Assembly: GCA_002291845.1 (NCBI GenBank)
Contig: DBAU01000048.1
Location: forward strand, 1 to 52,135
Direction: 5' to 3'
Origin: Alphaproteobacteria bacterium UBA1002
GTDB lineage: Bacteria > Pseudomonadota > Alphaproteobacteria > Rickettsiales > UBA998
DNA: 52,135 bases
Shown here: in pieces, positions 1 through 52,135 of the stretch
Layout: the number at the start of each line of letters is the position of its first letter
Numbering within the stretch: position 1 is the stretch's first letter
The notes under the pieces: generated by a model
The model's input: only the letters and a program-made list of their open reading frames with translations
Database searches by the model: none
What the model was told of the DNA's origin: nothing
Program-made: the position numbers and the translations under genes

Positions 1-1870
1 TGGAACCGGCGGTGAGGCAAGCCAGAAGCGATATCGTCTGCGGCAGGATACGGGCATAGAAGAAGCGGGTCGTGGCGAGCTTTTCGCGGTAGAACTCCGG
101 CGATTCGCCCGGCGTATCCGCTAGGGCACCCCCACCCCAACCCTCCCCCGCCTGCGGGGGAGGGAGATGTCCATCGCCGCGCGAAGAAAACCCCTCCCCC
201 TGCATGCGGGGGGAGGACGGGAGGGGGGTGGCCCCCAGCCGCTGCAGAGCAATCTTCGCCTGTTGCGCCCAGATCCAGGCCATCACCACCAGCGCGAAGA
301 GGCGTAGATACTCCACCGAGGCAGCGGCGGCATCGTCGGGGTTGGCGAGCCCTTTCTGCGCGATCCATAGCGAGGCCTGGCGCAGATAGCCGACATGTTT
401 CTCCAGCGGCTTGATGAATTCCTGCATCTGCGGGTCGGCGGCATGATCGTCGATGAATTGCTGCACGGGATGGAAGAAACCGCGCAGGTATTTCCCATAT
501 TTGTGTGACAGCTTGCGGCCCACGAGATCGAGCGCCTGAATCCCGTTGGTGCCCTCGTAGATCTGCGCGATGCGGGCGTCGCGCGCATATTGCTCGATGC
601 CGTATTCGCGGATGTAGCCGTACCCGCCGAGGCACTGCATGGCGAGGTTCGCCGATTCGGTGCCCATATCGGTGAGGTAGGCCTTCACAATGGGCGTCAT
701 CAGCTGTACGAAATCGTCCGCCTCCTCGCGCACGGCCGCGTCTGGGTGGCGGTGGGCGAGGTCGTGTTTCATCGCGGTGAGCAGCACCAGCGCCCGCCCG
801 CCCTCGCAAAAGGCGCGGATGGTGAGCAGCATCCGCCGCACATCCGGATGCACGGTGATGGGGTCGGCGGGCTTTTCAGGATGTTTCGGGCCCTTCATGG
901 CGCGGCCCTGCAGGCGTTCATTGGCATAGGCCAGCGCGCCTTGATAAGCGGCTTCCGCAACGCCCAGCCCCTGCACGCCAACATAAATCCGCGCCGCGTT
1001 CATCATGGTGAACATGGCGGGTAGGCCGCGGTGCGGCTCACCGATCAGGTAGCCTTTCGCGCCGTCGTAATTCATCACGCAGGTGGAGGAGCCGTGGATG
1101 CCCATCTTGTGCTCGATAGAGGCGCATGTCACCGCGCCCCGCTCACCCAGCGAGCCATCCTCGTTTACCCAAACTTTCGGCACCAGAAACAGGCTAATGC
1201 CTTTGACGCCCTTGGGTGCATCCGGCAGCTTGGCGAGTACGAGGTGGAGGATGTTCTCGGTGAGGTCCTGCTCGCCGGAGGAGATAAAGATTTTCGTGCC
1301 CTCGATGGCGTAGGTACCATCATCGTTTGGCGTGGCCTTGGTGCGGATCAGGCCAAGGTCGGTGCCGCATTGCGGTTCGGTGAGGCACATGACGCCCGAC
1401 CATTCGCCCGAAATCAGCTTGGGCATGAAGCGGGGCTTCAGCGCCTCCGGGCAATATTTGGCCATCAGGTTATAGGCGCTATGCGAGAGGCCCGGGGTGA
1501 GGCCGAAGGAGAGATTGGCCGAGCAGATCATCTCGGTCACCGGCATATTGAGCACCTCAGGCAGGCCCTGTCCGCCGAAGTCCGGGTCGCAGGTGAAGGA
1601 CGGCCAGCCGCCCGCCACATACTGCGCGTAGGCCTCCTTGAAGCCCTTGGGCATGTACACGTTGCCATTCTCCCAGCGGCAGCCTTCCGCATCCCCGGAC
1701 TGGTTCAGCGGGAAGAGCACGTTCTCGCAAAGCTTGGCGCCTTCCTCGAGCAGCGGCGCAGCCAGCTCGGCGGCTTCGGTGAAGCCGGGAACATTCGTAT
1801 GGTCTCCCAGCCGGAGCCACTCGTTCAGCAGGAAGCGGAAATCATTCAACGGCGCGCGATAGGTGGGCAT
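1..1870 (-). CDS. acyl-CoA dehydrogenase, long FadE-like form (C-terminus runs off the left edge)
   Basis: It is absent from the ORF track because it has no in-window stop. The reverse strand from ATG 1870-1868 reads MPTYRAPLNDFRFLLNEWLRLGD ... KLISGEWSGVMCLTEPQCGTDLGLIRT ... YARDARIAQIYEGTNGIQALDLVGRKL ... FYREKLATTRFFYARILPQT. These are hallmark stretches of ~600-aa acyl-CoA dehydrogenases. Plus-strand ORFs 590-1897 are antisense shadows. Confidence 0.88.
   Translation of the reverse strand, partial: MPTYRAPLNDFRFLLNEWLRLGDHTNVPGFTEAAELAAPLLEEGAKLCENVLFPLNQSGDAEGCRWENGNVYMPKGFKEAYAQYVAGGWPSFTCDPDFGGQGLPEVLNMPVTEMICSANLSFGLTPGLSHSAYNLMAKYCPEALKPRFMPKLISGEWSGVMCLTEPQCGTDLGLIRTKATPNDDGTYAIEGTKIFISSGEQDLTENILHLVLAKLPDAPKGVKGISLFLVPKVWVNEDGSLGERGAVTCASIEHKMGIHGSSTCVMNYDGAKGYLIGEPHRGLPAMFTMMNAARIYVGVQGLGVAEAAYQGALAYANERLQGRAMKGPKHPEKPADPITVHPDVRRMLLTIRAFCEGGRALVLLTAMKHDLAHRHPDAAVREEADDFVQLMTPIVKAYLTDMGTESANLAMQCLGGYGYIREYGIEQYARDARIAQIYEGTNGIQALDLVGRKLSHKYGKYLRGFFHPVQQFIDDHAADPQMQEFIKPLEKHVGYLRQASLWIAQKGLANPDDAAAASVEYLRLFALVVMAWIWAQQAKIALQRLGATPLPSSPRMQGEGFSSRGDGHLPPPQAGEGWGGGALADTPGESPEFYREKLATTRFFYARILPQTISLLACLTAGS
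122..235. repeat. REP/MITE-like GC-rich double-hairpin element lying in frame inside the acyl-CoA dehydrogenase gene
   Basis: The element is 114 bp with two hairpins. One is CCCTCCCCC-gcctgc-GGGGGAGGG at 141-164. The other is CCTCCCCCTGC-at-GCGGGGGGAGG at 193-216. It is flanked by conserved dehydrogenase codons (..AKIALQRL | insert | ADTPGESPEFYREKL..). Confidence 0.7.
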
Positions 1871-2008
1871 AACAAAACCTCTTTGTCCCCAGCTTAAAGC
1901 GTCTTTCTTAAGATATGCTTATTTCATCGCGGAGCGAACGGGTGCTTTTCATAAAAATGTCATCAACGGAAGGTATGATCATAAAAAAATTTTAATGATC
2001 TCCCTATA

Positions 2009-3082
2009 ATGAAGAGCCTTATTTTACTTGAATTTCAACATCTTAAATTCTCGAAAGCGGTATCTGAATGGATAAGCCAGTGCCCCTATATGCATATAGC
2101 GGGTTGTACGCGTACGATGCTTCTGCTTACAGAGCAGGATGTTGCTAATCTGCCTGAAGAAGTAAAACAGCAGGCCATTTATTACAACGGGCAGCAGGCT
2201 TATGCCCGGCTTCTGGAATTTATTACTGGACTTCTCAGCCGTCATCGCGGGGAAAACCAGGTGGTTTCTCAATTCAAGGAGGCGTGGGAAGAGTTTGCGG
2301 TACGAATGCCGGATAAGGCTGCCCAGATGGACGCCATTTATCAATCCTTGCTTGCAGATAACGGGACGATTCGTAACCATGTGACCGCCGAACTGCGACC
2401 TGCTTTCTATGAGTGTACGGCGCACAAGCTTTCAGAAGCAAAACCAGGCGAAACGGTTATGGTCGTGGCGGGTGCGACGAAGCATGGTTTGCCGGCGCAG
2501 TCCACATGTCACCTTATTCACAAATTAGATAACCGCGCGAAACGTGCATCCTGTATTGTTGTTACTCATCCTGAGGAAGAAACACTGGAATCCCTATACC
2601 GTCACTTTCTCAAAGAGAAAATAGCAGGCAGGATTGTCTGTGACATTAAGAAGTTGCCCTTCCATGAGGCAACAGACAGTGCGGGGGCGCTGCATCGAAT
2701 CGACCGGGTTTTCGTCACTTTGCCGATGGGCAAATACAGAGATGCTGATGAGCGTCTGCGCACAGAGTGGAACCAGCGCGAGGCATTTGGTGGCAAGCTG
2801 GTGCATCTGGGTGGTACGGAGAAATACCAGCGCTCTTCCCCGAAAGAATGGCAAGGACTTGGTCTGGATCACTATGTTTCACCCGAGCGGATCATAGGCC
2901 AGCAGATGTTGGACCAGAACCGCAATGATGAAATCATTCAGCAGGGACGTCTGGCCTGTCAAAACTGCGCTTTCAGCCGTCTGCATGGCAAGAAGCCCAT
3001 TATCCGCAATCTGACCCTGCCGTCCCAGCAATATGGTGAACGCTCGGGGATCGGGGGCGGAGATCGCGTGATTGCTGCCTGA
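2009..3082 (+). CDS. glutamyl-tRNA reductase-like protein (divergent, orphan)
   Basis: 357-aa ORF in an AT-rich patch. AGCTRTMLLL resembles the GluTR catalytic-Cys motif STCNRTE, and RHRGENQVVSQFKEAW resembles GEPQILGQVKxAf. The Rossmann glycine motif is degenerate (VVAGATKHG). There is no obvious SD, so the start is uncertain. Confidence 0.5.
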   Translation: MKSLILLEFQHLKFSKAVSEWISQCPYMHIAGCTRTMLLLTEQDVANLPEEVKQQAIYYNGQQAYARLLEFITGLLSRHRGENQVVSQFKEAWEEFAVRMPDKAAQMDAIYQSLLADNGTIRNHVTAELRPAFYECTAHKLSEAKPGETVMVVAGATKHGLPAQSTCHLIHKLDNRAKRASCIVVTHPEEETLESLYRHFLKEKIAGRIVCDIKKLPFHEATDSAGALHRIDRVFVTLPMGKYRDADERLRTEWNQREAFGGKLVHLGGTEKYQRSSPKEWQGLGLDHYVSPERIIGQQMLDQNRNDEIIQQGRLACQNCAFSRLHGKKPIIRNLTLPSQQYGERSGIGGGDRVIAA

Positions 3083-3171
3083 GCCTTACTTCCCGCGCCG
3101 CGTCTGCTGGTGGGTATGCCACCACAGCGGGACGTAAGGTTTCTGCACGGTGGTCGGGGCGATGGGCTGGG

Positions 3172-4425
3172 TCATTCCAGAAACTCCTCAGGTAAGGGTA
3201 TGCGAGTAAAAGCAATTTTCGTGCCAGTGAAGCGGCTTGCGCTGCCCGGCACCAGCCCTTGCAGCACCGCGTCACGTCCGAAACGGGCGTTCAGGCGGTC
3301 CATGGCGAGGGAAAGCTGTTCCTGCTTCTCGCGCCAGCGCAGCGTGCGATCCTGCGCAGCAAACAGTGAGGCCGGGCGGGCTACGGAAAGGCCATGTAGC
3401 TGCACCGACACTTTCTTCAGCCGCGGCAGATCAGGCTGCTGCAGGCGCAGGCGTGACCATCCGGCGGTGAGCGCGCGCATCAGCGTCGCGTTGTCGCAGG
3501 CATGGGCGAACGTCACCGTCATGCCGATGCGCGGCCCGTGCTCGACGCGGGCGGCAATGTCCATCACGCTGGCATAGCGCCCGTAGCGGCGCAGGCGGCT
3601 GGCGGCCTTCAGCAGCAGGCGGCGGGTGACCAGTTCGGCCACATCGAATGGCCGCAGGGCGGGGTCGAGCACATGGCTATGCCCCACGACGCGCTTCTCC
3701 GGCGGCAGGTCCGGCAGTTCCTCGCCGCGCAGCTTATGCCACATGCGCTCCCCCTCGACGCTCCCCCAGGCGCGGCGTAATTCCCGCGGGGAGCGGGCCC
3801 ACAGATCGGCGATGGTGCCGATGCCCACGCGGCGCAGGCGGAATTCCATGTTTGGCCCAATGCCCGGTAATTCGCGGATGCTAAGGTGCCCCAGCCGCAC
3901 CGGGACATCCTCGGGGTACAATACCACCAGCCCATCCGGTTTTTTCAGATCGGTAGCGACCTTGGCGAGGAAGCGGTTGGTGGAGAGGCCGACAGAGGAT
4001 GTCAGGCACTCTCCCACCCGTTCGGCGATGCCCTGCTTGATGCGCTGGGCCAGCGCCACCGCCTCCGCCTCACCCCGCCGGGAGGGCGGCAGGGCGCAGG
4101 AGAGCTCGTCAATGGATTCTTCCTTGAGGATAGGAATATGCCGTCCGATTTCGGCGATCAGCCGGTCATGATAATCGAGGTATAGCCGGTGCCGCGCCAC
4201 CACGCAGGCCAGATGGCGGCATTTGGCGCGCGCCTCCCAGACGGGCGTGTTCGTCTTGATGCCCAGGCGCTTGGCTTCATAGCTGGCGGCGATGGCGCTG
4301 GTGTGATCGGAATCCAGCGGCACCACGATCACCGGCCGTCCGCGCAGATGCGGCTGTGCCTGCTGCTCCACGCTGGCGAAGTAGCTGTTGAAATCAAGAA
4401 ATAAGGTGGTGAGCGTTTGTTTCAT
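3172..4425 (-). CDS. Y-family DNA polymerase (DinB/Pol IV-like)
   Basis: Motifs seen: LFLDFNSYFASVEQ (DxD..FFASVE motif), SIDE, GLSTNRFLAKVATDLKKPDGL, LPGIGP. I start at MKQTLTTLFLDF (cat at 4423-4425) rather than the track's upstream 4581. Confidence 0.85.
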   Translation of the reverse strand: MKQTLTTLFLDFNSYFASVEQQAQPHLRGRPVIVVPLDSDHTSAIAASYEAKRLGIKTNTPVWEARAKCRHLACVVARHRLYLDYHDRLIAEIGRHIPILKEESIDELSCALPPSRRGEAEAVALAQRIKQGIAERVGECLTSSVGLSTNRFLAKVATDLKKPDGLVVLYPEDVPVRLGHLSIRELPGIGPNMEFRLRRVGIGTIADLWARSPRELRRAWGSVEGERMWHKLRGEELPDLPPEKRVVGHSHVLDPALRPFDVAELVTRRLLLKAASRLRRYGRYASVMDIAARVEHGPRIGMTVTFAHACDNATLMRALTAGWSRLRLQQPDLPRLKKVSVQLHGLSVARPASLFAAQDRTLRWREKQEQLSLAMDRLNARFGRDAVLQGLVPGSASRFTGTKIAFTRIPLPEEFLE

Positions 4426-4447
4426 GCGGCCAATATGAAAGCAAGCG

Positions 4448-4483
4448 TTCCTATTTAGGATAACGATAGGATAGCTTCCTATT
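4448..4483. promoter_or_regulatory. putative operator upstream of the Y-family polymerase (clustered TTCCTATT / TAGGATA repeats)
   Basis: TTCCTATT occurs at 4448-4455 and 4476-4483. TAGGATA occurs at 4457-4463 and 4467-4473. TCCTA and TAGGA are reverse complements. The cluster lies 23-58 bp upstream of the ATG at 4425. Confidence 0.3.
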
Positions 4484-4643
4484 CGCGACCTGTTTCCTCT
4501 GGTGGCACGTAAAGGAAACGCGTCATGGCGAGGAGGCCAATGCCGACGAAGCAATCCACCGCCGGAACGGATGGCCACCATCGCTATGACGATCTTCTAT
4601 GAAATTCGTGACGAAAGACAGACGATGGCTTACTGTGAGAACC

Positions 4644-5195
4644 ATGAAGAAATACTGGCAACCGCTGATCGAATTCGGGCCGCTGGCCGGATTTTTTCTC
4701 GCCTACAAGCTGGCAGGCCTGATGCCCGCGACGGCGGTGCTGATTGGCCTCACTCTGCTCGCGCTGATCGCGTCCTATTGGAGGGACCGGCGTCTGGCCG
4801 TCACGCCGCTGATTTCCGGCATCGCGGTCACCCTGTTTGGCGGACTCACCCTGTACCTGGATAGCGAGCTGTTCATCAAAATGAAGCCGACCCTGGTCAA
4901 CTGCCTGTTTGCCGCCATTCTGCTCGGCGGCTGGCTAACGGGGCGCGGGCTGCTCAAGCATGTGATGGGTATGGCACTGGCCCTTTCGCCGCGCGGCTGG
5001 CTGGTGCTGTCGCGTAATTACGGCTTGTTCTTCCTCTTCCTCGCTGCGCTGAACGAGGTGATCTGGCGTAGCTTTTCCACCGATTTTTGGGTCAACTTCA
5101 AAGTCTTCGGTATGTTCACCTGCATGATGCTCTTCTCCCTGACGCAGATGGTGGTGATGAAGCGGTATATGCAGGAGGAGTCTACGTCCGCATGA
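4644..5195 (+). CDS. yciB: intracellular septation protein A (YciB/IspZ family)
   Basis: MKKYWQPLIEFGPLAGFFLAYK... FIKMKPTLVNCLFAAILLGG; a multi-TM small protein typical of YciB. The start is taken at ATG 4644. Confidence 0.85.
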   Translation: MKKYWQPLIEFGPLAGFFLAYKLAGLMPATAVLIGLTLLALIASYWRDRRLAVTPLISGIAVTLFGGLTLYLDSELFIKMKPTLVNCLFAAILLGGWLTGRGLLKHVMGMALALSPRGWLVLSRNYGLFFLFLAALNEVIWRSFSTDFWVNFKVFGMFTCMMLFSLTQMVVMKRYMQEESTSA

Positions 5196-5551
5196 CGGTG
5201 CCTGTTTCCCTTGCGGCATTTCGTGCCCAGCGTGACTGGCGGGCTATGCAAAAGGATGTCAGAAAAGAATTTGCCTTTGTGCTTGGTGCAGCCATGGAGG
5301 TTTGGCGGACACATCATCCTTATCATGATGCGCACTATACCCAACCTGTGGTTACGGCACTTACTCTAACGCAGCGTGGAAACCCGCTCAGTGAGCGCCA
5401 ATTGAAAGACCTTCGTGATACGCTCCTGCACTGGCATCGCAAGGAAATCCAGCCATCTGTTGCGGACGCATTGAACCTATGCCTTGAAGCCCTGACGCAA
5501 AATGGTAAGCACCTGTTGGGGTATGGGAACGTGCAAAGTATCCCACGTTAG
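5192..5551 (+). CDS. hypothetical protein (119 aa)
   Basis: The ATG at 5192 overlaps the yciB stop (ATGA), which suggests coupling. No motif recognised. Confidence 0.45.
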   Translation: MTVPVSLAAFRAQRDWRAMQKDVRKEFAFVLGAAMEVWRTHHPYHDAHYTQPVVTALTLTQRGNPLSERQLKDLRDTLLHWHRKEIQPSVADALNLCLEALTQNGKHLLGYGNVQSIPR

Positions 5552-5554
5552 GAT

Positions 5555-6946
5555 CTAACGCTGCGGTTGCTGGCTTCCAGGGGAAACCCCGACCGCGCCT
5601 GTAGTGGGTGGTGGTGCAGGGGGAGAAGCAAATACGCTTGCCGCAGCAAGTACGCCCAATCGAGTAAGACTGCTTCCTGCCGCAAGTGCTTGGCTTAACA
5701 TGGAATCCTCAACTAGTCGCCCTTGACCCGTCAGGAGCCCGAATACGTTGGTTACAGGGCGTGAAATTTCCGTGACGACAAAGCCGCCCGGTACTTGTTC
5801 AATGGCGCTGTGCGCTGCTTCAGCCCAACGACGCTGACTGGCATGCATAACTACGCCCGCGGGCGAACTCATGAGCGCTGCCTGGCCAGCCTCTGTGGCA
5901 GCCTGAGCATGGGAGCTGCCCGAGGCAAGGCCCGCCGCCACACCCACGCCTCCTGCGATGACCACCCCCACTGCGCCTGAAACGTGGGCTCGGTTACGCC
6001 TTATTAATTCTGCAAGCCTTGCACGTCGTGCTGCCTCCGGATCAACCGGAGGGCGCGCCTGTGTCAGGGCTTGTTCATAGGATTCTGACGCTGTGGTGTA
6101 GCGAGATGCTTGGCCAGAGTTTGGACCAGAAAGCTGGGCAAAATCTCGAATGCTGCCATCTCTGTTCACCGGATGAGCCAATGTCCGTGCATGGTCATTC
6201 AAGTCGTGTAATGCACTTCCCTCGAGTGCCGTGCCACGTACGCGGTCTGTATGCTGGGTTGGGCGGCCCTCGGTATGCTCAGCCCCTGCAACAATACGAC
6301 GAGCGCCTTGTAGCTCGTGATATCTCGCGGCCTGCCGAAGATCGGCTTGGCTGAGATTATCAGGATTGGCGGGTTGGAATGACCGGCTCCGCTCGATGAG
6401 ATTGTCAATGAGTGCGGCAGAGGGTGAATTCGCTCTCCCGTCTGGAAGGCGACTTCTGGTTTCTTCCAGCGCACGGATTAAATCGCCACGGCGTTCGACA
6501 AAATCTTGTCCGCTTACAGGGCGCGATTGAGGGTTCTCAGGATGCGCGACACTGTCCCGCTGTATCCGCAAGTCCTCCACTAGCCGTTGCAGGTTTGTGC
6601 TTCTTGTGGCTTCGCGCCCACTACTCTGCATAAAAGTGCGACGCTGATCAGGTGGTAGTTCTCGATGATCTGGCTGGTTGCCCCGACGCCCTTCGCCGAG
6701 CAGAACGCTGGTTGCCTCTGCGATATCAAGCATACGCGCTAAATCGGCAGCTTGCGCAACGGCGCGTCGGTCTATTCGGTCTGGTAAAGCTTGTCCTGCA
6801 GCAGCCTCACGAAGTATTGCTCCTGTTTGTAGATCGTAACGCCCCTGACGAATCAGCTCGTGTCCGCGATAGTAGGTGGCATCATCGGTGTTAAGGACGG
6901 CCCTTCGGTGATTATCAGAAAGAGAGAAACCACCGCGCCCACTCAT
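5555..6946 (-). CDS. hypothetical protein (463 aa): charged, helical or disordered N-terminal region with a Gly/Ala-rich hydrophobic C-terminal region
   Basis: Long ORF with no competing frame. Its ATG overlaps the upstream stop (TAATG at 6944-6948). It has a VSGAVGVVIAGGVGVAAGLASGSS glycine-zipper-like segment. No family recognised. Confidence 0.6.
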   Translation of the reverse strand: MSGRGGFSLSDNHRRAVLNTDDATYYRGHELIRQGRYDLQTGAILREAAAGQALPDRIDRRAVAQAADLARMLDIAEATSVLLGEGRRGNQPDHRELPPDQRRTFMQSSGREATRSTNLQRLVEDLRIQRDSVAHPENPQSRPVSGQDFVERRGDLIRALEETRSRLPDGRANSPSAALIDNLIERSRSFQPANPDNLSQADLRQAARYHELQGARRIVAGAEHTEGRPTQHTDRVRGTALEGSALHDLNDHARTLAHPVNRDGSIRDFAQLSGPNSGQASRYTTASESYEQALTQARPPVDPEAARRARLAELIRRNRAHVSGAVGVVIAGGVGVAAGLASGSSHAQAATEAGQAALMSSPAGVVMHASQRRWAEAAHSAIEQVPGGFVVTEISRPVTNVFGLLTGQGRLVEDSMLSQALAAGSSLTRLGVLAAASVFASPPAPPPTTGAVGVSPGSQQPQR

Positions 6947-7449
6947 TAACGACCTCGCCCACCAAATTCATTACTACGCGGGCAGCTACTGCCCAACTCT
7001 AGACTGCCGCGTTGGATGCGTGCTGCGCGATAGGAATGCTCTGCCGGCGCTGCAATGGAAAGCGTAAATCGAGTGGAGGGAGTCTCTGTACCTGACGGGG
7101 GTGTATCATGTTCCCCCTCTGGTGAATTTGCAGCGACATGGTCCATCACATCGTGTTGCTGGAGTAGGGCTCGTATTTCATCCAGCAGGTCACCGCGTTG
7201 CTTATAATCCCTTTCCAGCCGATTGAAGCTCGCCTGATCTAGGTGGAGGATGATGGGTAAGGCGCCTGATTCCGTTTCTTCGGCAGGCAGAACTTCAAGC
7301 GCATGTAAGCCGTACTTCTCAGCGATCTTTTGCAAAGCGTCACGGTTAGCATTCAGCCGCGAAAGGGCCTCATGACACGCATTATCCTGAGGGGCTTGCC
7401 AGATTTTAACCCGAGGGGGAAACTTAGCGCTGTGCGGAAGGCTTTCCAT
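6946..7449 (-). CDS. hypothetical protein (167 aa)
   Basis: First gene of a two-gene minus-strand unit, translationally coupled to the 463-aa ORF. An AT-rich promoter region lies at 7450-7508. Confidence 0.5.
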   Translation of the reverse strand: MESLPHSAKFPPRVKIWQAPQDNACHEALSRLNANRDALQKIAEKYGLHALEVLPAEETESGALPIILHLDQASFNRLERDYKQRGDLLDEIRALLQQHDVMDHVAANSPEGEHDTPPSGTETPSTRFTLSIAAPAEHSYRAARIQRGSLELGSSCPRSNEFGGRGR

Positions 7450-7508
7450 ACCAATAGAATAGCATGGAAATTATTAGTACAATATTAACGTTTTTTTACA
7501 TTCGCCCC

Positions 7509-8783
7509 TTACGCCGCGCTGCTGCGGCCGATCGCGCGCCAGCCAATGTCGCGGCGGCAGAAGCCCTGTGGCCAGTCGATGGCATCCACGGCTTCGTAGG
7601 CGCGTTTTTGGGCGTCCGCCACGGTGGCGCCCAACGCGGTGACGCCAAGCACGCGGCCACCATGAGCGAGGATTTTCCCGTCTTCGGCGCGGGTGCCGGC
7701 GTGATAAACGGTCACGCCCTGCAGGGCGGAAGCGGCGGCGAGATTGCGGATTTCGCTGCCTTTTTCATACGTGCCGGGATAGCCCTTGGTGGCCATGACC
7801 ACGCACACGGCGGCGTCAGGCTTGAACCGTACAGGACGCTGGGGCAGCTTGCCTTCGGCCACGCGGAAGAGTAATTCCGCAAGGTCGTCATCGAGGCGGG
7901 CCATCAGCACCTGTGTTTCGGGATCACCGAAGCGGGCGTTGAACTCAATCAGTTTCGGCCCGTCGCGGGTGATCATCAGCCCGGCAAAAAGGACACCTTG
8001 GTAGGGGATGCCCTCCTTCGCCATGGCGCGCACGGTGGGCAGGATGATGGTGTCCATCACCTGCTGGCGCAGGGCCGCGGTGGCCACAGGGGCGGGGGAG
8101 TAGGTGCCCATGCCGCCGGTGTTGGGGCCCTTGTCGCCATCATAGGCGGCCTTATGGTCCTGCGCGGCGCCAAACTCGATGGCGGTAGTGCCATCACACA
8201 GGGCGAAGAAGCTGACCTCCTCGCCCTCCAAGAATTCCTCGATGACGATACTGGCCCCGGCTTCACCGAACATGCCGGAGAACATTTCGTCAATGGTGCG
8301 CTCTGCCTCGCCACGGCGAATACAGATCACCACGCCTTTGCCCGCGGCCAGGCCGTCCGCCTTAATCACGATCGGCATGGGCTGACGGGCGATGTATTCC
8401 TTGGCGGCGTCGGCATCGGTGAAACGTTGGTATTCTCCGGTCGGAATCCCGTATTTACGGCAGAGATCCTTGGTGAAACCCTTCGAGGCTTCCAGCTGTG
8501 CGGCTTCTTTCGACGGGCCAAACACGCGGATGCCCGCCGCACGCAGCGTATCGGTCACGCCATCCACCAGCGCCTGCTCTGGGCCGACCACGACGAGGTC
8601 GACCTTTTCCTTCTGTGCGAACGCCAGGATGCTGGCCGGATCGGGGAGGCGCAGGCATTCCACATCCTGCGCGATGCCGCCATTGCCATCGGCGCACCAC
8701 AGCTTCGTCACGCGGGGAGAGTTTAGGAGCGCTTTGACGATCGCGTGTTCTCTGCCGCCTGAGCCGATAACGAGGATGCGCAT
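7509..8783 (-). CDS. purD: phosphoribosylamine--glycine ligase
   Basis: MRILVIGSGGREHAIVKAL..., ATP-grasp motifs, ..GDPETQVLM... The start is at cat 8781-8783 (M37 of the track ORF). Confidence 0.95.
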   Translation of the reverse strand: MRILVIGSGGREHAIVKALLNSPRVTKLWCADGNGGIAQDVECLRLPDPASILAFAQKEKVDLVVVGPEQALVDGVTDTLRAAGIRVFGPSKEAAQLEASKGFTKDLCRKYGIPTGEYQRFTDADAAKEYIARQPMPIVIKADGLAAGKGVVICIRRGEAERTIDEMFSGMFGEAGASIVIEEFLEGEEVSFFALCDGTTAIEFGAAQDHKAAYDGDKGPNTGGMGTYSPAPVATAALRQQVMDTIILPTVRAMAKEGIPYQGVLFAGLMITRDGPKLIEFNARFGDPETQVLMARLDDDLAELLFRVAEGKLPQRPVRFKPDAAVCVVMATKGYPGTYEKGSEIRNLAAASALQGVTVYHAGTRAEDGKILAHGGRVLGVTALGATVADAQKRAYEAVDAIDWPQGFCRRDIGWRAIGRSSAA

Positions 8784-8889
8784 GGTTCCGCCTTGCTGTT
8801 TTTTTCTTTTCTCTGCTAGGATGCTCACCAAAAGCACCGCTGGACTTGCATGCATAGCCCAAGGCGGCGGCCCCTGACAAGCAGGAATC

Positions 8890-10392
8890 ATGGAAATCCA
8901 GCCGACTCCCAGCCATAATCAGCCTGCGTATACGGTGAGCGAACTCTCCGGTGCCGTTAAACGGGTGATGGAGGATAGCTTCAGCCAGGTCCGTGTGCGC
9001 GGTGAGATCGGCAAAGTCTCACGCCACGCCAGCGGGCACATCTATTTTGACCTCAAGGACGAACGCTCCGTGCTTGCCGGGGTATGCTGGAAGGGCAGCG
9101 CCGGGCGGCTCTCCGCCTTGCTGGAGACCGGGCTGGAGGTCATTGCCAGCGGACGGCTGACCACCTTTGGCGCCCAATCGAAATACCAGCTGATCGTGGA
9201 GCATCTGGAGCCAGCAGGAGCGGGGGCCTTGCTGGCCTTGCTCGAGCAGCGCAAGAAGCAGCTCGCCGCCGAGGGATTATTTGACCCCGCCCGCAAAAAA
9301 GCGCTCCCTTACCTCCCCCGGGTGATCGGCGTGGTGACCTCGCCGACCGGGGCGGTCATCCGTGACATCCTGCACCGGGTGTCTGACCGTTTCCCCTGCC
9401 ATGTGCTGCTGTGGCCGGTGCGTGTGCAGGGCGAGGGCGCGGCGCAGGAGATTGCCGCAGCCATTGCCGGGTTCAACCAGCTGCCGCCAGGTGGCAATAT
9501 CCCCCGCCCGGATGTACTGATTGTTGGCCGGGGCGGTGGCTCGGTGGAAGATCTGTGGTGCTTTAACGAGGAGATCGTGGTGCGTGCCGCTGCGGCCTCT
9601 GATATCCCCCTGATCTCTGCCGTTGGGCATGAAACCGACACCACGCTGATTGATTATGCCGCCGACCGCCGTGCTCCAACGCCCACCGCCGCGGCAGAGA
9701 TGGCGCTACCCGTACGTGCGGATCTTCACTATTACCTCATGGAGAGCGGCCTGCGGATGGTGCAGTCTGTGCGCCGCGGCCTACAGATACGTGCGGACCG
9801 GCTACAGGGGCTCTCCCGTGGCCTGCCGCGCCCGGAGGATCTGCTGGGGCAGGGCCGCCAACGGCTTGACGGGCTGAGCGAGCGGCTGGCGCAAGCGCCG
9901 CGTCACTTGCTGCGCCACAAGCAGGCGGAGCTGCAGCGTCATGAAGGAACCCTCGCGCCACACCGCCTTCTGCAGCGTTTGCAGGAGGCAGAAAGCCTGC
10001 TGCGGCGGGTGCGTGGGCAGTTGGCGGTATCCGGGCGGGTGCAGCTGGAGCGCCAGGCTGATGGGCTGGAGCGCATAGCCTGCCGTCTTTCAGCCGAACT
10101 GGTGCATCAGCAGATCGCCCGCCGACGGGATCAAGTGGCCGCGCTGGGCCGAATGCTGCAAACGCTGAATTATGAGGAAGTGTTGCGCCGTGGCTTTGTG
10201 CTGGTACGCGATGTAGACGGCGCGCCTGTGACCGCCGTAGCCACGCTACCAACCCGCGCGGTTAGCCTTCAGTTTCATGATGGAAGTGCGTGGGTGCAGC
10301 CTTTGGGGGGTGGCGCGTCCGCACCGCCGGTGGCCCGCCGTAAGCAAAGTAAGCCCACCCCGGCGGATGGCTCTCAAGGCTCGCTTTTATAA
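8890..10392 (+). CDS. xseA: exodeoxyribonuclease VII large subunit
   Basis: YTVSELSGAVKRVMEDSFSQVRVRGEIGKVSRHASGHIYFDLKDE.., VVTSPTGAVIRDIL, GRGGGSVEDLWCFNEE, SAVGHETDTTL. Confidence 0.92.
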   Translation: MEIQPTPSHNQPAYTVSELSGAVKRVMEDSFSQVRVRGEIGKVSRHASGHIYFDLKDERSVLAGVCWKGSAGRLSALLETGLEVIASGRLTTFGAQSKYQLIVEHLEPAGAGALLALLEQRKKQLAAEGLFDPARKKALPYLPRVIGVVTSPTGAVIRDILHRVSDRFPCHVLLWPVRVQGEGAAQEIAAAIAGFNQLPPGGNIPRPDVLIVGRGGGSVEDLWCFNEEIVVRAAAASDIPLISAVGHETDTTLIDYAADRRAPTPTAAAEMALPVRADLHYYLMESGLRMVQSVRRGLQIRADRLQGLSRGLPRPEDLLGQGRQRLDGLSERLAQAPRHLLRHKQAELQRHEGTLAPHRLLQRLQEAESLLRRVRGQLAVSGRVQLERQADGLERIACRLSAELVHQQIARRRDQVAALGRMLQTLNYEEVLRRGFVLVRDVDGAPVTAVATLPTRAVSLQFHDGSAWVQPLGGGASAPPVARRKQSKPTPADGSQGSLL

Positions 10393-10438
10393 GTGCAGTT
10401 TATGATGCGTTAAGGATTTTACGCTAATCTACGCCTAT

Positions 10439-11254
10439 ATGCGTACATACCGTCACGTCAAAGCCAATCATACGCAGCTGGGTTTTACCCTGATCGAGCT
10501 TTCCATTGTGCTTGTCATTATCGGACTGATTGCCGGCGGTGTGATGCTTGGTAAAGACTTGGTCGAGCAAGCAGAATTGCGCAGTGCCATCAGTGATATT
10601 ACGCATTACACGAGCGCCATTAATCAGTTCAAAAGAAAGTTTTCTGCCCTGCCCGGTGACATGCGAAACGCCACACGCTTCTGGGGAGCTGCAAATGTGA
10701 CACCGGCCGTTTGTGCAACCACGGTGGGATCGGGGACGCAGACCTGTAATGGCAATGGCAATGGATGGATTGCACTAGGCGGGTCTGCTGCAGAAGAGTA
10801 TGAAAAATTTCGCTTCTGGCAGCATCTGGCCAATGCAGGAATCATCGAGGGTGCCTACAGCGGAGTAACTGGTCCCAATGGCACCAGTGAAGGGGTTATT
10901 GGCGTGAACGTACCCGCGAGTCGCATTCAGGGGGCAGGCTACTTCATCGATCATCAGGGAACGGTTCTGCCTGGAAATACTGTCTGGTTTCCTGCACGCT
11001 ATGACAATTTTTTGCAATTTGGTGCGTATAGTGGTTCGGGCCTTATTGGCCGTATCCTAAAGCCAGAACAAGCATTATTTATTGACAGCAAGCTGGATAA
11101 TGGGCTGCCTCATACAGGGATTGTGATTTCCTCCCCAAACACACGACCGGCCACGCCTGATTGCACATTAGGTGCAAACGGTGGCACCCAATATAATCTG
11201 GCCTATGGCATTGCGGCCTGCAATCTTTTTATCCTCCTTTCTGACACAAAATAG
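10439..11254 (+). CDS. prepilin-type N-terminal cleavage/methylation domain protein (pilin or pseudopilin-like, orphan)
   Basis: The leader MRTYRHVKANHTQLG is followed by FTLIELSIVLVIIGLIAGG, the class III signal / N-methylation motif. Confidence 0.75.
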   Translation: MRTYRHVKANHTQLGFTLIELSIVLVIIGLIAGGVMLGKDLVEQAELRSAISDITHYTSAINQFKRKFSALPGDMRNATRFWGAANVTPAVCATTVGSGTQTCNGNGNGWIALGGSAAEEYEKFRFWQHLANAGIIEGAYSGVTGPNGTSEGVIGVNVPASRIQGAGYFIDHQGTVLPGNTVWFPARYDNFLQFGAYSGSGLIGRILKPEQALFIDSKLDNGLPHTGIVISSPNTRPATPDCTLGANGGTQYNLAYGIAACNLFILLSDTK

Positions 11255-12425
11255 CGGCAGTTTTTCTGCGCAGCATCAATAGCGATAAGTCATCCGACAG
11301 TGCCTGACTTTCCGGCATTGTGATCCAGTGGTTGATCAGATGATGCAGGAAGGCCTTTACATTTGTTTCGGCATAGGAATGTTGCATGGATTCCAGTGCA
11401 CACCAGCGATGTAATGCATCCTCTTTCCCATGGCTCCAGCCCTCAATTAACGCATCGCTATACAGTAACAGGGTTGTCTGCGCAGGGAAGTCTATGGTGA
11501 TGGTTTCGTATGTCGCGTTACGAACTGCACCAAGAGGGTAGCCATGCCCGTTTAATGCGAGGGGCTGGGCGCCGTTGCATAACAAAAGCGGTTGTGTGTG
11601 TGCCGCTGTAGCATAAGAAAGTGTTTCGGCCTGCGTATCGAGAACACCGTACCACGCGGTGGCGAAATGTTGGCGGGGCAACAAAGCATAGAGCGCGTGA
11701 TTCAGTGCGGTGAGGTAAGCCCCCGGATCATCAGATGGGACAAGCTCGCGTTGGGTAAGGCTGTGGAAACGAAAACTATTCAGCGCCGCCAGAATTCCAT
11801 GGCCAGTGAAGTCCACCTGATAAAACGCCATGCGTGTTTGGCTGAGCGCTTTTACGCCCCACAGGTCTCCCGATAAGGATTGGCACGGCTGATGATGAAC
11901 CGCTAATTCCACCTGAAATGCTGCTTCGAGCGCGGCGCATTGCTCCGAATTTGGAAGAATGAGGGATTGCATGGCCCGCGCCGTATGTAACTCCTGCTGC
12001 CATTGACGTTGTTTATCCTGCAGCAGGCGCTGCATGGCTACGCGTTGTAGATGGATGGTGGTGCGCGCCACAAGCTCACCGGCTTGTAAGGGTTTTCGAA
12101 TAAAATCCGTGGCCCCAGCGGCAAAAATTTCTGCCAGGCCCTCCATGTTTTCGATGCCGGTTTGCACAATGATGGGGGTTTCCCGAAAGTCCGGCTGCTG
12201 ACGAAGGGTACGGCATACTGTGTAGCCGTCCATGCCGGGCATGATCACATCCAGCAGGATTAAATCCGGCTGATGTTCGAGGGCGGCATGTAAGGCTTCC
12301 TCGCCGTTGGTGGCAAAGAAAAGCTGGTCCACCCCCTGACGGCGCAGGATGGCGGCGGCAATCTGTCGACTATCCGCCGTATCATCTACAATCAGCACAC
12401 GCAGGCCCTGAATGGGGTATGTCAT
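11229..12425 (-). CDS. response regulator with PP2C/SpoIIE-type phosphatase output (RsbU/RssB-like)
   Basis: REC motifs: RVLIVDDTADS, LILLDVIMPGMDG, FIRKP. PP2C motifs: SLSGDLWGV, QVDFTGHGILAAL, LLLYSDALIEG. The start is taken at MTYPIQGL (cat 12423-12425). Confidence 0.85.
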   Translation of the reverse strand: MTYPIQGLRVLIVDDTADSRQIAAAILRRQGVDQLFFATNGEEALHAALEHQPDLILLDVIMPGMDGYTVCRTLRQQPDFRETPIIVQTGIENMEGLAEIFAAGATDFIRKPLQAGELVARTTIHLQRVAMQRLLQDKQRQWQQELHTARAMQSLILPNSEQCAALEAAFQVELAVHHQPCQSLSGDLWGVKALSQTRMAFYQVDFTGHGILAALNSFRFHSLTQRELVPSDDPGAYLTALNHALYALLPRQHFATAWYGVLDTQAETLSYATAAHTQPLLLCNGAQPLALNGHGYPLGAVRNATYETITIDFPAQTTLLLYSDALIEGWSHGKEDALHRWCALESMQHSYAETNVKAFLHHLINHWITMPESQALSDDLSLLMLRRKTAAILCQKGG

Positions 12426-12447
12426 GGAATCATGCATGTGGATTGCC

Positions 12448-12762
12448 TCAGGCGTAAGGGAGCCCAAAAATTTCATTTAAGCGTGAGGCGTGCAGAATAC
12501 GTTGCACCTGCCCTTGCGCCCCGCTCAGATGAATGCGCACGCGGAAACGATCACAATGTTCTTTCAGCAAGAGCAACAAGCCAAGCCCCGAAGAGTCAAT
12601 AAATTCAACCTGACGCAGATCCACGATCAGCGATTGGCAGGAGCTGCCGGCCCGCTCAATTTCCTGGCACAACTGCTCAACCAGCTTGTAATCGTGAAAA
12701 TGCGAGCGTCCGGATAGCTGAACAGCAAATCCGTTTGCGGTCTGCTCCAACACAATGTTCAT
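12448..12762 (-). CDS. STAS-domain anti-sigma-factor antagonist
   Basis: MNIVLEQTANGFAVQLSGRSHF...LIVDLRQVEFIDSSGLGLLLLL; DSSG is a SpoIIAA-type phosphoserine motif. The ATG overlaps the CheB-like stop (ATGA at 12759-12762). Confidence 0.85.
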   Translation of the reverse strand: MNIVLEQTANGFAVQLSGRSHFHDYKLVEQLCQEIERAGSSCQSLIVDLRQVEFIDSSGLGLLLLLKEHCDRFRVRIHLSGAQGQVQRILHASRLNEIFGLPYA

Positions 12763-13796
12763 GCGGGCACCTCGCAAGGCTGAGGGCATGAGGCTGCCAA
12801 AAACTGCGGCATGTTCTCCAGTGCCACGCTGTGATGTTTTCCACTTTGCATCTGCGTTCTCAGAGGTAGCTCTGGCGCAGTTGCGGTAAGTGGAGACTGC
12901 ACCCATGTGGTGGCACCGCATTGCTGCAATGCTCCTAAGCCGTTGCTTCCATCGGTACCGCAGCCGGCCAGCAAAACACCCATGGCGCGTGCACCGACCG
13001 TTTCAGCCAGGTGGGAGAAAAGGTTGTTAAGTGGCTCTGGTTCTGAGGTACGACGACCCGGTAGGATGGTGAGTCCTGTTTGTTCAACACGCAGATGCAC
13101 TGGGTGGCTGCTGCAGGTGATGTACACATGTCCGGGTAACAGCTGCAAACCGGGTCGTGCTGGCAGAACGGTGATTGTCTGAAAGGGGGCGCAGTGTCGG
13201 GAAATCAGTTGTGGAAACGGTTCAGGTAAGGGCTGGGCCATCAGCACGGGTGGCAAACGATCCGGCAAATGACGCAAAAGGTAGCTGACCGCTCCGGCCC
13301 CGCCGGAGGTGGCTCCAAAGGCAATAAGGTGGGGAGGCGCTCCGGTGGGTGGAGGAGGGGTGGTCTCTTCTCGCTTTCGTTTGCGTAACACGCGAATCTG
13401 TTCTGCGCTCCGCTGTGCCGCATGCACTCGCGTATGTAGCTGATCACGCAAAAGACTCATTTCCCGCGCGCTGGTGGCTGTTTTAATCACGACATCAAAG
13501 GCCCCCAGCTCCACCACGCGTAGGCTGGCCTGCAAACTGCGCTGGGTGAGTCGAGTGAGCAGAATGACTGGCGGAGCGACGGCATGCAGAAATGCCTCCC
13601 ATCCTGCACGCCCACGGCTGCCTGGCACCTCGACATCCATCACCACCACATCCGGTGACAAGCGTCGTAGCAAACGCTGTGCCGTGGCCAGATCACCCGC
13701 CGTGCCACAGACTTCGATCGACGCATCACTCTCCAGCAAACAACTGAGCATCTCGCGCATGAGCAAAGAGCCATCGACCACCAGGACGCGCAACAT
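12759..13796 (-). CDS. CheB-like receiver/methylesterase-fold protein (esterase active site apparently degenerate)
   Basis: REC motifs: MLRVLVVDGS..VVMDVEVPG..VVIKT. The C-terminal CheB-fold has LIAFGATSGGAGAV, LLPGHVYI and LLAGCGTDGSNG. QHMP is replaced by QPLP and the FGMP motif is missing. Confidence 0.8.
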   Translation of the reverse strand: MLRVLVVDGSLLMREMLSCLLESDASIEVCGTAGDLATAQRLLRRLSPDVVVMDVEVPGSRGRAGWEAFLHAVAPPVILLTRLTQRSLQASLRVVELGAFDVVIKTATSAREMSLLRDQLHTRVHAAQRSAEQIRVLRKRKREETTPPPPTGAPPHLIAFGATSGGAGAVSYLLRHLPDRLPPVLMAQPLPEPFPQLISRHCAPFQTITVLPARPGLQLLPGHVYITCSSHPVHLRVEQTGLTILPGRRTSEPEPLNNLFSHLAETVGARAMGVLLAGCGTDGSNGLGALQQCGATTWVQSPLTATAPELPLRTQMQSGKHHSVALENMPQFLAASCPQPCEVPA

Positions 13797-13798
13797 GA

Positions 13799-16450
13799 TT
13801 AAAATTCCTCCCACCCGGCTTCCACGGGGGCGTGATGGCCATTGGTCTTGTGCGCACGTGGTGCCAGACGCGGGGTTTTTCGTGTGCTCTCCGCGCGCAC
13901 CGTAACCGCCGGACGGGCAGTAACCGCCGGCGCTTCCTGTGCCTCTTCCTCACGGCCAAGGCGGAAATATCCAATCAGGCCACGTAGCTCGCCACCTTTT
14001 TCGGCCAGGGATTGTGAGGCTGCCGCGGTTTGTTCAACCAGTGCGGCATTCTGCTGCGTCATTTCATCCATCTGCGTGACGGTGGTATTGATCTGATTAA
14101 TACCAATGGCCTGCTCTTGGCTGGCATGAGCGATTGAGCTGACAATATCGGCCACACGTGCCACGGAGCTAATAATCTCCTGCAGTGTTTCGCCTGTGCG
14201 GTTGACCAGATCGGAGCCGCTTTTGACTTGGCTCACGCTCTCCTGAATCAGCATTTTGATTTCCTTGGAGGCCGAAGAAGAGCGTCCCGCCAGTGCCCTC
14301 ACTTCGCTTGCGACCACGGCAAAGCCCTTGCCTGCTTCGCCAGCCCGTGCCGCTTCTACAGCGGCATTGAGTGCCAGCAAGTTGGTCTGGAAGGCGATCT
14401 CATCAATCACACCAATAATATCAGCAATTTTCTGTGATGAGTGCTCTATGGCCTGCATGGCAGTGATAGCTGCGCCCACCACCTCGCCTCCACGCTCTGC
14501 AACCTGCCGTGTCTCGCCAGAGAAGCTGCTTGCCTCTCGCGCACTTTGGGCATTCTGTTTCACTGTGCCCGTCATTTCTTCCATGGAGGCCGCCGTTTCC
14601 TCCAGTGACGAAGCCTGACTTTCCGTACGTGTTGACAGGTCTCGGCTGCCATCGGCGATTTCCGACGCGGATCCACTCACGGACTCCGCCGTATCCTTGA
14701 TGCGCTTTACCAGATCGCGTAGTTGAAGGATGGTATCATTCAGCGCCTGCTGCATGTCACCAAAGGCACCGCTGAATTGCCCATCCATGGTGTGGGTAAG
14801 GTCCCCTTTGGCCAGGTGGCGCACCACCTGAATCGCGGCATCCACCGGACGAATAACGGTATCGAGCAGGCTATTCATGCTTTCTGCCAGCTCACGATAG
14901 AAGCCTTCAAATTGTGCTGCCTCAATCCGTTCAGCAAGGTTGCCTTCCCGCGCACTGGCAATCAGGTGATTGATGCTTTCCTGTGCACGTTTTACACTTT
15001 CCTCGGCGTTCTTTTCATCGGTGACAAAGCGCCAGTCGATAAAGGCTCCGTTGAAGCGGCCATCGCTTGTGGGGAGCTGGTTGGCGGTCAGTGACATCCA
15101 TTCGTCACCAATGCGGAACACCGTATGCAGCGGCAGTTTGGCACGATCCACCAGAGCCCCGCGTTGGTGTGAAGGGTTTTTATGGAAGATATCGATATTG
15201 CTACCCACCATGCGATCCGCTGTCACTGGCAGATGCCGTTCAATTTTCCGCAGTGCACGGCGGGCGGCCTCGTTGAGGTAGGTAATGGTGAAATCGCGGT
15301 CGCACATCATGAGCGGCATCGTGTGATTTTCAATCATGCTCTGGAGGGTAATGTTTCGGCTGATTGCTTGATGCAGGCGCAGGCATGCACGCTGCAGGGC
15401 GCCAATTTCAGTGTCATGCGAACTATCCTCCAGCACGATATCTGTCTGCCCTTCCGCCAGCGCGGAGACGGTGGCAACGGCATGCCGCAGGGGCCGCACA
15501 ATGCTACGCGCGATGAAGAGGGATGCCAGCGTTCCCAATGCCAGCGCCACACAGGCAATGATGATGGAGGAAAGACTCAGTTCGCCAAGTTGCGCGCTTT
15601 CTGTTTGCGTGATGTGCTGCTGTTCTTCCACTTTTTGCTGGGCCAGCCCGCCGGAACGTGTGGTCGCTTCCGTAATAATGCCCGCCATACGCTGATCGAA
15701 CAGCATATTTCGTTCACGGATCAATCCATCCACTTTGCGAAATGCTTGCAGATACGCCGGTAGGATGGTGGAAAGTTGGGTAAGTTCTTCGCTGGATACA
15801 TCTCCCTCGCCAGCAAGCTGGGTGAGAAGGGTATTGATGGTGGTGGAAAGCTGCTCAATATTGGCCGCATGTTCGGGCTTGTTACTGAGCAGAAACTTCA
15901 TGGCTTCCAGTCGAGCGTTTAGGAATGATTCATCCAGTTGCTGCAGAACAGGTTGACGCGCGTCGCCACTGGGAAGCGAGCGGCGAGCGGCATCCAGTAG
16001 CCGGCCACCCTGCGGCCCCAGCACATCCATTTCTTCTTTTACCACCTGATTGCGCTGTGCGATCAGTTCAGCAACCCGTGCCGCATCCGCGCGGTATTGT
16101 ACCAGTAAGCTTGCCAGAGCCTGTACCTCCTGGTGCGGCGTGCCTTCCTTGATATGTGCGGCCGTATCCTTGGCTTGCTGGTCCAGCATATCTAGGCGTT
16201 TAACCAACGCCTCATAAAGCGCCGGATCCATCGTGGTGCGAAATTGCCGTGCCAGCAGATTGACCTCAATAAAGCCTTTTTCAATATCACGCAGCAGCCG
16301 CACATCTTCGACCACGGATGCGAGGATAACAAATTGTTCCCGCGTATGCAGAATCCCGCTGAGCATCTGTCCGGTGGATCCGGCCATCAGGAGCATCAGC
16401 AACAACATTCCTGCGCCAATGCGCCAGCTTATTTTAAAACGTGACAGCAT
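13799..16450 (-). CDS. methyl-accepting chemotaxis protein, domain order TM-periplasmic helical domain-TM-HAMP-PAS-HAMP-MA, with a C-terminal GWEEF pentapeptide (Aer2-like PAS)
   Basis: N-terminal TM, second [25 protein letters not shown] with [16 protein letters not shown] tip [35 protein letters not shown]. The protein ends in ...VEAGWEEF. Confidence 0.9.
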
Positions 16451-16493
16451 CGTTTGGGTCTCCTATTTTTTGGCCAAACAGGCCGTTCTCCGG

Positions 16494-17498
16494 TTAGAAA
16501 AGTTCAACATCCACATGCCCTTCCTGAGTGGCGGCAGAAGGGCCATGTAGGCTTTGGCGTAACTGTTCGCGCAGATCGCTAAGGTTCAATACGTTCAGAA
16601 CCTCTTCTTCATCTGGGGCGCCATTGCGATGGCTCAGCTGTGCCAATGCGGCTTGTCCGTTGCGAAGATACTGGCAAACACGATCTTGAAATTGCAGGCT
16701 GATAACGGTTTGGGCGATGGTCTGCGCTAAATCTCGCGACGCCAGAGAGGTATGGCGCAGCATGGACTGGAAAGCCTCATTCTGTTCGCCGATGGACGTC
16801 ATCATGTCCCCAATTTTGCTACGCAGAAGGATATTGTCAGAGAGGTCCGTTTCCGCGGAGGCTTTGAGAGATCGGTAACACTGCGCCACACTCTCCGCCA
16901 CATTTCCAATCCCCTGTTCCATCTGATGTGAGAGGTTCTGAATATCGCCGGAGAGCAGCTTTACCTCTGCCGCAACTACGGCGAAGCCATGTCCGGCTTC
17001 GCCCGCCGATTGCGCCTCAATGGTGGCGTTGATCGCCAGCATACGCGTTTGTTTGGTAATTCGCCGGATGGCCTGAACGAGCCGGGTGATATCCTCCAGC
17101 GTGGCTTGTGCCTGATCAAACTGTGAGGCCATGGTAAGGGACAGTTTGGTAATACTTAAAATCCGCTCGATCGAGACATCCAGCGTCTGGCCGATAAGCT
17201 GGAGCGCTTCCTCCAGAGGCATAAGATTGCCTTCAACCTTTACCTTTGCCCCCTGAGCCACCAGTGCATCAACCTGCTGAGCCTGCATCAGGGCTTGCGA
17301 TGCCATGTCCTGAAACCGCTGACTGATCGCATCTGTCTGGGTGGTGACATCGTGACAGGCCCGTTCAATGCAGTCTTGCACCAGTCCAAGCGTGGCCTGC
17401 AGCAAAGAGTTCCCATCGTCCTGAGGCGCGTGGGGTTCTGGCGCCAGGATAGAAGAATAATCGTCCAGGTAGATATTATTGTTGATGTATGTGCTCAT
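16494..17498 (-). CDS. soluble MCP-signalling-domain protein
   Basis: It has no TM segment and the tip motif MLAINATIEAQSAGEAGHGFAVVAAEVKLL. FQDxxxQ motifs lie on both flanking helices. Confidence 0.8.
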   Translation of the reverse strand: MSTYINNNIYLDDYSSILAPEPHAPQDDGNSLLQATLGLVQDCIERACHDVTTQTDAISQRFQDMASQALMQAQQVDALVAQGAKVKVEGNLMPLEEALQLIGQTLDVSIERILSITKLSLTMASQFDQAQATLEDITRLVQAIRRITKQTRMLAINATIEAQSAGEAGHGFAVVAAEVKLLSGDIQNLSHQMEQGIGNVAESVAQCYRSLKASAETDLSDNILLRSKIGDMMTSIGEQNEAFQSMLRHTSLASRDLAQTIAQTVISLQFQDRVCQYLRNGQAALAQLSHRNGAPDEEEVLNVLNLSDLREQLRQSLHGPSAATQEGHVDVELF

Positions 17499-17703
17499 AG
17501 GTTGTGCCTAGGGGTGCAAAACAGGCATGCCTTCTCTGGCACAACAGTTATCGCTAGAAAGTGTACCATGTCAACACAACTATAAGTATACATAGCGAGG
17601 TGCACCGGCTGACTTGTCACAGCAAGAAAAACTCCATGCTGGGGAACGCTTTCAAGCCTCCTGGTGGCTGTACCTTGCCTACAGAACCGTTTAGGGTACC
17701 GCC

Positions 17704-18828
17704 ATGAGTCGCTGGATATCGTTTGATTCTGATGCAAAGCGTCCGGTCGTACGGCTGGAAGATGCCTGGGTAGGGCCGTCCCTCTCGGCAATCCAGCGCG
17801 CTCTGCAAGACGTGCCCGCCCTACCGTCGAGGGTTGCGCTGGATGCAACGGCGCTTGGACGCCTCGATACAGCCGCTGCCTGGATTCTGGTCCACTGGCT
17901 GCGCCAACGTCAAAACGAGGGGACGCAGTTTGAGATCATCGGTCTGAATGAAGACCACGCCAAAGTGCTGAGCATGATGGAATCGCTGCTATGCCCTGCG
18001 GCGGCGCTTCCTGCTCCTCCACCGGCGGGCTGGTCAGCCCCGTTTATAGCGCTGGGTCGTGAATTTCTGTTCTGGCGAAAGGATATGGTCGACCTGCTGG
18101 CATTTTTTGGTCACCTCGCCATAGTCGGCTGGCGCGTCCTATGCGAGCCCTCGCGTCTGAGGGGGCGAAGCATCGTCTATCATCTGCACCATGTAGGGCT
18201 GAAGGCGATGCCCATTATTGCACTGCTGGCATTTCTTATTTCACTGGTGCTGGGATATCAGGGTGTGGCGCAACTCAGTAAATTTAATGCGCAGGCTTTT
18301 ACCATTGATGCCGTGGCGGTCTCTATTTTGCGTGAGATGGGGGTCCTTCTGACCTCCATCATGGTCGCCGGACGATCCGGTAGCGCCTTTACTGCTCAGA
18401 TTGGGGTGATGAAGCTCAATCAGGAAGTGGACGCCATGCGGACGCTCGGCCTTGATCCCTACGAAGTGCTGGTCCTGCCGCGGGTACTGGCTATTCTCAT
18501 TGCGCTCCCGGTACTAACATTCCTAGCTGATATGGTGGGGTTGTTTGGCGCCATAACGGTCGGGGTTACCATGCTGGATATGAGCCTTACCCAGTGCATT
18601 TACCGGCTGGAAGCCACGATAAAGCTGAATACATTCGTAGTCGGTATGGTAAAAGCCCCTGTTTTTGCCTTACTGATCGGACTGGTGGGCTGTCTGCGCG
18701 GTCTACAGGTTAAAAACGCTGCAGATGAGGTAGGGCGTCAAACCACGCTGGCCGTGGTGCAATCAATCTTTCTTATCATCATGGCCGATGCCATGTTCTC
18801 CATCCTTTTTACGCTTTTGAAGGTCTGA
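17704..18828 (+). CDS. MlaE-family ABC permease with a fused N-terminal STAS (MlaB-like) domain
   Basis: The N-terminal ~95 aa (VALDATALGRLDTAAAWILVHWL..FEIIGLNEDHAKVL) look STAS-like. They are followed by the MlaE/YrbE permease core (REMGVLLTSIMVAGRSGSAFTAQIGVMKLNQEVDAM). Confidence 0.85.
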   Translation: MSRWISFDSDAKRPVVRLEDAWVGPSLSAIQRALQDVPALPSRVALDATALGRLDTAAAWILVHWLRQRQNEGTQFEIIGLNEDHAKVLSMMESLLCPAAALPAPPPAGWSAPFIALGREFLFWRKDMVDLLAFFGHLAIVGWRVLCEPSRLRGRSIVYHLHHVGLKAMPIIALLAFLISLVLGYQGVAQLSKFNAQAFTIDAVAVSILREMGVLLTSIMVAGRSGSAFTAQIGVMKLNQEVDAMRTLGLDPYEVLVLPRVLAILIALPVLTFLADMVGLFGAITVGVTMLDMSLTQCIYRLEATIKLNTFVVGMVKAPVFALLIGLVGCLRGLQVKNAADEVGRQTTLAVVQSIFLIIMADAMFSILFTLLKV

Positions 18829-18831
18829 GGC

Positions 18832-19599
18832 ATGTCGCGTACCCCGGTCATTTCGGTTCGTGGATTGGTGAACCGCTTCGGCACACAGGTGGTCCATGAC
18901 GGCCTTGATTTTGATCTCTACCCGGGAGAAATCATCGGTGTGATCGGTGGTTCCGGTTCCGGAAAGACGGTGCTTCTGCGCTCCATCATCGGGCTGCAAT
19001 GTCCGGCGGCGGGCAAAATTCTTGTCGATGGACGGGATCTGTTGCAGCTTTCTGCGGAGGAAGTGCTCGAGGTGCAGCAGCTATGGGGGGTGATGTTTCA
19101 AGGCGGCGCGTTATTTTCCTCACTTACGGTGCAGGAAAATGTCGAGGTGGCGATGCAGGAATCCAAGCGCCTGCCACTCGATATGATTCCCGAACTGGCG
19201 CGCATGAAAATCGCGATGGCGGGCCTGCCCCCCGAGGCACGTGATAAACTGCCTGCAGAGCTGTCCGGCGGTATGATCAAGCGCGCGGCGCTTGCGCGTG
19301 CCCTGGCACTCGATCCACGCGTGCTGTTTCTCGATGAGCCAACTGCCGGACTCGATCCGGTGCTGGCTGCAGCGTTTGACCAGCTGATCCGCGATCTGGC
19401 ACAAAGTCTCGATATTGCTGTGATGATGATTACACATGACCTTGATAGTTTATTCTCGATCTGTGACCGGGTAGCGGTGTTAGTGGATAAGAAAATCAAG
19501 GTCGATACGATTGAACAGCTGCAACGTGATTCGCATCCGTGGATTCAGTCTTACTTCGGTGGACCGCGCGCGCAGCAAGCTCAAGTGAGGCATAGCTGA
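18832..19599 (+). CDS. MlaF-like ABC transporter ATP-binding protein
   Basis: Intact Walker A GGSGSGKT, signature LSGGMIKR, Walker B LFLDEPTAGLD, H-loop ITHD. Confidence 0.9.
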   Translation: MSRTPVISVRGLVNRFGTQVVHDGLDFDLYPGEIIGVIGGSGSGKTVLLRSIIGLQCPAAGKILVDGRDLLQLSAEEVLEVQQLWGVMFQGGALFSSLTVQENVEVAMQESKRLPLDMIPELARMKIAMAGLPPEARDKLPAELSGGMIKRAALARALALDPRVLFLDEPTAGLDPVLAAAFDQLIRDLAQSLDIAVMMITHDLDSLFSICDRVAVLVDKKIKVDTIEQLQRDSHPWIQSYFGGPRAQQAQVRHS

Positions 19600-20384
19600 T
19601 GGAAACGGAATCACATTATTTCAAAGTCGGGGTGTTTTTGACCCTTGGCATTGTCGGGTTGGTCGCTTTCCTGATGTGGATGGGCGCCACTGGCGATGAC
19701 CGTGACTACAAAACCTATGCCATCTATTTCCTTGGTGATATCAGCGGGCTGAAACCGGGCGCAGCGGTTAAGTTTAAAGGGCTCGATGTGGGGGCTGTAC
19801 AGTCACTGCGTTTTGATGAAGAGGATCCGAATTATATCCGGGTGCTGGTGCAGGTAGATGAAGCCGCACCAATCACCCAGCACACGGTGGCCACAGTCCG
19901 TTTCCAGGATGTGATTGGCACATCGGCCATTGCACTGCAGAATATTGTAGACATGCCGGAGGGCATGGTCGCACGCGAAGATAAAAATTATCCGGTGATT
20001 CCTTCGCGCCCGTCAGATCTGGAAAAGGTGATCGCCAGCCTGCCCGAGGCGATGGAGACGGTACGCAAGCTGGGTGAACAGGGTAGCAAGTTGCTTAGCG
20101 ATGAAAACCTTGCGGCTCTGGCCGGCATTCTAGTGTCGCTCGACGGATCTCTGAAAACCTTTGATACTACTCTGCAATCGGTTGATCGTGCGGCACAGAA
20201 AGGCGAAACCCTGCTGGATGGTCACGTGGCGCATGATCTCCGTGATACCCTGATGGAGGGACGTGCCGCGCTACGTGAAATTCGTCTGCTGGCAAAGTCG
20301 CTGCGTGATGATCCCTCGCAGGTGATTCGTCAGCCCGCCTACAAGGGCTATACCCCGGCGGAAGGAGCAGAGAATGCGCGTTAA
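19599..20384 (+). CDS. MlaD/MCE-domain substrate-binding protein
   Basis: N-terminal TM anchor followed by an MCE-like fold (GLKPGAAVKFKGLDVGAVQSL). The ATG overlaps the mlaF stop (TGATG). Confidence 0.8.
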   Translation: METESHYFKVGVFLTLGIVGLVAFLMWMGATGDDRDYKTYAIYFLGDISGLKPGAAVKFKGLDVGAVQSLRFDEEDPNYIRVLVQVDEAAPITQHTVATVRFQDVIGTSAIALQNIVDMPEGMVAREDKNYPVIPSRPSDLEKVIASLPEAMETVRKLGEQGSKLLSDENLAALAGILVSLDGSLKTFDTTLQSVDRAAQKGETLLDGHVAHDLRDTLMEGRAALREIRLLAKSLRDDPSQVIRQPAYKGYTPAEGAENAR

Positions 20385-20982
20385 TCGTTTCAGCCCCCTT
20401 TTCATAGCGATTCTTATGCTTTGCGGCTGTAACTTTTCGCTGGAGCGAGAGGGTGGTGAGCAATACCTGATGGATGTGCCCTCTGTCACAGCGGCTCCGC
20501 GGGATAAGCCGGCACGAGGGACGCTGACCGTCTACCTCCCCACAGTGAATGCGGCGCTTGATACACGCCGGGTGGCCCTGCAGCGTCCGGATGCGGCGTT
20601 TGACTACTATGCGGATGCGCGCTGGGCTGATTTCCTGCCTTTATTAGTAAGAGATGCCATCACCCAGACCCTGCAGCATCGCCGCCTGACGGAACGGACA
20701 CAGAGTGACGATAATTTAGCCGTCGGACCTTACCGCCTGATGTTAACGGTGGAGCAGTTTCAGGCGGTCTATACTGATTCGGCTGCTCCCCCGGTGGTTT
20801 ATGTGCATTTACAGGCCGACCTTCTGGATAGTCGTCGCCCGCGAAGCCCGCATCATTTTGATATTCAAACGCAAGCGCCGGCAACCCATGATGAACGCCG
20901 CGCCATTCTCGCGGCATTTCATTCCGCCTTCGAAATAGCGCAGCGCGACCTGATGGAACGGCTGAGCCGGGTAATTCAATAA
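20374..20982 (+). CDS. ABC-transport auxiliary lipoprotein (DUF330-like)
   Basis: Lipobox LMLCGC, and the usual position downstream of an MCE gene. It overlaps the previous gene by 11 nt. Confidence 0.65.
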   Translation: MRVNRFSPLFIAILMLCGCNFSLEREGGEQYLMDVPSVTAAPRDKPARGTLTVYLPTVNAALDTRRVALQRPDAAFDYYADARWADFLPLLVRDAITQTLQHRRLTERTQSDDNLAVGPYRLMLTVEQFQAVYTDSAAPPVVYVHLQADLLDSRRPRSPHHFDIQTQAPATHDERRAILAAFHSAFEIAQRDLMERLSRVIQ

Positions 20983-20996
20983 GAAAGATCCAAATG

Positions 20997-22013
20997 TCAG
21001 GCGGCGCTGGCAATGTCTGAAGCGGTGACCCGGTTGCGTCCGTTGCGTTTGGCGGTGAACAATGCTTCATCGGCACGTTTCACTAGCAGGGGAAGGGTAT
21101 CATCCGGCTGGCAGCCAGCGATACCAATGGATACGGTGACCGTACCAAAGCTTGCCCCAGAGGCCTTATGAAGAAGTTCTTTGTTGGCAATGGCGTGGCG
21201 GATGTTCTCTGCGACGACCAATGCGCCAGCAACCGGTGTTTTGGGTAGGATGACGGCAAACTCTTCTCCGCCAAAACGTGCAACAATATCGGTACCTTTG
21301 ACCGTCTCACGCAGAAGGCGGGCGACCATTTTCAGCACCTCGTCTCCGATCAAGTGGCCGTATTCATCATTGAAATGCTTGAAATGATCGACATCAATCA
21401 TCAGCAGGCAGAAGGGGGCCTGTTCTTCCCGGGCGATGATGATAAGCTCATCCATCAAACGATCAAACGCCTTACGATTAAATAGACCGGTAAGAAAGTC
21501 GCGCTGAGCTTCTGCGGTGGCTTCCTGCAGGCTTTTGCGGAGCAAATCGATTTCCAGCCGAGATTCATCCAGCCGCTGATGGAGCTGATCACCACTTTTT
21601 TTGAGGCCCCGCGCACTCTCAATGATGGAGGATACCAGTTGTTTCAGCTCTCCTTGCTGCTGAGACTCCAGCTCTGAGATGTGATCATCAATTTCGCTAT
21701 GATAGGTCCGCGTCTGGTTCGTGGTGTCGGCAATCACTTTCAGGATGTCGGTGAGCAATACTTTGGCGCGCTCCGGTTCCTCCAGGGTTGGTGCGGAGGG
21801 CTCCACATGCTTGCGATACAGGTAGTCACTGGTGGCCGCATCAAGTGATACCGCCTCTTGCACCAGCCGGTCCATCTCTGCCGTAAGGGCCGGGTTCTGC
21901 TCGGCGACATAATGATACCACAGCGCGTAATGGCGTGGCGTCGGTTCGATGCCAGCATCGCGCATGCGCTGTAGCGCTTGCGCGCTGATGTGATGCACAT
22001 CTTTACTGGTCAT
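20997..22013 (-). CDS. diguanylate cyclase (GGDEF) with an N-terminal coiled-coil sensor region
   Basis: DFLTGLFNRKAF, IDVDHFKHFNDEYGHLIGD, ARFGGEEFAV (active GGEEF). There is no RxxD I-site immediately upstream (KGTD). Confidence 0.85.
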   Translation of the reverse strand: MTSKDVHHISAQALQRMRDAGIEPTPRHYALWYHYVAEQNPALTAEMDRLVQEAVSLDAATSDYLYRKHVEPSAPTLEEPERAKVLLTDILKVIADTTNQTRTYHSEIDDHISELESQQQGELKQLVSSIIESARGLKKSGDQLHQRLDESRLEIDLLRKSLQEATAEAQRDFLTGLFNRKAFDRLMDELIIIAREEQAPFCLLMIDVDHFKHFNDEYGHLIGDEVLKMVARLLRETVKGTDIVARFGGEEFAVILPKTPVAGALVVAENIRHAIANKELLHKASGASFGTVTVSIGIAGCQPDDTLPLLVKRADEALFTAKRNGRNRVTASDIASAA

Positions 22014-22242
22014 GGTCTATCTCCTGACGTGCGCGTCGCACGGCCCATTGTTAAAATAGCATTCTTTACGCGGCCAAGACAAGGGGTTGCCTCGCTTGGC
22101 AGAAGGGATACGGTTACTTTATGACGAAATAGTTAAATCAAGCCGTTAAGGTTAACTTTTTGCTTTTCTCGCTCCAGCGGATGCTTTACTAACAGCTTCA
22201 CCCTATCCGTTACATAACAGCAACCCGCGTCGGATTCGCGAC

Positions 22243-22767
22243 ATGACCTTGAGCGCACTTGCTATGCCTGCTTTTGATAACGAAACATCCAAAGCATCTC
22301 ACGTCCCGCTGCCTAAGATCAATGTGCCGCCGCCTCGAGAACAGGAGCGTGTGCTGCAAGACGAGTCTGAAAAGCGCCCAGAGCGCGCGGCAGTGACCGC
22401 GGTATCCACACCGGTACGTGCTGGTTCGTCCACGTCGATTCGCTGGGATGCGCGCTTTGCCGTATCACTGATCGTACTTTTGGTGCTGGTTAATATGAGT
22501 CTAGTGATACTTTTTGCTAAACCAGCCACCCATGAGAAAGGTTTTGTGACCGAGTTAGCCCCATCAGTGGCCAGCAAAGATAATGCGCCCGGGCTGAATC
22601 GTCTGGCCCCGGCAGCTAATGGGCAGAATGCCGTGACAACCGGCCGTCCGACAACGACCTACATCTCGACGACCGAGCGTCGAGCCCTGCTGGAACAGCT
22701 TCGCCGCACACCGCAGCCTGGCGTGGTCAGTGTCCCGCCGATGCGTGCGGTGCCGGCAAACCCGTAA
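22243..22767 (+). CDS. hypothetical single-pass membrane protein (174 aa)
   Basis: One TM segment (FAVSLIVLLVLVNMSLVILF) and a Pro-rich N-terminus. It lies 23 bp upstream of the TAXI gene on the same strand. Confidence 0.45.
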   Translation: MTLSALAMPAFDNETSKASHVPLPKINVPPPREQERVLQDESEKRPERAAVTAVSTPVRAGSSTSIRWDARFAVSLIVLLVLVNMSLVILFAKPATHEKGFVTELAPSVASKDNAPGLNRLAPAANGQNAVTTGRPTTTYISTTERRALLEQLRRTPQPGVVSVPPMRAVPANP

Positions 22768-22790
22768 ATTTTTCTCGTAAGGATTCACTG

Positions 22791-23894
22791 ATGCGCATCT
22801 TCGCCATGCTTCGCTCTTTCTTTCTCGCTGGACTCGCGGGGGGCATTCTGGCCACACCGGCGGGCCTTTACGCAAAGGAAGCGGCCAACCTTGGCATTGT
22901 GACCGGGCCTGAAACCGGAACCTATTTCGCATTTGGACGTGATATTGCTGAAGTGAGCCGCAGCCTGGGTCAGCCGGTGGATGTTCGGGGTACCAGTGGC
23001 TCGATCGAAAACCTCAAGCTGATGACCAAATCAGGTGAGAATGCTGGTCTTGGTATTGTGCAATCGGATGTGCTCGGCTTTCTCAAACGCTCAACCAATC
23101 CGAACTCCCGTCAAATCGCTGAAAAACTACGTCTGGTCTTTCCTTTTTATCAGGAGGAAGTGCATCTGCTCGCCCGTAAAGATGTGAAGGACGTGAAGGA
23201 TTTGAAGGGGAAGCGGATCGTCATTGGAGAGGAGGGAAGCGGCAACTCATTGACCGCAATCAACCTTTTTGCGCTGCTTGGTGTTGAGGCCGGTAAGCTT
23301 ATTCAGCTTCCTCCGGCAGAAGGCGTGCTGGCGGTGCTCGCCGATGAAGCCGATGCTATGGTTTTTGTGGGAGGGAAGCCGGTACCGCTCTTTGATAATC
23401 TGGCGGGCCTGAAGACGGCTAGTGGTGGCAAAAATGCCCAATTGCTAGAGGAAATTCATTTCCTCCCCTTGAATGATGCGCGCTTACAAAAAGACTATGA
23501 AGCGGCCGAGCTAACCCCCAAAGATTACCCGTTTATCACGGCCCCTGTGCCCACCGTAGCGGTCACGGCGGTGTTGGTAGCCTACGACTTTTCTACGGGC
23601 AAAAATGCCTATCACCTGCGCCGCTGCGATGAGTTAGAGAAAGTTGGGCAGGCGATTCGCAAGCATCTGACGTACTTGAAAGATTCTGGACATCCCAAAT
23701 GGTCTCAGGTGGACCCCAACCGCTCGCTTGGCCAATGGAAGCGTGACCTGTGCGCGTGGCGCGATGGAGAATCTGTTGCCACGGCTACGGCACAGGGGCC
23801 GCGTAAGCCCCGTTTCTCCTCCGCGTTGGAGCGTGATCTGCTGGAGGTGATCCGCCATGGTCACCCGGGCGAGGGCGCCCCAGATAAACCTTAA
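22791..23894 (+). CDS. TAXI-family TRAP-type solute-binding protein (no permease partner in the window)
   Basis: Signal peptide MRIFAMLRSFFLAGLAGGILATPAGLYA, then GIVTGPETGTYFAFGRDIAEV and GTSGSIENLKLM..GLGIVQSDV. Confidence 0.72.
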   Translation: MRIFAMLRSFFLAGLAGGILATPAGLYAKEAANLGIVTGPETGTYFAFGRDIAEVSRSLGQPVDVRGTSGSIENLKLMTKSGENAGLGIVQSDVLGFLKRSTNPNSRQIAEKLRLVFPFYQEEVHLLARKDVKDVKDLKGKRIVIGEEGSGNSLTAINLFALLGVEAGKLIQLPPAEGVLAVLADEADAMVFVGGKPVPLFDNLAGLKTASGGKNAQLLEEIHFLPLNDARLQKDYEAAELTPKDYPFITAPVPTVAVTAVLVAYDFSTGKNAYHLRRCDELEKVGQAIRKHLTYLKDSGHPKWSQVDPNRSLGQWKRDLCAWRDGESVATATAQGPRKPRFSSALERDLLEVIRHGHPGEGAPDKP

Positions 23895-23901
23895 TTGCGC
23901 C

Positions 23902-24549
23902 ATGTCTGGCTCGGCAATCCCCGTTGTTTTACATGTGGCGGATGCCGACATTAGCCAGCAGCTCCGTCTTTACCTGCCCGGCTCAGGGTTTGAGGTGGCC
24001 GATGCTGAGCGTATCTGTCATCCCTATATTGCCCTTATCGATACAGATCACCCGCAGGTTCTGACGTACCTTGGAGCGCTGGAGGCCGCCCCGGACTGCT
24101 GCGGTGTTTTACTTTGGGGAACGATATCGGTGCCTTTGGAAAGCCGTTTAATGGTACGGCGACTGCCCCGTCCGATACGCTTAAAAGAGATCGCGATACA
24201 GATCCGCCGGGCGTGGCAATCCTATCATACGCCTTCGAGGTCCGTGGTTTCTGGTGTGCTCTATGATCCCCGTGAACGGGTGTTATTACCCTCCGGTGAA
24301 GGGGAGCGCATGATGTTGACCGCGAAGGAAGCACTGTTACTTGAAGCGCTGCTGGATGCCGGGGAAGACGGGCTGGACCGGGCCGAGCTGTTGCGTCGCG
24401 TCTGGGGCTATGCCGAAGCGCTCGAGACCCATACGCTGGAGACCCACCTCTACCGGCTGCGTCAAAAAATGGAGCGGCTTGGTGCATCCCCGACCGCTTT
24501 GCGGAGTGAACAAGGACGCTTCCGGCTATCGGCTCCTGCGGATGCGTGA
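23902..24549 (+). CDS. OmpR/PhoB-type winged-helix regulator with a short atypical receiver
   Basis: C-terminal LTAKEALLLEALLDAGEDGLDRAELLRRVWGY..THTLETHLYRLRQKM. The N-terminal pseudo-REC has ALIDTD, but the conserved Lys is RPI instead of KPF. The start is ATG 23902. Confidence 0.7.
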   Translation: MSGSAIPVVLHVADADISQQLRLYLPGSGFEVADAERICHPYIALIDTDHPQVLTYLGALEAAPDCCGVLLWGTISVPLESRLMVRRLPRPIRLKEIAIQIRRAWQSYHTPSRSVVSGVLYDPRERVLLPSGEGERMMLTAKEALLLEALLDAGEDGLDRAELLRRVWGYAEALETHTLETHLYRLRQKMERLGASPTALRSEQGRFRLSAPADA

Positions 24550-24607
24550 GGCCTTTTCTTTCGTGCGGTGATTGATTACAGTCCTATCGTTTTTTACGAG
24601 GTGCCCT

Positions 24608-25099
24608 ATGCGTTGCGTCCCCTTGCTCATCGGCTTGCTGTGTCTGCTATCTGCTTTGCCATGCGCGGCACAGGAACTAATGGAAACCAGTGGTGACTGG
24701 CGCATTTTTAAAGCCAGCGTGGAAGGACGTACCCTTTGTTATACAGCCAGTATTCCCACCGGCAAGACTGGGAACTATGCAAAGCGCGGAGAACCATTCC
24801 TGATGGTCACCGGTCGCAGTGCGGGTACCGATGAGGTGAGTGTTGCTGCAGGGTATCCGTTCAAGGAAGGTAGCGAGGTTTCCGTCACGATTGATGGCAA
24901 GCCCTTTGCCCTATTTACGCAGGGCGAGCGAGCCTGGGCCTATGACCGTGCGCAGGATGACCGCATGATCGCTGCGATGATGCGCGGCAGTACGCTTACC
25001 GCGAAGGGGACCTCCCCACGCGGCACCTATTCGTTGGATACCTATTCGCTGAAGGGTTTCACCAAAGCGCACCAGCGTATGAAAGCCCTTTGCCGTTGA
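24608..25099 (+). CDS. invasion-associated locus B (IalB)-family periplasmic protein
   Basis: Signal peptide MRCVPLLIGLLCLLSALPCAAQ. SGDWRIFKASVEGRTLCYTAS and the C-terminal KAL-C pattern resemble IalB-family proteins. Confidence 0.6.
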   Translation: MRCVPLLIGLLCLLSALPCAAQELMETSGDWRIFKASVEGRTLCYTASIPTGKTGNYAKRGEPFLMVTGRSAGTDEVSVAAGYPFKEGSEVSVTIDGKPFALFTQGERAWAYDRAQDDRMIAAMMRGSTLTAKGTSPRGTYSLDTYSLKGFTKAHQRMKALCR

Positions 25100-25127
25100 T
25101 GTGGTGAGGGGCCGTTGCGTCTTTCGT

Positions 25128-25156
25128 TTGACATCGTAGGCGTTCCTGACTAGAAC
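25128..25156 (+). promoter_or_regulatory. putative sigma70-type promoter for tRNA-Ile (TTGACA-N17-TAGAAC)
   Basis: TTGACA at 25128-25133 and TAGAAC at 25151-25156, about 18 nt before the tRNA 5' end. It has the same architecture as the tRNA-Tyr promoter candidate. Confidence 0.35.
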
Positions 25157-25173
25157 GGCACTTCCTTCCGACT

Positions 25174-25250
<77 letters not shown>

Positions 25251-25342
25251 TCTTGCAGGTGTTACCTGCTCTTTCCTGAATGTATCATTGACGGCCGCAG
25301 GTGTGGTACGTCGCAAGCTGGCAGAGGAAGACGCGTCGATGG

Positions 25343-26266
25343 CTAACGCCTCATTTCGCTCCCCGCGACTGGTCTGAGATCGCCGAAGGTGAAGGGGTTC
25401 AGGAAACGTGGCCCTTGATAGGCTCCAATCTCCGTGGGAGTATTACTGAAATTGATGTACACCGTGCCACAGCCGAAGCTACCCCGTGAGTTTGCTATAT
25501 CGACAATCTCAGGGAAGATGCCCGCTGTGTTCGCAAGAATACCTAAGCGATGTTTCCAACGGCATTCTGGAGGCCTCTCCAGCCGGTTACGGGAAAGCTC
25601 TTGATCTGCCAATGACATCTGCGCCCAGCGCCGCGTATGGCTGTGCTCAATGACGTCGCCAAGCTGGTCATGGGGGAGCTCTTTCCAGAGCAGTCCCGCC
25701 TGTTTAGCGCGGTTATCCAGATTGGTATCTTCATGCCCCCAGGCTTTGTATATCTCATCATAGCCACCCAGCTTCATAAAGTTCTCACGGCTCATGGCGA
25801 TGCGTCCTCCCATGCCAAGCATGGGTTTTTTGGTAAAACGATTGTGGAGCATCACCAGATTCCAGCGAGGGCGGACACACAGATTCATATCTTGCTGAAA
25901 CTGCTCATTTAGCCAGCCAGCGAAGCCCTGACCAGTGATGTTATCGGCATCAAGATTGCACAACACATCTCCGGTGGCAGCGCGGTGGGCCATGTTCTTA
26001 GCGTGGGCCATAAGGAAATGCTCCGCCGGCGCATAGCGTACATAACGTAGGCGGCCCTCTGCGATCTCTTTCTGGAAATGCTGGCGAATCCATTCCTGCA
26101 ACCCATCCCGGCTGTCATAATCAAGTACGACGAATTCAACCTGAGGATAGTCGGCATTGCGGCGCAGATTCTCCGGCAGGGTTTGCTCTAAATGGTCGCG
26201 CCGCCCTTTGCATGTGATGCAAAAAGAGATCTTGAGTGGGGAGGTATGCTGCGCGGTGTTTTTCAT
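25343..26266 (-). CDS. glycosyltransferase (GT2-like, galactosyltransferase-type C-terminal region)
   Basis: ISFCITCKGRRDHL, VEFVVLDYDSRDG, CNLDADN (DxD), GGYDEIYKAWGHEDTNL. Confidence 0.7.
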   Translation of the reverse strand: MKNTAQHTSPLKISFCITCKGRRDHLEQTLPENLRRNADYPQVEFVVLDYDSRDGLQEWIRQHFQKEIAEGRLRYVRYAPAEHFLMAHAKNMAHRAATGDVLCNLDADNITGQGFAGWLNEQFQQDMNLCVRPRWNLVMLHNRFTKKPMLGMGGRIAMSRENFMKLGGYDEIYKAWGHEDTNLDNRAKQAGLLWKELPHDQLGDVIEHSHTRRWAQMSLADQELSRNRLERPPECRWKHRLGILANTAGIFPEIVDIANSRGSFGCGTVYINFSNTPTEIGAYQGPRFLNPFTFGDLRPVAGSEMRR

Positions 26267-26460
26267 ATTAATATTTTAACTATCATGGATCCGTGACGTT
26301 TTTATGACGTCTTCGGGCAGGGAGTGCGCTGTGCTATCAATGTAAAAATATTTTTTATCTATCATGATGATGATGGCTTTGTTGCTGCGCGGTCGCATCG
26401 TCGTTTTGGTGCAACAAAATTAAATTGCAACTTTAACGATACTCATTAGAATGCGCGCAT

Positions 26461-28656
26461 GTGAACAGCCCGGCTTTTCGGGCAACGTGTTATTGTAACC
26501 ATTCCGAGCCCGCAATGGCCCTATGTGCCCGCCGAGAGCTGCAGATTGCCCGTGTCTGCTTTGCGACCACGATTGTTCTCATGGTGGGACTCATTACTTT
26601 TTTAGGCAAGGAAGCCTACCAAGCATATCTGGCGGGTGACCAGGCACGCTTGACCACGGTTGGCTGGTTATCGTTTGCTTCCTTCTTCATGATGTATGGC
26701 AATTTTCTCTACCAAAGCTGCATCATGGGTTTTTTCCGTCGGATGCTGACGCATAAAGCCCCAGATGCCGATGCTCTTCTTGCGCTGCATGACCGTGAAT
26801 TTCCCTCCCTGTCCGTATTGATTCCCGCCTACAAAGAAGAGCCAGATATCATGTGGCAGACCATGATGGCCGCGGCGCTCTGCGAATATGGCGAGAAGCA
26901 GGTGGTCCTGCTGATTGACGATCCTTTCGCCCCCAAAACGCTGGAAGATCGCCTGAAGCTCGAAGCCGCGCGTGACTTGCCCGTGCGCCTGCAGCAGTTG
27001 TTTGATGCTCCGGCGCAGGCCTTTGCGGCGGAATGGATGGGCTTCTGCCAGCGCCGCACGGCAGGCCGCCTCGCGATGGCGGAGGAGCGCGCCCGGCTGG
27101 TGGCGCTGTATGAACGCGCCGCGCAGTGGGGTGAGGACGCCACCGCCCAGTTTCTAGCAGGCCGTGAGCCCTCCAACTTGCCGCACTGTGAGCGTTTTTT
27201 CCATGAGACCATCATGCAGCGCTGGAGCGCGCATCACCGCGCCGCGGCCCAGCAACTGGCCGAAGCGTCACTGCTTGACGAGCGTCTGCTGGCCCGCCAT
27301 TTCGCCCGGCTCTCCCGTTTGTTTGCGGTGCGCTTCTCCAGCTTTGAGCGCAAAAAATACGCCGAGCTCTCCCACGAACCAAACAAGGCGATGAACCTCA
27401 ACGGGTACTTGCGTGTGATGGGCCGCAGCTGGCGCGAAGAAGAACGCGACGGTGTCTGGCACTTGCAGGAAGTTCCCACCTCGGAGGCGAACTTCTTCCC
27501 ACCAGCGAGTGAGTATCTGATGATCCTCGATGCGGATTCGCTGGTGCTGCGCGAATATGCGCTCAGCCTTCTGCATCGGCTGCAGCAGCCGGAATATGAT
27601 CGCATTGGCGTGATGCAGTGCTACCCCAGCTGTTATCCGGGGATACCCATGGGCATCGAGCGTATGGCGGCGGCCAGCATTGATTTGCTCTTCCGCATTA
27701 ATCAGGGCCATGAGGCATTGGGCGGGCCTTCCTGGATGGGGGCGAATGCCTTAGTTCGCCGGCAGGCGCTTGATGATATTGCCCAGGAGGCGGTCAGCGA
27801 TGGTAAGCCCTCGACGATTTATATCCAGGATCGTACCGTCATTGAGGATACGGAAACCACCGTTGCGCTGTTACATAAGGACTGGCGTGTCTATCAATAT
27901 CCCGAGCGGCTGGCGTTTTTTTCCTCACCGCCGGATTTTGGATCCCTGCTGATCCAGCGTCGCCGCTGGGCGAATGGAGGCATCTTATTGCTTCCTTCGC
28001 TTATGCGTTATCTTGCTCGTCGCCCCGTCAGCATGGCATGGCTGCGTGAGCTGTTCGTACGGGTGGATTATATGATCTGGGGACCGGTAGGTGTGATCAT
28101 CGGTCTGGTGATGGCATCAGTACATTTCGGGGACCTGCTCATGTCGCCCTGGCTGATGCTCTCACCGTTGCCATGTTTGGTGCTTCAGCTCCGCACCCTG
28201 CGTCAGGAAGGCTACCGTTACAGTGATGCGCTGCGCCTCTCCGCGTTTGGGGTGATGCTTGGCCCCGTCATCATGGGCGGGGTGCTGAAATCCATCCAGC
28301 AGGCCATCACCGGACGCAAGATTCCTTTCGCCCGCACGCCAAAGATCACCACGCGAACGGCAGCTCCGGCGCTCTATGCATTCTTCGAGCTGGTTCTTCC
28401 GTTGGTGATGCTGGCGCTTGCCTGGCGGTACGCGCAGGCCGAGAGCTGGGCGCAGGCAGTCTTTACGCTGTTTTATGCGGCGGCCGGGGTATATGCCCTT
28501 GTCTATTTCATGGGGGTCCGCGCCACGCTGGAGGATCTGCTCTCCGGTATCCGTGGCCGCTGGCGTGCGCTGTTTCACCGGGCAGAGGTACTGCCTTTCT
28601 CCGCCCGCGAAACCCTGCCGCCCGGTCAAGAAGTTCGCTACGGTACGGGCGAATAG
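26461..28656 (+). CDS. membrane-embedded processive family-2 glycosyltransferase (BcsA/CrdS-like polysaccharide synthase, no PilZ domain seen)
   Basis: VLIPAYKEEPD, VVLLIDDP, MILDADS, VIEDTETT, QRRRWANGG (QxxRW), PFARTPK (FxVTxK-like gating loop), and N- and C-terminal TM helices. It uses a GTG start at 26461; M19 at 26515 is an alternative. Confidence 0.8.
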   Translation: MNSPAFRATCYCNHSEPAMALCARRELQIARVCFATTIVLMVGLITFLGKEAYQAYLAGDQARLTTVGWLSFASFFMMYGNFLYQSCIMGFFRRMLTHKAPDADALLALHDREFPSLSVLIPAYKEEPDIMWQTMMAAALCEYGEKQVVLLIDDPFAPKTLEDRLKLEAARDLPVRLQQLFDAPAQAFAAEWMGFCQRRTAGRLAMAEERARLVALYERAAQWGEDATAQFLAGREPSNLPHCERFFHETIMQRWSAHHRAAAQQLAEASLLDERLLARHFARLSRLFAVRFSSFERKKYAELSHEPNKAMNLNGYLRVMGRSWREEERDGVWHLQEVPTSEANFFPPASEYLMILDADSLVLREYALSLLHRLQQPEYDRIGVMQCYPSCYPGIPMGIERMAAASIDLLFRINQGHEALGGPSWMGANALVRRQALDDIAQEAVSDGKPSTIYIQDRTVIEDTETTVALLHKDWRVYQYPERLAFFSSPPDFGSLLIQRRRWANGGILLLPSLMRYLARRPVSMAWLRELFVRVDYMIWGPVGVIIGLVMASVHFGDLLMSPWLMLSPLPCLVLQLRTLRQEGYRYSDALRLSAFGVMLGPVIMGGVLKSIQQAITGRKIPFARTPKITTRTAAPALYAFFELVLPLVMLALAWRYAQAESWAQAVFTLFYAAAGVYALVYFMGVRATLEDLLSGIRGRWRALFHRAEVLPFSARETLPPGQEVRYGTGE

Positions 28657-28743
28657 TCCGTCTCTTTTATCCGCTATTTGAGTATTTACTGCGTAGAATA
28701 AAAATATTCTCTGCGTGATGGCGAATGATTTATTAATGAAATC

Positions 28744-28974
28744 TTGACTCTAATCGCCATTACTAGTAAAAAAAGAAGCGAGTTTAGTAGTTTCTCTTTG
28801 CTGTTCCGGATGCCTTCGGGTGTGTCCGTTTCATGGGGCTTCAGGCCTCGATTCGTTGGTTCCCCTTCGTATGGTCAAAGAGTTTCGCGCTGGTATGTCG
28901 GTGCGTACGAAGCTCAAAAGAACACCCCGCATGGTGTGGGGTGCGCAATTGTCATACGTAAAAGGAAACGAGAC
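28744..28974 (+). promoter_or_regulatory. putative cspA promoter (TTGACT-N17-TAAAAA) plus a long structured 5' leader
   Basis: TTGACT at 28744-28749. The ~195-nt untranslated leader contains the hairpin CACCCC-N9-GGGGTG at 28923-28943. Long leaders are typical of cold-shock csp mRNAs. Confidence 0.4.
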
Positions 28975-29184
28975 ATGGCAAACGGTACTGTAAAATGGTT
29001 TAATTCCACCAAAGGCTACGGCTTTATTGCTCCGGATCAAGGCGGCAGCGATGTGTTTGTGCATATCAGCGCCCTGCAAAGCGCGGGCGTACAGAGCCTG
29101 AATGAGGGCCAAAAAGTCAGCTATGAGCTGGCCACCAACAAGGGTAAGACCTCAGCGGTGAACCTGAAACTGCTGGCCGCTTAA
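28975..29184 (+). CDS. cspA: cold-shock protein (CspA family)
   Basis: [34 protein letters not shown].. with RNP1/RNP2 motifs; 69 aa. The track ORF starting at 28744 is an upstream extension. Confidence 0.95.
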
Positions 29185-29219
29185 TTTCGGCCTCAGTAAA
29201 ATATCACTGCGATTTGCAG

Positions 29220-29271
29220 CCTATGCGCGCGGAAGGCATGGTGCCTTCCGCCCTTCGGGGCTGCGCATAGG
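29220..29271 (+). promoter_or_regulatory. compound RNA hairpin between cspA and rhlE that partly covers the rhlE Shine-Dalgarno
   Basis: The outer stem pairs CCTATGCGC (29220-29228) with GCGCATAGG (29263-29271). The inner perfect 10-bp hairpin is GCGGAAGGCA-tgg-TGCCTTCCGC (29229-29251). No T-run follows. The AGGA at 29269-29272 lies 6 nt before ATG 29278. Confidence 0.4.
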
Positions 29272-29277
29272 ATAAAT

Positions 29278-30507
29278 ATGGAAAATTTTGATAGTTTTGC
29301 GCTGCCCGCACCCTTGCGCGCATCGCTTGCCCGCATGGGCTTTACGACTCCCACGCCGATTCAGGCACAAGCCATTCCGCACGCTTTAGAAGGGCGTGAT
29401 GTACTCGGCACCGCCCAGACCGGCACCGGTAAAACCGGCGCGTTCGGTATTCCGCTCATCACCAAGTTGATGACCAATTCCCGCGGCAGTGCCTTGATCA
29501 TGACGCCGACCCGCGAGCTTGCGGCGCAGGTGATTGAAGTCATCAACCATCTGCTTGGGCCGAACCATCCGATCAAAGCCGTGCTACTGATCGGCGGTGA
29601 GCCGATGGGCGCGCAAACCCGTGCACTGCGGGCGCGGCCACGAATCATTATTGGAACCCCCGGGCGTATCAATGACCATCTGGAGCAGGGCAACCTGATG
29701 CTGATGGAAACCAGCGTGCTCGTGCTTGATGAAACCGACCGCATGCTGGATATGGGCTTTGCCGCGCAGATCGACCGCATTGTGAAGTTCATCCCGAAAA
29801 GCCGCCAGACCATGCTGTTTTCGGCCACGCTGCCGACGGAGATCGTCAAAATGGCGGATAAATACCTCAATAATCCCGTCCGCGTCGCGGTAGGGGCCCC
29901 CAATATGGCCGCCAAGAAAATCACTCAGGAAGTGGTGCGTCTCCAGCCGGAGCAGAAGTTCAAGGAGCTGGTACGCCAGCTGGATGAGCGTGCTGGCTCG
30001 GTGATCGTGTTTGTGAAAACCAAGCACGGGGCGGAGAAAATGGCCGATAAGCTCTGCAAAGAGCGCTTCGGTGCGGACGCCATCCATGGGGATCTGGAGC
30101 AGCGCCAGCGTGAGCGGGTGATTCAGCTCTTCCGCGAGAAGCGCTTCCGTATTCTGGTTGCCACCGACATTGCAGCGCGCGGCCTCGATATTCCGCATAT
30201 TGAGCATGTGATTAATTATGACCTGCCCCATGCGCCGGAAGATTACATCCACCGCATTGGCCGCACGGCGCGGGCTGGCGCGGAGGGAGCGGCCATCAGC
30301 TTTGTGATCCCGGAAGATGAAAAGCGCTGGGAGGCGATTCAGCGCCTGATCAATCCGAATGCTGCTCCGGCGCCGCGGGCGGCTCAGGCTCCCGCGAATC
30401 CGGCGCAGGCTGCCTCGGCAAAGGAAGGTGCGCCGAAGCGTCGCCGCCGCCGTAGCCGGAAAAAACCTGCCGGAGGTGATGCGGGCTCTGGCCAGATAGC
30501 CGCCTAA
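29278..30507 (+). CDS. rhlE: DEAD-box ATP-dependent RNA helicase (RhlE-like)
   Basis: Q-motif FTTPTPIQ, AQTGTGKT, PTRELA, DETD (a DEAD variant), SAT, HGDLEQRQR, ARGLDI, HRIGRTARAG, and a basic C-terminal tail. Confidence 0.9.
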   Translation: MENFDSFALPAPLRASLARMGFTTPTPIQAQAIPHALEGRDVLGTAQTGTGKTGAFGIPLITKLMTNSRGSALIMTPTRELAAQVIEVINHLLGPNHPIKAVLLIGGEPMGAQTRALRARPRIIIGTPGRINDHLEQGNLMLMETSVLVLDETDRMLDMGFAAQIDRIVKFIPKSRQTMLFSATLPTEIVKMADKYLNNPVRVAVGAPNMAAKKITQEVVRLQPEQKFKELVRQLDERAGSVIVFVKTKHGAEKMADKLCKERFGADAIHGDLEQRQRERVIQLFREKRFRILVATDIAARGLDIPHIEHVINYDLPHAPEDYIHRIGRTARAGAEGAAISFVIPEDEKRWEAIQRLINPNAAPAPRAAQAPANPAQAASAKEGAPKRRRRRSRKKPAGGDAGSGQIAA

Positions 30508-30516
30508 CCCAGCAAC

Positions 30517-30547
30517 ATAAAAAACCCCGCTCCGGCGGGGTTTTTTA
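30517..30547. terminator. bidirectional rho-independent terminator shared by rhlE (+) and msrB (-)
   Basis: A-run, then CCCCGC-tccg-GCGGGG (30525-30540), then TTTTTT (30541-30546). Confidence 0.8.
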
Positions 30548-30571
30548 ATGGGTGGATGATGTGGGGCGGCT

Positions 30572-30994
30572 TCAGGCCGGATCAAAGCGCAGGGCAACCC
30601 CGTTGGTGCAATAGCGCAGCCCGGTTGGGCGTGGGCCGTCCTCGAACACATGGCCGAGATGGCCACCACACTGCGCGCAATGGAACTCGGTGCGGATCAT
30701 GCCGAAGGAGGCATCGCGCTTGGTGCCCACACTGCCTGGCACCGCGGCGTAAAAGCTCGGCCAGCCGGTGCCGCTGTCAAATTTTGTTGCTGATTCAAAC
30801 AGCAGGCTGTCGCACGCGGCGCAATGAAAGCGGCCCGGCCGCTTTTCGTCGTTCAGAGGGCTGAGCCCGGCGCATTCGGTACCCGCGCAGCGCATGACGC
30901 GGTATTGCTCTGGTGTCAGCCGCGCCTTCCATTCAGCCTCGCTGAGCTGGCGGGGATCTGTCGCAGAGGCATCCGTGGAGGGGCGTAGAGGCAT
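30572..30994 (-). CDS. msrB: peptide-methionine (R)-S-oxide reductase
   Basis: FHCAACDSLLF, GTGWPSF, FHCAQCGGHLGHVFEDGP, RYCTNG. The start is taken at MPLRPS (cat 30992-30994); M at 31024 is an alternative. Confidence 0.9.
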   Translation of the reverse strand: MPLRPSTDASATDPRQLSEAEWKARLTPEQYRVMRCAGTECAGLSPLNDEKRPGRFHCAACDSLLFESATKFDSGTGWPSFYAAVPGSVGTKRDASFGMIRTEFHCAQCGGHLGHVFEDGPRPTGLRYCTNGVALRFDPA

Positions 30995-31132
30995 CTTCGT
31001 GATATGGGGGCATTGAGGGGCCATGCCAAGGGGCAGGCCACTGCGGAAAATATGTAATAAATTGTTAATATTCTTCGCTTGTATTGGCGGATTTCCTAGG
31101 CTAAATATTAACGCCATTGAGAACGGAGGGAA

Positions 31133-31687
31133 ATGCCCATGGATCTGACCCGTCGTCAGATGTTGCTTGGACTGGGGGCACTCGGTGCAGCGGCGCTGCT
31201 GCCTGAGGGGGCCAGTGCATCGCGGTTTGTGCGTCCGGAGCAAGGCGCGCGTCAGCTTTCCTTCCTGCATCTGCATACCGGCGAGCGCGGTACCTTCACC
31301 TACCGCGAAAATGGCGGGTTGGTGCTGGAAGAGCTGGCGCGGTTAAACCACCTGCTGCGCGATCACCGCACGGATGATCTGCACGCCATCGACACGCGCC
31401 TGCTTGATCAGCTGTATGTGCTGCAAAAGAAAACCGGGCATCGCAAACCTTACGAGATCATTTCCGCCTACCGTTCGCCTCACACCAACGCCATGCTGGC
31501 GCGCCGTTCCGGCGGGGTCGCCAAGCAGAGCCTGCACATGCAGGGGCAGGCGATTGATATTGCGGTGGAGGGCGTGCCACTGTCTCACCTACATCGCGCG
31601 GCGCTCAGCCTGAAAGCGGGAGGGGTGGGCTATTACGCCGATTCCGGGTTTATCCATCTTGATACGGGCCGTGTGCGCCGCTGGTAG
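31133..31687 (+). CDS. DUF882 / peptidase M15A YcbK(MepK)-like murein endopeptidase with a Tat signal
   Basis: TRRQMLLGLGALGAAALL twin-arginine leader, then SAYRSPHTNAML, SLHMQGQAIDI, GGVGYYADSGFIHLDTG. Confidence 0.8.
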   Translation: MPMDLTRRQMLLGLGALGAAALLPEGASASRFVRPEQGARQLSFLHLHTGERGTFTYRENGGLVLEELARLNHLLRDHRTDDLHAIDTRLLDQLYVLQKKTGHRKPYEIISAYRSPHTNAMLARRSGGVAKQSLHMQGQAIDIAVEGVPLSHLHRAALSLKAGGVGYYADSGFIHLDTGRVRRW

Positions 31688-31690
31688 CGG

Positions 31691-33244
31691 CTAGCGTAGC
31701 GCGGCCAGCTGGGCGTCGCCGCCGGTCGGTTGGTGGCGCGTCAGCGCGGCCAGCAATGTCGCGTCGCGGCCATACATATCCGGGTAGAATTCCGGCTGCC
31801 CTTCCTGGTTCACCCAAGCTGTATAGTAGGTTGTGATGACGGGCAGGGGTGTGGTCATCGTATAGCTGCGCGAGGCACTGTCCTCATAGCGGGCGGCGAT
31901 CTGCGATGCTTCGTCCGGGCGGCTGACGCGGAAGACGAACGCGGCAAAGTCCTTGGGTTTCTCCAGCCGGATGCAGCCATGGCTCAGCGCTCGGTAGGTC
32001 TGGCTAAAGAGCTGAGGCCGCGCCGTATCATGCAGGTAAATGGAATCCGATTTCGGCATGAGGAATTTCACCTTGCCGAGGGCATTGTCCTGCCCGGCGG
32101 GCTGCTCAACGTGGACATCATTGGCGCTGAGCTGTGTCCAGTCGACCTGGAAGGGATCAAGGCGCTGGCCGGTGCGGCGGTCGGTGACCTGGTAGCCTTG
32201 CAGCGAAGCGGGATTGCGCCGCGCTTTCGGTAACATTTCATCCCGCAGGATGCGGTGGGTCGGCGTCCAGGTCGGATTGAGCACCACCTGGGTGATCTGG
32301 TTGCGGAATTCCGGGGTAGGATTTTTCTTCTCCCCGACGATGACTTTCATCGCCAGCACGGGCTTGCCAGCGTCATATGCCTCCAGCCGGAAGCCGGGCA
32401 GGTTGATGTGCACATAGCGTGGGCCAGCGGGTGCATCGCGGCGCAGACGCTCCAGCGTCAAAGCCAGCTGCTGGAGCCGCGCACGTACTGGGACATTCAT
32501 CGCGTGCCGGGTTTCTTTGCCCAGCGCCCCATCGGGCGTCAGCCCGTGCCGCGCCTGAAACGCCTTCAGCGCCTCCTGTAGCGGGGCGTCATAGACCGGA
32601 CGGGTGCGGGGGGACCAGCGCTCCATGGGAAAATCGCCGGTAAGAATCAGATAGCGGCGCAATACTTCAATGCGCGAATCCGGCTGGCCTGGTTTCAGTG
32701 CTGCCCCATCGGGGATGAACGGAAAGCCGCCTTTGCGGGCGAGTTGGAGGTAATCACGATAGGCATGTTGCACGCGCTGGTAACTGGCTTGGCGCGGAGC
32801 GGCTTGCTCGATGAGTTGCGGTAGGCGGGCCTGGGCTTGCGTGGGGGCCAGCATGGCATAGCCCCACAGCAGCCCGGCGGAGACATCGGCCTGCGCCCGC
32901 CGCTGCGGGTCGCGGCTGGCCGGAGTGTCACGGCCAAATTGTAAATCCGTCAAGGCCTGCGCCAGACCTTGCCGTGCCGCCACGCAATCCGGATCGGTGG
33001 AGGGATGGGTGAGGTAATGATTCGGGTTTAATCCATGCGCCGCGAGGGTGCCCAGCCCGTGTGAAACAATCCGCCGCGGGCCGTCACAGCGCAAGGCGCG
33101 ACTCGCAAGAGAAAGATTTGTGATGGCAGAATGTTTCCAATCTCTGGATGATGATCCCCCTGCATTGGCCGACGATGGAGTCAGCAATGCCAAATAAATG
33201 CTCAATAAAAGCGCAAGATTGTGATGGGGAAGACGTACGCGCAT
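31691..33244 (-). CDS. L,D-transpeptidase (YcbB/LdtD-like) with a peptidoglycan-binding domain
   Basis: LKAFQARHGLTPDGALGKET (PG_binding_1) and the YkuD catalytic motif IYLHDTARPQLFSQTYRALSHGCIRLEKP. Confidence 0.85.
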   Translation of the reverse strand: MRVRLPHHNLALLLSIYLALLTPSSANAGGSSSRDWKHSAITNLSLASRALRCDGPRRIVSHGLGTLAAHGLNPNHYLTHPSTDPDCVAARQGLAQALTDLQFGRDTPASRDPQRRAQADVSAGLLWGYAMLAPTQAQARLPQLIEQAAPRQASYQRVQHAYRDYLQLARKGGFPFIPDGAALKPGQPDSRIEVLRRYLILTGDFPMERWSPRTRPVYDAPLQEALKAFQARHGLTPDGALGKETRHAMNVPVRARLQQLALTLERLRRDAPAGPRYVHINLPGFRLEAYDAGKPVLAMKVIVGEKKNPTPEFRNQITQVVLNPTWTPTHRILRDEMLPKARRNPASLQGYQVTDRRTGQRLDPFQVDWTQLSANDVHVEQPAGQDNALGKVKFLMPKSDSIYLHDTARPQLFSQTYRALSHGCIRLEKPKDFAAFVFRVSRPDEASQIAARYEDSASRSYTMTTPLPVITTYYTAWVNQEGQPEFYPDMYGRDATLLAALTRHQPTGGDAQLAALR

Positions 33245-33458
33245 GGAGCCTCATTTTTAATAATTATGCTCCAATAAAGTTTAATTTTGATGAATCGCGG
33301 ATAGGGTTAAAGAAAAATTCTATTTTTTCTCAGGTGAGCAAATTATTCAGAGATAATAGTTTTTATGCATTTCAACGTGTCCGTAGTCGTGCGGAAGCCC
33401 ATAGACCGAACGGTCCACTCTTGATACACATGCATCCACGCTTATCTAAAGTGCGCAC

Positions 33459-34724
33459 ATGTCTAGTCCCTCAACCACGGCTGTTATTGGCACCGGCATT
33501 TCCGGGATGGGCGCGTCCTACTTGCTGAAGGATGCGACCCAGCTGACCATTTATGAGCAGGGTAATTACATCGGCGGCCACACCCGCACGCGCGAAGTGA
33601 ATTATGAGGGCACGCGCATTCCGGTGGATACTGGCTTCATCGTGTTTAATTACCGTAACTACCCGCACCTCACCGCGCTGTTTCAGCAGCTGGACGTGCC
33701 GGTAGAAAAAAGCGACATGTCCTTTGCGATTTCTGTGCAAGATGGCGTGTTCGAGTGGGGCGCGCAGACACTGAACGCCGTGTTCGGGCAGCGTCGCAAC
33801 CTGTTTTCGCCGCGTTTCTGGGGCATCATCCGCGATGTGAAGCGCTTCTTCCGTGAAGCCCCCGCCTTGCTGGAGCAGAATCTCAGCCTCTCGCTCGGCG
33901 AGCTGCTGGAGCAGATGAAGCTGGGCGAAGGCTTCCGCCGTGACTTCCTGCTTCCCATGGGTGGCGCGATCTGGAGCTGCCCGGTGGAAACCATGCTCAG
34001 CTTCCCGGCACAGACCTTCCTGCGCTTCTTCCATAATCACGGGCTGCTCAGCTTCAATGACCAGCCGCAATGGTACACCGTGAGCGGTGGTGCGCGGGAA
34101 TACGTCACTCGCCTGACCGCACCGTTTGCTGAGCGCATCCGCCTTAATTGCGGCGTCACGGCTGTGCGGCGTACCGAAAGCGGGGTGGAGGTGACGGACG
34201 TCACCGGGCGTACCGAGGCGTATGACCAGGTGGTATTTGCCTGCCATGGCGATCAGGCGCTGCGCCTGCTACAGGACGCCACGCCTAAGGAGCGCGAGAT
34301 TCTCTCCGCGTTTGAATACCAGAAAAACCGCGCCTATCTGCACCGCGACGTGCGCCAGATGCCGAGGCGCCGCGCCTGCTGGGCAAGCTGGGTCTATCTC
34401 TCCGATGGCAAGGCGCGTCCTGAGGCGCTGGCCGTGACTTACTGGATGAACAAGCTGCAGAATATCGATGCGCGCTATCCGCTCTTTGTGACGCTTAACC
34501 CGCTGACACCGATTGCGCCGGAGCTGATTTTTGATGAAACGGAGTTCGAGCATCCGGTCTTCTCCGCCGCCGCCATTGCCGCGCAGTCGCGCATCGGCGA
34601 AATTCAGGGCACGGACCGTGCCTGGTTCTGCGGCGCGTGGCAGCGTTATGGATTCCATGAAGACGGCTTGAATAGCGCCGTGGAAATGGCCGCCCGCATG
34701 GGAATTACCCCGTCATGGCGCTAA
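33459..34724 (+). CDS. NAD(P)/FAD-dependent oxidoreductase (amine-oxidase/desaturase-like)
   Basis: AVIGTGISGMGASYLL dinucleotide-binding motif at the N-terminus. It is the first gene of the conserved cfa-like cluster. Confidence 0.8.
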   Translation: MSSPSTTAVIGTGISGMGASYLLKDATQLTIYEQGNYIGGHTRTREVNYEGTRIPVDTGFIVFNYRNYPHLTALFQQLDVPVEKSDMSFAISVQDGVFEWGAQTLNAVFGQRRNLFSPRFWGIIRDVKRFFREAPALLEQNLSLSLGELLEQMKLGEGFRRDFLLPMGGAIWSCPVETMLSFPAQTFLRFFHNHGLLSFNDQPQWYTVSGGAREYVTRLTAPFAERIRLNCGVTAVRRTESGVEVTDVTGRTEAYDQVVFACHGDQALRLLQDATPKEREILSAFEYQKNRAYLHRDVRQMPRRRACWASWVYLSDGKARPEALAVTYWMNKLQNIDARYPLFVTLNPLTPIAPELIFDETEFEHPVFSAAAIAAQSRIGEIQGTDRAWFCGAWQRYGFHEDGLNSAVEMAARMGITPSWR

Positions 34725-35482
34725 GCAATGGCCTGCTGGTTTCCGATGTGGTGCATGTGCGGCATGTGCCAAAGCGCCATGCGTTTCGCTATACGGTTTA
34801 TTACCTGTGCTTTCCCCTCTCGCGCATGGCGGAGCTGGAAGCGGCACGCCCGCTTAGTGTCAACCGAACCGGGCTATTTTCCTTTTATGAAAAAGACCAT
34901 GGGCTAGGGCAGGCCGCGCCCGCTGAGGCATGGATTCGCCGCCGCATGGATGAATGGGGGCTGACCGCCGCCGATGGCGAGGTGGTATTGCTCACCATGC
35001 CACGCGTGATGGGCTACGTCTTCAACCCGGTCAGTTTTTGGTTCTGCCTGGATAAAGCAGGCCAGCTACGTGCGGTGTATGCCGAGGTAAACAATACGTT
35101 CGGTGAGCAGCACGGCTATTGGTGTTTTCATGATGATCAGCGTCCTATCACCCGCGATGATGTGCTCACCACGCGCAAGCAGTTTCATGTCTCTCCCTTT
35201 TTTGAGGTCACAGGCGAGTATCGCTTCCGCTTTGCCTATGGCGAGGAAAAGCTTGGTGTATGGATCGATCATGATGCACATGGACAGCATGTGCTTTCCA
35301 CCGCGCTGACCGGCAAGCGTCAGCCGCTGACTACGGCCAATTTACTTTATTGCTTTGCACGCTATCCGCTGGTGACATTGAAAGTCATTATGCTGATTCA
35401 TTACCATGCCCTGCGGCTGGTAATGAAAGGTATCCGCTATCGTACTAAACCCAATCCCCCCCTTCAGGAGGTTTCCCGATGA
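34715..35482 (+). CDS. DUF1365-family protein
   Basis: VVHVRHVPKRHAFRYTVYYLCFPL...NRTGLFSFYEKDHG matches my memory of the DUF1365 pattern. It overlaps both neighbours. Confidence 0.72.
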   Translation: MALSNGLLVSDVVHVRHVPKRHAFRYTVYYLCFPLSRMAELEAARPLSVNRTGLFSFYEKDHGLGQAAPAEAWIRRRMDEWGLTAADGEVVLLTMPRVMGYVFNPVSFWFCLDKAGQLRAVYAEVNNTFGEQHGYWCFHDDQRPITRDDVLTTRKQFHVSPFFEVTGEYRFRFAYGEEKLGVWIDHDAHGQHVLSTALTGKRQPLTTANLLYCFARYPLVTLKVIMLIHYHALRLVMKGIRYRTKPNPPLQEVSR

Positions 35483-36651
35483 AGAACTTGCTTGTCTCCC
35501 GTGTATCCGGCCCGTTTCTTGATGCGTTTGAGCGCGCCGAATGCGGCAGCCTGCACCTCACCGCGCCTGGTGGCATCTCACGCCATTTTCAGGGCAGCCG
35601 CCCCGGCCCGCAGGCCACATTTCATATTCATGAATGGGATACTTTAATGATGCTGGTTTCACGCGGGGATATTGGTCTGGGTGAGGCTTATATCGACGGC
35701 CTGTGGGATACCGAAGACCTCGACGCGTTGTTTCAGTATTTCCTGCTCAACCTCGACCAGCTGGAAGGCTATGCACATGGCACCTGGTGGAACCGCATGC
35801 TGTTCAACTTTGTGAATCAGGTGATCCGCCGTAACTCACCGCAGGGCAGCAAGCATAACATCCGCGCCCATTACGATGTAGGCAACGAGTTCTACTCGCT
35901 GTGGCTGGATGAGAGCATGACCTATTCCAGTGCCCTGTTTCCAAGCAATGACAATGCCACGCTGGAACAGGCACAGGAGCGCAAATATGGTCGCATCCTG
36001 CAACGCATCGGTGGCAGTGCTGGTAACGTGTTGGAGGTCGGCTGCGGCTGGGGCGGCTTTGCCGAAGCGGCTGCCCGTGAAGGGCGGCAGGTCACCGGCA
36101 TTACGGTCTCGCCTGCGCAGCATGCGTTTGCTACACAGCGGCTGGGCAATAAAGCGGACATTCGCTTACAGGATTACCGCCATACCGAGGGCCGCTTTGA
36201 TGCAATCGTCTCGATCGAAATGTTTGAGGCGGTTGGCGAACGCTACTGGCCGACCTATTTTTCCACGCTGAAGCAACGGCTCAGCGAAGGAGGGAGTGCC
36301 GTGATCCAGACCATTACCGTCGATGATGCGATTTTCCCCGGCTATCGTACACGTAGCGATTTCATCCGCCATTACACCTTCCCCGGTGGTATGCTGCCCT
36401 CCGTGCAGCGTTTTCGTGAAGAGGCCCAGAAGGTGGGTTTTGTCTGCCGTGATGTGTACCGTTTTGGGCAGGATTACGCCCGTACGCTGCGCGAATGGCT
36501 GGTGCGCTTTGATGCCGCTGAACCCCAGATCCGCGCGCTGGGGTATGATACTCCATTCCTGCGTACCTGGCGTTTCTACCTGGCCATGTGCGCGGCGGCG
36601 TTCCATGTTGGCCGTACCGATGTCGTGCAAGTGGAGCTGGGCCATGCGTAG
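35479..36651 (+). CDS. cyclopropane-fatty-acyl-phospholipid synthase-like SAM-dependent methyltransferase
   Basis: NIRAHYDVGNEFYSLWLDESMTYSSALF, LEVGCGWGGFA (SAM motif I), SIEMFEAVGERYW, FIRHYTFPGGMLPS. Confidence 0.85.
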   Translation: MKNLLVSRVSGPFLDAFERAECGSLHLTAPGGISRHFQGSRPGPQATFHIHEWDTLMMLVSRGDIGLGEAYIDGLWDTEDLDALFQYFLLNLDQLEGYAHGTWWNRMLFNFVNQVIRRNSPQGSKHNIRAHYDVGNEFYSLWLDESMTYSSALFPSNDNATLEQAQERKYGRILQRIGGSAGNVLEVGCGWGGFAEAAAREGRQVTGITVSPAQHAFATQRLGNKADIRLQDYRHTEGRFDAIVSIEMFEAVGERYWPTYFSTLKQRLSEGGSAVIQTITVDDAIFPGYRTRSDFIRHYTFPGGMLPSVQRFREEAQKVGFVCRDVYRFGQDYARTLREWLVRFDAAEPQIRALGYDTPFLRTWRFYLAMCAAAFHVGRTDVVQVELGHA

Positions 36652-37171
36652 CCGCCTTTTAATGCTCGCTGCGGCGTGGTTACTGGCGACTCCGGCTTTT
36701 GCTGAGCCACTCCCGGAAATTAAGGATACGCTGAAGGCCGAGGCGCCTTATGGAAAAGGTGATCTCCGCTGGCTGTGGATGAAGGCCTATGACGCCTCCT
36801 TATGGACGGATACGAAACCCTGGTCGATGAGCGCGCCTTTCGCGCTCAGCCTGACCTATGACATGGAGTTCGCGTCCGAAGAGCTCGCGGATCGCTCGAT
36901 TGATGAAATGCGGCGAGTGTCAAGCCTGAGCAAGACGCAGCTCGAAACCCTGCGCTCAATCTTGCGTCGGGTGTTTCCAAACGTAAAGTCAGGGGATCGT
37001 ATTACCGCGCTCTACCTTCCGGGAAAGTCTGTGCGTTTTTTCTATAATGGTGCGCCCAAGGGCAAGGTGACGGAGCCGTATTTCCCCGAGGCTTTTTTTG
37101 GTATCTGGCTCTCGGAGAAAACCTCTGAGCCTGGGCTGCGCCGTGCCCTGCTGGCGCTGGAGCGCCCGTGA
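36644..37171 (+). CDS. chalcone-isomerase-like family protein (secreted)
   Basis: Signal peptide MRSRLLMLAAAWLLATPAFA, then LRWLWMKAYDASLW. The true start is ATG 36644, overlapping the cfa-like stop. The track ORF from 36323 is an out-of-context extension. Confidence 0.6.
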   Translation: MRSRLLMLAAAWLLATPAFAEPLPEIKDTLKAEAPYGKGDLRWLWMKAYDASLWTDTKPWSMSAPFALSLTYDMEFASEELADRSIDEMRRVSSLSKTQLETLRSILRRVFPNVKSGDRITALYLPGKSVRFFYNGAPKGKVTEPYFPEAFFGIWLSEKTSEPGLRRALLALERP

Positions 37172-38442
37172 CACTGCTTCCCCAGCGAGATCTGGTATAT
37201 TATGGCTTGTTCGGTTTGCCGTTGGCCTTTGCTGGTCTTCCGCTGTATGTCCATCTTCCGCATTACTATAATGCCGTGCACGGTATGGAGCTGGCGCTGA
37301 TCGGTGGGCTGCTCTTGCTGGCGCGGCTGGTGGATACGGTGCAGGATCCGTTGATCGGTTGGGCGGGGGATCGCTGGCCACAGCATCGCCGCCGTGCGAT
37401 GATCATTAGCCTGCCTGTGATGGCGGTCGCGTTTGCTGCTCTCTTTCATCCTCCTGCCTTTGCGAAGGGGCATCTCGCCGTGTGGTTGGTTGCTCTGCTG
37501 GTAGTGGTGTATACCGCGTTTAGCGTGCTGAGTATTTTCTACAATGCCTTGGGTGTGCGGTTGGCGGGTGGTGATTATCATCAAAATACACGTGTAACCG
37601 CGGCGCGCGAAGGCATGGTCCTTGTGGGGGTGGTGCTTGCTGCCGCACTGCCGCACGCATTCGTGCAACGTTTTGGCATGTCCGAAGGGTTTATGTATGT
37701 CAGCGGGATATTTGCCCTGCTCCTCGCCGGATTCAGCTTCCCGCTGCTTGCTCGCGGGGAATGGTTCCATCAGCGCGATACCGGCGTCCCACCGGCGGCA
37801 TTGGCGATAGGGGCGTCCCTTGCCGCCTGCTGGCAGGCACGTGACCTGCGCTGGCTCTTTGGCTTGTTCTTCGTCAATGCATTGCCGGTGGCGTTCACCT
37901 CAACACTGTTTCTGTTTTTTGTGGAAGACCGTCTTGACGCAGAATCGGAAGCGGGCTGGCTACTCATGCTCTATTTCCTTACGGCGGCGGCATCGATTCC
38001 TGTTTGGAGCGCACTCAGCCGCCATTACGGCAAGCGCCGACCGCTCATGGTCGCCTTACTGCTGGCGGTGACGTCGTTCATCTGGGCCTACGGGTTGCAG
38101 GCGGGAGAAGTGACCTCTTTTGCTATCATCTGCGCACTCTCCGGAATCGCGGTAGGGGGAGATATGGCGCTCCTACCCTCGCTGCTGTCCGATGGGCTGA
38201 AAGAGCGGCCTCAGCTGCATAGTTTTGCCTTCGGACTATGGAATTTCCTTACCAAGCTAACACTTGCCTTAGCCGCGGGTATCGCCTTGCCGCTGCTGGA
38301 GGTGGCGGGCTATCGCCCCGGTGACGCAGCGACATCCACGCAGGCACTGGCGGTGACATACGCCCTGTTACCCTGCGCATTGAAGCTGTTATCCATTCTA
38401 CTGTTATTTCTTATTCCACTCGATGCACGGAGACCCGTATGA
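37168..38442 (+). CDS. MFS-type transporter (GPH/MFS_2-like)
   Basis: About 12 hydrophobic segments. It has a GTG start overlapping the previous stop and a conserved position in cfa-like clusters. Confidence 0.72.
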   Translation: MTLLPQRDLVYYGLFGLPLAFAGLPLYVHLPHYYNAVHGMELALIGGLLLLARLVDTVQDPLIGWAGDRWPQHRRRAMIISLPVMAVAFAALFHPPAFAKGHLAVWLVALLVVVYTAFSVLSIFYNALGVRLAGGDYHQNTRVTAAREGMVLVGVVLAAALPHAFVQRFGMSEGFMYVSGIFALLLAGFSFPLLARGEWFHQRDTGVPPAALAIGASLAACWQARDLRWLFGLFFVNALPVAFTSTLFLFFVEDRLDAESEAGWLLMLYFLTAAASIPVWSALSRHYGKRRPLMVALLLAVTSFIWAYGLQAGEVTSFAIICALSGIAVGGDMALLPSLLSDGLKERPQLHSFAFGLWNFLTKLTLALAAGIALPLLEVAGYRPGDAATSTQALAVTYALLPCALKLLSILLLFLIPLDARRPV

Positions 38443-38969
38443 AGACGATCAAGACCTTTATTGCCAGCCTGATGTTTTTACTCGGCGGCTGCTCTGGCCA
38501 GACGCCGGAGGATTACGCCAATGCCACGCCTAAGCTCGATCTGCGTGAATACCTCAACGGGCGGCTGGAGGCCTGGGGCGTGCTGTTTGACTATACCGGC
38601 AAGGTGGATCGCCAGTTTTATGTGGTGATGGAGGGCAGCTGGAACGGCAATGAGGGCACGCTGAAAGAGTGGTTCACCTATAGCGATGGCCGCAAGGATG
38701 AGCGGGTATGGACCGTGACCTACTCCGACGATCACCATTTCACCGGCACCGCGCATGATGTGATCGGCAAAGCCGAGGGTAAACAGTTCGGCAATGCCGT
38801 GAATATGCAGTACACCCTGCGTGCCAAGCGTGATTCCGGCGATACCATTGATCTCTCGATGGATGACTGGATGTATCTGATTGATGATAAAACACTTATC
38901 AACCGCACCACCATGAAGAAATTTGGCCTGAAGGTCGGCGAGCTGGTCATCGCCTTCCGTAAGGAGTAG
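38439..38969 (+). CDS. DUF3833-family lipoprotein
   Basis: Lipobox LLGGCSG, then LDLREYLNGRLEAWGVLFDYTGKVDRQF..W. Confidence 0.7.
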   Translation: MKTIKTFIASLMFLLGGCSGQTPEDYANATPKLDLREYLNGRLEAWGVLFDYTGKVDRQFYVVMEGSWNGNEGTLKEWFTYSDGRKDERVWTVTYSDDHHFTGTAHDVIGKAEGKQFGNAVNMQYTLRAKRDSGDTIDLSMDDWMYLIDDKTLINRTTMKKFGLKVGELVIAFRKE

Positions 38970-38971
38970 CC

Positions 38972-39715
38972 ATGTTCCACGCACAAACGATCTGGCTGAT
39001 TGGTGCCAGTGAGGGCATCGGGGCGGCGCTGGCAGAACGACTCGCCCGCGAGGCGGCGACGCTGGTACTTAGTGCCCGACAGGCAGAGAAGCTGGAAGCG
39101 CTGAAGATGCGGCTGGCCGGTCAGGGGCATCGGATCTTACCCATGGATGTCACGGATGAGCGCAGCGTTGAGGCGGCATGGCAGAGCTTCGGTACAACGC
39201 CACCGGACATGGTAATCTACAATGCCGGAGCGTATGAGCCGCTCAGTGCCAAGCAATTTGATCTGGCGCGCACGGAGCTGATGCTGGATGTTAATTTCCG
39301 CGGAGCTTTGCGAATGCTCGCGCACGTACTGCCAGCCATGCAGGCACGTCGCTCGGGTCATCTAGTGCTGGTAGCCAGTGTGGCGGCCTATCGCGGCCTC
39401 CCCAAAGCCATCGGCTATGGCGCCAGCAAAGCGGCACTTCTGCATCTGGCGGAGAATCTGCGTACCGATCTGGAAGATACCGGCATTTGCGTGCAAGTGG
39501 TCAACCCTGGCTTTGTAAAGACTCGGCTGACCGATAAAAATGACTTCTCGATGCCGTTTCTTATCACCCCTGCGCAGGCCGCGGCGGAGATCGTGCACGG
39601 GCTGCAGCAGGGCGGCTTCGATATTCACTTCCCCAAACGCTTTACCCTGCTTATGAAGTTGCTGCGCATACTGCCGTACCGCGCCTATTTCTGGGTGCTT
39701 CGGCACCTTCTTTAG
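38972..39715 (+). CDS. SDR-family short-chain dehydrogenase/reductase
   Basis: IWLIGASEGIGAALA (TGxxxGxG-like), NAG, and catalytic YGASKAAL. Confidence 0.85.
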   Translation: MFHAQTIWLIGASEGIGAALAERLAREAATLVLSARQAEKLEALKMRLAGQGHRILPMDVTDERSVEAAWQSFGTTPPDMVIYNAGAYEPLSAKQFDLARTELMLDVNFRGALRMLAHVLPAMQARRSGHLVLVASVAAYRGLPKAIGYGASKAALLHLAENLRTDLEDTGICVQVVNPGFVKTRLTDKNDFSMPFLITPAQAAAEIVHGLQQGGFDIHFPKRFTLLMKLLRILPYRAYFWVLRHLL

Positions 39716-39729
39716 AGCAGTGTGGGGAA

Positions 39730-41154
39730 TTAGCTCGCTTCAGCAATCCGTAGCTGTTCCAGATTGACCGTTGCCGCATAGAAATTGGCTAATGACTTAA
39801 ACAATTTCAGCACCGATTCCGCCTGCTTAATACGCGCATTGGCGACGTTATCCTCGCGCAGGTTAACCACAAAGAAATCACTGGCCCCGCTGGTGAAGCG
39901 TTCCTGCTCGGCACGCTGCATGGTGAGTGCGACCTGCACCTCCTGTTCGGCCAGTGCCACATTCTGCTCCGCCGCTTCGATATCGGCGAGGATATTGCGG
40001 ATTTCTGCGCGAATCTGGTCATCGAGCAGGCGCCGCTGGTATTGCAGCTCTTTAAGACGCGCTTTGGCTTGCGCGACGATCCCTTCTCCGGCACGACGCT
40101 GCAGAGGTATTGACACATTCAGCTTGACCATGCCCTCTGTCTCATCACGGGTCGGGCTCCCATCGCCATAGTCTCGTGCCGTTTCCACGCCCACATCCAC
40201 CTTGGGCATGATGCGATTTTCACCCAGCGCCAAGCGATTTTCTTCCTGCTTGATGGTGGCATCCAGTACTCCAAATTCTGGACGCGCTTCGATGGCTTTG
40301 AGAACATCGTTCTCCGCGGCATCTTTCTGTGGCCGCACTAGAACAGGGGCACGTGCTGGCAGCGCGTCGGCGGTTGGAGATACCGGTTCTCCCGCCTCAT
40401 CACGCCAGAAAAGCGACAGTTTATTTGCGGCATTGATAAATGCTCGCTCCGCTTCGTTCAGCTTAGCACGACGTGCAAAAATATATTGTCGATTCTCGGT
40501 GACAAAAATATCGGCAACATCACCCCGTGCGGCGCGCTGTGATAAGGCATCCTGTCGCTCCTCGGCAATGGCAAGCAGGTCACGCCGTACCTGCACCACC
40601 TGCCCGGCGGCGAGCCACTCAGCATAGGCATGCATTGCCTGATGCTGCACAGAGATTTTGGTCAGTAACAGATCCAGCTCAGCGGCATTCAGCTGCAGCT
40701 CATTGTTCATCAGGCTGAAGCGTTCTTCGTCAATGGCGCGATTACGCAGCAGCGAAAACATTGCACCAAGGGAGAACTCTCCTCCATCGTTGGTAAAGAG
40801 TTTGTCCTCATAAATTGGAAAATCACCCTCAGCTACCCGGTAGCCGCCATAGACACGGGTGTTGGTGCCCTCCAGGCGTTTCTCCAGGCGCGTGTCGGTA
40901 ATGCGCCCATTGTAGAATCCAGATGGGCGCGCGTAGCTGTCGTTATTCAACTCCAGATCGAAGATCCCTTGGGACGCTGTAACCGCTCCTTTTTGTGCAT
41001 CAATCGCCGCTTTGGATTCAAGAATTTGCGGATAATGACGCAGTGACGAGCCCAGCACATCCTCTAGCATCAGCGTTGGTGCCGCATGCGCAGGGGCAGC
41101 GAAGGCCAGCCACACGCCTGCGAATAAAAAACGTTTATTTTGTGGCCATGTCAT
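39730..41154 (-). CDS. TolC-family outer-membrane channel protein
   Basis: Signal peptide FLFAGVWLAFAAPAHA, plus two repeated coiled-coil/beta halves typical of OEP/TolC proteins. Confidence 0.85.
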   Translation of the reverse strand: MTWPQNKRFLFAGVWLAFAAPAHAAPTLMLEDVLGSSLRHYPQILESKAAIDAQKGAVTASQGIFDLELNNDSYARPSGFYNGRITDTRLEKRLEGTNTRVYGGYRVAEGDFPIYEDKLFTNDGGEFSLGAMFSLLRNRAIDEERFSLMNNELQLNAAELDLLLTKISVQHQAMHAYAEWLAAGQVVQVRRDLLAIAEERQDALSQRAARGDVADIFVTENRQYIFARRAKLNEAERAFINAANKLSLFWRDEAGEPVSPTADALPARAPVLVRPQKDAAENDVLKAIEARPEFGVLDATIKQEENRLALGENRIMPKVDVGVETARDYGDGSPTRDETEGMVKLNVSIPLQRRAGEGIVAQAKARLKELQYQRRLLDDQIRAEIRNILADIEAAEQNVALAEQEVQVALTMQRAEQERFTSGASDFFVVNLREDNVANARIKQAESVLKLFKSLANFYAATVNLEQLRIAEAS

Positions 41155-42235
41155 CCGTAGCTACCTTGCTCGGTTCGGTCATGGAGCGGTCAAATTCAGG
41201 GGGGAAGTTATTCAGCTGGCGCCACAGCTCGTAACCAAGCGGTACGGTATTGAGCAGCACCCAGCCTTTGGTCTTTGCTCCAAAGCGCAGGAACTCATGG
41301 CTGGAAGAAATAGTTTTGCCTTTGGGGTCAACCAGCGGCCATTGGTCTGGCCAGGGCAGATCATCCGGATCTTCCACAATCAGAATGCGGAAACGCCCAT
41401 TTACTGAGGCGTTTGGCTCCACAATCTTTACCACTCCACCGAACGTGCCAATGGCGGCGGACGGCCAGCCACTGAACTGAATCATGGGCCAGCCCTCAAA
41501 CTGCAAGCGCACTTTGCGGCCCGGAAAGATGAAGGGGATATCCAGCCCATTAATATAGAGCTCCACCGCGCGCTCACTACTGGCGGGCAGGAATTTGGCC
41601 AGCTCATCGCCTTCTTTAATGAAAGTGGCAAGATTACCGGCCAGAATCTGCACGACCGTACCATCCCGCGGGGCGGTGATGAGCTGACGTGCCTGGCGTG
41701 ACAGCTGTACATCAGCTTTGTTTAAGTCCGCGGCAGCTTGTGCTGCTTCGGATTTAAGGGATTTATAGCGGATACGCGCATCCTCAAATTCCTTGCGGGC
41801 ACTGAGGCCACGCTTGAACAGATCTTCCTGACGGTTGAGGTTAATCTCCGCCGTTTCCATGGCGATTTGGGCCGCCTCATATTTCCGGGACACCGCATCC
41901 CGCTCGGCCTGTAGGCGCTCGACCAACCGAGGATCATTATCGATGATCTCCACAATTGGATCGCCTTCTTTAACCTGCGCGCCGTCCTGAACAAACCAAC
42001 GGCTGATGCGTCCACTGACCTGCGCATTCACTGTCTGCAGACGGTTTTCCGGGTTAAAGGCAGTGACCTGTCCGAAGCCCGGCGCTGTCTGCACCCATGG
42101 CGTAAAAATGAGGAAAAGCAGCACAGTCACCATGGAAACGCGCAGCATGGTGGCGAAATTTTTCATCACCCGCGGCACGTAAATGCCCTGCAGTGTGGTC
42201 AGGCGCTCCACATGGTGGGAAGCAAACGGGCTCAT
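41135..42235 (-). CDS. HlyD-family membrane fusion (periplasmic adaptor) protein
   Basis: N-terminal TM, lipoyl-like VSGRISRWFVQDGAQVKEGDPIVEI, a coiled-coil hairpin, and ITAPRDGTVVQI. Confidence 0.85.
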   Translation of the reverse strand: MSPFASHHVERLTTLQGIYVPRVMKNFATMLRVSMVTVLLFLIFTPWVQTAPGFGQVTAFNPENRLQTVNAQVSGRISRWFVQDGAQVKEGDPIVEIIDNDPRLVERLQAERDAVSRKYEAAQIAMETAEINLNRQEDLFKRGLSARKEFEDARIRYKSLKSEAAQAAADLNKADVQLSRQARQLITAPRDGTVVQILAGNLATFIKEGDELAKFLPASSERAVELYINGLDIPFIFPGRKVRLQFEGWPMIQFSGWPSAAIGTFGGVVKIVEPNASVNGRFRILIVEDPDDLPWPDQWPLVDPKGKTISSSHEFLRFGAKTKGWVLLNTVPLGYELWRQLNNFPPEFDRSMTEPSKVATDDMATK

Positions 42236-43944
42236 GCTTCATCCTCCTGACGTTCGGCTGTGACCATCGCTTCAAGGCTGTCATAGAAAATCTGCTCTTC
42301 TGCGCGCAGGACGAGGTACTGATCAAACGTGGCGATATCCTTACGGTTTGTGAAATACAGCAGACTCATCTCCGGAATACTGCGGATATAATCTAGCAAA
42401 CGGCGCCGCAGGGACGGTTGCAGCACATCGTAGAGCTCTGTCATGACCAGTAAGCGTGGCCGCGATAGTAGGGCTACAGCCAGCTTCAGGCGCAATACTT
42501 CCGAAGAGGAAAGCGGGTGGCCGGCTGGATTCATCTCGGTTTCTAAACCCTGTTTGAGATGGCCAATGGACTCTTCCAATCCCACGGCTCGCAATACGGT
42601 TTGAATCTCCGCGCGCGATGCTTGTGGGCAGCCGAATTTCAAATAATTCTCGATGGTTCCCTCAATCATCATGGTGTTATCGAGCACAATGATTTTCTCA
42701 CGCAGCTTGTGGAGATCATAATCAAGCAGATCTTTATCGCCGACCAGCAAACGTCCCTGCACAGGCTCTTGATGCCCCTGCAGCAGGTCAATCAGCAACT
42801 TCTCCAGCGTATGCGAACGTGTGGAGGCTAGAATTTTCATGCCAGCCGGGATAGTGAAGTTCAGCATGAAGCGACGACCACGGAAGGTCTGCTCTACCTG
42901 ATCTACCACAAGGTCAAAAGGCTGATTGTCTGGCGCCAAGCGGCCATTGGTATCCTCAAGAGGTATTTGATAGAAATGGGATAATTTCTCCATCGAGGCA
43001 TAGAGCTCATAAAGTAGCGTGAGCTGGCTGGCAAACTTCGAGATGCCGAATAAAATGGCGGAAAGGATCAGCTCCGCCGCGACCAGCTGGCCCAGGGTCA
43101 GCTGATTGCTGATGACCAGCCATCCGCCAATGCCCAGCAAGGCCGCACTAGCTAGTGCGTAGAGCAGGGTAAAGCCAATATACTGGCTGAGTGTATCCCC
43201 AAATAATTTCTTCCGGGCCTTGATGTAATCACCCGCGAGATCGTTGGTGCGATCCAGCGCGAACAGAATGTTGCGCTCAGATTTGAAAAAGTGATTGGCC
43301 CGCGCGAGCTCCTCAAGCCAGCGTGCCGTCGCATACTTGGCTTTTGATACTTTTAACGCATCTTTCAGTGCCCGACTGGCCCATATCTTCCAGATCAAAT
43401 AAATGACCATTAGAAGCAGCAGGTTGAACATTAAGAACCAGGGATGGTAGAACGATACGATGGTGATGCCCACCACGGTTTGCAGCGCCAGTGAAAACGC
43501 GCCGGTTACCAGAAGCGGTACGTTCTTCTGAACGATCATAATCTCAAAATAACGGTTGATAAGCTCGGCGCGATTGATGCTTTCAAAATGGGCATAGCGG
43601 GCATAGATGTTACGTAGAGCAATGTCTCCGGCAATGCGTGCGTAAAAGCGCCGCTCAAATAACTCCATGGTGTAGTATTGAAGAATATTCAGCGTACCTG
43701 AAAACAGCAGCATGATAAGCAACATGACCGCCAGAACCACCACAGGGTTGAGCAGCGCCATGTTGGCGACGGTGCTCATCAGCGTTTGTACTGATACAGG
43801 AATGGCAAGCGTTAGCAGGCTAACGCCGAGGCCATAGACGATGGCCATGGTGTAAAAACTTCGCTCTGGCTGTAGTATGAGCTTAAAAAGCGAAAAAAAG
43901 CTAGGTGGCTCTTCAGTTAGCGGACGAGCGGTCACGGCGGGCAT
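42232..43944 (-). CDS. ABC exporter-like half-transporter (T1SS-type TMD) with a degenerate nucleotide-binding domain
   Basis: The 6-TM ABC_membrane-type N-terminal half is followed by an NBD-like fold. In it Walker A reads ILASTRSHT, the signature reads LSSSE, Walker B reads LLVMTE, and there is no H-loop His. Confidence 0.8.
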   Translation of the reverse strand: MPAVTARPLTEEPPSFFSLFKLILQPERSFYTMAIVYGLGVSLLTLAIPVSVQTLMSTVANMALLNPVVVLAVMLLIMLLFSGTLNILQYYTMELFERRFYARIAGDIALRNIYARYAHFESINRAELINRYFEIMIVQKNVPLLVTGAFSLALQTVVGITIVSFYHPWFLMFNLLLLMVIYLIWKIWASRALKDALKVSKAKYATARWLEELARANHFFKSERNILFALDRTNDLAGDYIKARKKLFGDTLSQYIGFTLLYALASAALLGIGGWLVISNQLTLGQLVAAELILSAILFGISKFASQLTLLYELYASMEKLSHFYQIPLEDTNGRLAPDNQPFDLVVDQVEQTFRGRRFMLNFTIPAGMKILASTRSHTLEKLLIDLLQGHQEPVQGRLLVGDKDLLDYDLHKLREKIIVLDNTMMIEGTIENYLKFGCPQASRAEIQTVLRAVGLEESIGHLKQGLETEMNPAGHPLSSSEVLRLKLAVALLSRPRLLVMTELYDVLQPSLRRRLLDYIRSIPEMSLLYFTNRKDIATFDQYLVLRAEEQIFYDSLEAMVTAERQEDEA

Positions 43945-44067
43945 GTCTGTTCCATGTCACAAGGTGCCTATGCTTCACGTCAATACGTTATCGTTGAGCA
44001 TAGTGCTATAAAATTCTGCACACACAGTTAGTACACGGGCGTTTTTTTTAAAGAGGGAAGAGAGCAT

Positions 44068-44098
44068 AAAAAAAGGGGCCCGATACCGGACCCCTTTT
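44068..44098 (-). terminator. rho-independent terminator downstream of the phasin gene
   Basis: GGGGCCCG-atac-CGGACCCC (44075-44094, one mismatch), followed on the minus strand by a T7 run (44068-44074). Confidence 0.65.
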
Positions 44099-44117
44099 AT
44101 TTAATCCACGGAAATAC

Positions 44118-44543
44118 TTATGCGGCTTTAGCGAGCGAAGAAATTTCTTCAACGCTCTCAGCTGCGCGGCGATTGAGCATGTCAAACGCTTCCATGCTGG
44201 ATTTCGTTGCCATTTCAGAAATTTCACGTGCGCCGCTGATGGCGTTCTCATACATCGACTTCGCGTATTCCGTCTGGCGCGCAGTATTGGTTTCCGGCGA
44301 GCTGGAGGTCATGATTTCTTTGGAGGTTTTCAAGAACTGCTCAACCGTATCACGGACCATTTCCGTTTGACGCTTGGTAATAGCTTGCGCGCTTTCCATC
44401 ATCATCTGGTTGGCAGCGGTGAATGCTTCGATGTTGCGACGCTGCATCGAGAACAATTTATTCATATCGAAAGCAGGGGTTTTAAATTCGCTCCAAGCTT
44501 TCCACATGTCATTGTAGTTAGCGGTCGTAGACTTCGGTGCCAT
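44118..44543 (-). CDS. phasin-family (PHA granule-associated) protein
   Basis: The 141-aa helical protein ..FDMNKLFSMQRRNIEAFTAANQMMMESAQAITKRQTEM.. matches the alphaproteobacterial phasin pattern. Confidence 0.78.
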   Translation of the reverse strand: MAPKSTTANYNDMWKAWSEFKTPAFDMNKLFSMQRRNIEAFTAANQMMMESAQAITKRQTEMVRDTVEQFLKTSKEIMTSSSPETNTARQTEYAKSMYENAISGAREISEMATKSSMEAFDMLNRRAAESVEEISSLAKAA

Positions 44544-44677
44544 TGGTCACTCCTGTATGTGTGAATGTACGAGTTATAGTGAACCCATACCGGTTCAGTG
44601 CGCACTATGATCAATTTTGGGTCCCAAGTCAACTGCTTTATTTGTGCGCCGCACAAGGGGCGCAAAGCAACCTATGG

Positions 44678-45505
44678 TTACTGAGCGGTTGCAGCAAGAT
44701 CCTGTGCCCTCTGTAGGGCTGCGGCAATGGCGTCCTGCATCAGTCGCAATTGGCCAGAGGGGCGCATAAGGTGAGAAAGCGCGGCCTCGGTGGTGCCTCC
44801 TGGGCTGGTTACGTCGTGGCGCAATACCGCCAGTGGTTCACCGGAGAGGTAGGCAAGTTCACTACTTCCGTGCAACGTCTGAACAACCATAAGGCGAGCG
44901 GTGGCTTCGTCTAATCCGGCATCAATAGCAGCGGAAATCAGGCACTCCATAAAGTAAAACACATAGGCCGGTCCACTCCCTGCCACCGCGGTTGCCACAT
45001 CCAGTAACTGCTCATCCGGTACCCAGACCACTTCGCCGACCGCACGCATTAATGCCTCGGCCAGTTCATGGTCCGTGTCAGCTGCATGGGGGCTGGCGAG
45101 CATGGCCGTCATGCCCATGCCAATCAGACTGGGTGTGTTTGGCATCAGTCGTATTAAGCGCAAGCGCTCACCCAGATGCTGCTGATAGAAGGTGAGGCGT
45201 TTTCCGGCGGCGATGGTGAAATAAGGCACGTCACTGCCAAACACGCTGGCGCAAAGGGGCAGGCTGTGCGGTAAGGTTTGTGGCTTGACGGCCAGAACGA
45301 CCACGCTTGGCGGCGTGTCCGCGGGCAATTCGGCAAGCGAGGGAATCCAGCGTACCAGGTGGTGCCCTTTCAGTTCTGCGGGGAGCGACTCGGTTGGCTT
45401 TACCACGCTGACCGGTGCTTTCCACGCGCCGGTTGCCAGCCATTGCGTGAGCAACGCGCCTCCCATTCGGCCGCAGCCGATCATCACAAGATGCGGTTGG
45501 GTCAT
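44678..45505 (-). CDS. proC: pyrroline-5-carboxylate reductase
   Basis: MIGCGRMGGALL, RLMPNTPSLIGMG, VAGSGPAYVFYFMECL, VTSPGGTTEAAL. Confidence 0.92.
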   Translation of the reverse strand: MTQPHLVMIGCGRMGGALLTQWLATGAWKAPVSVVKPTESLPAELKGHHLVRWIPSLAELPADTPPSVVVLAVKPQTLPHSLPLCASVFGSDVPYFTIAAGKRLTFYQQHLGERLRLIRLMPNTPSLIGMGMTAMLASPHAADTDHELAEALMRAVGEVVWVPDEQLLDVATAVAGSGPAYVFYFMECLISAAIDAGLDEATARLMVVQTLHGSSELAYLSGEPLAVLRHDVTSPGGTTEAALSHLMRPSGQLRLMQDAIAAALQRAQDLAATAQ

Positions 45506-46005
45506 GCTTCTCCAGCGTGCGCAAAAAGAACCAGTCGCAGCGCATCCTCACTGGTCTGGCCGCCCCACAAAACGGTTTGGAAGGCAGGATAAAAACGTTC
45601 ACATTCTGCCGAAGCGATATCGATCAGATCCTCTAGCAGCGTTTGGGTTACCGCTTTGGGATCCGTGACCAGCTGGCCATACCGGTATGAAATACTCCCA
45701 TCCTCGGAAGAAATATCAAAATGGCCGAGAAGCACATGCTCATTAATACGGGCGATCAAAGGATAAAGCTGTGCACGGTGTTGCTCGGGGATTTTGATAT
45801 CATAGGAGGAAGTGAGAACCAGGGCCCCTAGTGTCTCTTCCCAGGACATCCACAAACGGTAATTACACCAATGTCCTGCGAGTTCTGCCACCAGCTCGTC
45901 TTCGAGTGGCCGATCAAACGGCACCTCACGGTGCGTCATAACTTCTTCGGCCAGTTCAATTGGGTTGAGGGCAGCGGTCTCGAGGTCAGGCAAGCGTACA
46001 GCCAT
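45502..46005 (-). CDS. YbjN-domain protein
   Basis: The 167-aa acidic protein overlaps the proC start by 4 nt. The ybjN-proC pairing is common in alphaproteobacteria. Confidence 0.62.
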   Translation of the reverse strand: MAVRLPDLETAALNPIELAEEVMTHREVPFDRPLEDELVAELAGHWCNYRLWMSWEETLGALVLTSSYDIKIPEQHRAQLYPLIARINEHVLLGHFDISSEDGSISYRYGQLVTDPKAVTQTLLEDLIDIASAECERFYPAFQTVLWGGQTSEDALRLVLFAHAGEA

Positions 46006-46117
46006 ATAATCCCTCCGACAAAAGATGAAACAGGCGAACCTGTCAGACGCATCATGCCAAGTTCGGGCGCGCGACGCTAGAGGATTTTATCAAAATATGG
46101 TATGGCGAGATAAAATT

Positions 46118-46675
46118 ATGGCCATATGTGGAGAAACGATGGAGCTGCCGTCGATTGTCTTGAAAGCCGGCGTGGCATTTGGCTCGGGTGCTCATCCCAC
46201 CACTGCGCATGTGCTGGCGCTTTTGGGTGCGCTGGGGCCTGTGCATCATGCGGGACGATTGCTTGATGTGGGGTGCGGGGCTGGCCTGCTTGCCATCACC
46301 GCTGCCAAGCATTATGGCTTTCAGGTCCTGGCAACGGATATTGATGCGAACGCTGTAAGTTACACGACGGCAAATGCCACCGCCAATGATGTGGCAGATC
46401 GTTTGACCGTCCTTCGTGCGGATGGGCTGAAGCACCCACGTATTCAACACGAAGGGCCGTTTAATCTTATTCTGGTAAATATTCTCTGCGAGGTGTTTTT
46501 GCCCTGGTTGCCTCGCTTGCGTGAATTATTGGCACCTGGCGGACATCTGGTTCTCTCTGGGGTTTTGCGCTGGCAGCAGCAGCGGGTACAGGACGCGTGC
46601 CGGATGTCAGGACTGGTGACGCCCACCGTTTACGGGCAGGGTGAGTGGGTTGCCCTAGTAACCCAGCAAGCGTAA
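46118..46675 (+). CDS. PrmA-like class I SAM-dependent methyltransferase lacking the N-terminal L11-binding domain
   Basis: VAFGSGAHPTTAHVLALL (PrmA FGTGxHxTT motif), LLDVGCGAGLLAI, ATDIDANAV. The start is ambiguous (46025, 46118 or 46139). Confidence 0.62.
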   Translation: MAICGETMELPSIVLKAGVAFGSGAHPTTAHVLALLGALGPVHHAGRLLDVGCGAGLLAITAAKHYGFQVLATDIDANAVSYTTANATANDVADRLTVLRADGLKHPRIQHEGPFNLILVNILCEVFLPWLPRLRELLAPGGHLVLSGVLRWQQQRVQDACRMSGLVTPTVYGQGEWVALVTQQA

Positions 46676-46767
46676 GCAGCGCGCCATAAAATTCCGCGAA
46701 AAGACTGGAAATAGGAGGGTTGAATCAGTACATCTAAAGCAGTTCTATCTTCCGCCGGAAAGCCTTG

Positions 46768-47322
46768 ATGTCGTTTAAGCAGCGGCTCCCTAACCTACTT
46801 ACCAATAGCCGGATCATTGTGATTCCGTTGCTTCTGCTTGGGTTTTATCTTCCTGCTCCGGAACGCTATTGGGTGCCAGCGTTTATTTTCTCCTACGCAT
46901 GCATCACCGATTTTTTTGATGGGTATCTGGCGCGTCGATGGCAGGTAGCCACTACCTTTGGCCGCGTTCTGGATCCCATCGCCGATAAATTGCTGGTTGC
47001 CGTTGCCCTCTTTATGTTGGTGCAGGATGGCCGGGCGGATGTGTTGCCCTCAGTGGCCATTTTATGCCGTGAGATTCTCGTCTCAGGGCTGCGTGAATTT
47101 CTCATCGAGTTACGCGTTAGTATGCCGGTGACGCATTTGGCTAAGTATAAAACGGGCTTGCAAATGGTGGCGCTCTTCCTGCTGCTACTTGGGCCAGGTG
47201 TGCCGGACTGGACCTATGCGTCAGAGGTTGGTCGAGGACTGCTCTGGGGGGCTGCCGCATTGACGCTCGTAACGGGGTATGTGTATTTGCAAACCGGTCT
47301 GCGGCATATGGACCGTGGCTGA
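46768..47322 (+). CDS. pgsA: CDP-diacylglycerol--glycerol-3-phosphate 3-phosphatidyltransferase
   Basis: CDP-alcohol phosphatidyltransferase motif DFFDGYLARRWQVATTFGRVLDPIADK. Confidence 0.88.
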   Translation: MSFKQRLPNLLTNSRIIVIPLLLLGFYLPAPERYWVPAFIFSYACITDFFDGYLARRWQVATTFGRVLDPIADKLLVAVALFMLVQDGRADVLPSVAILCREILVSGLREFLIELRVSMPVTHLAKYKTGLQMVALFLLLLGPGVPDWTYASEVGRGLLWGAAALTLVTGYVYLQTGLRHMDRG

Positions 47323-47391
47323 CGGGTTTTCTTTGGCCTGTAAACTTTAAAATCATCACGGCGAACGCTTCGGGCACAGGAGAATTTCTGC

Positions 47392-49434
47392 ATGAAACGA
47401 TCATTCCGAACATTATCCCGCATTTTTTTGGGCTTGGGTGCGCTCATGCTTGCGGCCCCGCTGCTGCTCAATCTGCTGTTACAGTTTTATGATATTAATC
47501 GCCTGAAGCCACGTCTGGAGCAGATCATTCGTGCGCAGACCGGGCGTGATTTTACCATGCAGGGGGACTTGCGCTTTACCCCCGGATTGGCACCCACCAT
47601 CCATGCCGAATCCATGGTGTTGGGAAATGCCGAGTGGGCCCGAGAGAAAAACTTTGCCACCCTTGGTGTCCTGGAAATTACCTTTCAGCTCTACCCGCTT
47701 TTGAAAGGACAGCTGGTTATTGATGACATGACTGCCAGGAATGCTGAAATTTTTCTGGAACAAGGAAAAAAGCCAGAGCAACAAAATTGGCGATTTACCG
47801 TCGTGGCGCCCGCGGAGGAGCATCTCAGTGAGATAGAAAAACAAAGTGGGTTTCAGTGGGTGCCACGCCTGAGTACCCTGACGGTTGAGCATGTCGTGGT
47901 GCATCACCAGCCCGCTAAGGGCACGACGCGGAGCATCGAATTTCCGCGTCTGGTGTTCGCATTGGATGAATCGAACGCTGCCCAGCTGGATGTCGATTTT
48001 GTGCATGAGGGGATCATCGGTCAACTGCGCGCATCGTCTGGCTCATGGCAGAATTTCCCGCTGAGTGACGGCGCGGTCTATCTTCAGTTGCAGACCCCCA
48101 AAAAAACAGCAACCCTAACATTTGATGGGAAGTTTGCTGCTTCTGAAGATATTCCCCAATTGCAGGGTGCACTGACCATCAAGGCTACGTCACTTGCAGC
48201 ATTACGGCCCTGGTATGCGGGTGCTCCAGATAGCGGTACCATAAGCCTTCGCGCTAACACCCAACTCCAAAAAAACCGTCTGCAAGTCTCAGATTTGAAG
48301 CTTAAAGGAATCTCTGAGGGGGCAATCACTGGGACGGCTTCGTTAAATGTTTCAGGTAAGCCCTCACTGGTGGCAGATCTAAAAATCCCCGCAGTGATTC
48401 GGCCGGTATCCCCGGAGCCTGCATCGCAGAACACCGAAACCGCGCCGGTAGGCCAAACTCTAGAAACCTCGCAGAAGGTTCCCCCCCCTTCGGCCACTGA
48501 ATCCTCCATGGTGATTCCTGATCTGCCCTTACCCGTGGCGTGGATGCATGCCTTGGATGCGCAGATCACCCTGGCCATACAGCGATTCGAAGCCCAAGGA
48601 AGGGTGCTTAAAGATATTGAAGCGACGGCGAAGCTGAGCCAAGGGAAACTGACAATTGCCCCGCTCCGCTTTCACGCGTTTGATGGTGTGGCACAGGCAG
48701 AGCTTCATGCCGATGCGACGCAGACTCCCCCACGATTCACCTTGCGGCTGGACGGGGAGCGTTGGCTGCTGGATCAGCTGATACATCCTCCAGCCAACGA
48801 GGTTGGACGGCTGGAGGGGGGGCAGACGCATCTGGTGCTCAACATCAACGGGCAGGGAGAAAGCCTGCGACCCGTACTGCGCACATTGATGGGTACGGCA
48901 CGGTTTTTCGTCAGCGACTTGCGCTATCGCAGCCCCGCCGCTGCGGCTGCTTTAACTGATTTTTTTCAGATTCTGCGTGGAAAGGCGGGGGGGACAATTG
49001 GTGTTTCCTGTGCGCTGGGACGCTTTGATATTCGCGATGGCATTGCCACCGCGCGTGCCCTCGGATTGAATACCACAGGGGCCATTGTAACCGGCGATGG
49101 TACCATTAATGTAGCAGACGAACGCTTAGGGCTTGTCTTGTATCCCCGCGCCAAAACGGTAGGGCTATCTGATCTCGCCGTGCCCGTACGTTTTACTGGC
49201 AGCTTTCACAAGCCAAAGATCCGTATCGACGCCCAAGGCACCGCCCTGAAAGTCGGCGAAGTGGCGCTCGGCATTGCCACCAGTGCAACCCCATTGGGAT
49301 GGGCGTTGCTGGGAAAAAACCTCACCGATAAACTCGGCGTGACCGCAGAGAATGATCCTTGCCGCGATGCGGATGCCCCGGCGCCGGACTCCGGCGACTC
49401 TGCGTTGCCCGCGGCCAATCCCTCCACCAAATGA
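47392..49434 (+). CDS. AsmA-family protein
   Basis: N-terminal anchor, followed by LKPRLEQIIRAQTGRDFTMQGDLRF and a long beta-rich body ending in a C-terminal AsmA-like region. Confidence 0.75.
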   Translation: MKRSFRTLSRIFLGLGALMLAAPLLLNLLLQFYDINRLKPRLEQIIRAQTGRDFTMQGDLRFTPGLAPTIHAESMVLGNAEWAREKNFATLGVLEITFQLYPLLKGQLVIDDMTARNAEIFLEQGKKPEQQNWRFTVVAPAEEHLSEIEKQSGFQWVPRLSTLTVEHVVVHHQPAKGTTRSIEFPRLVFALDESNAAQLDVDFVHEGIIGQLRASSGSWQNFPLSDGAVYLQLQTPKKTATLTFDGKFAASEDIPQLQGALTIKATSLAALRPWYAGAPDSGTISLRANTQLQKNRLQVSDLKLKGISEGAITGTASLNVSGKPSLVADLKIPAVIRPVSPEPASQNTETAPVGQTLETSQKVPPPSATESSMVIPDLPLPVAWMHALDAQITLAIQRFEAQGRVLKDIEATAKLSQGKLTIAPLRFHAFDGVAQAELHADATQTPPRFTLRLDGERWLLDQLIHPPANEVGRLEGGQTHLVLNINGQGESLRPVLRTLMGTARFFVSDLRYRSPAAAAALTDFFQILRGKAGGTIGVSCALGRFDIRDGIATARALGLNTTGAIVTGDGTINVADERLGLVLYPRAKTVGLSDLAVPVRFTGSFHKPKIRIDAQGTALKVGEVALGIATSATPLGWALLGKNLTDKLGVTAENDPCRDADAPAPDSGDSALPAANPSTK

Positions 49435-49480
49435 GCTTTGACGCGTACTGCCGGATTTGCTGTGTCGAGGTGCGCGGGCT

Positions 49481-50221
49481 TCAGTGCGTCTCAGCCGGTG
49501 CCTGAAGGGCATACAGCGCGACCGCAGCGGCATTTGACACGTTGAGCGATTCCATCTGCGGGTGAATGGGGAGCTTGACCAGTAAATCGCAATGCTCGCT
49601 TACCAGGCGACGCAGGCCGCGCCCTTCCGAGCCAAGCACGAGGGCTGTTTTGGCTGAAAGTTTGGCTTCCGCCAGTGTTTGCGTTGCTTCGCCATCGAGC
49701 CCAGCCACCCAGTATCCAGCTTTTTTGAGGTCTTCTATGGCGGCGACCAGATTGGTCGCCGTCACCAGTGGCACGAGATCAAGCGCCCCGGCGGCGGCTT
49801 TGGCCATTACGCCGCCTTCACGTGGGGCGCCATGCTTGAGAACAACCACGGCCGCCGCACCAAACGCTGCCGCTGAGCGCAAAATGGCTCCGACATTGTG
49901 AGGGTCTGTCACCTGATCAAGCAACAAGACCGGGCGCGCCAGATCCAGTTCTGTGATTTCCGCCGACTCCAGCGGCTTTACCTGCAAAGCAATGCCCTGA
50001 TGCACGGCGTCTGACCCCAGCAGTTTTTCTAAGGCGGCAGGCTCAACGATTTCTGGACGTGGATGACGTTTCTCCAGACGTAGCTTTTCGCCGGCATTGC
50101 GTGTCACAAGCACGCGACGCACATCGCGCGCCGGGTTGGCCAGGGCGGCGTGTGCGGCGTGCAGGCCATACAGCCAATAGGCTCCGCCTTCCACGGGAGG
50201 ATGGTTTTTTCCTTTGTTCAT
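49481..50221 (-). CDS. rlmB: 23S rRNA (guanosine-2'-O)-methyltransferase RlmB (SpoU/TrmH family)
   Basis: LLLDQVTDPHNVGAILRSAAAFGA, LVLGSEGRGLR, ESLNVSNAAAVALY. Confidence 0.88.
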   Translation of the reverse strand: MNKGKNHPPVEGGAYWLYGLHAAHAALANPARDVRRVLVTRNAGEKLRLEKRHPRPEIVEPAALEKLLGSDAVHQGIALQVKPLESAEITELDLARPVLLLDQVTDPHNVGAILRSAAAFGAAAVVVLKHGAPREGGVMAKAAAGALDLVPLVTATNLVAAIEDLKKAGYWVAGLDGEATQTLAEAKLSAKTALVLGSEGRGLRRLVSEHCDLLVKLPIHPQMESLNVSNAAAVALYALQAPAETH

Positions 50222-50283
50222 GCCATGGTTCTAACAGGCGAGCGCACGCTCTGGCCATGGGAATTTACACGCGGGCTTTCGCA

Positions 50284-50312
50284 TTGACAGGCGGGCGAGG
50301 ATGGTCTAGCTG
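50284..50312 (+). promoter_or_regulatory. putative sigma70-type promoter for tRNA-Tyr (TTGACA-N17-TAGCTG)
   Basis: TTGACA at 50284-50289 and TAGCTG at 50307-50312, about 24 nt before the tRNA 5' end. Confidence 0.35.
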
Positions 50313-50335
50313 TCTACGCTCTTTGCCGGACCTGT

Positions 50336-50422
50336 GGAGGGATGGCCGAGCGGTCAATGGCAGCAGACTGTAAATCTGCCGGGCTTCGCCCTACGTTGGT
50401 TCGAATCCAACTCCCTCCACCA
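50336..50422 (+). tRNA. tRNA-Tyr (anticodon GTA), long variable arm
   Basis: GGAGGGA acceptor paired with TCCCTCC, anticodon arm GCAGACTGTAAATCTGC, variable arm CGGGCTTCGCCC, T-loop GGTTCGAATCC, encoded CCA. Confidence 0.95.
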
Positions 50423-50594
50423 CTCCACGAAGCATACATTCATCACCGTGGCTTCTTATGATGATGCGTTGAGACGCACCGGCGTGTATTTGTACTCATA
50501 AATGCAATCAGGGGTAGAAAGAAATCTGAAATAATAACGGAAAATTAAGGTTGCGTCGGCATAGTACCCTCCGCGAATAAATTGAGTGAGTGCG

Positions 50595-51185
50595 ATGTCA
50601 GCTAGCCTCAAGAATATGTCGATCCTTGTGCTCGATAACGAGAAAAAGATCGCGCAAATGATCACAGACGTCCTGAATAAATTGGGCTTCCCGATGGGTA
50701 ATCTTCACCGCGCTGCCGATGGATTTGATGGCTTGGAACTGCTCCGCAAGCGGTCGGTGGATATGGTGATCGTTGATTGGGAATTACTTCCCCAGAAGGA
50801 ATATATTGATCTGGCAGAAAATGGCGTGGTTCGTACCCGTTGGGGGGATATCAGCCCGGTGAATGGGGCTAGCTTTGTGCGCTGTCTTCGCCGCTCGCCA
50901 CACTCTCCCAATCCCTTTGTTCCCGTCTTGATGCTGACTCCGCCGGCCGAGCTGGGCCATATCCTGTTTGCGCGAGATGCCGGCGTGAATGAGATTTTAG
51001 TAAAGCCAATTGTGGCCGAAGATTTGGCCCGTCGTATTGTACAGATTGTTGAACATCCAAGGGAATTTATCACCTGCACGGCCTATCGTGGCCCATGCCG
51101 CCGTCGTAAACAATCGACGCTGCCTGCCGGAAAGCTAGACAGACGCAGGAAAGATATTAAGATCATTCGCCATAACGTTGCTTAA
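50595..51185 (+). CDS. single-domain response regulator with an internal insertion and a basic C-terminal tail
   Basis: SILVLDNEKK, DMVIVDWELLP (phospho-Asp), VPVLMLT, ILVKP. A ~30-aa insert lies after beta3. The C-terminus is YRGPCRRRKQ...RRRKD. The start is ambiguous (50586, 50595 or 50616). Confidence 0.75.
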   Translation: MSASLKNMSILVLDNEKKIAQMITDVLNKLGFPMGNLHRAADGFDGLELLRKRSVDMVIVDWELLPQKEYIDLAENGVVRTRWGDISPVNGASFVRCLRRSPHSPNPFVPVLMLTPPAELGHILFARDAGVNEILVKPIVAEDLARRIVQIVEHPREFITCTAYRGPCRRRKQSTLPAGKLDRRRKDIKIIRHNVA

Positions 51186-51196
51186 GGAAAACGACG

Positions 51197-51679
51197 ATGA
51201 GCGATACCCCCTCGGATGACGCGATTTTGGTGCAGGAGGCAGACGTCAAGCTGCGCGATAAAGTGGGCGGTGCCGGCGCGTTAGGTAAGCTGTTTAGCGC
51301 AGACCGCATTCAAAAAGGGCAGCGCGTTATTGAAGATTTCAAGCTCAATTTTTTTGGTGAAATGAATGCGCATTTAAACGTGCTGCGCCATGCCTGTGAT
51401 GGCCCACCAATAGATGTTGATGCGGTAAAGGCAACGGCTAAGGCGCTTAAAAGTCAGGCTGAAACGCTTGGCTTTGATTTGCTCTATGCACTGAGTAGTG
51501 CGTTATATCAGTATGTGGCTGAACATAAGCAGCCGTTGACGCCCCAACAGGAGCTGGTGGTTCAAAAGCATGCCGAGGCTACCATTGTCACGATCGAACG
51601 TCAGGAACGGGGAAAAGGCGGCGTGACGGAAGCCGAATTGTTGCAGTCGCTGGCTATTTTGCGGCAAAAATTCTCCTGA
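51197..51679 (+). CDS. hypothetical helical protein, possibly Hpt-like but lacking the phospho-His
   Basis: ATAKALKSQAETLGFDLL resembles the Hpt motif aHxLKGxAxxlGf, with His replaced by Lys. It lies 11 nt downstream of the response-regulator gene. Confidence 0.4.
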   Translation: MSDTPSDDAILVQEADVKLRDKVGGAGALGKLFSADRIQKGQRVIEDFKLNFFGEMNAHLNVLRHACDGPPIDVDAVKATAKALKSQAETLGFDLLYALSSALYQYVAEHKQPLTPQQELVVQKHAEATIVTIERQERGKGGVTEAELLQSLAILRQKFS

Positions 51680-51789
51680 ACACCGCTTCTTTTTTGTCCT
51701 AGGCGTGATCAAGCAATAATGCCCTTTGCATCACACGCTGTTTAGTTCTTGGTTTTCGTCTCGAAGCCTTTTATATGGGGGGATCAGTT

Positions 51790-51863
51790 GCGGGTGTAGC
51801 TCAATGGTAGAGCAGAAGCCTTCCAAGCTTACGACGAGGGTTCGATTCCCTTCACCCGCTCCA
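51790..51863 (+). tRNA. tRNA-Gly (anticodon TCC)
   Basis: GCGGGTG acceptor paired with CACCCGC, anticodon loop CTTCCAA, T-loop GGTTCGATTCC, encoded CCA. Length 74 nt. Confidence 0.95.
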
Positions 51864-52037
51864 GTCTTTTTCCCCTTTGGCTCTTCTCTGCGAAAACTGC
51901 CAAAAGTGACAATGCAAATCCCCGTTGTTTTTTCAGCGATACTGCGCTAAGACTTCGCGCGCATCGGGCGGCCGCGTTGGCTGCACGTCACCATTTCATG
52001 CTTTCAACACGGCGAGAACGAAGAAAGGATTTGATTC

Positions 52038-52135
52038 ATGTCCAAGGCGAAATTTGAGCGGAACAAGCCGCACTGCAACATTGGCACGATTGGCCACGTT
52101 GACCATGGTAAGACGTCGCTGACGGCGGCGATCAC
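52038..52135 (+). CDS. tuf: elongation factor Tu (first ~32 codons; runs off the right edge)
   Basis: [32 protein letters not shown]. It is not in the ORF track because it has no in-window stop. Confidence 0.95.

Follow-up and report, generated by a model that had tools for sequence, protein, structure and literature searches.

A chemoreceptor operon that ends in a partner-switching pair and lacks the chemotaxis kinase, coupling and methylation genes has become fixed in this reduced order in at least seven lineages, and the locus is most likely a functional, adaptation-less receptor-to-partner-switch module whose kinases are assumed to be encoded elsewhere. The window that we analyzed is the whole stretch of 52,135 nt from Alphaproteobacteria bacterium UBA1002 (GCA_002291845.1, contig DBAU01000048.1, positions 1 to 52,135, forward strand). 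Our check of the open reading frames recovered five closely packed genes on the minus strand at 11229-17498, exactly where a sequence-only reading had placed them, and ORFs, junctions and Pfam domains all agree with its description of five same-strand genes separated by small gaps or overlaps. The features are listed here; the Pfam domains of g1 to g5 all exceed their gathering cut-offs.

16494-17498, minus strand: g1, soluble MCP, 334 aa (Pfam MCPsignal, 73.5 bits)
13799-16450, minus strand: g2, Aer2-type transmembrane receptor, 883 aa (Pfam HAMP, HAMP_2, MCPsignal)
13802-13816, minus strand: GWEEF pentapeptide at the C-terminus of g2 (direct sequence reading)
12759-13796 (alternative end 13814), minus strand: g3, CheB-derived protein, 345 aa (Pfam Response_reg and CheB_methylest)
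12448-12762, minus strand: g4, single-domain STAS protein, 104 aa (Pfam STAS, STAS_2)
11229-12437 (alternative end 12476), minus strand: g5, REC-PP2C phosphatase, 402 aa (Pfam Response_reg and SpoIIE/PP2C)
17499-17703, no strand assigned: presumed promoter region, 205 bp, divergent intergenic between g1 and a STAS_2-MlaE gene (by position)

Reading of the junctions gives a 43-nt g1-g2 spacer with AGGAG inside it, a 2-nt gap between g2 and g3, an ATGA overlap of the g3 stop and g4 start (12759-12762) and a 10-nt gap between g4 and g5; from this spacing we infer that the five genes are co-transcribed as one operon. The stretch at 17499-17703 is presumed to hold the promoter since it is the sole sizeable non-coding stretch at the operon border, and a promoter/terminator consensus scan returned matches at chance level only.

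The first gene, g1, encodes little beyond a signaling domain: it has no sensor domain, hydropathy shows no hydrophobic or transmembrane segment, and the protein is 56-67% identical to its counterparts in the six other lineages, with a conserved C-terminal D(V/I)ELF of which the terminal ELF is invariant even in L009, a distant relative. By hydropathy, g2 has two transmembrane segments (TM1 at aa 16-34, TM2 at about aa 292-315) that bracket a periplasmic domain, followed by a HAMP domain (312-355), a heme-type PAS domain (about 368-490), HAMP_2 (513-574), a 36H signaling domain (531-849), a variable linker and GWEEF; the receptor aligns gap-free with residues 217-535 of E. coli Tsr. The earlier label “Aer2-like” proved apt, as the PAS domain aligns with three structures of the Aer2 heme-PAS, 3VOL, 4HI4 and 6CEQ (E = 7e-13 for 6CEQ), and keeps both the FHKNPxHQR His motif and the O2-stabilizing Trp of a predicted heme site. 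The best NCBIfam match is likewise the Aer2 equivalog (527.8 bits, under the cut-off of 1200, and over residues 369-883 only); in contrast to the soluble PAS-HAMP architecture of that aerotaxis transducer, g2 has two transmembrane segments and a periplasmic domain. Across the seven lineages, 76% of the signaling tip and 10% of the linker are invariant, and the tip matches that of L009 exactly. GWEEF is 100% invariant, unchanged in every one of the seven reduced clusters and also in L009, and the Glu/Gln pairs at the methylation sites are conserved as well. GWEEF is a tether motif for adaptation enzymes; in P. aeruginosa McpB/Aer2 the identical pentapeptide binds CheR2 with a KD of 0.52 uM and CheB2 with a KD of 93 uM (PMC7698151).

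The third gene had been described as a “CheB-like REC protein,” and the receiver and CheB fold are indeed present, but that reading overlooked that two residues of the catalytic triad and one acidic residue of the receiver have been lost. The g3 protein aligns over its full length with Salmonella CheB (1A2O, E = 6e-40) and scores 95.8 bits against Pfam CheB_methylest (gathering score 24); it falls under the cut-offs of both NCBIfam CheB models (176.6 < 293 and 162.2 < 342). In a gapless alignment to 1A2O, the triad Ser164/His190/Asp286 of the Salmonella enzyme reads T163/P189/D282 in g3, so the window protein is not a methylesterase. Its receiver has D8-G9 where two aspartates (Asp10, Asp11) are expected and retains D54 and K105 (canonical Asp56 and Lys109). 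The relatives have arrived at similar losses by other routes, as five of the non-window lineages carry a differently substituted triad (A/H/D, S/D/D, A/Q/D) or have lost the domain altogether, with S/H/D kept solely in L007, and of the seven lineages, five lack the second acidic residue of the receiver (DG, DY, EA, ES, DG). In L173 the esterase domain is deleted, leaving a 138-aa remnant, so g3 must be dispensable, at least at full length. From its sequence, then, g3 has been conserved in most lineages as a pseudo-enzyme.

The sequence-only reading had allowed that the missing genes might reflect a recent deletion or a decaying cluster, and this idea did not survive comparison with the relatives. 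The same five-gene order lies beside xseA/purD in L003, L005, L007, L172, L173 and L174 (with the window, seven lineages), and none of these six carries cheA, cheW or cheR between the genes. Intergenic gaps in the three relatives measured are at most 48 bp, too small for gene scars. These lineages are far from identical: PurD is 83-90% identical in the three compared and the cluster proteins only 37-71%, with synonymous sites at or near saturation across all seven. All five genes are nevertheless under purifying selection, with dN/dS values of 0.087 for g1, 0.059 for g2, 0.085 for g3 (closest pair), 0.058 for g4 and 0.096 for g5, against 0.074 for xseA. The maintenance of gene order in seven lineages, together with this selection, argues against both recent deletion and decay. 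One could still read the locus as non-functional and eroding, given that g3 has lost its catalytic residues differently by lineage and, in one lineage, part of its length as well. It also evolves faster than the other four genes (37-45% identity), with a non-synonymous rate 1.3-2.3 times that of these neighbors (window versus L003). This reading we consider most improbable, since it is contradicted by the selection data: values of 0.06-0.10 are like those of the housekeeping neighbor xseA, frameshifts and internal stops are absent from all five genes in all seven lineages, and g2, g4 and g5 show no variation at their functional residues.

The partner-switching pair at the end of the operon appears to be intact, and the motifs quoted for it earlier (DSSG in the STAS protein; SGDLW, DFTGHG and YSDAL in the PP2C domain) are all there. 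The g4 protein is of the anti-sigma-factor-antagonist type (58.1 bits, over the NCBIfam TIGR00377 cut-off of 53.45), with the phosphorylatable Ser57 within DSSG aligning with the phospho-Ser of SpoIIAA and D56-S57 invariant in 10 sequences. In g5 (Response_reg 93.3 bits, SpoIIE 117.4 bits) the receiver is canonical (D18, D19, D63, T93, K115-P116) and the PP2C domain has all its metal-binding motifs (SGD191, D209-F-x-G-H-G, SD328, D382-D383); none of these receiver and PP2C residues varies among nine relatives. Of the solved structures, P. aeruginosa RssB/PA2798 (3EQ2) comes closest, and g5 scores 107 bits against the RssB equivalog model, under its cut-off of 700. Pfam finds no fused HATPase_c_2 kinase domain in g5, and fused REC/PP2C/HATPase_c_2 forms of 600-716 aa do occur among its homologs at 36-48% identity.

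It had also been claimed that the 52 kb hold no CheA, CheW, CheR, CheY, RsbW-type kinase or sigma factor, and here Pfam and tblastn are in accord. Pfam was run on the 47 ORFs of at least 150 aa in the window and on the larger ORFs (101-154 aa) inside non-coding gaps, and tblastn was run with the Che proteins of the complete relative L009 as queries; neither found CheA, CheW, CheR, CheD, an RsbW-type kinase (HATPase_c_2), a sigma factor or a CheY beside CheA/CheW anywhere in the 52 kb. CheA, CheW and CheY were absent from the six other clade loci as well. A separate search for the REC-HATPase_c_2 kinase returned 1309 homologs, none linkable to a clade genome. At the far end of the window, a marginal Hpt-domain ORF (51197-51679; 26 bits against a cut-off of 24.6) adjoins a split receiver at 50586-51185; judging from its sequence, the canonical His appears to be replaced.

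How unusual such a reduction is can be seen from a comparison across 185,579 species genomes. At the nearest 80 CheB loci, CheR is present in 73, CheD in 72, CheA in 59 and CheW in 56, and all four are missing at three: L012, which is a clade member, L079, a short contig, and L066, where no receptor or switch genes were detected. L009 carries the full collinear cluster (sMCP-STAS-CheY-CheA-CheW-MCP(GWEEF)-CheR-CheD-CheB-STAS-REC-PP2C), its switch genes adjoined by a REC-HATPase_c_2 protein and a separate PAS histidine kinase. The F7/Che2 origin that had been suspected for the operon is therefore upheld by gene order, which is collinear with L009, S. oneidensis che1 and Vibrio che2/che3 (PMC9855816, PMC10107281).

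We think it somewhat probable that the operon is a streamlined F7/Che2 descendant whose receptors drive the terminal RsbU/RsbV-like switch via kinases acting in trans. The ancestor would have had an L009-like order plus a neighboring REC-HATPase_c_2 serine kinase; the clade would then have lost CheY/CheA/CheW, CheR/CheD and the adjacent kinase and retained both receptors, the CheB scaffold, the STAS protein and the phosphatase. The g2 heme-PAS would sense O2 or another gas and the periplasmic domain a separate ligand. With no CheR, CheD or active CheB, methylation-based adaptation would be absent. Receptor state would be relayed by a histidine kinase encoded elsewhere to the g5 receiver, and in view of the invariant CheA/CheW-contact tip of g2 the likeliest candidate is a CheA/CheW pair encoded at another locus. 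Phosphorylated g5 would dephosphorylate the STAS phosphoprotein, and unphosphorylated STAS protein could then bind an RsbW-type serine kinase/anti-sigma factor or other effector, also encoded elsewhere. Most likely g3 would persist as a non-catalytic protein docking on the receptor via GWEEF. In this scheme the trans-encoded CheA/CheW, the histidine kinase and the STAS kinase are all assumed.

The adjacency of receptors and switch could instead be historical, with the operon persisting merely because nothing has split its genes: after loss of the F7 core, the receptors would serve another chemotaxis array encoded elsewhere, in the manner of S. oneidensis McpA, whose signal goes to Che3, and the STAS/REC-PP2C pair would be an autonomous switch that has a kinase of its own. 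A position next to receptors does not in itself imply coupling, as pairs related to g4/g5 stand without any receptor in L010 (with CheD alone beside the pair) and L011, and in L009 the switch genes have a dedicated PAS histidine kinase and REC-HATPase_c_2 protein at their side. Extra MCPs of Aer2 clusters have been reported in the motility array (PMC9855816, PMC10107281), and a V. vulnificus two-hybrid assay showed no CheA2-RsbU interaction (PMC10107281), so the step from CheA to the REC-PP2C protein remains a proposal even for complete systems. The conserved GWEEF and Glu/Gln pairs are also what one would expect if CheR and CheB of another system still adapt g2. We nevertheless regard this explanation as rather unlikely: the order and tight spacing (the ATGA overlap, gaps of 2-10 nt) have been kept across seven near-saturated lineages, the linkage of F7 systems to RsbU/RsbV recurs in both Gamma- and Alphaproteobacteria, and a conserved dead CheB between receptors and switch is hard to account for. 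That receptors and switch were kept together under selection, with synonymous sites near saturation, argues that they act in one pathway.

It is also conceivable that there is no CheA or CheW in the cell at all and that the GWEEF-docked pseudo-CheB is itself the adaptor that passes the signal from receptor to REC-PP2C/STAS. The surviving gene set is the one expected to cooperate in such a scheme (receptors, CheB scaffold, STAS and PP2C proteins), dead g3 is still under purifying selection, the tether is invariant where the linker varies freely, and the degenerate acidic pocket of the g3 receiver would mean that a kinase may no longer be needed. However, the canonical and invariant g5 receiver argues for a real phosphodonor, the g2 tip is identical to that of the ortholog adjoining CheA and CheW, g3 is truncated in L173, and the literature searched gave no report of a PP2C or STAS protein being acted on by an MCP signaling domain independently of CheA/CheW; we therefore judge CheA-independent signaling to be quite improbable. 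Were it true, the partner switch would be shown to be the long-sought output of Aer2/F7 (Che2-type) systems.

The clade amounts to a natural deletion experiment in which the kinase, coupling, response-regulator and methylation genes are gone from the operon and the sequenced stretch around it, and the retention of receptors and switch pair hints that the output of this receptor family is the switch pair. It offers a five-gene system for testing a receptor-switch pathway. Were the clade genomes found to be entirely without CheA and CheW, MCP signaling here would take a new mode. In addition, g3 offers a clear case of a CheB pseudo-enzyme: its catalytic residues have been lost in several ways and the fold retained, which suggests a non-catalytic, receptor-binding role for CheB, a protein normally seen purely as an adaptation enzyme.

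Among known systems, the Che2 cluster of P. aeruginosa, whose order we take to be McpA, CheY2, CheA2, CheW2, Aer2/McpB, CheR2, CheD, CheB2, has the full core and adaptation set and does not include a STAS/PP2C pair. For the retained genes its order is collinear with that of the window operon, and its GWEEF, which is identical, is bound specifically by CheR2 and CheB2 (PMC7698151). In the F7 clusters of P. aeruginosa, Shewanella and Vibrio, the place of g1 is taken by McpA.

The RssB/RssC and HptB-HsbR-HsbA switches of P. aeruginosa differ from the window operon in that neither is chemoreceptor-linked. RssB (PA2798) adjoins the STAS protein RssC (PA2797). Like g5, RssB is a REC-PP2C protein (PMC6482189; 3EQ2), and HptB-HsbR-HsbA is a REC-gated partner switch on a STAS protein, although HsbR, unlike g5, includes a fused kinase domain, and its Hpt donor is known (PMC6482189). 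In the B. cereus RsbK-RsbM-RsbY-RsbV system, the REC-PP2C protein RsbY drives a STAS-based switch much as we propose for g5/g4, and the input kinase is modulated by a CheR-like methyltransferase, another link between a chemotaxis part and a partner switch; this Gram-positive system, however, takes its input from a hybrid histidine kinase rather than an MCP and has the RsbW kinase and sigma-B alongside (PMC4574943).

S. oneidensis che1 shares with the window an McpA-type MCP, an Aer2-type 36H MCP, CheB, CrsA (STAS) and CrsR (REC-PP2C) in one unit, and in that species the partner switch controls the sigma factor RpoS (PMC9855816). It retains CheA1, CheY1, CheW1, CheR1 and CheD1, for which the window operon has no counterparts; unlike g5, its CrsR has an anti-sigma/kinase domain fused to it, and Aer2so lacks the transmembrane sensor of g2 (PMC9855816). 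CheB1 is presumed to be a conventional esterase, whereas g3 is without the triad. V. cholerae che3 and V. vulnificus che2 are complete (CheA, two CheW, CheY, CheR, CheD, CheB) where the window operon is reduced, and their Aer2 is soluble with two to three PAS domains, whereas g2 sits in the membrane and has a single PAS and a periplasmic domain (PMC10107281). The Shewanella and Vibrio authors say merely that the F7 system “could be involved” in RpoS control via CrsR/CrsA or RsbU/RsbV (PMC9855816, PMC10107281). These Vibrio clusters share with the window the heme-PAS Aer2, the 36H module, the xWEEF pentapeptide, a second MCP that lacks any sensor domain and a terminal RsbU (REC-PP2C)/RsbV (STAS) pair, in which RsbU, like g5, consists of two domains and has no kinase domain (PMC10107281).

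The receptor operon consists of five minus-strand genes, g1 to g5, at 11229-17498. The open reading frames, their Pfam domains (all above gathering scores) and the junctions, which were read directly from the sequence, confirm the sequence-only reading of five packed same-strand genes of the types listed here:

Genes of the receptor operon
16494-17498, minus strand: g1, soluble MCP, 334 aa; MCPsignal
13799-16450, minus strand: g2, transmembrane MCP, 883 aa; HAMP, HAMP_2 and MCPsignal
12759-13796, minus strand: g3, CheB-like receiver protein, 345 aa; Response_reg and CheB_methylest
12448-12762, minus strand: g4, STAS protein, 104 aa from an internal ATG (the gene-caller start); STAS
11229-12437, minus strand: g5, REC-PP2C protein, 402 aa; Response_reg and SpoIIE/PP2C

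A 43-nt spacer with AGGAG separates g1 from g2 and a 2-nt gap separates g2 from g3; the stop of g3 and the start of g4 overlap in the ATGA at 12759-12762, and 10 nt lie between g4 and g5. The same reading had seen no CheA, CheW, CheR, RsbW-type kinase or sigma factor in the 52 kb, and this held up: Pfam (47 ORFs of at least 150 aa plus the larger gap ORFs of 101-154 aa) and tblastn, the latter with Che proteins from a relative whose cluster is complete, gave no match to CheA, CheW, CheR, CheD, HATPase_c_2 kinases or sigma factors in the window. A promoter and terminator scan of the window gave counts at chance level.

The clade carrying this operon is known from seven loci only. A word-indexed homolog search with g3 returned no match above 30% identity, and the orthologs were reached only through a g5 search and context look-ups, which gave g5 relatives at 51-59% identity with the same gene order in every one whose context was retrieved: soluble MCP, transmembrane MCP, g3, STAS and REC-PP2C, followed by xseA and purD (L003, L005, L172, L173, L174 and L007, the last being GCA_019749855.1, labelled “Rickettsiales bacterium”). 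L172 (JGI 3300039112, Ga0188691_00142) and the window (contig _00051) are distinct clade members from the same sample, 53% identical in g5 and each with the reduced operon. Comparison of the window with L003, L005 and L007 gives 83-90% identity for PurD and 37-71% for the cluster proteins. For L003 and L005, the closest pair, dN/dS for g1 to g5 is 0.087, 0.059, 0.085, 0.058 and 0.096, and that of xseA is 0.074; intergenic spacers are at most 48 bp in the loci measured, and no similarity to CheA, CheW, CheR or CheD was detected in the clade loci. Given the shared order, the short spacers and the low dN/dS, the recent deletion that had been considered earlier is not borne out. The operon is real, old and under selection, its reduced form is fixed, and g3 itself is still under purifying selection where this is measurable. 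Simple decay of the locus is contradicted by these selection data and we regard it as very improbable indeed.

The suggested descent from an F7/Che2-type chemosensory cluster is upheld both by published F7 clusters, which the operon matches, and by a distant relative (L009, g5 homolog 40% identical) that retains a full cluster: soluble MCP (ending in EIELF), STAS_2, CheY, CheA, CheW, MCP (ending in GWEEF), CheR, CheD, CheB, STAS and REC-PP2C, with a REC-HATPase_c_2 kinase and a PAS histidine kinase after it on the opposite strand. The window cluster is collinear with this order once three blocks are removed. We also scanned the clade g3 alignment against 185,579 species genomes and examined the nearest 80 CheB loci, which carry CheR in 73, CheD in 72, CheA in 59 and CheW in 56. 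Only three of the 80 are without all four, and one of these, JAIEPI01 (L012), is the only clade genome matched in the collection; the other two are on a short contig (L079) or had no receptor or switch genes detected (L066). A metagenome scan found no clade member. Several complete clusters have STAS after CheB (in Sedimenticolaceae, Methylomonas, Luteibacter and Lichenicoccus), and Lichenicoccus roseus (L040), the sole named Acetobacteraceae isolate among the nearest CheB loci, has a complete cluster. A different reduction was seen at L010:8971-11161, with CheD, STAS and REC-PP2C only and no receptor, CheB or CheA found within 10 kb of the remnant, so the ancestral cluster was reduced in more than one way. 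The adjacency of receptors and switch could be purely historical, with the two uncoupled; the receptor-free STAS/REC-PP2C loci L010 and L011, the separate histidine kinase in L009 and a negative CheA2-RsbU two-hybrid result (PMC10107281) all speak for this, although we consider it rather unlikely.

The STAS protein g4 aligns to SpoIIAA with the phosphoserine in place, and this residue (Ser57) is invariant. For g5, the nearest solved structure is that of P. aeruginosa RssB (3EQ2). The receiver residues of g5 (DD, D63, T93 and KP) and its PP2C metal ligands are all present, and the receiver and the phosphatase site are invariant.

Structure alignment and the C-terminal motif identify g2 as an Aer2-type receptor from the PAS domain to the C-terminal end; its top NCBIfam model is the Aer2 equivalog, with a score under the cut-off. 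The PAS domain can be aligned to the Aer2 heme-PAS structures from V. cholerae and P. aeruginosa (6CEQ, 3VOL and 4HI4), and both the FHKNPSHQR stretch and the Trp of that domain are present. A gapless alignment to E. coli Tsr 217-535 places the signalling module in the 36-heptad class. The 53 residues around the hairpin that make up its tip do not differ among six of the seven lineages and the L009 ortholog, which is linked to CheA/W. Unlike the Aer2 proteins in the cited work, g2 has two transmembrane helices and a periplasmic domain (the only hydrophobic segments among g1-g5 are its two, at aa 16-34 and around aa 292-315). The Glu/Gln pattern at its methylation sites differs among lineages, and a comparison across them with the state of the g3 catalytic triad gave no pattern. 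The other receptor, g1, is a soluble signalling domain without a sensor. In every clade lineage it closes, after a variable tail, with D(V/I)ELF (window 16494-16508, minus strand), for which the complete cluster L009 has EIELF; this ending appears to be a further conserved docking motif, lacking the Trp that classical pentapeptides have.

Although the full length of g3 aligns to Salmonella CheB (1A2O, E = 6e-40), its scores are below the cut-offs of both NCBIfam CheB models. The window has Asp-Gly in place of the receiver Asp10-Asp11 pair, and the Ser164/His190/Asp286 triad varies as follows:

Residues of g3 at the CheB catalytic triad
Window: Thr / Pro / Asp
L003 and L005: Ala / His / Asp
L172: Ser / Asp / Asp
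L174: Ala / Gln / Asp
L173 (9265-9681): esterase domain deleted; a 138-aa receiver plus alpha5/linker remains
L007: Ser / His / Asp
L009 (CheB of the complete cluster): Ser / His / Asp

The L173 remnant keeps its overlap with the STAS start and bears no scar from the lost domain. Five of the seven lineages have lost the second receiver acidic residue, while all keep the phospho-acceptor Asp and the Lys; conservation is about equal in the two halves (receiver 53% versus esterase 47%). The esterase chemistry was thus given up following the loss of CheR and CheD, and apparently this happened more than once. CheB docks receptor pentapeptides at its alpha5/linker junction (PMC8609364), and the GWEEF of P. 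aeruginosa McpB/Aer2 binds CheR2 and CheB2 (PMC7698151). Since the alpha5/linker region is retained even in the L173 remnant, and since the C-terminal GWEEF of g2 is 100% invariant whereas the linker before it is 10% invariant, the inference we favour is that g3 would have a non-catalytic docking role; retention of GWEEF for a CheR encoded elsewhere would fit the sequences equally well. That such a pseudo-CheB carries a CheA-independent signal is, in our judgement, quite improbable.

On balance, the receptors are probably linked to the switch through kinases encoded elsewhere. The receptor would keep contact with CheA/CheW-type partners from elsewhere, or with a kinase using the same surface; that kinase would control the g5 receiver; g5 would dephosphorylate STAS-P; and free STAS would then bind an RsbW-like kinase/anti-sigma factor or another effector, again encoded elsewhere. 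Methylation-based adaptation would be absent and the Glu/Gln pattern simply gene-encoded. A search for the STAS kinase with the L009 REC-HATPase_c_2 protein gave 1309 homologs; a “Rickettsiales” one, tried as the clade kinase, was rejected because it belongs to an unrelated genome (GCA_033762595.1).

Several other features lie in the window:

Features around the operon
10439-11254, plus strand: pseudopilin-like protein of 271 aa whose N-terminus carries a prepilin-type methylation motif, between xseA and g5
17704-20982, plus strand: Mla-type operon, divergent from the receptor operon (STAS_2-MlaE, MlaF, MlaD and an ABC_trans_aux lipoprotein)
20997-22013, minus strand: GGDEF diguanylate cyclase, 338 aa, with a 168-aa N-terminal region without assigned domain
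33459-39715, plus strand: co-oriented amine-oxidase-like flavoprotein, DUF1365, cyclopropane-fatty-acid synthase, chalcone-isomerase-like protein, MFS transporter, DUF3833 and SDR
50586-51185, plus strand: split receiver with a ~30-aa insertion within the receiver domain, 11 nt before the Hpt-like ORF
51197-51679, plus strand: Hpt-like ORF, 160 aa; Pfam Hpt 26 bits against a cut-off of 24.6
25174-25247, 50336-50419 and 51790-51860, plus strand: three tRNA genes, the only Rfam matches

L007, L173 and L174 have the GGDEF gene in a syntenic position close to the cluster. Because STAS proteins of Pseudomonas can bind diguanylate cyclases (HsbA-HsbD), its product is a candidate output of the switch. 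The STAS_2 domain of MlaE is a second STAS domain, 205 bp from the receptor-operon start, and of the seven clade loci only L007 lacks the divergent Mla operon upstream. The pseudopilin-like gene, convergent with g5 and overlapping its 3' end by 26 bp, is in the window only (g5 is directly followed by xseA in all six other clade loci) and looks like a lineage-specific insertion; the block at 33459-39715 looks like a lipid-modification cluster. The Hpt-like ORF counted for less as a candidate phosphodonor because of its marginal Pfam score, the lack of PDB and NCBIfam support, and the apparent replacement of the His in its HxxKG motif (AKALKS). It lies 34 kb from the operon, and no evidence was found tying it or the split receiver to the operon; the two may be a degenerate phosphorelay pair.

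The clade operon represents a natural minimisation of an F7/Aer2 pathway, with a clear CheB pseudo-enzyme in g3. It is a variant of F7/Aer2 clusters that carry a switch of the RsbU/RsbV type, and its layout matches both the che1 cluster of S. oneidensis with CrsR/CrsA (PMC9855816) and the RsbU/RsbV-bearing F7 clusters of V. cholerae and V. vulnificus (PMC10107281).

Follow-up and report, generated by a model that had tools for sequence, protein, structure and literature searches.

A probable CheB pseudoenzyme beside an Aer2-like receptor and a partner-switch output in a small freshwater alphaproteobacterial genus

Within the window, that is, the whole stretch of 52,135 nucleotides analyzed here (contig DBAU01000048.1 of Alphaproteobacteria bacterium UBA1002), we found a CheB-like gene whose product lacks the catalytic serine and histidine of the chemotaxis methylesterase. 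On balance, we think it probable that this protein is a young CheB pseudoenzyme that arose by duplication when an F7 chemosensory cluster was split, and that it has been kept for a non-catalytic role at a receptor and its partner switch. Since four other species of this uncultured freshwater lineage carry the gene at a matching position, it has probably been retained as a non-enzymatic signaling part. The protein, which we refer to together with its orthologs as the operon CheB, belongs to the known CheB family and is not a new kind of system. An earlier sequence-only reading had described it as a CheB with a plausible receiver and a degenerate active site that could act as a phosphorylation-dependent adaptor docking on the neighboring receptor, an interpretation that, taken as a whole, was partly supported by our analysis.

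The operon CheB, its neighbors, and its catalytic positions

The gene lies in an operon on the minus strand, with the following features (positions in the window):

16494..17498, minus strand: McpA-like soluble MCP of 334 residues, the first gene of the operon, ending in DVELF (PF00015, 73.5 bits)
13799..16450, minus strand: Aer2-like methyl-accepting receptor of 883 residues (Pfam, NCBIfam NF041847)
12759..13796, minus strand: operon CheB gene, encoding a 345-residue protein with a receiver (REC) domain and a CheB fold but without catalytic Ser and His (P0001)
13467..13787, minus strand: receiver domain of the operon CheB, residues 4-110 (Pfam PF00072, 44.8 bits)
12801..13325, minus strand: CheB_methylest fold of the operon CheB, residues 158-332 (PF01339, 95.9 bits; Foldseek to 1chd, TMt 0.83)
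13305..13310, minus strand: Thr163-Ser164, codons ACC TCC, corresponding to Ser164-Thr165 of CheB; nucleophile lost or swapped
13230..13232, minus strand: Pro189, codon CCC, at the position of the catalytic His190 (phmmer alignment to 1A2O)
12951..12953, minus strand: Asp282, codon GAT, the retained triad Asp (CheB Asp286; phmmer alignment to 1A2O)
12448..12765, minus strand: STAS anti-sigma-factor antagonist of 105 residues with a DSSGLG phospho-serine motif (PF01740, TIGR00377)
11229..12476, minus strand: response regulator with a receiver and a PP2C/SpoIIE phosphatase domain, REC-PP2C (PF00072, 93.3 bits; PF07228, 117.4 bits)

The open reading frame is intact, as the sequence-only reading had it, and translates into 345 residues. 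Its ATG follows 2 nt after the stop codon of the receptor gene (GWEEF-TAA), and its Shine-Dalgarno-like GGGAGGAA stretch sits within the last codons of the receptor. An alternative start at GTG 13814 was rejected, as it would add six unmatched residues, whereas the ATG at 13796 fits the N termini of the orthologs and has the Shine-Dalgarno-like stretch. At its other end, where translational coupling to the STAS gene had been proposed, the stop codon and the STAS start codon do overlap (ATGA) in this genome, but the orthologs have gaps of 14 to 22 nt at this junction, so the proposal holds here and does not extend to them. The ancestral stop codon has been lost in the window copy, which carries an 8-residue extension. 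A scan of the operon for promoters and terminators yielded nothing above the shuffled background. We consider an assembly error unlikely: the identical protein is recorded on two contigs, which is weak support because both contigs may share source data, and orthologs from independent assemblies carry related changes.

The adjacent Aer2-like receptor comprises N-terminal transmembrane and periplasmic parts, a HAMP domain, an Aer2-type PAS region, and an MCP signaling domain. It does end in the pentapeptide that the sequence-only reading had pointed out, GWEEF (codons 13802-13816), and the link between the two genes is backed by synteny in five species. Two standard methylation-site motifs (14 and 10 residues) are kept, and the receptor is predicted to be still methylatable. 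At the far end of the operon, the receiver of the REC-PP2C protein is fully canonical (DD, D, T, K-P).

The operon CheB is recognizable as a CheB over its entire length. Its CheB_methylest match lies well over the Pfam cut-off of 24 bits, while its scores fall far under the cut-offs of two curated NCBIfam CheB models (176.6 versus 293 for NF001965, and 162.2 versus 342 for NF009206). A phmmer alignment pairs residues 2-333 with Salmonella CheB (1A2O) at E = 6e-40 and without large gaps. An AlphaFold2 model (mean pLDDT 92.2, pTM 0.89) was built from a 36-sequence alignment that consisted mostly of canonical CheBs, which biases it toward a CheB-like shape, and Foldseek superposed it on the full-length CheB structures 6YMZ and 1A2O with TM scores of 0.83-0.85 over ~345 columns. 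According to this model, the two-domain CheB fold is retained.

The active site, by contrast with the canonical enzyme, is changed. In the alignment to 1A2O, G161-A162-T163-S164-G165-G166 stand opposite G162-A-S164-T-G-G, L-M186-A-Q-P189-L-P-E-P-F stand opposite I-I-T-Q-H190-M-P-P-G-F, and D282, within GCGTDG, stands opposite D286. The C-terminal CVVFGMP is replaced by ATAPELP (residues 305-311). Three MAFFT alignments (A1, A2, and A3) reproduced the catalytic columns of the HMMER alignment. These software alignments place Thr, Pro, and Asp, and not a Ser/His/Asp triad, at the catalytic positions, and they thereby bear out what had been read by eye: the change of the nucleophile Ser to Thr (GASTGG to GATSGG), the replacement of His190 by Pro, the absence of VVFGMP, and the survival of the triad Asp context alone. 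Substitution of either Ser164 or His190 abolishes activity in E. coli and Salmonella CheB. Given the changes of His to Pro and of Ser to Thr, together with the drift of the same positions in orthologs, the description of the protein as a catalytically dead CheB is well supported. A cysteine nucleophile, C279, was rejected as a substitute, since this position varies (C, T, M, R, T) among the five orthologs.

The receiver domain is atypical as well. The acidic pair (D10-D11 in CheB) is D8-G9 in the operon CheB, and D54 (13637-13635), T82, and K105 (13484-13482) are present, with the K-P motif turned into K-T; the alignments thus agree with the earlier assignment of a kept phospho-Asp and Lys and of a DD pair changed to DG. 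Asp54 and Lys105 are invariant in the five orthologs, and Ser or Thr occupies the position of CheY Thr87 in four of them. The second acidic residue, which corresponds to the Mg2+ ligand Asp13 of CheY, is missing from four of the five (replaced by G, S, A, and Y). None of the five has Pro behind the conserved Lys (T, T, S, I, S), and the Pro after the phospho-Asp (D-x-x-M-P) survives only in the window protein. The invariant Asp54 and Lys105 and the better conservation of the receiver half speak for a plausible receiver, but with the loss of the Mg2+-ligand residue and of the K-P proline this notion is weaker than proposed, and dependence on phosphorylation is doubtful.

Orthologs, drift, and selection

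Loss of the triad is rare among CheBs. Ser, His, and Asp were present in 177 of the 183 nearest CheB representatives gathered by word-based and exhaustive searches; the six exceptions were the window protein, three of its orthologs, one truncated protein, and one orphan (P0071). The orphan, the only other full-length match without a triad, was rejected as a relevant parallel, as it is unrelated and carries Lys in place of His. Likewise, 79 of 81 sequences (the window protein and 80 loci from GTDB species representatives) had the complete triad, the two exceptions being the window protein and a same-genus ortholog. With these counts, triad loss is rare in the family and concentrated in the clade of the operon CheB. 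The word-based homolog search returned nothing closer than 35% identity, and the orthologs P0035 to P0037 surfaced through the exhaustive search.

Orthologs in synteny were found in two same-genus genomes (G001 and G002) and on two metagenome contigs, one of them from freshwater. The shared locus consists of MlaD-MlaF-MlaE and, divergently, the McpA-like soluble MCP, the Aer2-like MCP ending in GWEEF, the operon CheB, STAS, and REC-PP2C, followed by xseA and purD, and gene order around the operon CheB is strictly conserved in all five species. The residues at the Ser/His/Asp positions and the receiver acidic pair are:

Window protein: T/P/D; acidic pair DG
P0035: A/H/D; acidic pair DD
P0036: A/Q/D; acidic pair ES
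G001 ortholog: S/D/D; acidic pair EA
G002 ortholog: S/H/D; acidic pair DY; the only one with a full triad

The sequence-only reading had named conservation of the substitutions in orthologs as a check, and this conservation was not found, as the residues at the Ser and His positions vary among the orthologs (A/H, A/Q, S/D, and S/H).

Maximum-likelihood inference unites the five proteins in a single clade (support 100/100) on a long stem of 1.34. The clade nests among canonical CheBs of the same order, with its exact sister not fixed by the tree, and those tree neighbors whose gene context was inspected were all F7-type. Within the clade, P0035 groups as sister with the window protein (100/98), and P0036 with the G002 ortholog (99/89). 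These pairings imply three separate losses of His, which became Pro, Gln, or Asp, and no fewer than two losses of Ser. With five or more independent hits thus falling on two catalytic residues in five species, we would be catching the birth of a pseudoenzyme early. Because a full triad is still in place in the G002 ortholog, the duplicate may have started out as an active enzyme, and its inactivation may be a recent event; judged from these sequences, the loss is young and confined to one genus. The terminal branch of the window protein is the longest by far (1.93, versus 0.56 in its sister). In this protein, identity to the same-genus orthologs amounts to just 34-35% in the esterase half and ~50% in the receiver half, and with its long branch this copy could be sliding toward loss.

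To see where the clade departs from the family, we took the 72 columns in which 161 canonical CheBs are conserved to 85% or more and compared its five members with them. Active-site columns were poorly kept: S164 in two of the five, T165 in none, H190 in two, M283 in one, and G313 in none. The Gly313 position is occupied by Asp or Glu in all five orthologs, and on sequence comparison this acidic residue is a derived change common to them. Invariant in the clade were G165, G166, Q188, F194, G278, G280, D282, G283, and G286, as well as most core positions, amounting to ~40 fold-defining columns, and the loss of conservation clusters at the active site and in the phosphorylation pocket of the receiver, here at the second Asp and at the Pro behind the phospho-Asp. 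The substrate pocket may still be in use, to judge from the invariance of the glycine-rich and GxGxDG loops.

Overall, the rates point to a protein that evolves quickly under constraint. Between species, the operon CheB is 36-45% identical and is the fastest-evolving gene at the locus, compared with 47-58% for STAS, 51-57% for REC-PP2C, 58-71% for the receptors, and 67-90% for housekeeping neighbors, and with 55-56% for the canonical CheB paralog of the same genomes. Its dN is 0.46-0.66 (0.39-0.46 in the canonical paralog) at a dS that is >1.6 or saturated, and omega values can be read as rough upper bounds only, because every gene of the locus has a dS that is either saturated or undefined. 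Each ortholog has an open frame of 336-345 codons with no stops or frameshifts, and the receiver half of the canonical paralog is 56-63% identical, compared with ~50% in the operon CheB. From these comparisons, the operon CheB appears to be kept by selection that no longer acts on its catalytic residues. It thus combines the marks of a pseudoenzyme: a fold that is kept, catalytic residues that are lost, a dN far below dS, and orthologs in synteny.

Origin by cluster split and competing explanations

The genome itself holds the canonical counterpart. It is a 1.89-Mb metagenome-assembled genome (MAG) in 110 contigs with ~90% completeness, and two CheBs encoded in it are canonical, showing the motifs ASTGG and QHMPP. 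At the end of contig C51 lie cheA-cheW and a 5' fragment of cheR, while contig C18 has the 3' part of cheR at its end, followed by cheD and a canonical cheB; joined, the two give cheA-cheW-cheR-cheD-cheB with no receptor gene. The same receptor-less core lies on a single contig in G002, and a second che cluster is found on contig C5. A family-level relative (G011), by contrast, has a contiguous cluster of cheA-cheW-aer2(GWEEF)-cheR-cheD-cheB(canonical)-STAS-REC-PP2C, a layout that equals the gamma-proteobacterial stage-1 F7 cluster (bioRxiv 10.1101/653600), except that no mcpA-like gene stands between cheB and STAS. We assigned the system to the F7 (Che2-type) class by gene content and layout, on the grounds of an Aer2-like GWEEF receptor, of cheA, cheW, cheR, cheD, and cheB on C51 and C18, and of a STAS and Ser-phosphatase output. 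Since the core and the receptor operon are separate here and contiguous in G011, the F7 cluster was split, and cheB duplicated, in the genus.

We propose that an ancestral order cheA-cheW-aer2-cheR-cheD-cheB-(mcpA)-STAS-REC-PP2C was split in the ancestor of a small freshwater alphaproteobacterial genus. One locus would have kept the working core, cheA-cheW-cheR-cheD-cheB, and the other the receptor pair and the partner-switch output of STAS and REC-PP2C, together with a duplicate of cheB. With the canonical copy supplying esterase activity, selection on catalysis in the duplicate would have ended; the Ser, His, Thr165, Met283, and Gly313 positions would then have drifted while the fold, and especially the receiver half, stayed under selection. 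Such a protein would no longer hydrolyze the glutamyl methyl esters or amides of receptors through a Ser-His-Asp triad. Presumably co-produced with the Aer2-like receptor, it would work by binding and not by catalysis; possible sites are the GWEEF tether and the methylation helices, and it might alternatively connect the array with STAS and REC-PP2C. A more specific version, which we regard as speculative and rather doubtful, is that the operon CheB is a non-hydrolyzing reader that docks on the GWEEF tether and the methylation helices and relays the modification or signaling state of the receptor via its atypical receiver to STAS/REC-PP2C. If so, the chemosensory array would gain an additional, CheY-independent output to a sigma-factor pathway, and the duplication would be a subfunctionalization in which a scaffolding role that F7 CheBs already had was split from the catalytic one.

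The same observations can be read in other ways. The operon CheB might be a redundant duplicate in slow decay, without a function of its own and with an open frame that is transient on the way to a pseudogene. Its rank as the fastest-evolving gene of the locus would fit, as would catalytic residues that vary among orthologs in the manner expected without constraint, a window copy with the longest branch and a lost ancestral stop (the 8-residue extension), and an intact canonical CheB in the same genome. We nevertheless judge decay to be unlikely: five species whose dS is saturated (>1.6) keep frames of 336-345 codons, dN is 3-6 times lower than dS, the ~40 fold-defining columns are invariant within a strictly conserved gene order, and the receiver half is nearly as conserved as that of the canonical paralog (0.50 versus 0.56-0.63). 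If the receiver is what selection holds on to, the protein might instead serve as a phosphate sink or as a competitor for the F7 CheA, with the esterase fold as a regulatory or structural appendage. The invariant Asp54 and Lys105, the Ser/Thr at the CheY Thr87 position in four of five orthologs, and, in the window protein, the higher conservation of the receiver relative to the esterase half speak for such a role. We find it improbable all the same, in view of the loss of the CheY Asp13 equivalent (four of five), of the K-P proline (all five), and of the proline after the phospho-Asp (four of five), of a Pfam receiver score of 44.8 bits compared with 93.3 in the neighboring REC-PP2C, and of the invariance of the active-site loops (GG, Q188, and GxGxDG), which a mere appendage would not need.

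It is very unlikely, in our view, that those loops still serve an active hydrolase with a non-canonical site, in which Thr163 or the shifted Ser164 would act as nucleophile with some other base. Hydroxyl residues do stand at and next to the nucleophile position (T163 and S164), and Asp282 and the glycine-rich loops are kept; yet Pro occupies position 189, with no His or other base, among the orthologs the nucleophile position can be Ala and the adjacent one Ala, His, or Ser, which leaves no conserved alternative nucleophile, and the Gly313 position is acidic in all five. The known effect of Ser164 or His190 substitutions in the E. coli and Salmonella enzymes argues in the same direction. We therefore favor the young pseudoenzyme with a non-catalytic role over these alternatives.

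On this favored reading, the genus offers a natural dissection of an F7 system, with the enzymatic core CheA/W/R/D/B set apart from the receptor/output operon. Of the Che proteins, only a CheB that can do without its active site remains next to the receptors and the partner switch, and this points to a non-catalytic, CheB-type job at these arrays. Ancestral F7/Che2-type systems, which Pseudomonas, Vibrio, and Shewanella have as Aer2 arrays, are tied to stress-response partner switches; to our knowledge, their output and logic are still unclear. In the searchable literature, we found no description of CheB pseudoenzymes or inactive CheB paralogs.

Comparison with known systems

Compared with CheB enzymes (1A2O from Salmonella and 6YMZ from Pectobacterium, and, closest, the F7/Che2-type CheBs such as P. 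aeruginosa CheB2), the operon CheB shows the same architecture and fold, with a PF01339 score above the cut-off. It is encoded beside an Aer2-type receptor that ends in GWEEF, a peptide bound by P. aeruginosa CheB2 at a KD of 93 μM, and pentapeptide binding by CheB has no predictive sequence feature (PMC7698151). The operon CheB differs from canonical CheB in the changes of Ser164 to Thr and of His190 to Pro, in the altered Thr165, Met283, and Gly313 positions, and in a receiver without the second acidic residue and the K-P proline; furthermore, a canonical CheB is also encoded in the genome.

The gene set is the same as in ancestral stage 1/2 F7 clusters (V. cholerae cluster III, P. aeruginosa Che2, and Shewanella Che1 with CrsR/CrsA), which comprises Aer2-like and McpA-like receptors, cheR, cheD, cheB, an anti-sigma antagonist, and a REC-phosphatase (bioRxiv 10.1101/653600; PMC9855816). 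Unlike CrsR (PMC9855816), the REC-PP2C phosphatase in the window has no anti-sigma kinase domain. In contrast to the stage 1/2 clusters, the system is split in two here, and its receptor/output operon, devoid of cheA, cheW, cheR, and cheD, holds a second and, by its sequence, apparently inactive cheB.

C-terminus of CheB* and its junction with the STAS gene

CheB*, the REC and CheB-fold protein without the catalytic Ser and His, carries an 8-residue C-terminal extension (...ASCPQPCEVPA; window 12759-12785), whereas its orthologues end in ...ELC or ...EAC. The ATGA overlap of CheB* with the STAS gene exists because the ancestral CheB* stop was lost, and it is not conserved, as the two genes are separated in the orthologues by gaps of 14-22 nt.

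The window operon itself holds no HATPase_c_2 (RsbW-type) gene, and a search of the whole genome of origin (G000) gave a single match above the cut-off, on contig C61 (G000:C61:933-1337, locus L025, in a 175-aa frame). Its product is a candidate for the kinase or anti-sigma protein that would act with STAS and REC-PP2C.

The full-length CheB-like protein P0071 (L110 1532-2566) has Lys in place of the catalytic His and ED as its acidic pair; its gene is an orphan, flanked by genes for a DUF218 protein and a tRNA synthetase, and its neighbourhood in L110 contains no che genes. The best CheB match of the family-level relative G009 (G009:C28:120947-121978, L011) contains an in-frame TAA stop; this cheB may have become a pseudogene, or the stop may stem from an error in sequencing.

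Receptors and their C-terminal peptides

The Aer2-like receptor (window 13799-16450) is a membrane protein. Two transmembrane helices, the first of them N-terminal, enclose a periplasmic part of ~270 aa; after the second helix come HAMP, an Aer2-type PAS region (DIFHKNP...IDW) and finally the GWEEF tail. An orthologue of 958 aa (L023 4121-6997) has extra PAS domains.

The McpA-like soluble receptor and CheD share a C-terminal peptide, D/E-(V/I)-E-L-F (e.g., ...HVDVELF and ...EGEVELF).

Features with the D/E-(V/I)-E-L-F-type tail
Window 16494-16511: soluble MCP, C-terminal end
L001 2526-3152, minus strand: CheD

Further loci with this tail are L007, L010, L012, L013, L014, L016, L017, L021, L023 and L024, and among CheB-containing clusters of the same order it recurs on the McpA-like receptor and CheD (F7-type where context was examined). 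The tail may represent a second tether-like peptide, in addition to GWEEF.

The F7 core

The F7 core comprises cheA-cheW-cheR-cheD-cheB, and in both G000 and the same-genus genome G002 its cheW-cheR interval lacks a receptor gene.

Parts of the F7 core
G000 contig C51, L109 9668-11125: F7 core part
G000 contig C18, L019 4925-7026: F7 core part
G002:C126 (L024): receptor-less F7 core

The two G000 contigs are probably joined inside cheR. Unlike these cores, that of the family relative G011 (L020) has aer2 occupying the cheW-cheR interval.

Follow-up and report, generated by a model that had tools for sequence, protein, structure and literature searches.

Three overlapping genes encoding an ABC-exporter-like inner-membrane protein (570 aa; 42,232–43,944), a membrane-fusion (periplasmic adaptor) protein (MFP; 366 aa; 41,135–42,235) and an outer-membrane factor that resembles TolC (OMF; 474 aa; 39,730–41,154) were identified in the window, i.e., the entire analysed stretch of 52,135 nucleotides from Alphaproteobacteria bacterium UBA1002. 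All three genes, and all protein features located below, lie on the minus strand. The ABC and adaptor ORFs overlap by 4 nt (ATGA) and the adaptor and OMF ORFs by 20 nt, in agreement with an earlier note on this DNA. The upstream intergenic region (43,945–44,070, minus strand) putatively carries the operon's own promoter or operator; a block with the consensus ATGGCACTGTGCC...CGATACCGTATGCAC, ~40–90 nt 5' of the ABC start, is kept in two syntenic contigs (L081 and L082), and a terminator with a 12-bp stem (44,071–44,098) closes the phasin gene located just upstream of the operon. The operon at 39,730–43,944 probably encodes a complete and selectively maintained, envelope-spanning tripartite exporter.

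The OMF (Pfam OEP, 108.8 bits, two repeats) starts with a signal peptide (MTWPQNKRFLFAGVWLAFAAPAHA) without a lipobox, and among 80 related loci, 71 have its gene after that of the adaptor. The adaptor is composed of an N-terminal TM anchor, a lipoyl domain, an α-hairpin (~35–40 residues per helix) and a β-barrel, and ends with an invariant C-terminal tail (GYExWRQLNxFPP). Its Pfam matches are HlyD_3 and Biotin_lipoyl_2, its NCBIfam match is RND_mfp (85.6 bits), and Foldseek searches with its AF2 model (pLDDT 80) retrieved MacA (best structural match), AcrA, ZneB, MexA and EmrA, with HlyD absent from the top 50. The type I secretion (T1SS) or tripartite-efflux architecture proposed earlier is borne out for the ABC-MFP-OMF triad by ORFs, Pfam, NCBIfam and operon order; the term "type I secretion-like" fits the ABC lineage only and not the whole machine, because the adaptor is MacA/AcrA/MexA-like and not HlyD-like. 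The triad with a type IV ABC protein is common to HlyB-HlyD-TolC, other T1SS (LssB, PrtD) and PCAT1-type peptide exporters. In contrast to these, the present family lacks a C39 or CLD N-terminal domain, has lost all ATPase motifs and possesses a short, MacA/AcrA-like adaptor. MacAB-TolC is likewise tripartite with an N-terminally anchored adaptor, but MacB differs in its type VII ABC fold, its large periplasmic domain and its active NBD. Neither RTX repeats nor a second ABC exporter nor a conserved small ORF were detected nearby, and the absence of RTX or GG-leader cargo at the locus, already pointed out in the earlier note, is thus upheld; a linked secreted protein is probably not the substrate.

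Pfam ABC_membrane (32.4 bits, residues 33–300) was assigned to the ABC protein, and its AF2 model (pLDDT 82.6, pTM 0.78) contains an elbow helix as well as six long TM helices (residues 25–62, 65–114, 125–155, 168–215, 223–278 and 286–325) and a pseudo-NBD. HMM alignment and model agree in showing a type IV exporter membrane domain, as expected from the earlier description of this half as normal. Full-length Foldseek matches at E ~1e-22 were TM287/288, the PCAT1 core, HlyB (in the HlyB/D complex) and MsbA; the best NCBIfam matches (type_I_sec_HlyB, MsbA, bacteriocin_ABC, LssB) remained far below the family cut-offs (95.6 vs 725.55). The membrane domain (residues 25–325; 42,970–43,872) is the best-conserved region of the protein, with 2.87 bits per column over 87 homologues versus 2.25 for the NBD-like domain. 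Two hallmark motifs stand out, Y166-H167-P168 (43,441–43,449), which the helix pattern would place at the periplasmic TM3-TM4 turn, and G285-QLVAAE-L292 (43,069–43,092) at the periplasmic start of TM6. The former is invariant or nearly so across dead-NBD, NBD-less and ATP-competent relatives. The latter includes the membrane-embedded carboxylate E291, located within a hydrophobic stretch (residues 281–311) and present as Glu in 60 of 61 dead-NBD forms, in all 21 fusions and in 45 of the 48 long forms with Walker A. A basic cluster on the cytoplasmic helix extensions (R98/R99/R103/R131/K140/K203) is invariant; judging from helix boundaries and hydrophobicity, this cluster and E291 would face the cavity.

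The pseudo-NBD (residues 345–556; 42,277–42,912) retains the NBD fold (pLDDT >90 throughout), while its Pfam ABC_tran match is marginal and partial (27 bits at a cut-off of 25; residues 384–501). In the motif register set by phmmer alignment to Atm1 and P-gp, with coordinates checked by translation, none of Walker A, Q-loop, signature, Walker B Asp, D-loop or H-loop is canonical, so that the degeneracy of every NBD motif reported in the earlier note is confirmed by phmmer and HMM comparison. The Walker A equivalent TRSHTLEKL (residues 375–383; 42,796–42,822), aligned to GSSGSGKST of Atm1, lacks the Gly loop and has E381 at the Lys position; the previously read exchange of Lys for Thr derived from a register two residues off. 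Across the 87 homologues, this column holds mainly Gln (49), Glu (15) or Ile (9), and the Gly loop is absent in the family. The Q-loop Gln is replaced by D422. The earlier readings of the signature as LSSSE (residues 478–482; 42,499–42,513), of the D-loop as DVLQ (SALD changed to D506-VLQ) and of a missing H-loop His (N533; 42,346–42,348; Asn in 64 and His in 16 of 87) all hold in the alignment to Atm1/P-gp. For the Walker B equivalent LLVMTE (residues 498–503; 42,436–42,453), the proposed change is correct for the Asp, which is T502 here and T/N/S/G across the family; at the next position, Glu (E503) is still present in this protein, in a column that is not conserved (E37/Q24/P17 of 87). The pattern G-x4-GK[STG] is absent from 186 of 196 mid-length proteins (520–620 aa) among 268 family proteins; being common to the whole clade, the degeneracy is not due to chance.

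The operon headed by the 570-aa dead-NBD protein occurs in at least 566 GTDB species genomes, with 1250 clusters at 50 % identity (E ≤ 1e-30). Equal length and operon are kept in Alpha- and Gammaproteobacteria and in Myxococcota, and operon order is retained in 71–75 of the best 80 genome loci, which represent 80 different assemblies. Values of dN/dS, which are rough due to saturated dS (pS 0.66–0.78), amount to 0.10 for the ABC protein (membrane domain 0.07, pseudo-NBD 0.07–0.10), 0.06–0.07 for the adaptor and 0.05–0.09 for the OMF, similar to 0.06–0.09 for the neighbouring proC. The dead state is thus conserved clade-wide and under purifying selection. A decaying pseudogene or a non-functional T1SS remnant, as could be suspected from the loss of all catalytic motifs and from one metagenomic relative with an in-frame stop where the linker joins membrane domain and NBD, is effectively refuted by the intact, translationally coupled 570-codon ORF, dN/dS values of about 0.1 or less, the wide retention of length and operon, and the confident AF2 fold; the earlier view that this is no fresh pseudogene stands.

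An NBD is missing altogether from at least 20 diverged relatives, in which the membrane domain is fused to the adaptor. These fusions, drawn from four data sources, comprise 20 diverged clusters (21 proteins including P0244) that are 42–52 % identical to the query fusion P0228; in all three fusion loci examined, the OMF gene is directly next and no NBD gene lies beside the fusion gene. They imply a 1:1 stoichiometry of membrane domain and adaptor, equal to the 6:6 ratio of HlyB:HlyD reportedly found in structure 7SGR. In an NJ tree based on the membrane domain, dead-NBD and fusion forms fall into one clade (81/82, purity 1.0), indicating a single origin. A real NBD (ABC_tran 80–88 bits) is encoded in the same ABC-MFP-OEP operon by an uncharacterised sister clade of Planctomycetota and Myxococcota (e.g., Tundrisphaera lichenicola, Schlesneria and Paludisphaera; named "peptidase domain-containing ABC transporter" by PGAP). 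Its members share the YHP, GQLVAAE, RRF-R and NRFFD hallmarks at 33–38 % full-length identity, but are longer (~700–790 aa), have an additional N-terminal domain of ~200 aa, carry Walker A in 48 of 67 proteins and are accompanied by a longer adaptor (~470 aa) and OMF. At similar divergence, both of their domains reach ~3–3.6 bits and the Walker A block 3.6; the conservation profile of the dead-NBD family is therefore inverted.

Selection on the dead version in hundreds of species, together with deletion of the NBD in relatives, suggests that the machine probably runs without ATP; among the options raised in the earlier note, ATP independence thereby receives strong support from the natural fusions. 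With somewhat better than an even chance, the operon would encode a tripartite exporter with a non-catalytic pseudo-NBD, powered not by its own ATP hydrolysis but by the proton-motive force or a substrate gradient.

Heterodimer dependence, the other option, would have an unlinked canonical half-transporter or orphan NBD hydrolyse ATP for the dead-NBD protein. Heterodimeric exporters with one degenerate site do exist, and TM287/288, TmrAB and TAP1/2, among the top structural matches here, tolerate non-canonical NBD motifs; moreover, both the RLKLA helix and the signature-like G-x-PLS are conserved and, within a heterodimer, might complete the ATP site of a partner. However, these heterodimers keep Walker A in both chains, have one competent site and are encoded by adjacent genes, whereas Walker A is lost here, a homodimer would have both sites dead, and no second half-transporter or NBD gene was found in the window, the 80 genome loci, the three fusion loci or the sister-clade loci. 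Nor did the best 80 loci hint at a paralogous partner sharing the membrane-domain hallmarks. In the fusions, NBD docking is impossible given the missing NBD and the lost conservation of the coupling-helix-2 segment (N217–K221). Since a linked partner gene was never found, support for this option falls and it is considered quite unlikely.

Apart from coupling helix 2, the membrane domain of the fusions is invariant, including the cytoplasmic helix extensions (ELFERRF-AR, NRYFD-M-VQK, S-AKY). This speaks for a cytoplasm-facing function in substrate entry or gating and against a mere scaffold or vent, in which the inner-membrane protein would only anchor the adaptor hexamer and TolC-like channel for passive exit of material from the periplasm or outer leaflet, or for a structural envelope role. 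Peak conservation at the periplasmic apex (YHP, GQLVAAE) and the invariant adaptor tail fit an adaptor-docking surface, an ATPase is absent, and the MacA-like adaptor recalls MacAB, which takes periplasmic substrates; yet the adaptor already has a single TM anchor, and a six-TM scaffold at such low dN/dS seems excessive. Such an anchoring role appears unlikely. The relaxation of coupling helix 2 without the pseudo-NBD, compared to its conservation with it, indicates that the domain still communicates with the membrane domain. Conserved residues of the pseudo-NBD are structural (G397, R415, G475-x-PLS, RLKLA, P496, D506, F531, R534), those of the signature region being confined to L478 and S479 along with G475 and P477. 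A basic residue at position 382 (K43/R22 of 87), one past the Walker A Lys column, and the invariant G475-x-PLS mean that the domain may bind a ligand or nucleotide in a non-canonical manner. A gated channel or exporter following CFTR/SUR logic, in which a bound nucleotide or anionic ligand dimerises the pseudo-NBDs without hydrolysis and gates facilitated diffusion, would agree with purifying selection on the domain and its conserved face (G475-x-PLS, D506, K/R382, R415, R534). It is nevertheless rated as rather improbable: within the domain, conservation is lowest in the P-loop region (2.1 bits), and several lineages lack the domain altogether.

In the favoured ATP-independent exporter, the membrane-domain dimer would still form the translocation path, as its hallmark residues are identical in ATP-competent, dead and NBD-less forms. 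Transport would not draw on ATP hydrolysis by the ABC protein; it would be driven by the proton-motive force or proceed down the substrate's own gradient, with E291 in TM6 and H167 at the periplasmic apex as candidate proton site, the basic cluster as a candidate site where an anionic substrate, either a small molecule or lipid-like, could bind, and the pseudo-NBD as a possible structural or regulatory cap docked on coupling helix 2. The ATP-competent sister clade conserves E291 and H167 to the same extent; these residues are thus not an adaptation to NBD loss and may alternatively contact substrate or adaptor. Truncated type IV exporter membrane domains (LmrA-MD, MsbA-MD) act as proton-coupled secondary transporters (PMC6155054; PMC4979069), and LmrA-MD requires the TM6 carboxylate E314 (PMC6155054). 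The family, with its invariant TM6 Glu, would represent natural counterparts of these laboratory truncations of ATP-driven pumps, E291 being a candidate equivalent of E314. SbmA/BacA (SLiPT) also possesses an ABC-exporter-like membrane domain without NBD, proton-driven via conserved carboxylates (PMC8442886; PMC13316013). A sequence relationship to the family is undetectable, however, and SbmA is an importer, not tripartite and devoid of coupling helices, whereas the family still has coupling helices and a folded pseudo-NBD.

No paper describing this dead-NBD exporter operon was found in the literature search. "HlyBD2-OMP2" of Blastomonas fulva T2, described by similarity only as an ordinary ABC-type pump with the dead NBD unremarked (PMC9505733), probably belongs to this family. 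The 1503 bp of omp2 fit the OMF ORF of Blastomonas locus L057 only if a start at ~5208 is assumed, and the 1053 bp of hlyD2 equal its adaptor ORF (4159–5211).

The three operon genes are encoded on the minus strand in the order ABC-exporter-like protein (42232-43944, 570 aa), adaptor or MFP (41135-42235, 366 aa) and TolC-like OMF (39730-41154, 474 aa); the overlaps of 4 nt (ATGA) and 20 nt reported in an earlier note on this DNA as well as the ORF boundaries proved exact. Upstream, a strong terminator with a 12-bp stem and a T-run (44071-44098, minus strand) closes the phasin gene (44118-44543), and compensatory changes keep its stem in the close syntenic contigs L081 and L082. On the downstream side lies a convergent SDR gene whose end is at 39715. 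The upstream terminator and the convergent downstream gene delimit the three genes as a self-contained operon. Between the phasin terminator and the ABC start, a conserved block of about ATGGCACTGTGCC...CGATACCGTATGCAC (within 43945-44070, minus strand) may represent a putative promoter or operator; reading its TGGCAC as a sigma-54 element was rejected due to unsuitable spacing.

The ABC protein matches ABC_membrane (PF00664) with 32.4 bits (Pfam; cut-off 28), whereas the match to ABC_tran (PF00005) is marginal and partial (27 bits; cut-off 25). Best NCBIfam matches are models for HlyB-type T1SS, MsbA, bacteriocin/PCAT and LssB proteins, the scores of which (82-96 bits) fall eight-fold under the model cut-offs. 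An AlphaFold2 model built from 87 homologues (pLDDT 82.6, pTM 0.78) displays six long helices in the manner of type IV exporters, followed C-terminally by an alpha/beta domain (residues 345-556, pLDDT >90). The full-length protein retrieved TM287/288, the PCAT1 core, HlyB (in the HlyB/D complex), MsbA and TmrAB with Foldseek (E about 1e-22, TM 0.6-0.68, 16-19 % identity). Membrane domain and NBD fold of a half-transporter are accordingly both present, and the former is as normal as the earlier note had judged it.

Catalytic motifs were placed in register by phmmer against PDB sequences, which aligned residues 151-546 with ABCB exporters, Atm1 among them. Walker A (canonical GSSGSGKST) reads T375-RSHTLEK-L383 and carries Glu381 at the lysine position. 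Loss of this motif had been noted correctly, but in a register two residues off, so that the proposed Lys to Thr replacement does not stand. The alterations described for the signature (LSSSE instead of LSGGQ, 478-482), Walker B (T502 instead of Asp), the D-loop (DVLQ instead of SALD) and the H-loop (N533 instead of His) were all recovered; additionally, the Q-loop Gln is replaced by D422, while Glu503 next to the Walker B position is retained. Hence, neither the GxxGxGK(S/T) of a PF00664 plus PF00005 half-transporter nor its LSGGQ, Q-loop Gln, Walker B Asp and H-loop His are found, and the protein lacks the defining catalytic features of ABC ATPases. As judged from alignment and structure prediction (phmmer, AlphaFold2, Foldseek), the half-transporter fold is intact and its catalytic chemistry gone.

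This degenerate state is common to the family. A glycine-rich P-loop is present in 0 of 87 aligned members; the Walker A lysine column is occupied by Q (49), E (15) or I (9), the Walker B Asp column by T, N, S or G, the column following it by E (37), Q (24) or P (17), and the H-loop column by N (64) or H (16). Positions conserved within the pseudo-NBD (G397, R415, G475-x-PLS, RLKLA, P496, D506, F531 and R534) are structural in kind. Across the 87 homologues, per-column conservation is higher in the membrane domain (2.87 bits) than in the NBD-like domain (2.25 bits), the P-loop block (2.1 bits) ranking among the less conserved parts of the latter. In ATP-competent relatives of similar divergence (sister clade, median 49 % identity), used as control, conservation amounts to about 3.0-3.8 bits in both domains and to 3.6 bits in the Walker A block.

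The nearest relatives (77 and 73 % identity) stem from freshwater metagenome and MAG contigs which share full synteny and carry all three operon genes intact. Against these two contigs, Nei-Gojobori dN/dS values, which are rough since dS is saturated, amount to about 0.10 for the ABC protein, 0.07 for its membrane domain, 0.07-0.10 for the NBD-like domain, 0.06-0.07 for the adaptor and 0.05-0.09 for the OMF, next to 0.06-0.09 for the neighbouring proC. Despite the saturation, non-synonymous change is clearly suppressed. A decaying pseudogene is refuted by this purifying selection, in agreement with the initial view of the gene as no fresh pseudogene.

Searches with the ABC protein yielded 1968 matches; the best 120 of these are all roughly full-length (555-604 aa, 42-77 % identity), many of them without a precomputed ABC_tran assignment. 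A phmmer search against 1.84 billion representatives retrieved 1250 clusters at E<=1e-30, and a genome scan detected relatives in at least 566 GTDB species, including Sphingomonadales, Kordiimonas, Alteromonas, Paraglaciecola, Woeseiaceae, Wenzhouxiangellaceae, Nevskia, Hydrocarboniphaga and Myxococcota. In 71-75 of 80 loci, the three genes keep the order ABC, adaptor, OMF. Exceptions are mostly contig ends; two loci (L006 and L047) have room downstream and show no OMF match.

Natural variants without any NBD were also found. In these fusions (about 660-700 aa), the membrane domain extends to about residue 335 and continues into the cytoplasmic tail and TM anchor of the adaptor. A dedicated search recovered 20 distinct clusters at 90 % identity (P0228, P0269-P0287), the members being 42-52 % identical to the query fusion P0228 and originating from NCBI, JGI, ENA and Logan assemblies, one on a 2.3-Mb contig; one more (P0244) came from exhaustive phmmer searching. 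In all three loci examined, the OMF gene directly follows the fusion gene and no NBD gene adjoins. The segment near coupling helix 2 (N217-K221) is deleted or loses conservation in the fusions, as expected if it served only to hold the (pseudo-)NBD, whereas all other membrane-domain hallmarks are invariant. Two apparent "membrane domain only" proteins were not used as evidence: the gene of P0248 is cut by a contig end, and that of P0239 is full-length with a single in-frame stop at the linker. In the metagenomic family member at L089 (910-2544), a lone in-frame stop of this kind falls precisely at the linker between membrane domain and pseudo-NBD (GSRLP*EEPAD), with the remaining frame intact; the gene could be split, or the stop could stem from a nonsense mutation or an error in sequencing.

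These variants bear on two alternative explanations. Powering of the dead-NBD protein by a heterodimeric partner or a trans-acting ATPase is disfavoured, since each of the 80 loci and the window contain a single ABC gene and no linked partner, Walker A is absent from the dead-NBD family, and the fusions offer no place for an NBD to dock; two adjacent half-transporter genes both bearing Walker A, as in heterodimeric exporters, are not present. Gating by a ligand bound to the pseudo-NBD is possible, given the conservation of K/R382 and G-x-PLS and that of coupling helix 2 only where an NBD-like domain exists; several lineages, however, do without the domain.

The sister clade (about 700-790 aa) comprises proteins from Planctomycetota (Tundrisphaera, Paludisphaera, Schlesneria, Tautonia, Gemmataceae) and Myxococcales, likewise encoded in ABC-MFP-OEP operons. 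Their NBD is genuine (ABC_tran 80-88 bits; Walker A in 48 of 67), and an additional N-terminal domain of about 200 aa is present, for which a Pfam search gave no match. In P0163, P0171, P0211 and relatives (loci L087 and L088), this domain is in some cases followed by a His/Gly-rich linker. PGAP names such proteins "peptidase domain-containing", but a C39 match was looked for and not found. In a neighbour-joining tree of the membrane domain, dead-NBD and fusion proteins form one clade (81 of 82, purity 1.0) apart from the Walker-A-bearing forms. The same tree scatters the fusions over at least four groups, and fusion monophyly was dropped. The simplest history involves a single loss of the ATPase chemistry together with the N-terminal domain, long upkeep, and then at least one full deletion of the NBD.

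The adaptor is a HlyD_3/Biotin_lipoyl_2 protein (Pfam). It combines a TM anchor (residues 22-44) and a lipoyl domain with a beta-barrel and a hairpin whose helices each span about 35-40 residues; a short C-terminal helix contains the invariant tail GYExWRQLNxFPP (residues 334-346), which the window adaptor shares with 20 of 20 fusions aligned with it. This tail may touch the periplasmic apex of the membrane domain, which is just as invariant. The structural neighbours of the adaptor are MacA, AcrA, ZneB, MexA and EmrA; HlyD is absent among the top 50, and TIGR01843 scores 58.8 bits versus a cut-off of 208.65. The OMF is an OEP/TolC-family protein (Pfam, 108.8 bits) with a signal peptide and no lipobox. 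The type I secretion-like character previously proposed holds for the joint encoding of ABC, MFP and OMF components and fails for the adaptor type and the T1SS family scores, the ABC protein reaching 95.6 of 725 bits with TIGR01846, 82.2 of 693 with TIGR03375 and 64.4 of 510 with TIGR01842. By lineage the ABC protein represents an offshoot of T1SS/PCAT-like exporters, and by adaptor type the operon is closer to MacA/AcrA efflux systems.

A linked cargo gene had not been recognized before, and none emerged, although a cargo encoded elsewhere is conceivable. The window contains no RTX repeats or GGxGxD arrays, and small ORFs (25-110 aa) lying no more than 900 nt from either operon end in the 80 loci were off-frame artefacts only, none of them conserved. 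Clustering of ORFs of at least 80 aa over these loci returned as recurrent only the three operon genes and an OxyR-like LysR regulator. The ABC protein begins directly at the elbow helix in the AlphaFold2 model, i.e. without an N-terminal C39/CLD domain. The regulator adjoins the module on either strand in 20 of 80 loci (L008, 6088-7164; L018, 6556-7509; 18 others), its best NCBIfam match being OxyR (211 bits, under the cut-off of 329), a possible hint at redox or oxidative-stress control.

Overall, the operon provides a complete tripartite gene set with an intact membrane domain and a folded, motif-less NBD under purifying selection; the NBD is dispensable in natural lineages, and the ATP-competent sister clade carries the same membrane-domain hallmarks. 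In the mechanism judged most likely from these features, the membrane-domain dimer would still form the translocation path and the ABC protein itself would hydrolyse no ATP, leaving the proton-motive force or a substrate gradient as energy source. Conservation and helix topology single out two candidate sites: the membrane-embedded TM6 carboxylate E291 with Y166-H167-P168 (periplasmic TM3-TM4 turn) and G285-Q286 at the periplasmic apex, and a basic cluster in the cytoplasmic extensions of TM2-TM4 (R98, R99, R103, R131, K140, K203). The latter is invariant even in the absence of an NBD and suggests that the substrate is anionic and either a small molecule or lipid-like. A role as passive scaffold or vent would agree with the periplasmic conservation but leaves the invariant cytoplasmic motifs unexplained.

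E291 and H167 had been candidates for dead-clade-specific proton-coupling switch residues and were rejected as such: they are equally conserved in the ATP-competent clade and thus represent no adaptation to NBD loss. Only N61/F, N174/D, P143/A, F96/I-L and S164/A differ systematically between dead and ATP-competent forms, so that a newly gained proton site finds no support. E291 and H167 could owe their conservation to contacts with substrate or adaptor, or to ion coupling in an ancestor. Precedents exist for ion coupling: SbmA, with an ABC-like membrane domain, is proton-driven via conserved glutamates (PMC8442886), the engineered LmrA-MD without NBD acts as secondary transporter requiring the TM6 carboxylate E314 (PMC6155054), and transport by MsbA is proton-coupled (PMC4979069). 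Resemblance to SbmA/BacA (SLiPT) is one of functional analogy only, as no SbmA_BacA Pfam match was obtained at E<=1 and these proteins lack NBD and coupling helices, whereas the window protein possesses a pseudo-NBD and conserved intracellular loops.

With a real chance, though less likely than not, the family might constitute an unrecognised energisation class, viz. a secondary-active, proton-driven tripartite exporter that uses the membrane domain of an ABC type IV protein. It would preserve a complete evolutionary series from ATP-competent, ancestor-like members (Planctomycetota, Myxococcota) via members whose pseudo-NBD is dead (Alpha- and Gammaproteobacteria, Myxococcota; the window belongs here) to members that have lost the NBD and carry membrane domain and adaptor on one chain. 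In that case, this ABC lineage would have had proton coupling via the invariant TM6 glutamate from its ancestor, which would bear on the long-disputed intrinsic ion coupling of ABC exporters. If the family transports, it would also allow the question of secondary transport by ABC exporter membrane domains to be studied in a natural system, and its graded variants provide ready-made constructs for experiments. To our knowledge, secondary transport by such membrane domains has so far been shown only for engineered LmrA-MD, MsbA-MD and the distant SbmA.

Tripartite pumps are classed by their energised inner-membrane part, ABC proteins using ATP and RND and MFS proteins the proton-motive force. 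In this family, an ABC-fold component has no usable ATP site, and sometimes no NBD, yet strong selection conserves it in hundreds of Proteobacteria and Myxococcota, most of them aquatic. If the family transports, another energy source is required. A full-text literature search retrieved neither a paper on the family as such nor an account of any tripartite system whose NBD is missing or fully degenerate. Databases as well as at least one genome paper call it an ordinary ATP-binding ABC pump; for this family, the annotation "ABC transporter ATP-binding protein" is misleading. HlyBD2-OMP2 of Blastomonas fulva, called an ordinary ABC pump by similarity alone (PMC9505733), is probably a member, hlyD2 (1053 bp) equalling in size the adaptor ORF of the Blastomonas locus L057.

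Elsewhere in the window, the 255-aa ORF at 18832-19599 (plus strand) harbours the sole canonical ABC Walker A (GGSGSGKT at about 18946). It lies within an apparent ABC gene run (17704-20982, plus strand) unrelated to the operon, whose Mla-like nature is a guess from gene sizes. This ORF, a presumed MlaF-like ATPase at about 18.9 kb, and EF-Tu, the only Walker A carriers in the window, were rejected as partners of the dead-NBD protein. The 463-aa ORF at 5555-6946 (minus strand) has no Pfam match at E<=1e-5. A tightly overlapping cluster at 33459-39715 (plus strand) encodes an amine oxidase, an unassigned protein (34715-35482), a CFA-synthase-like methyltransferase, a Chalcone_3-like protein, an MFS_2 transporter, a DUF3833 protein and the SDR; it looks like a lipid-modification module, and its synteny with L081 and L082 begins at the CFA-synthase-like gene.
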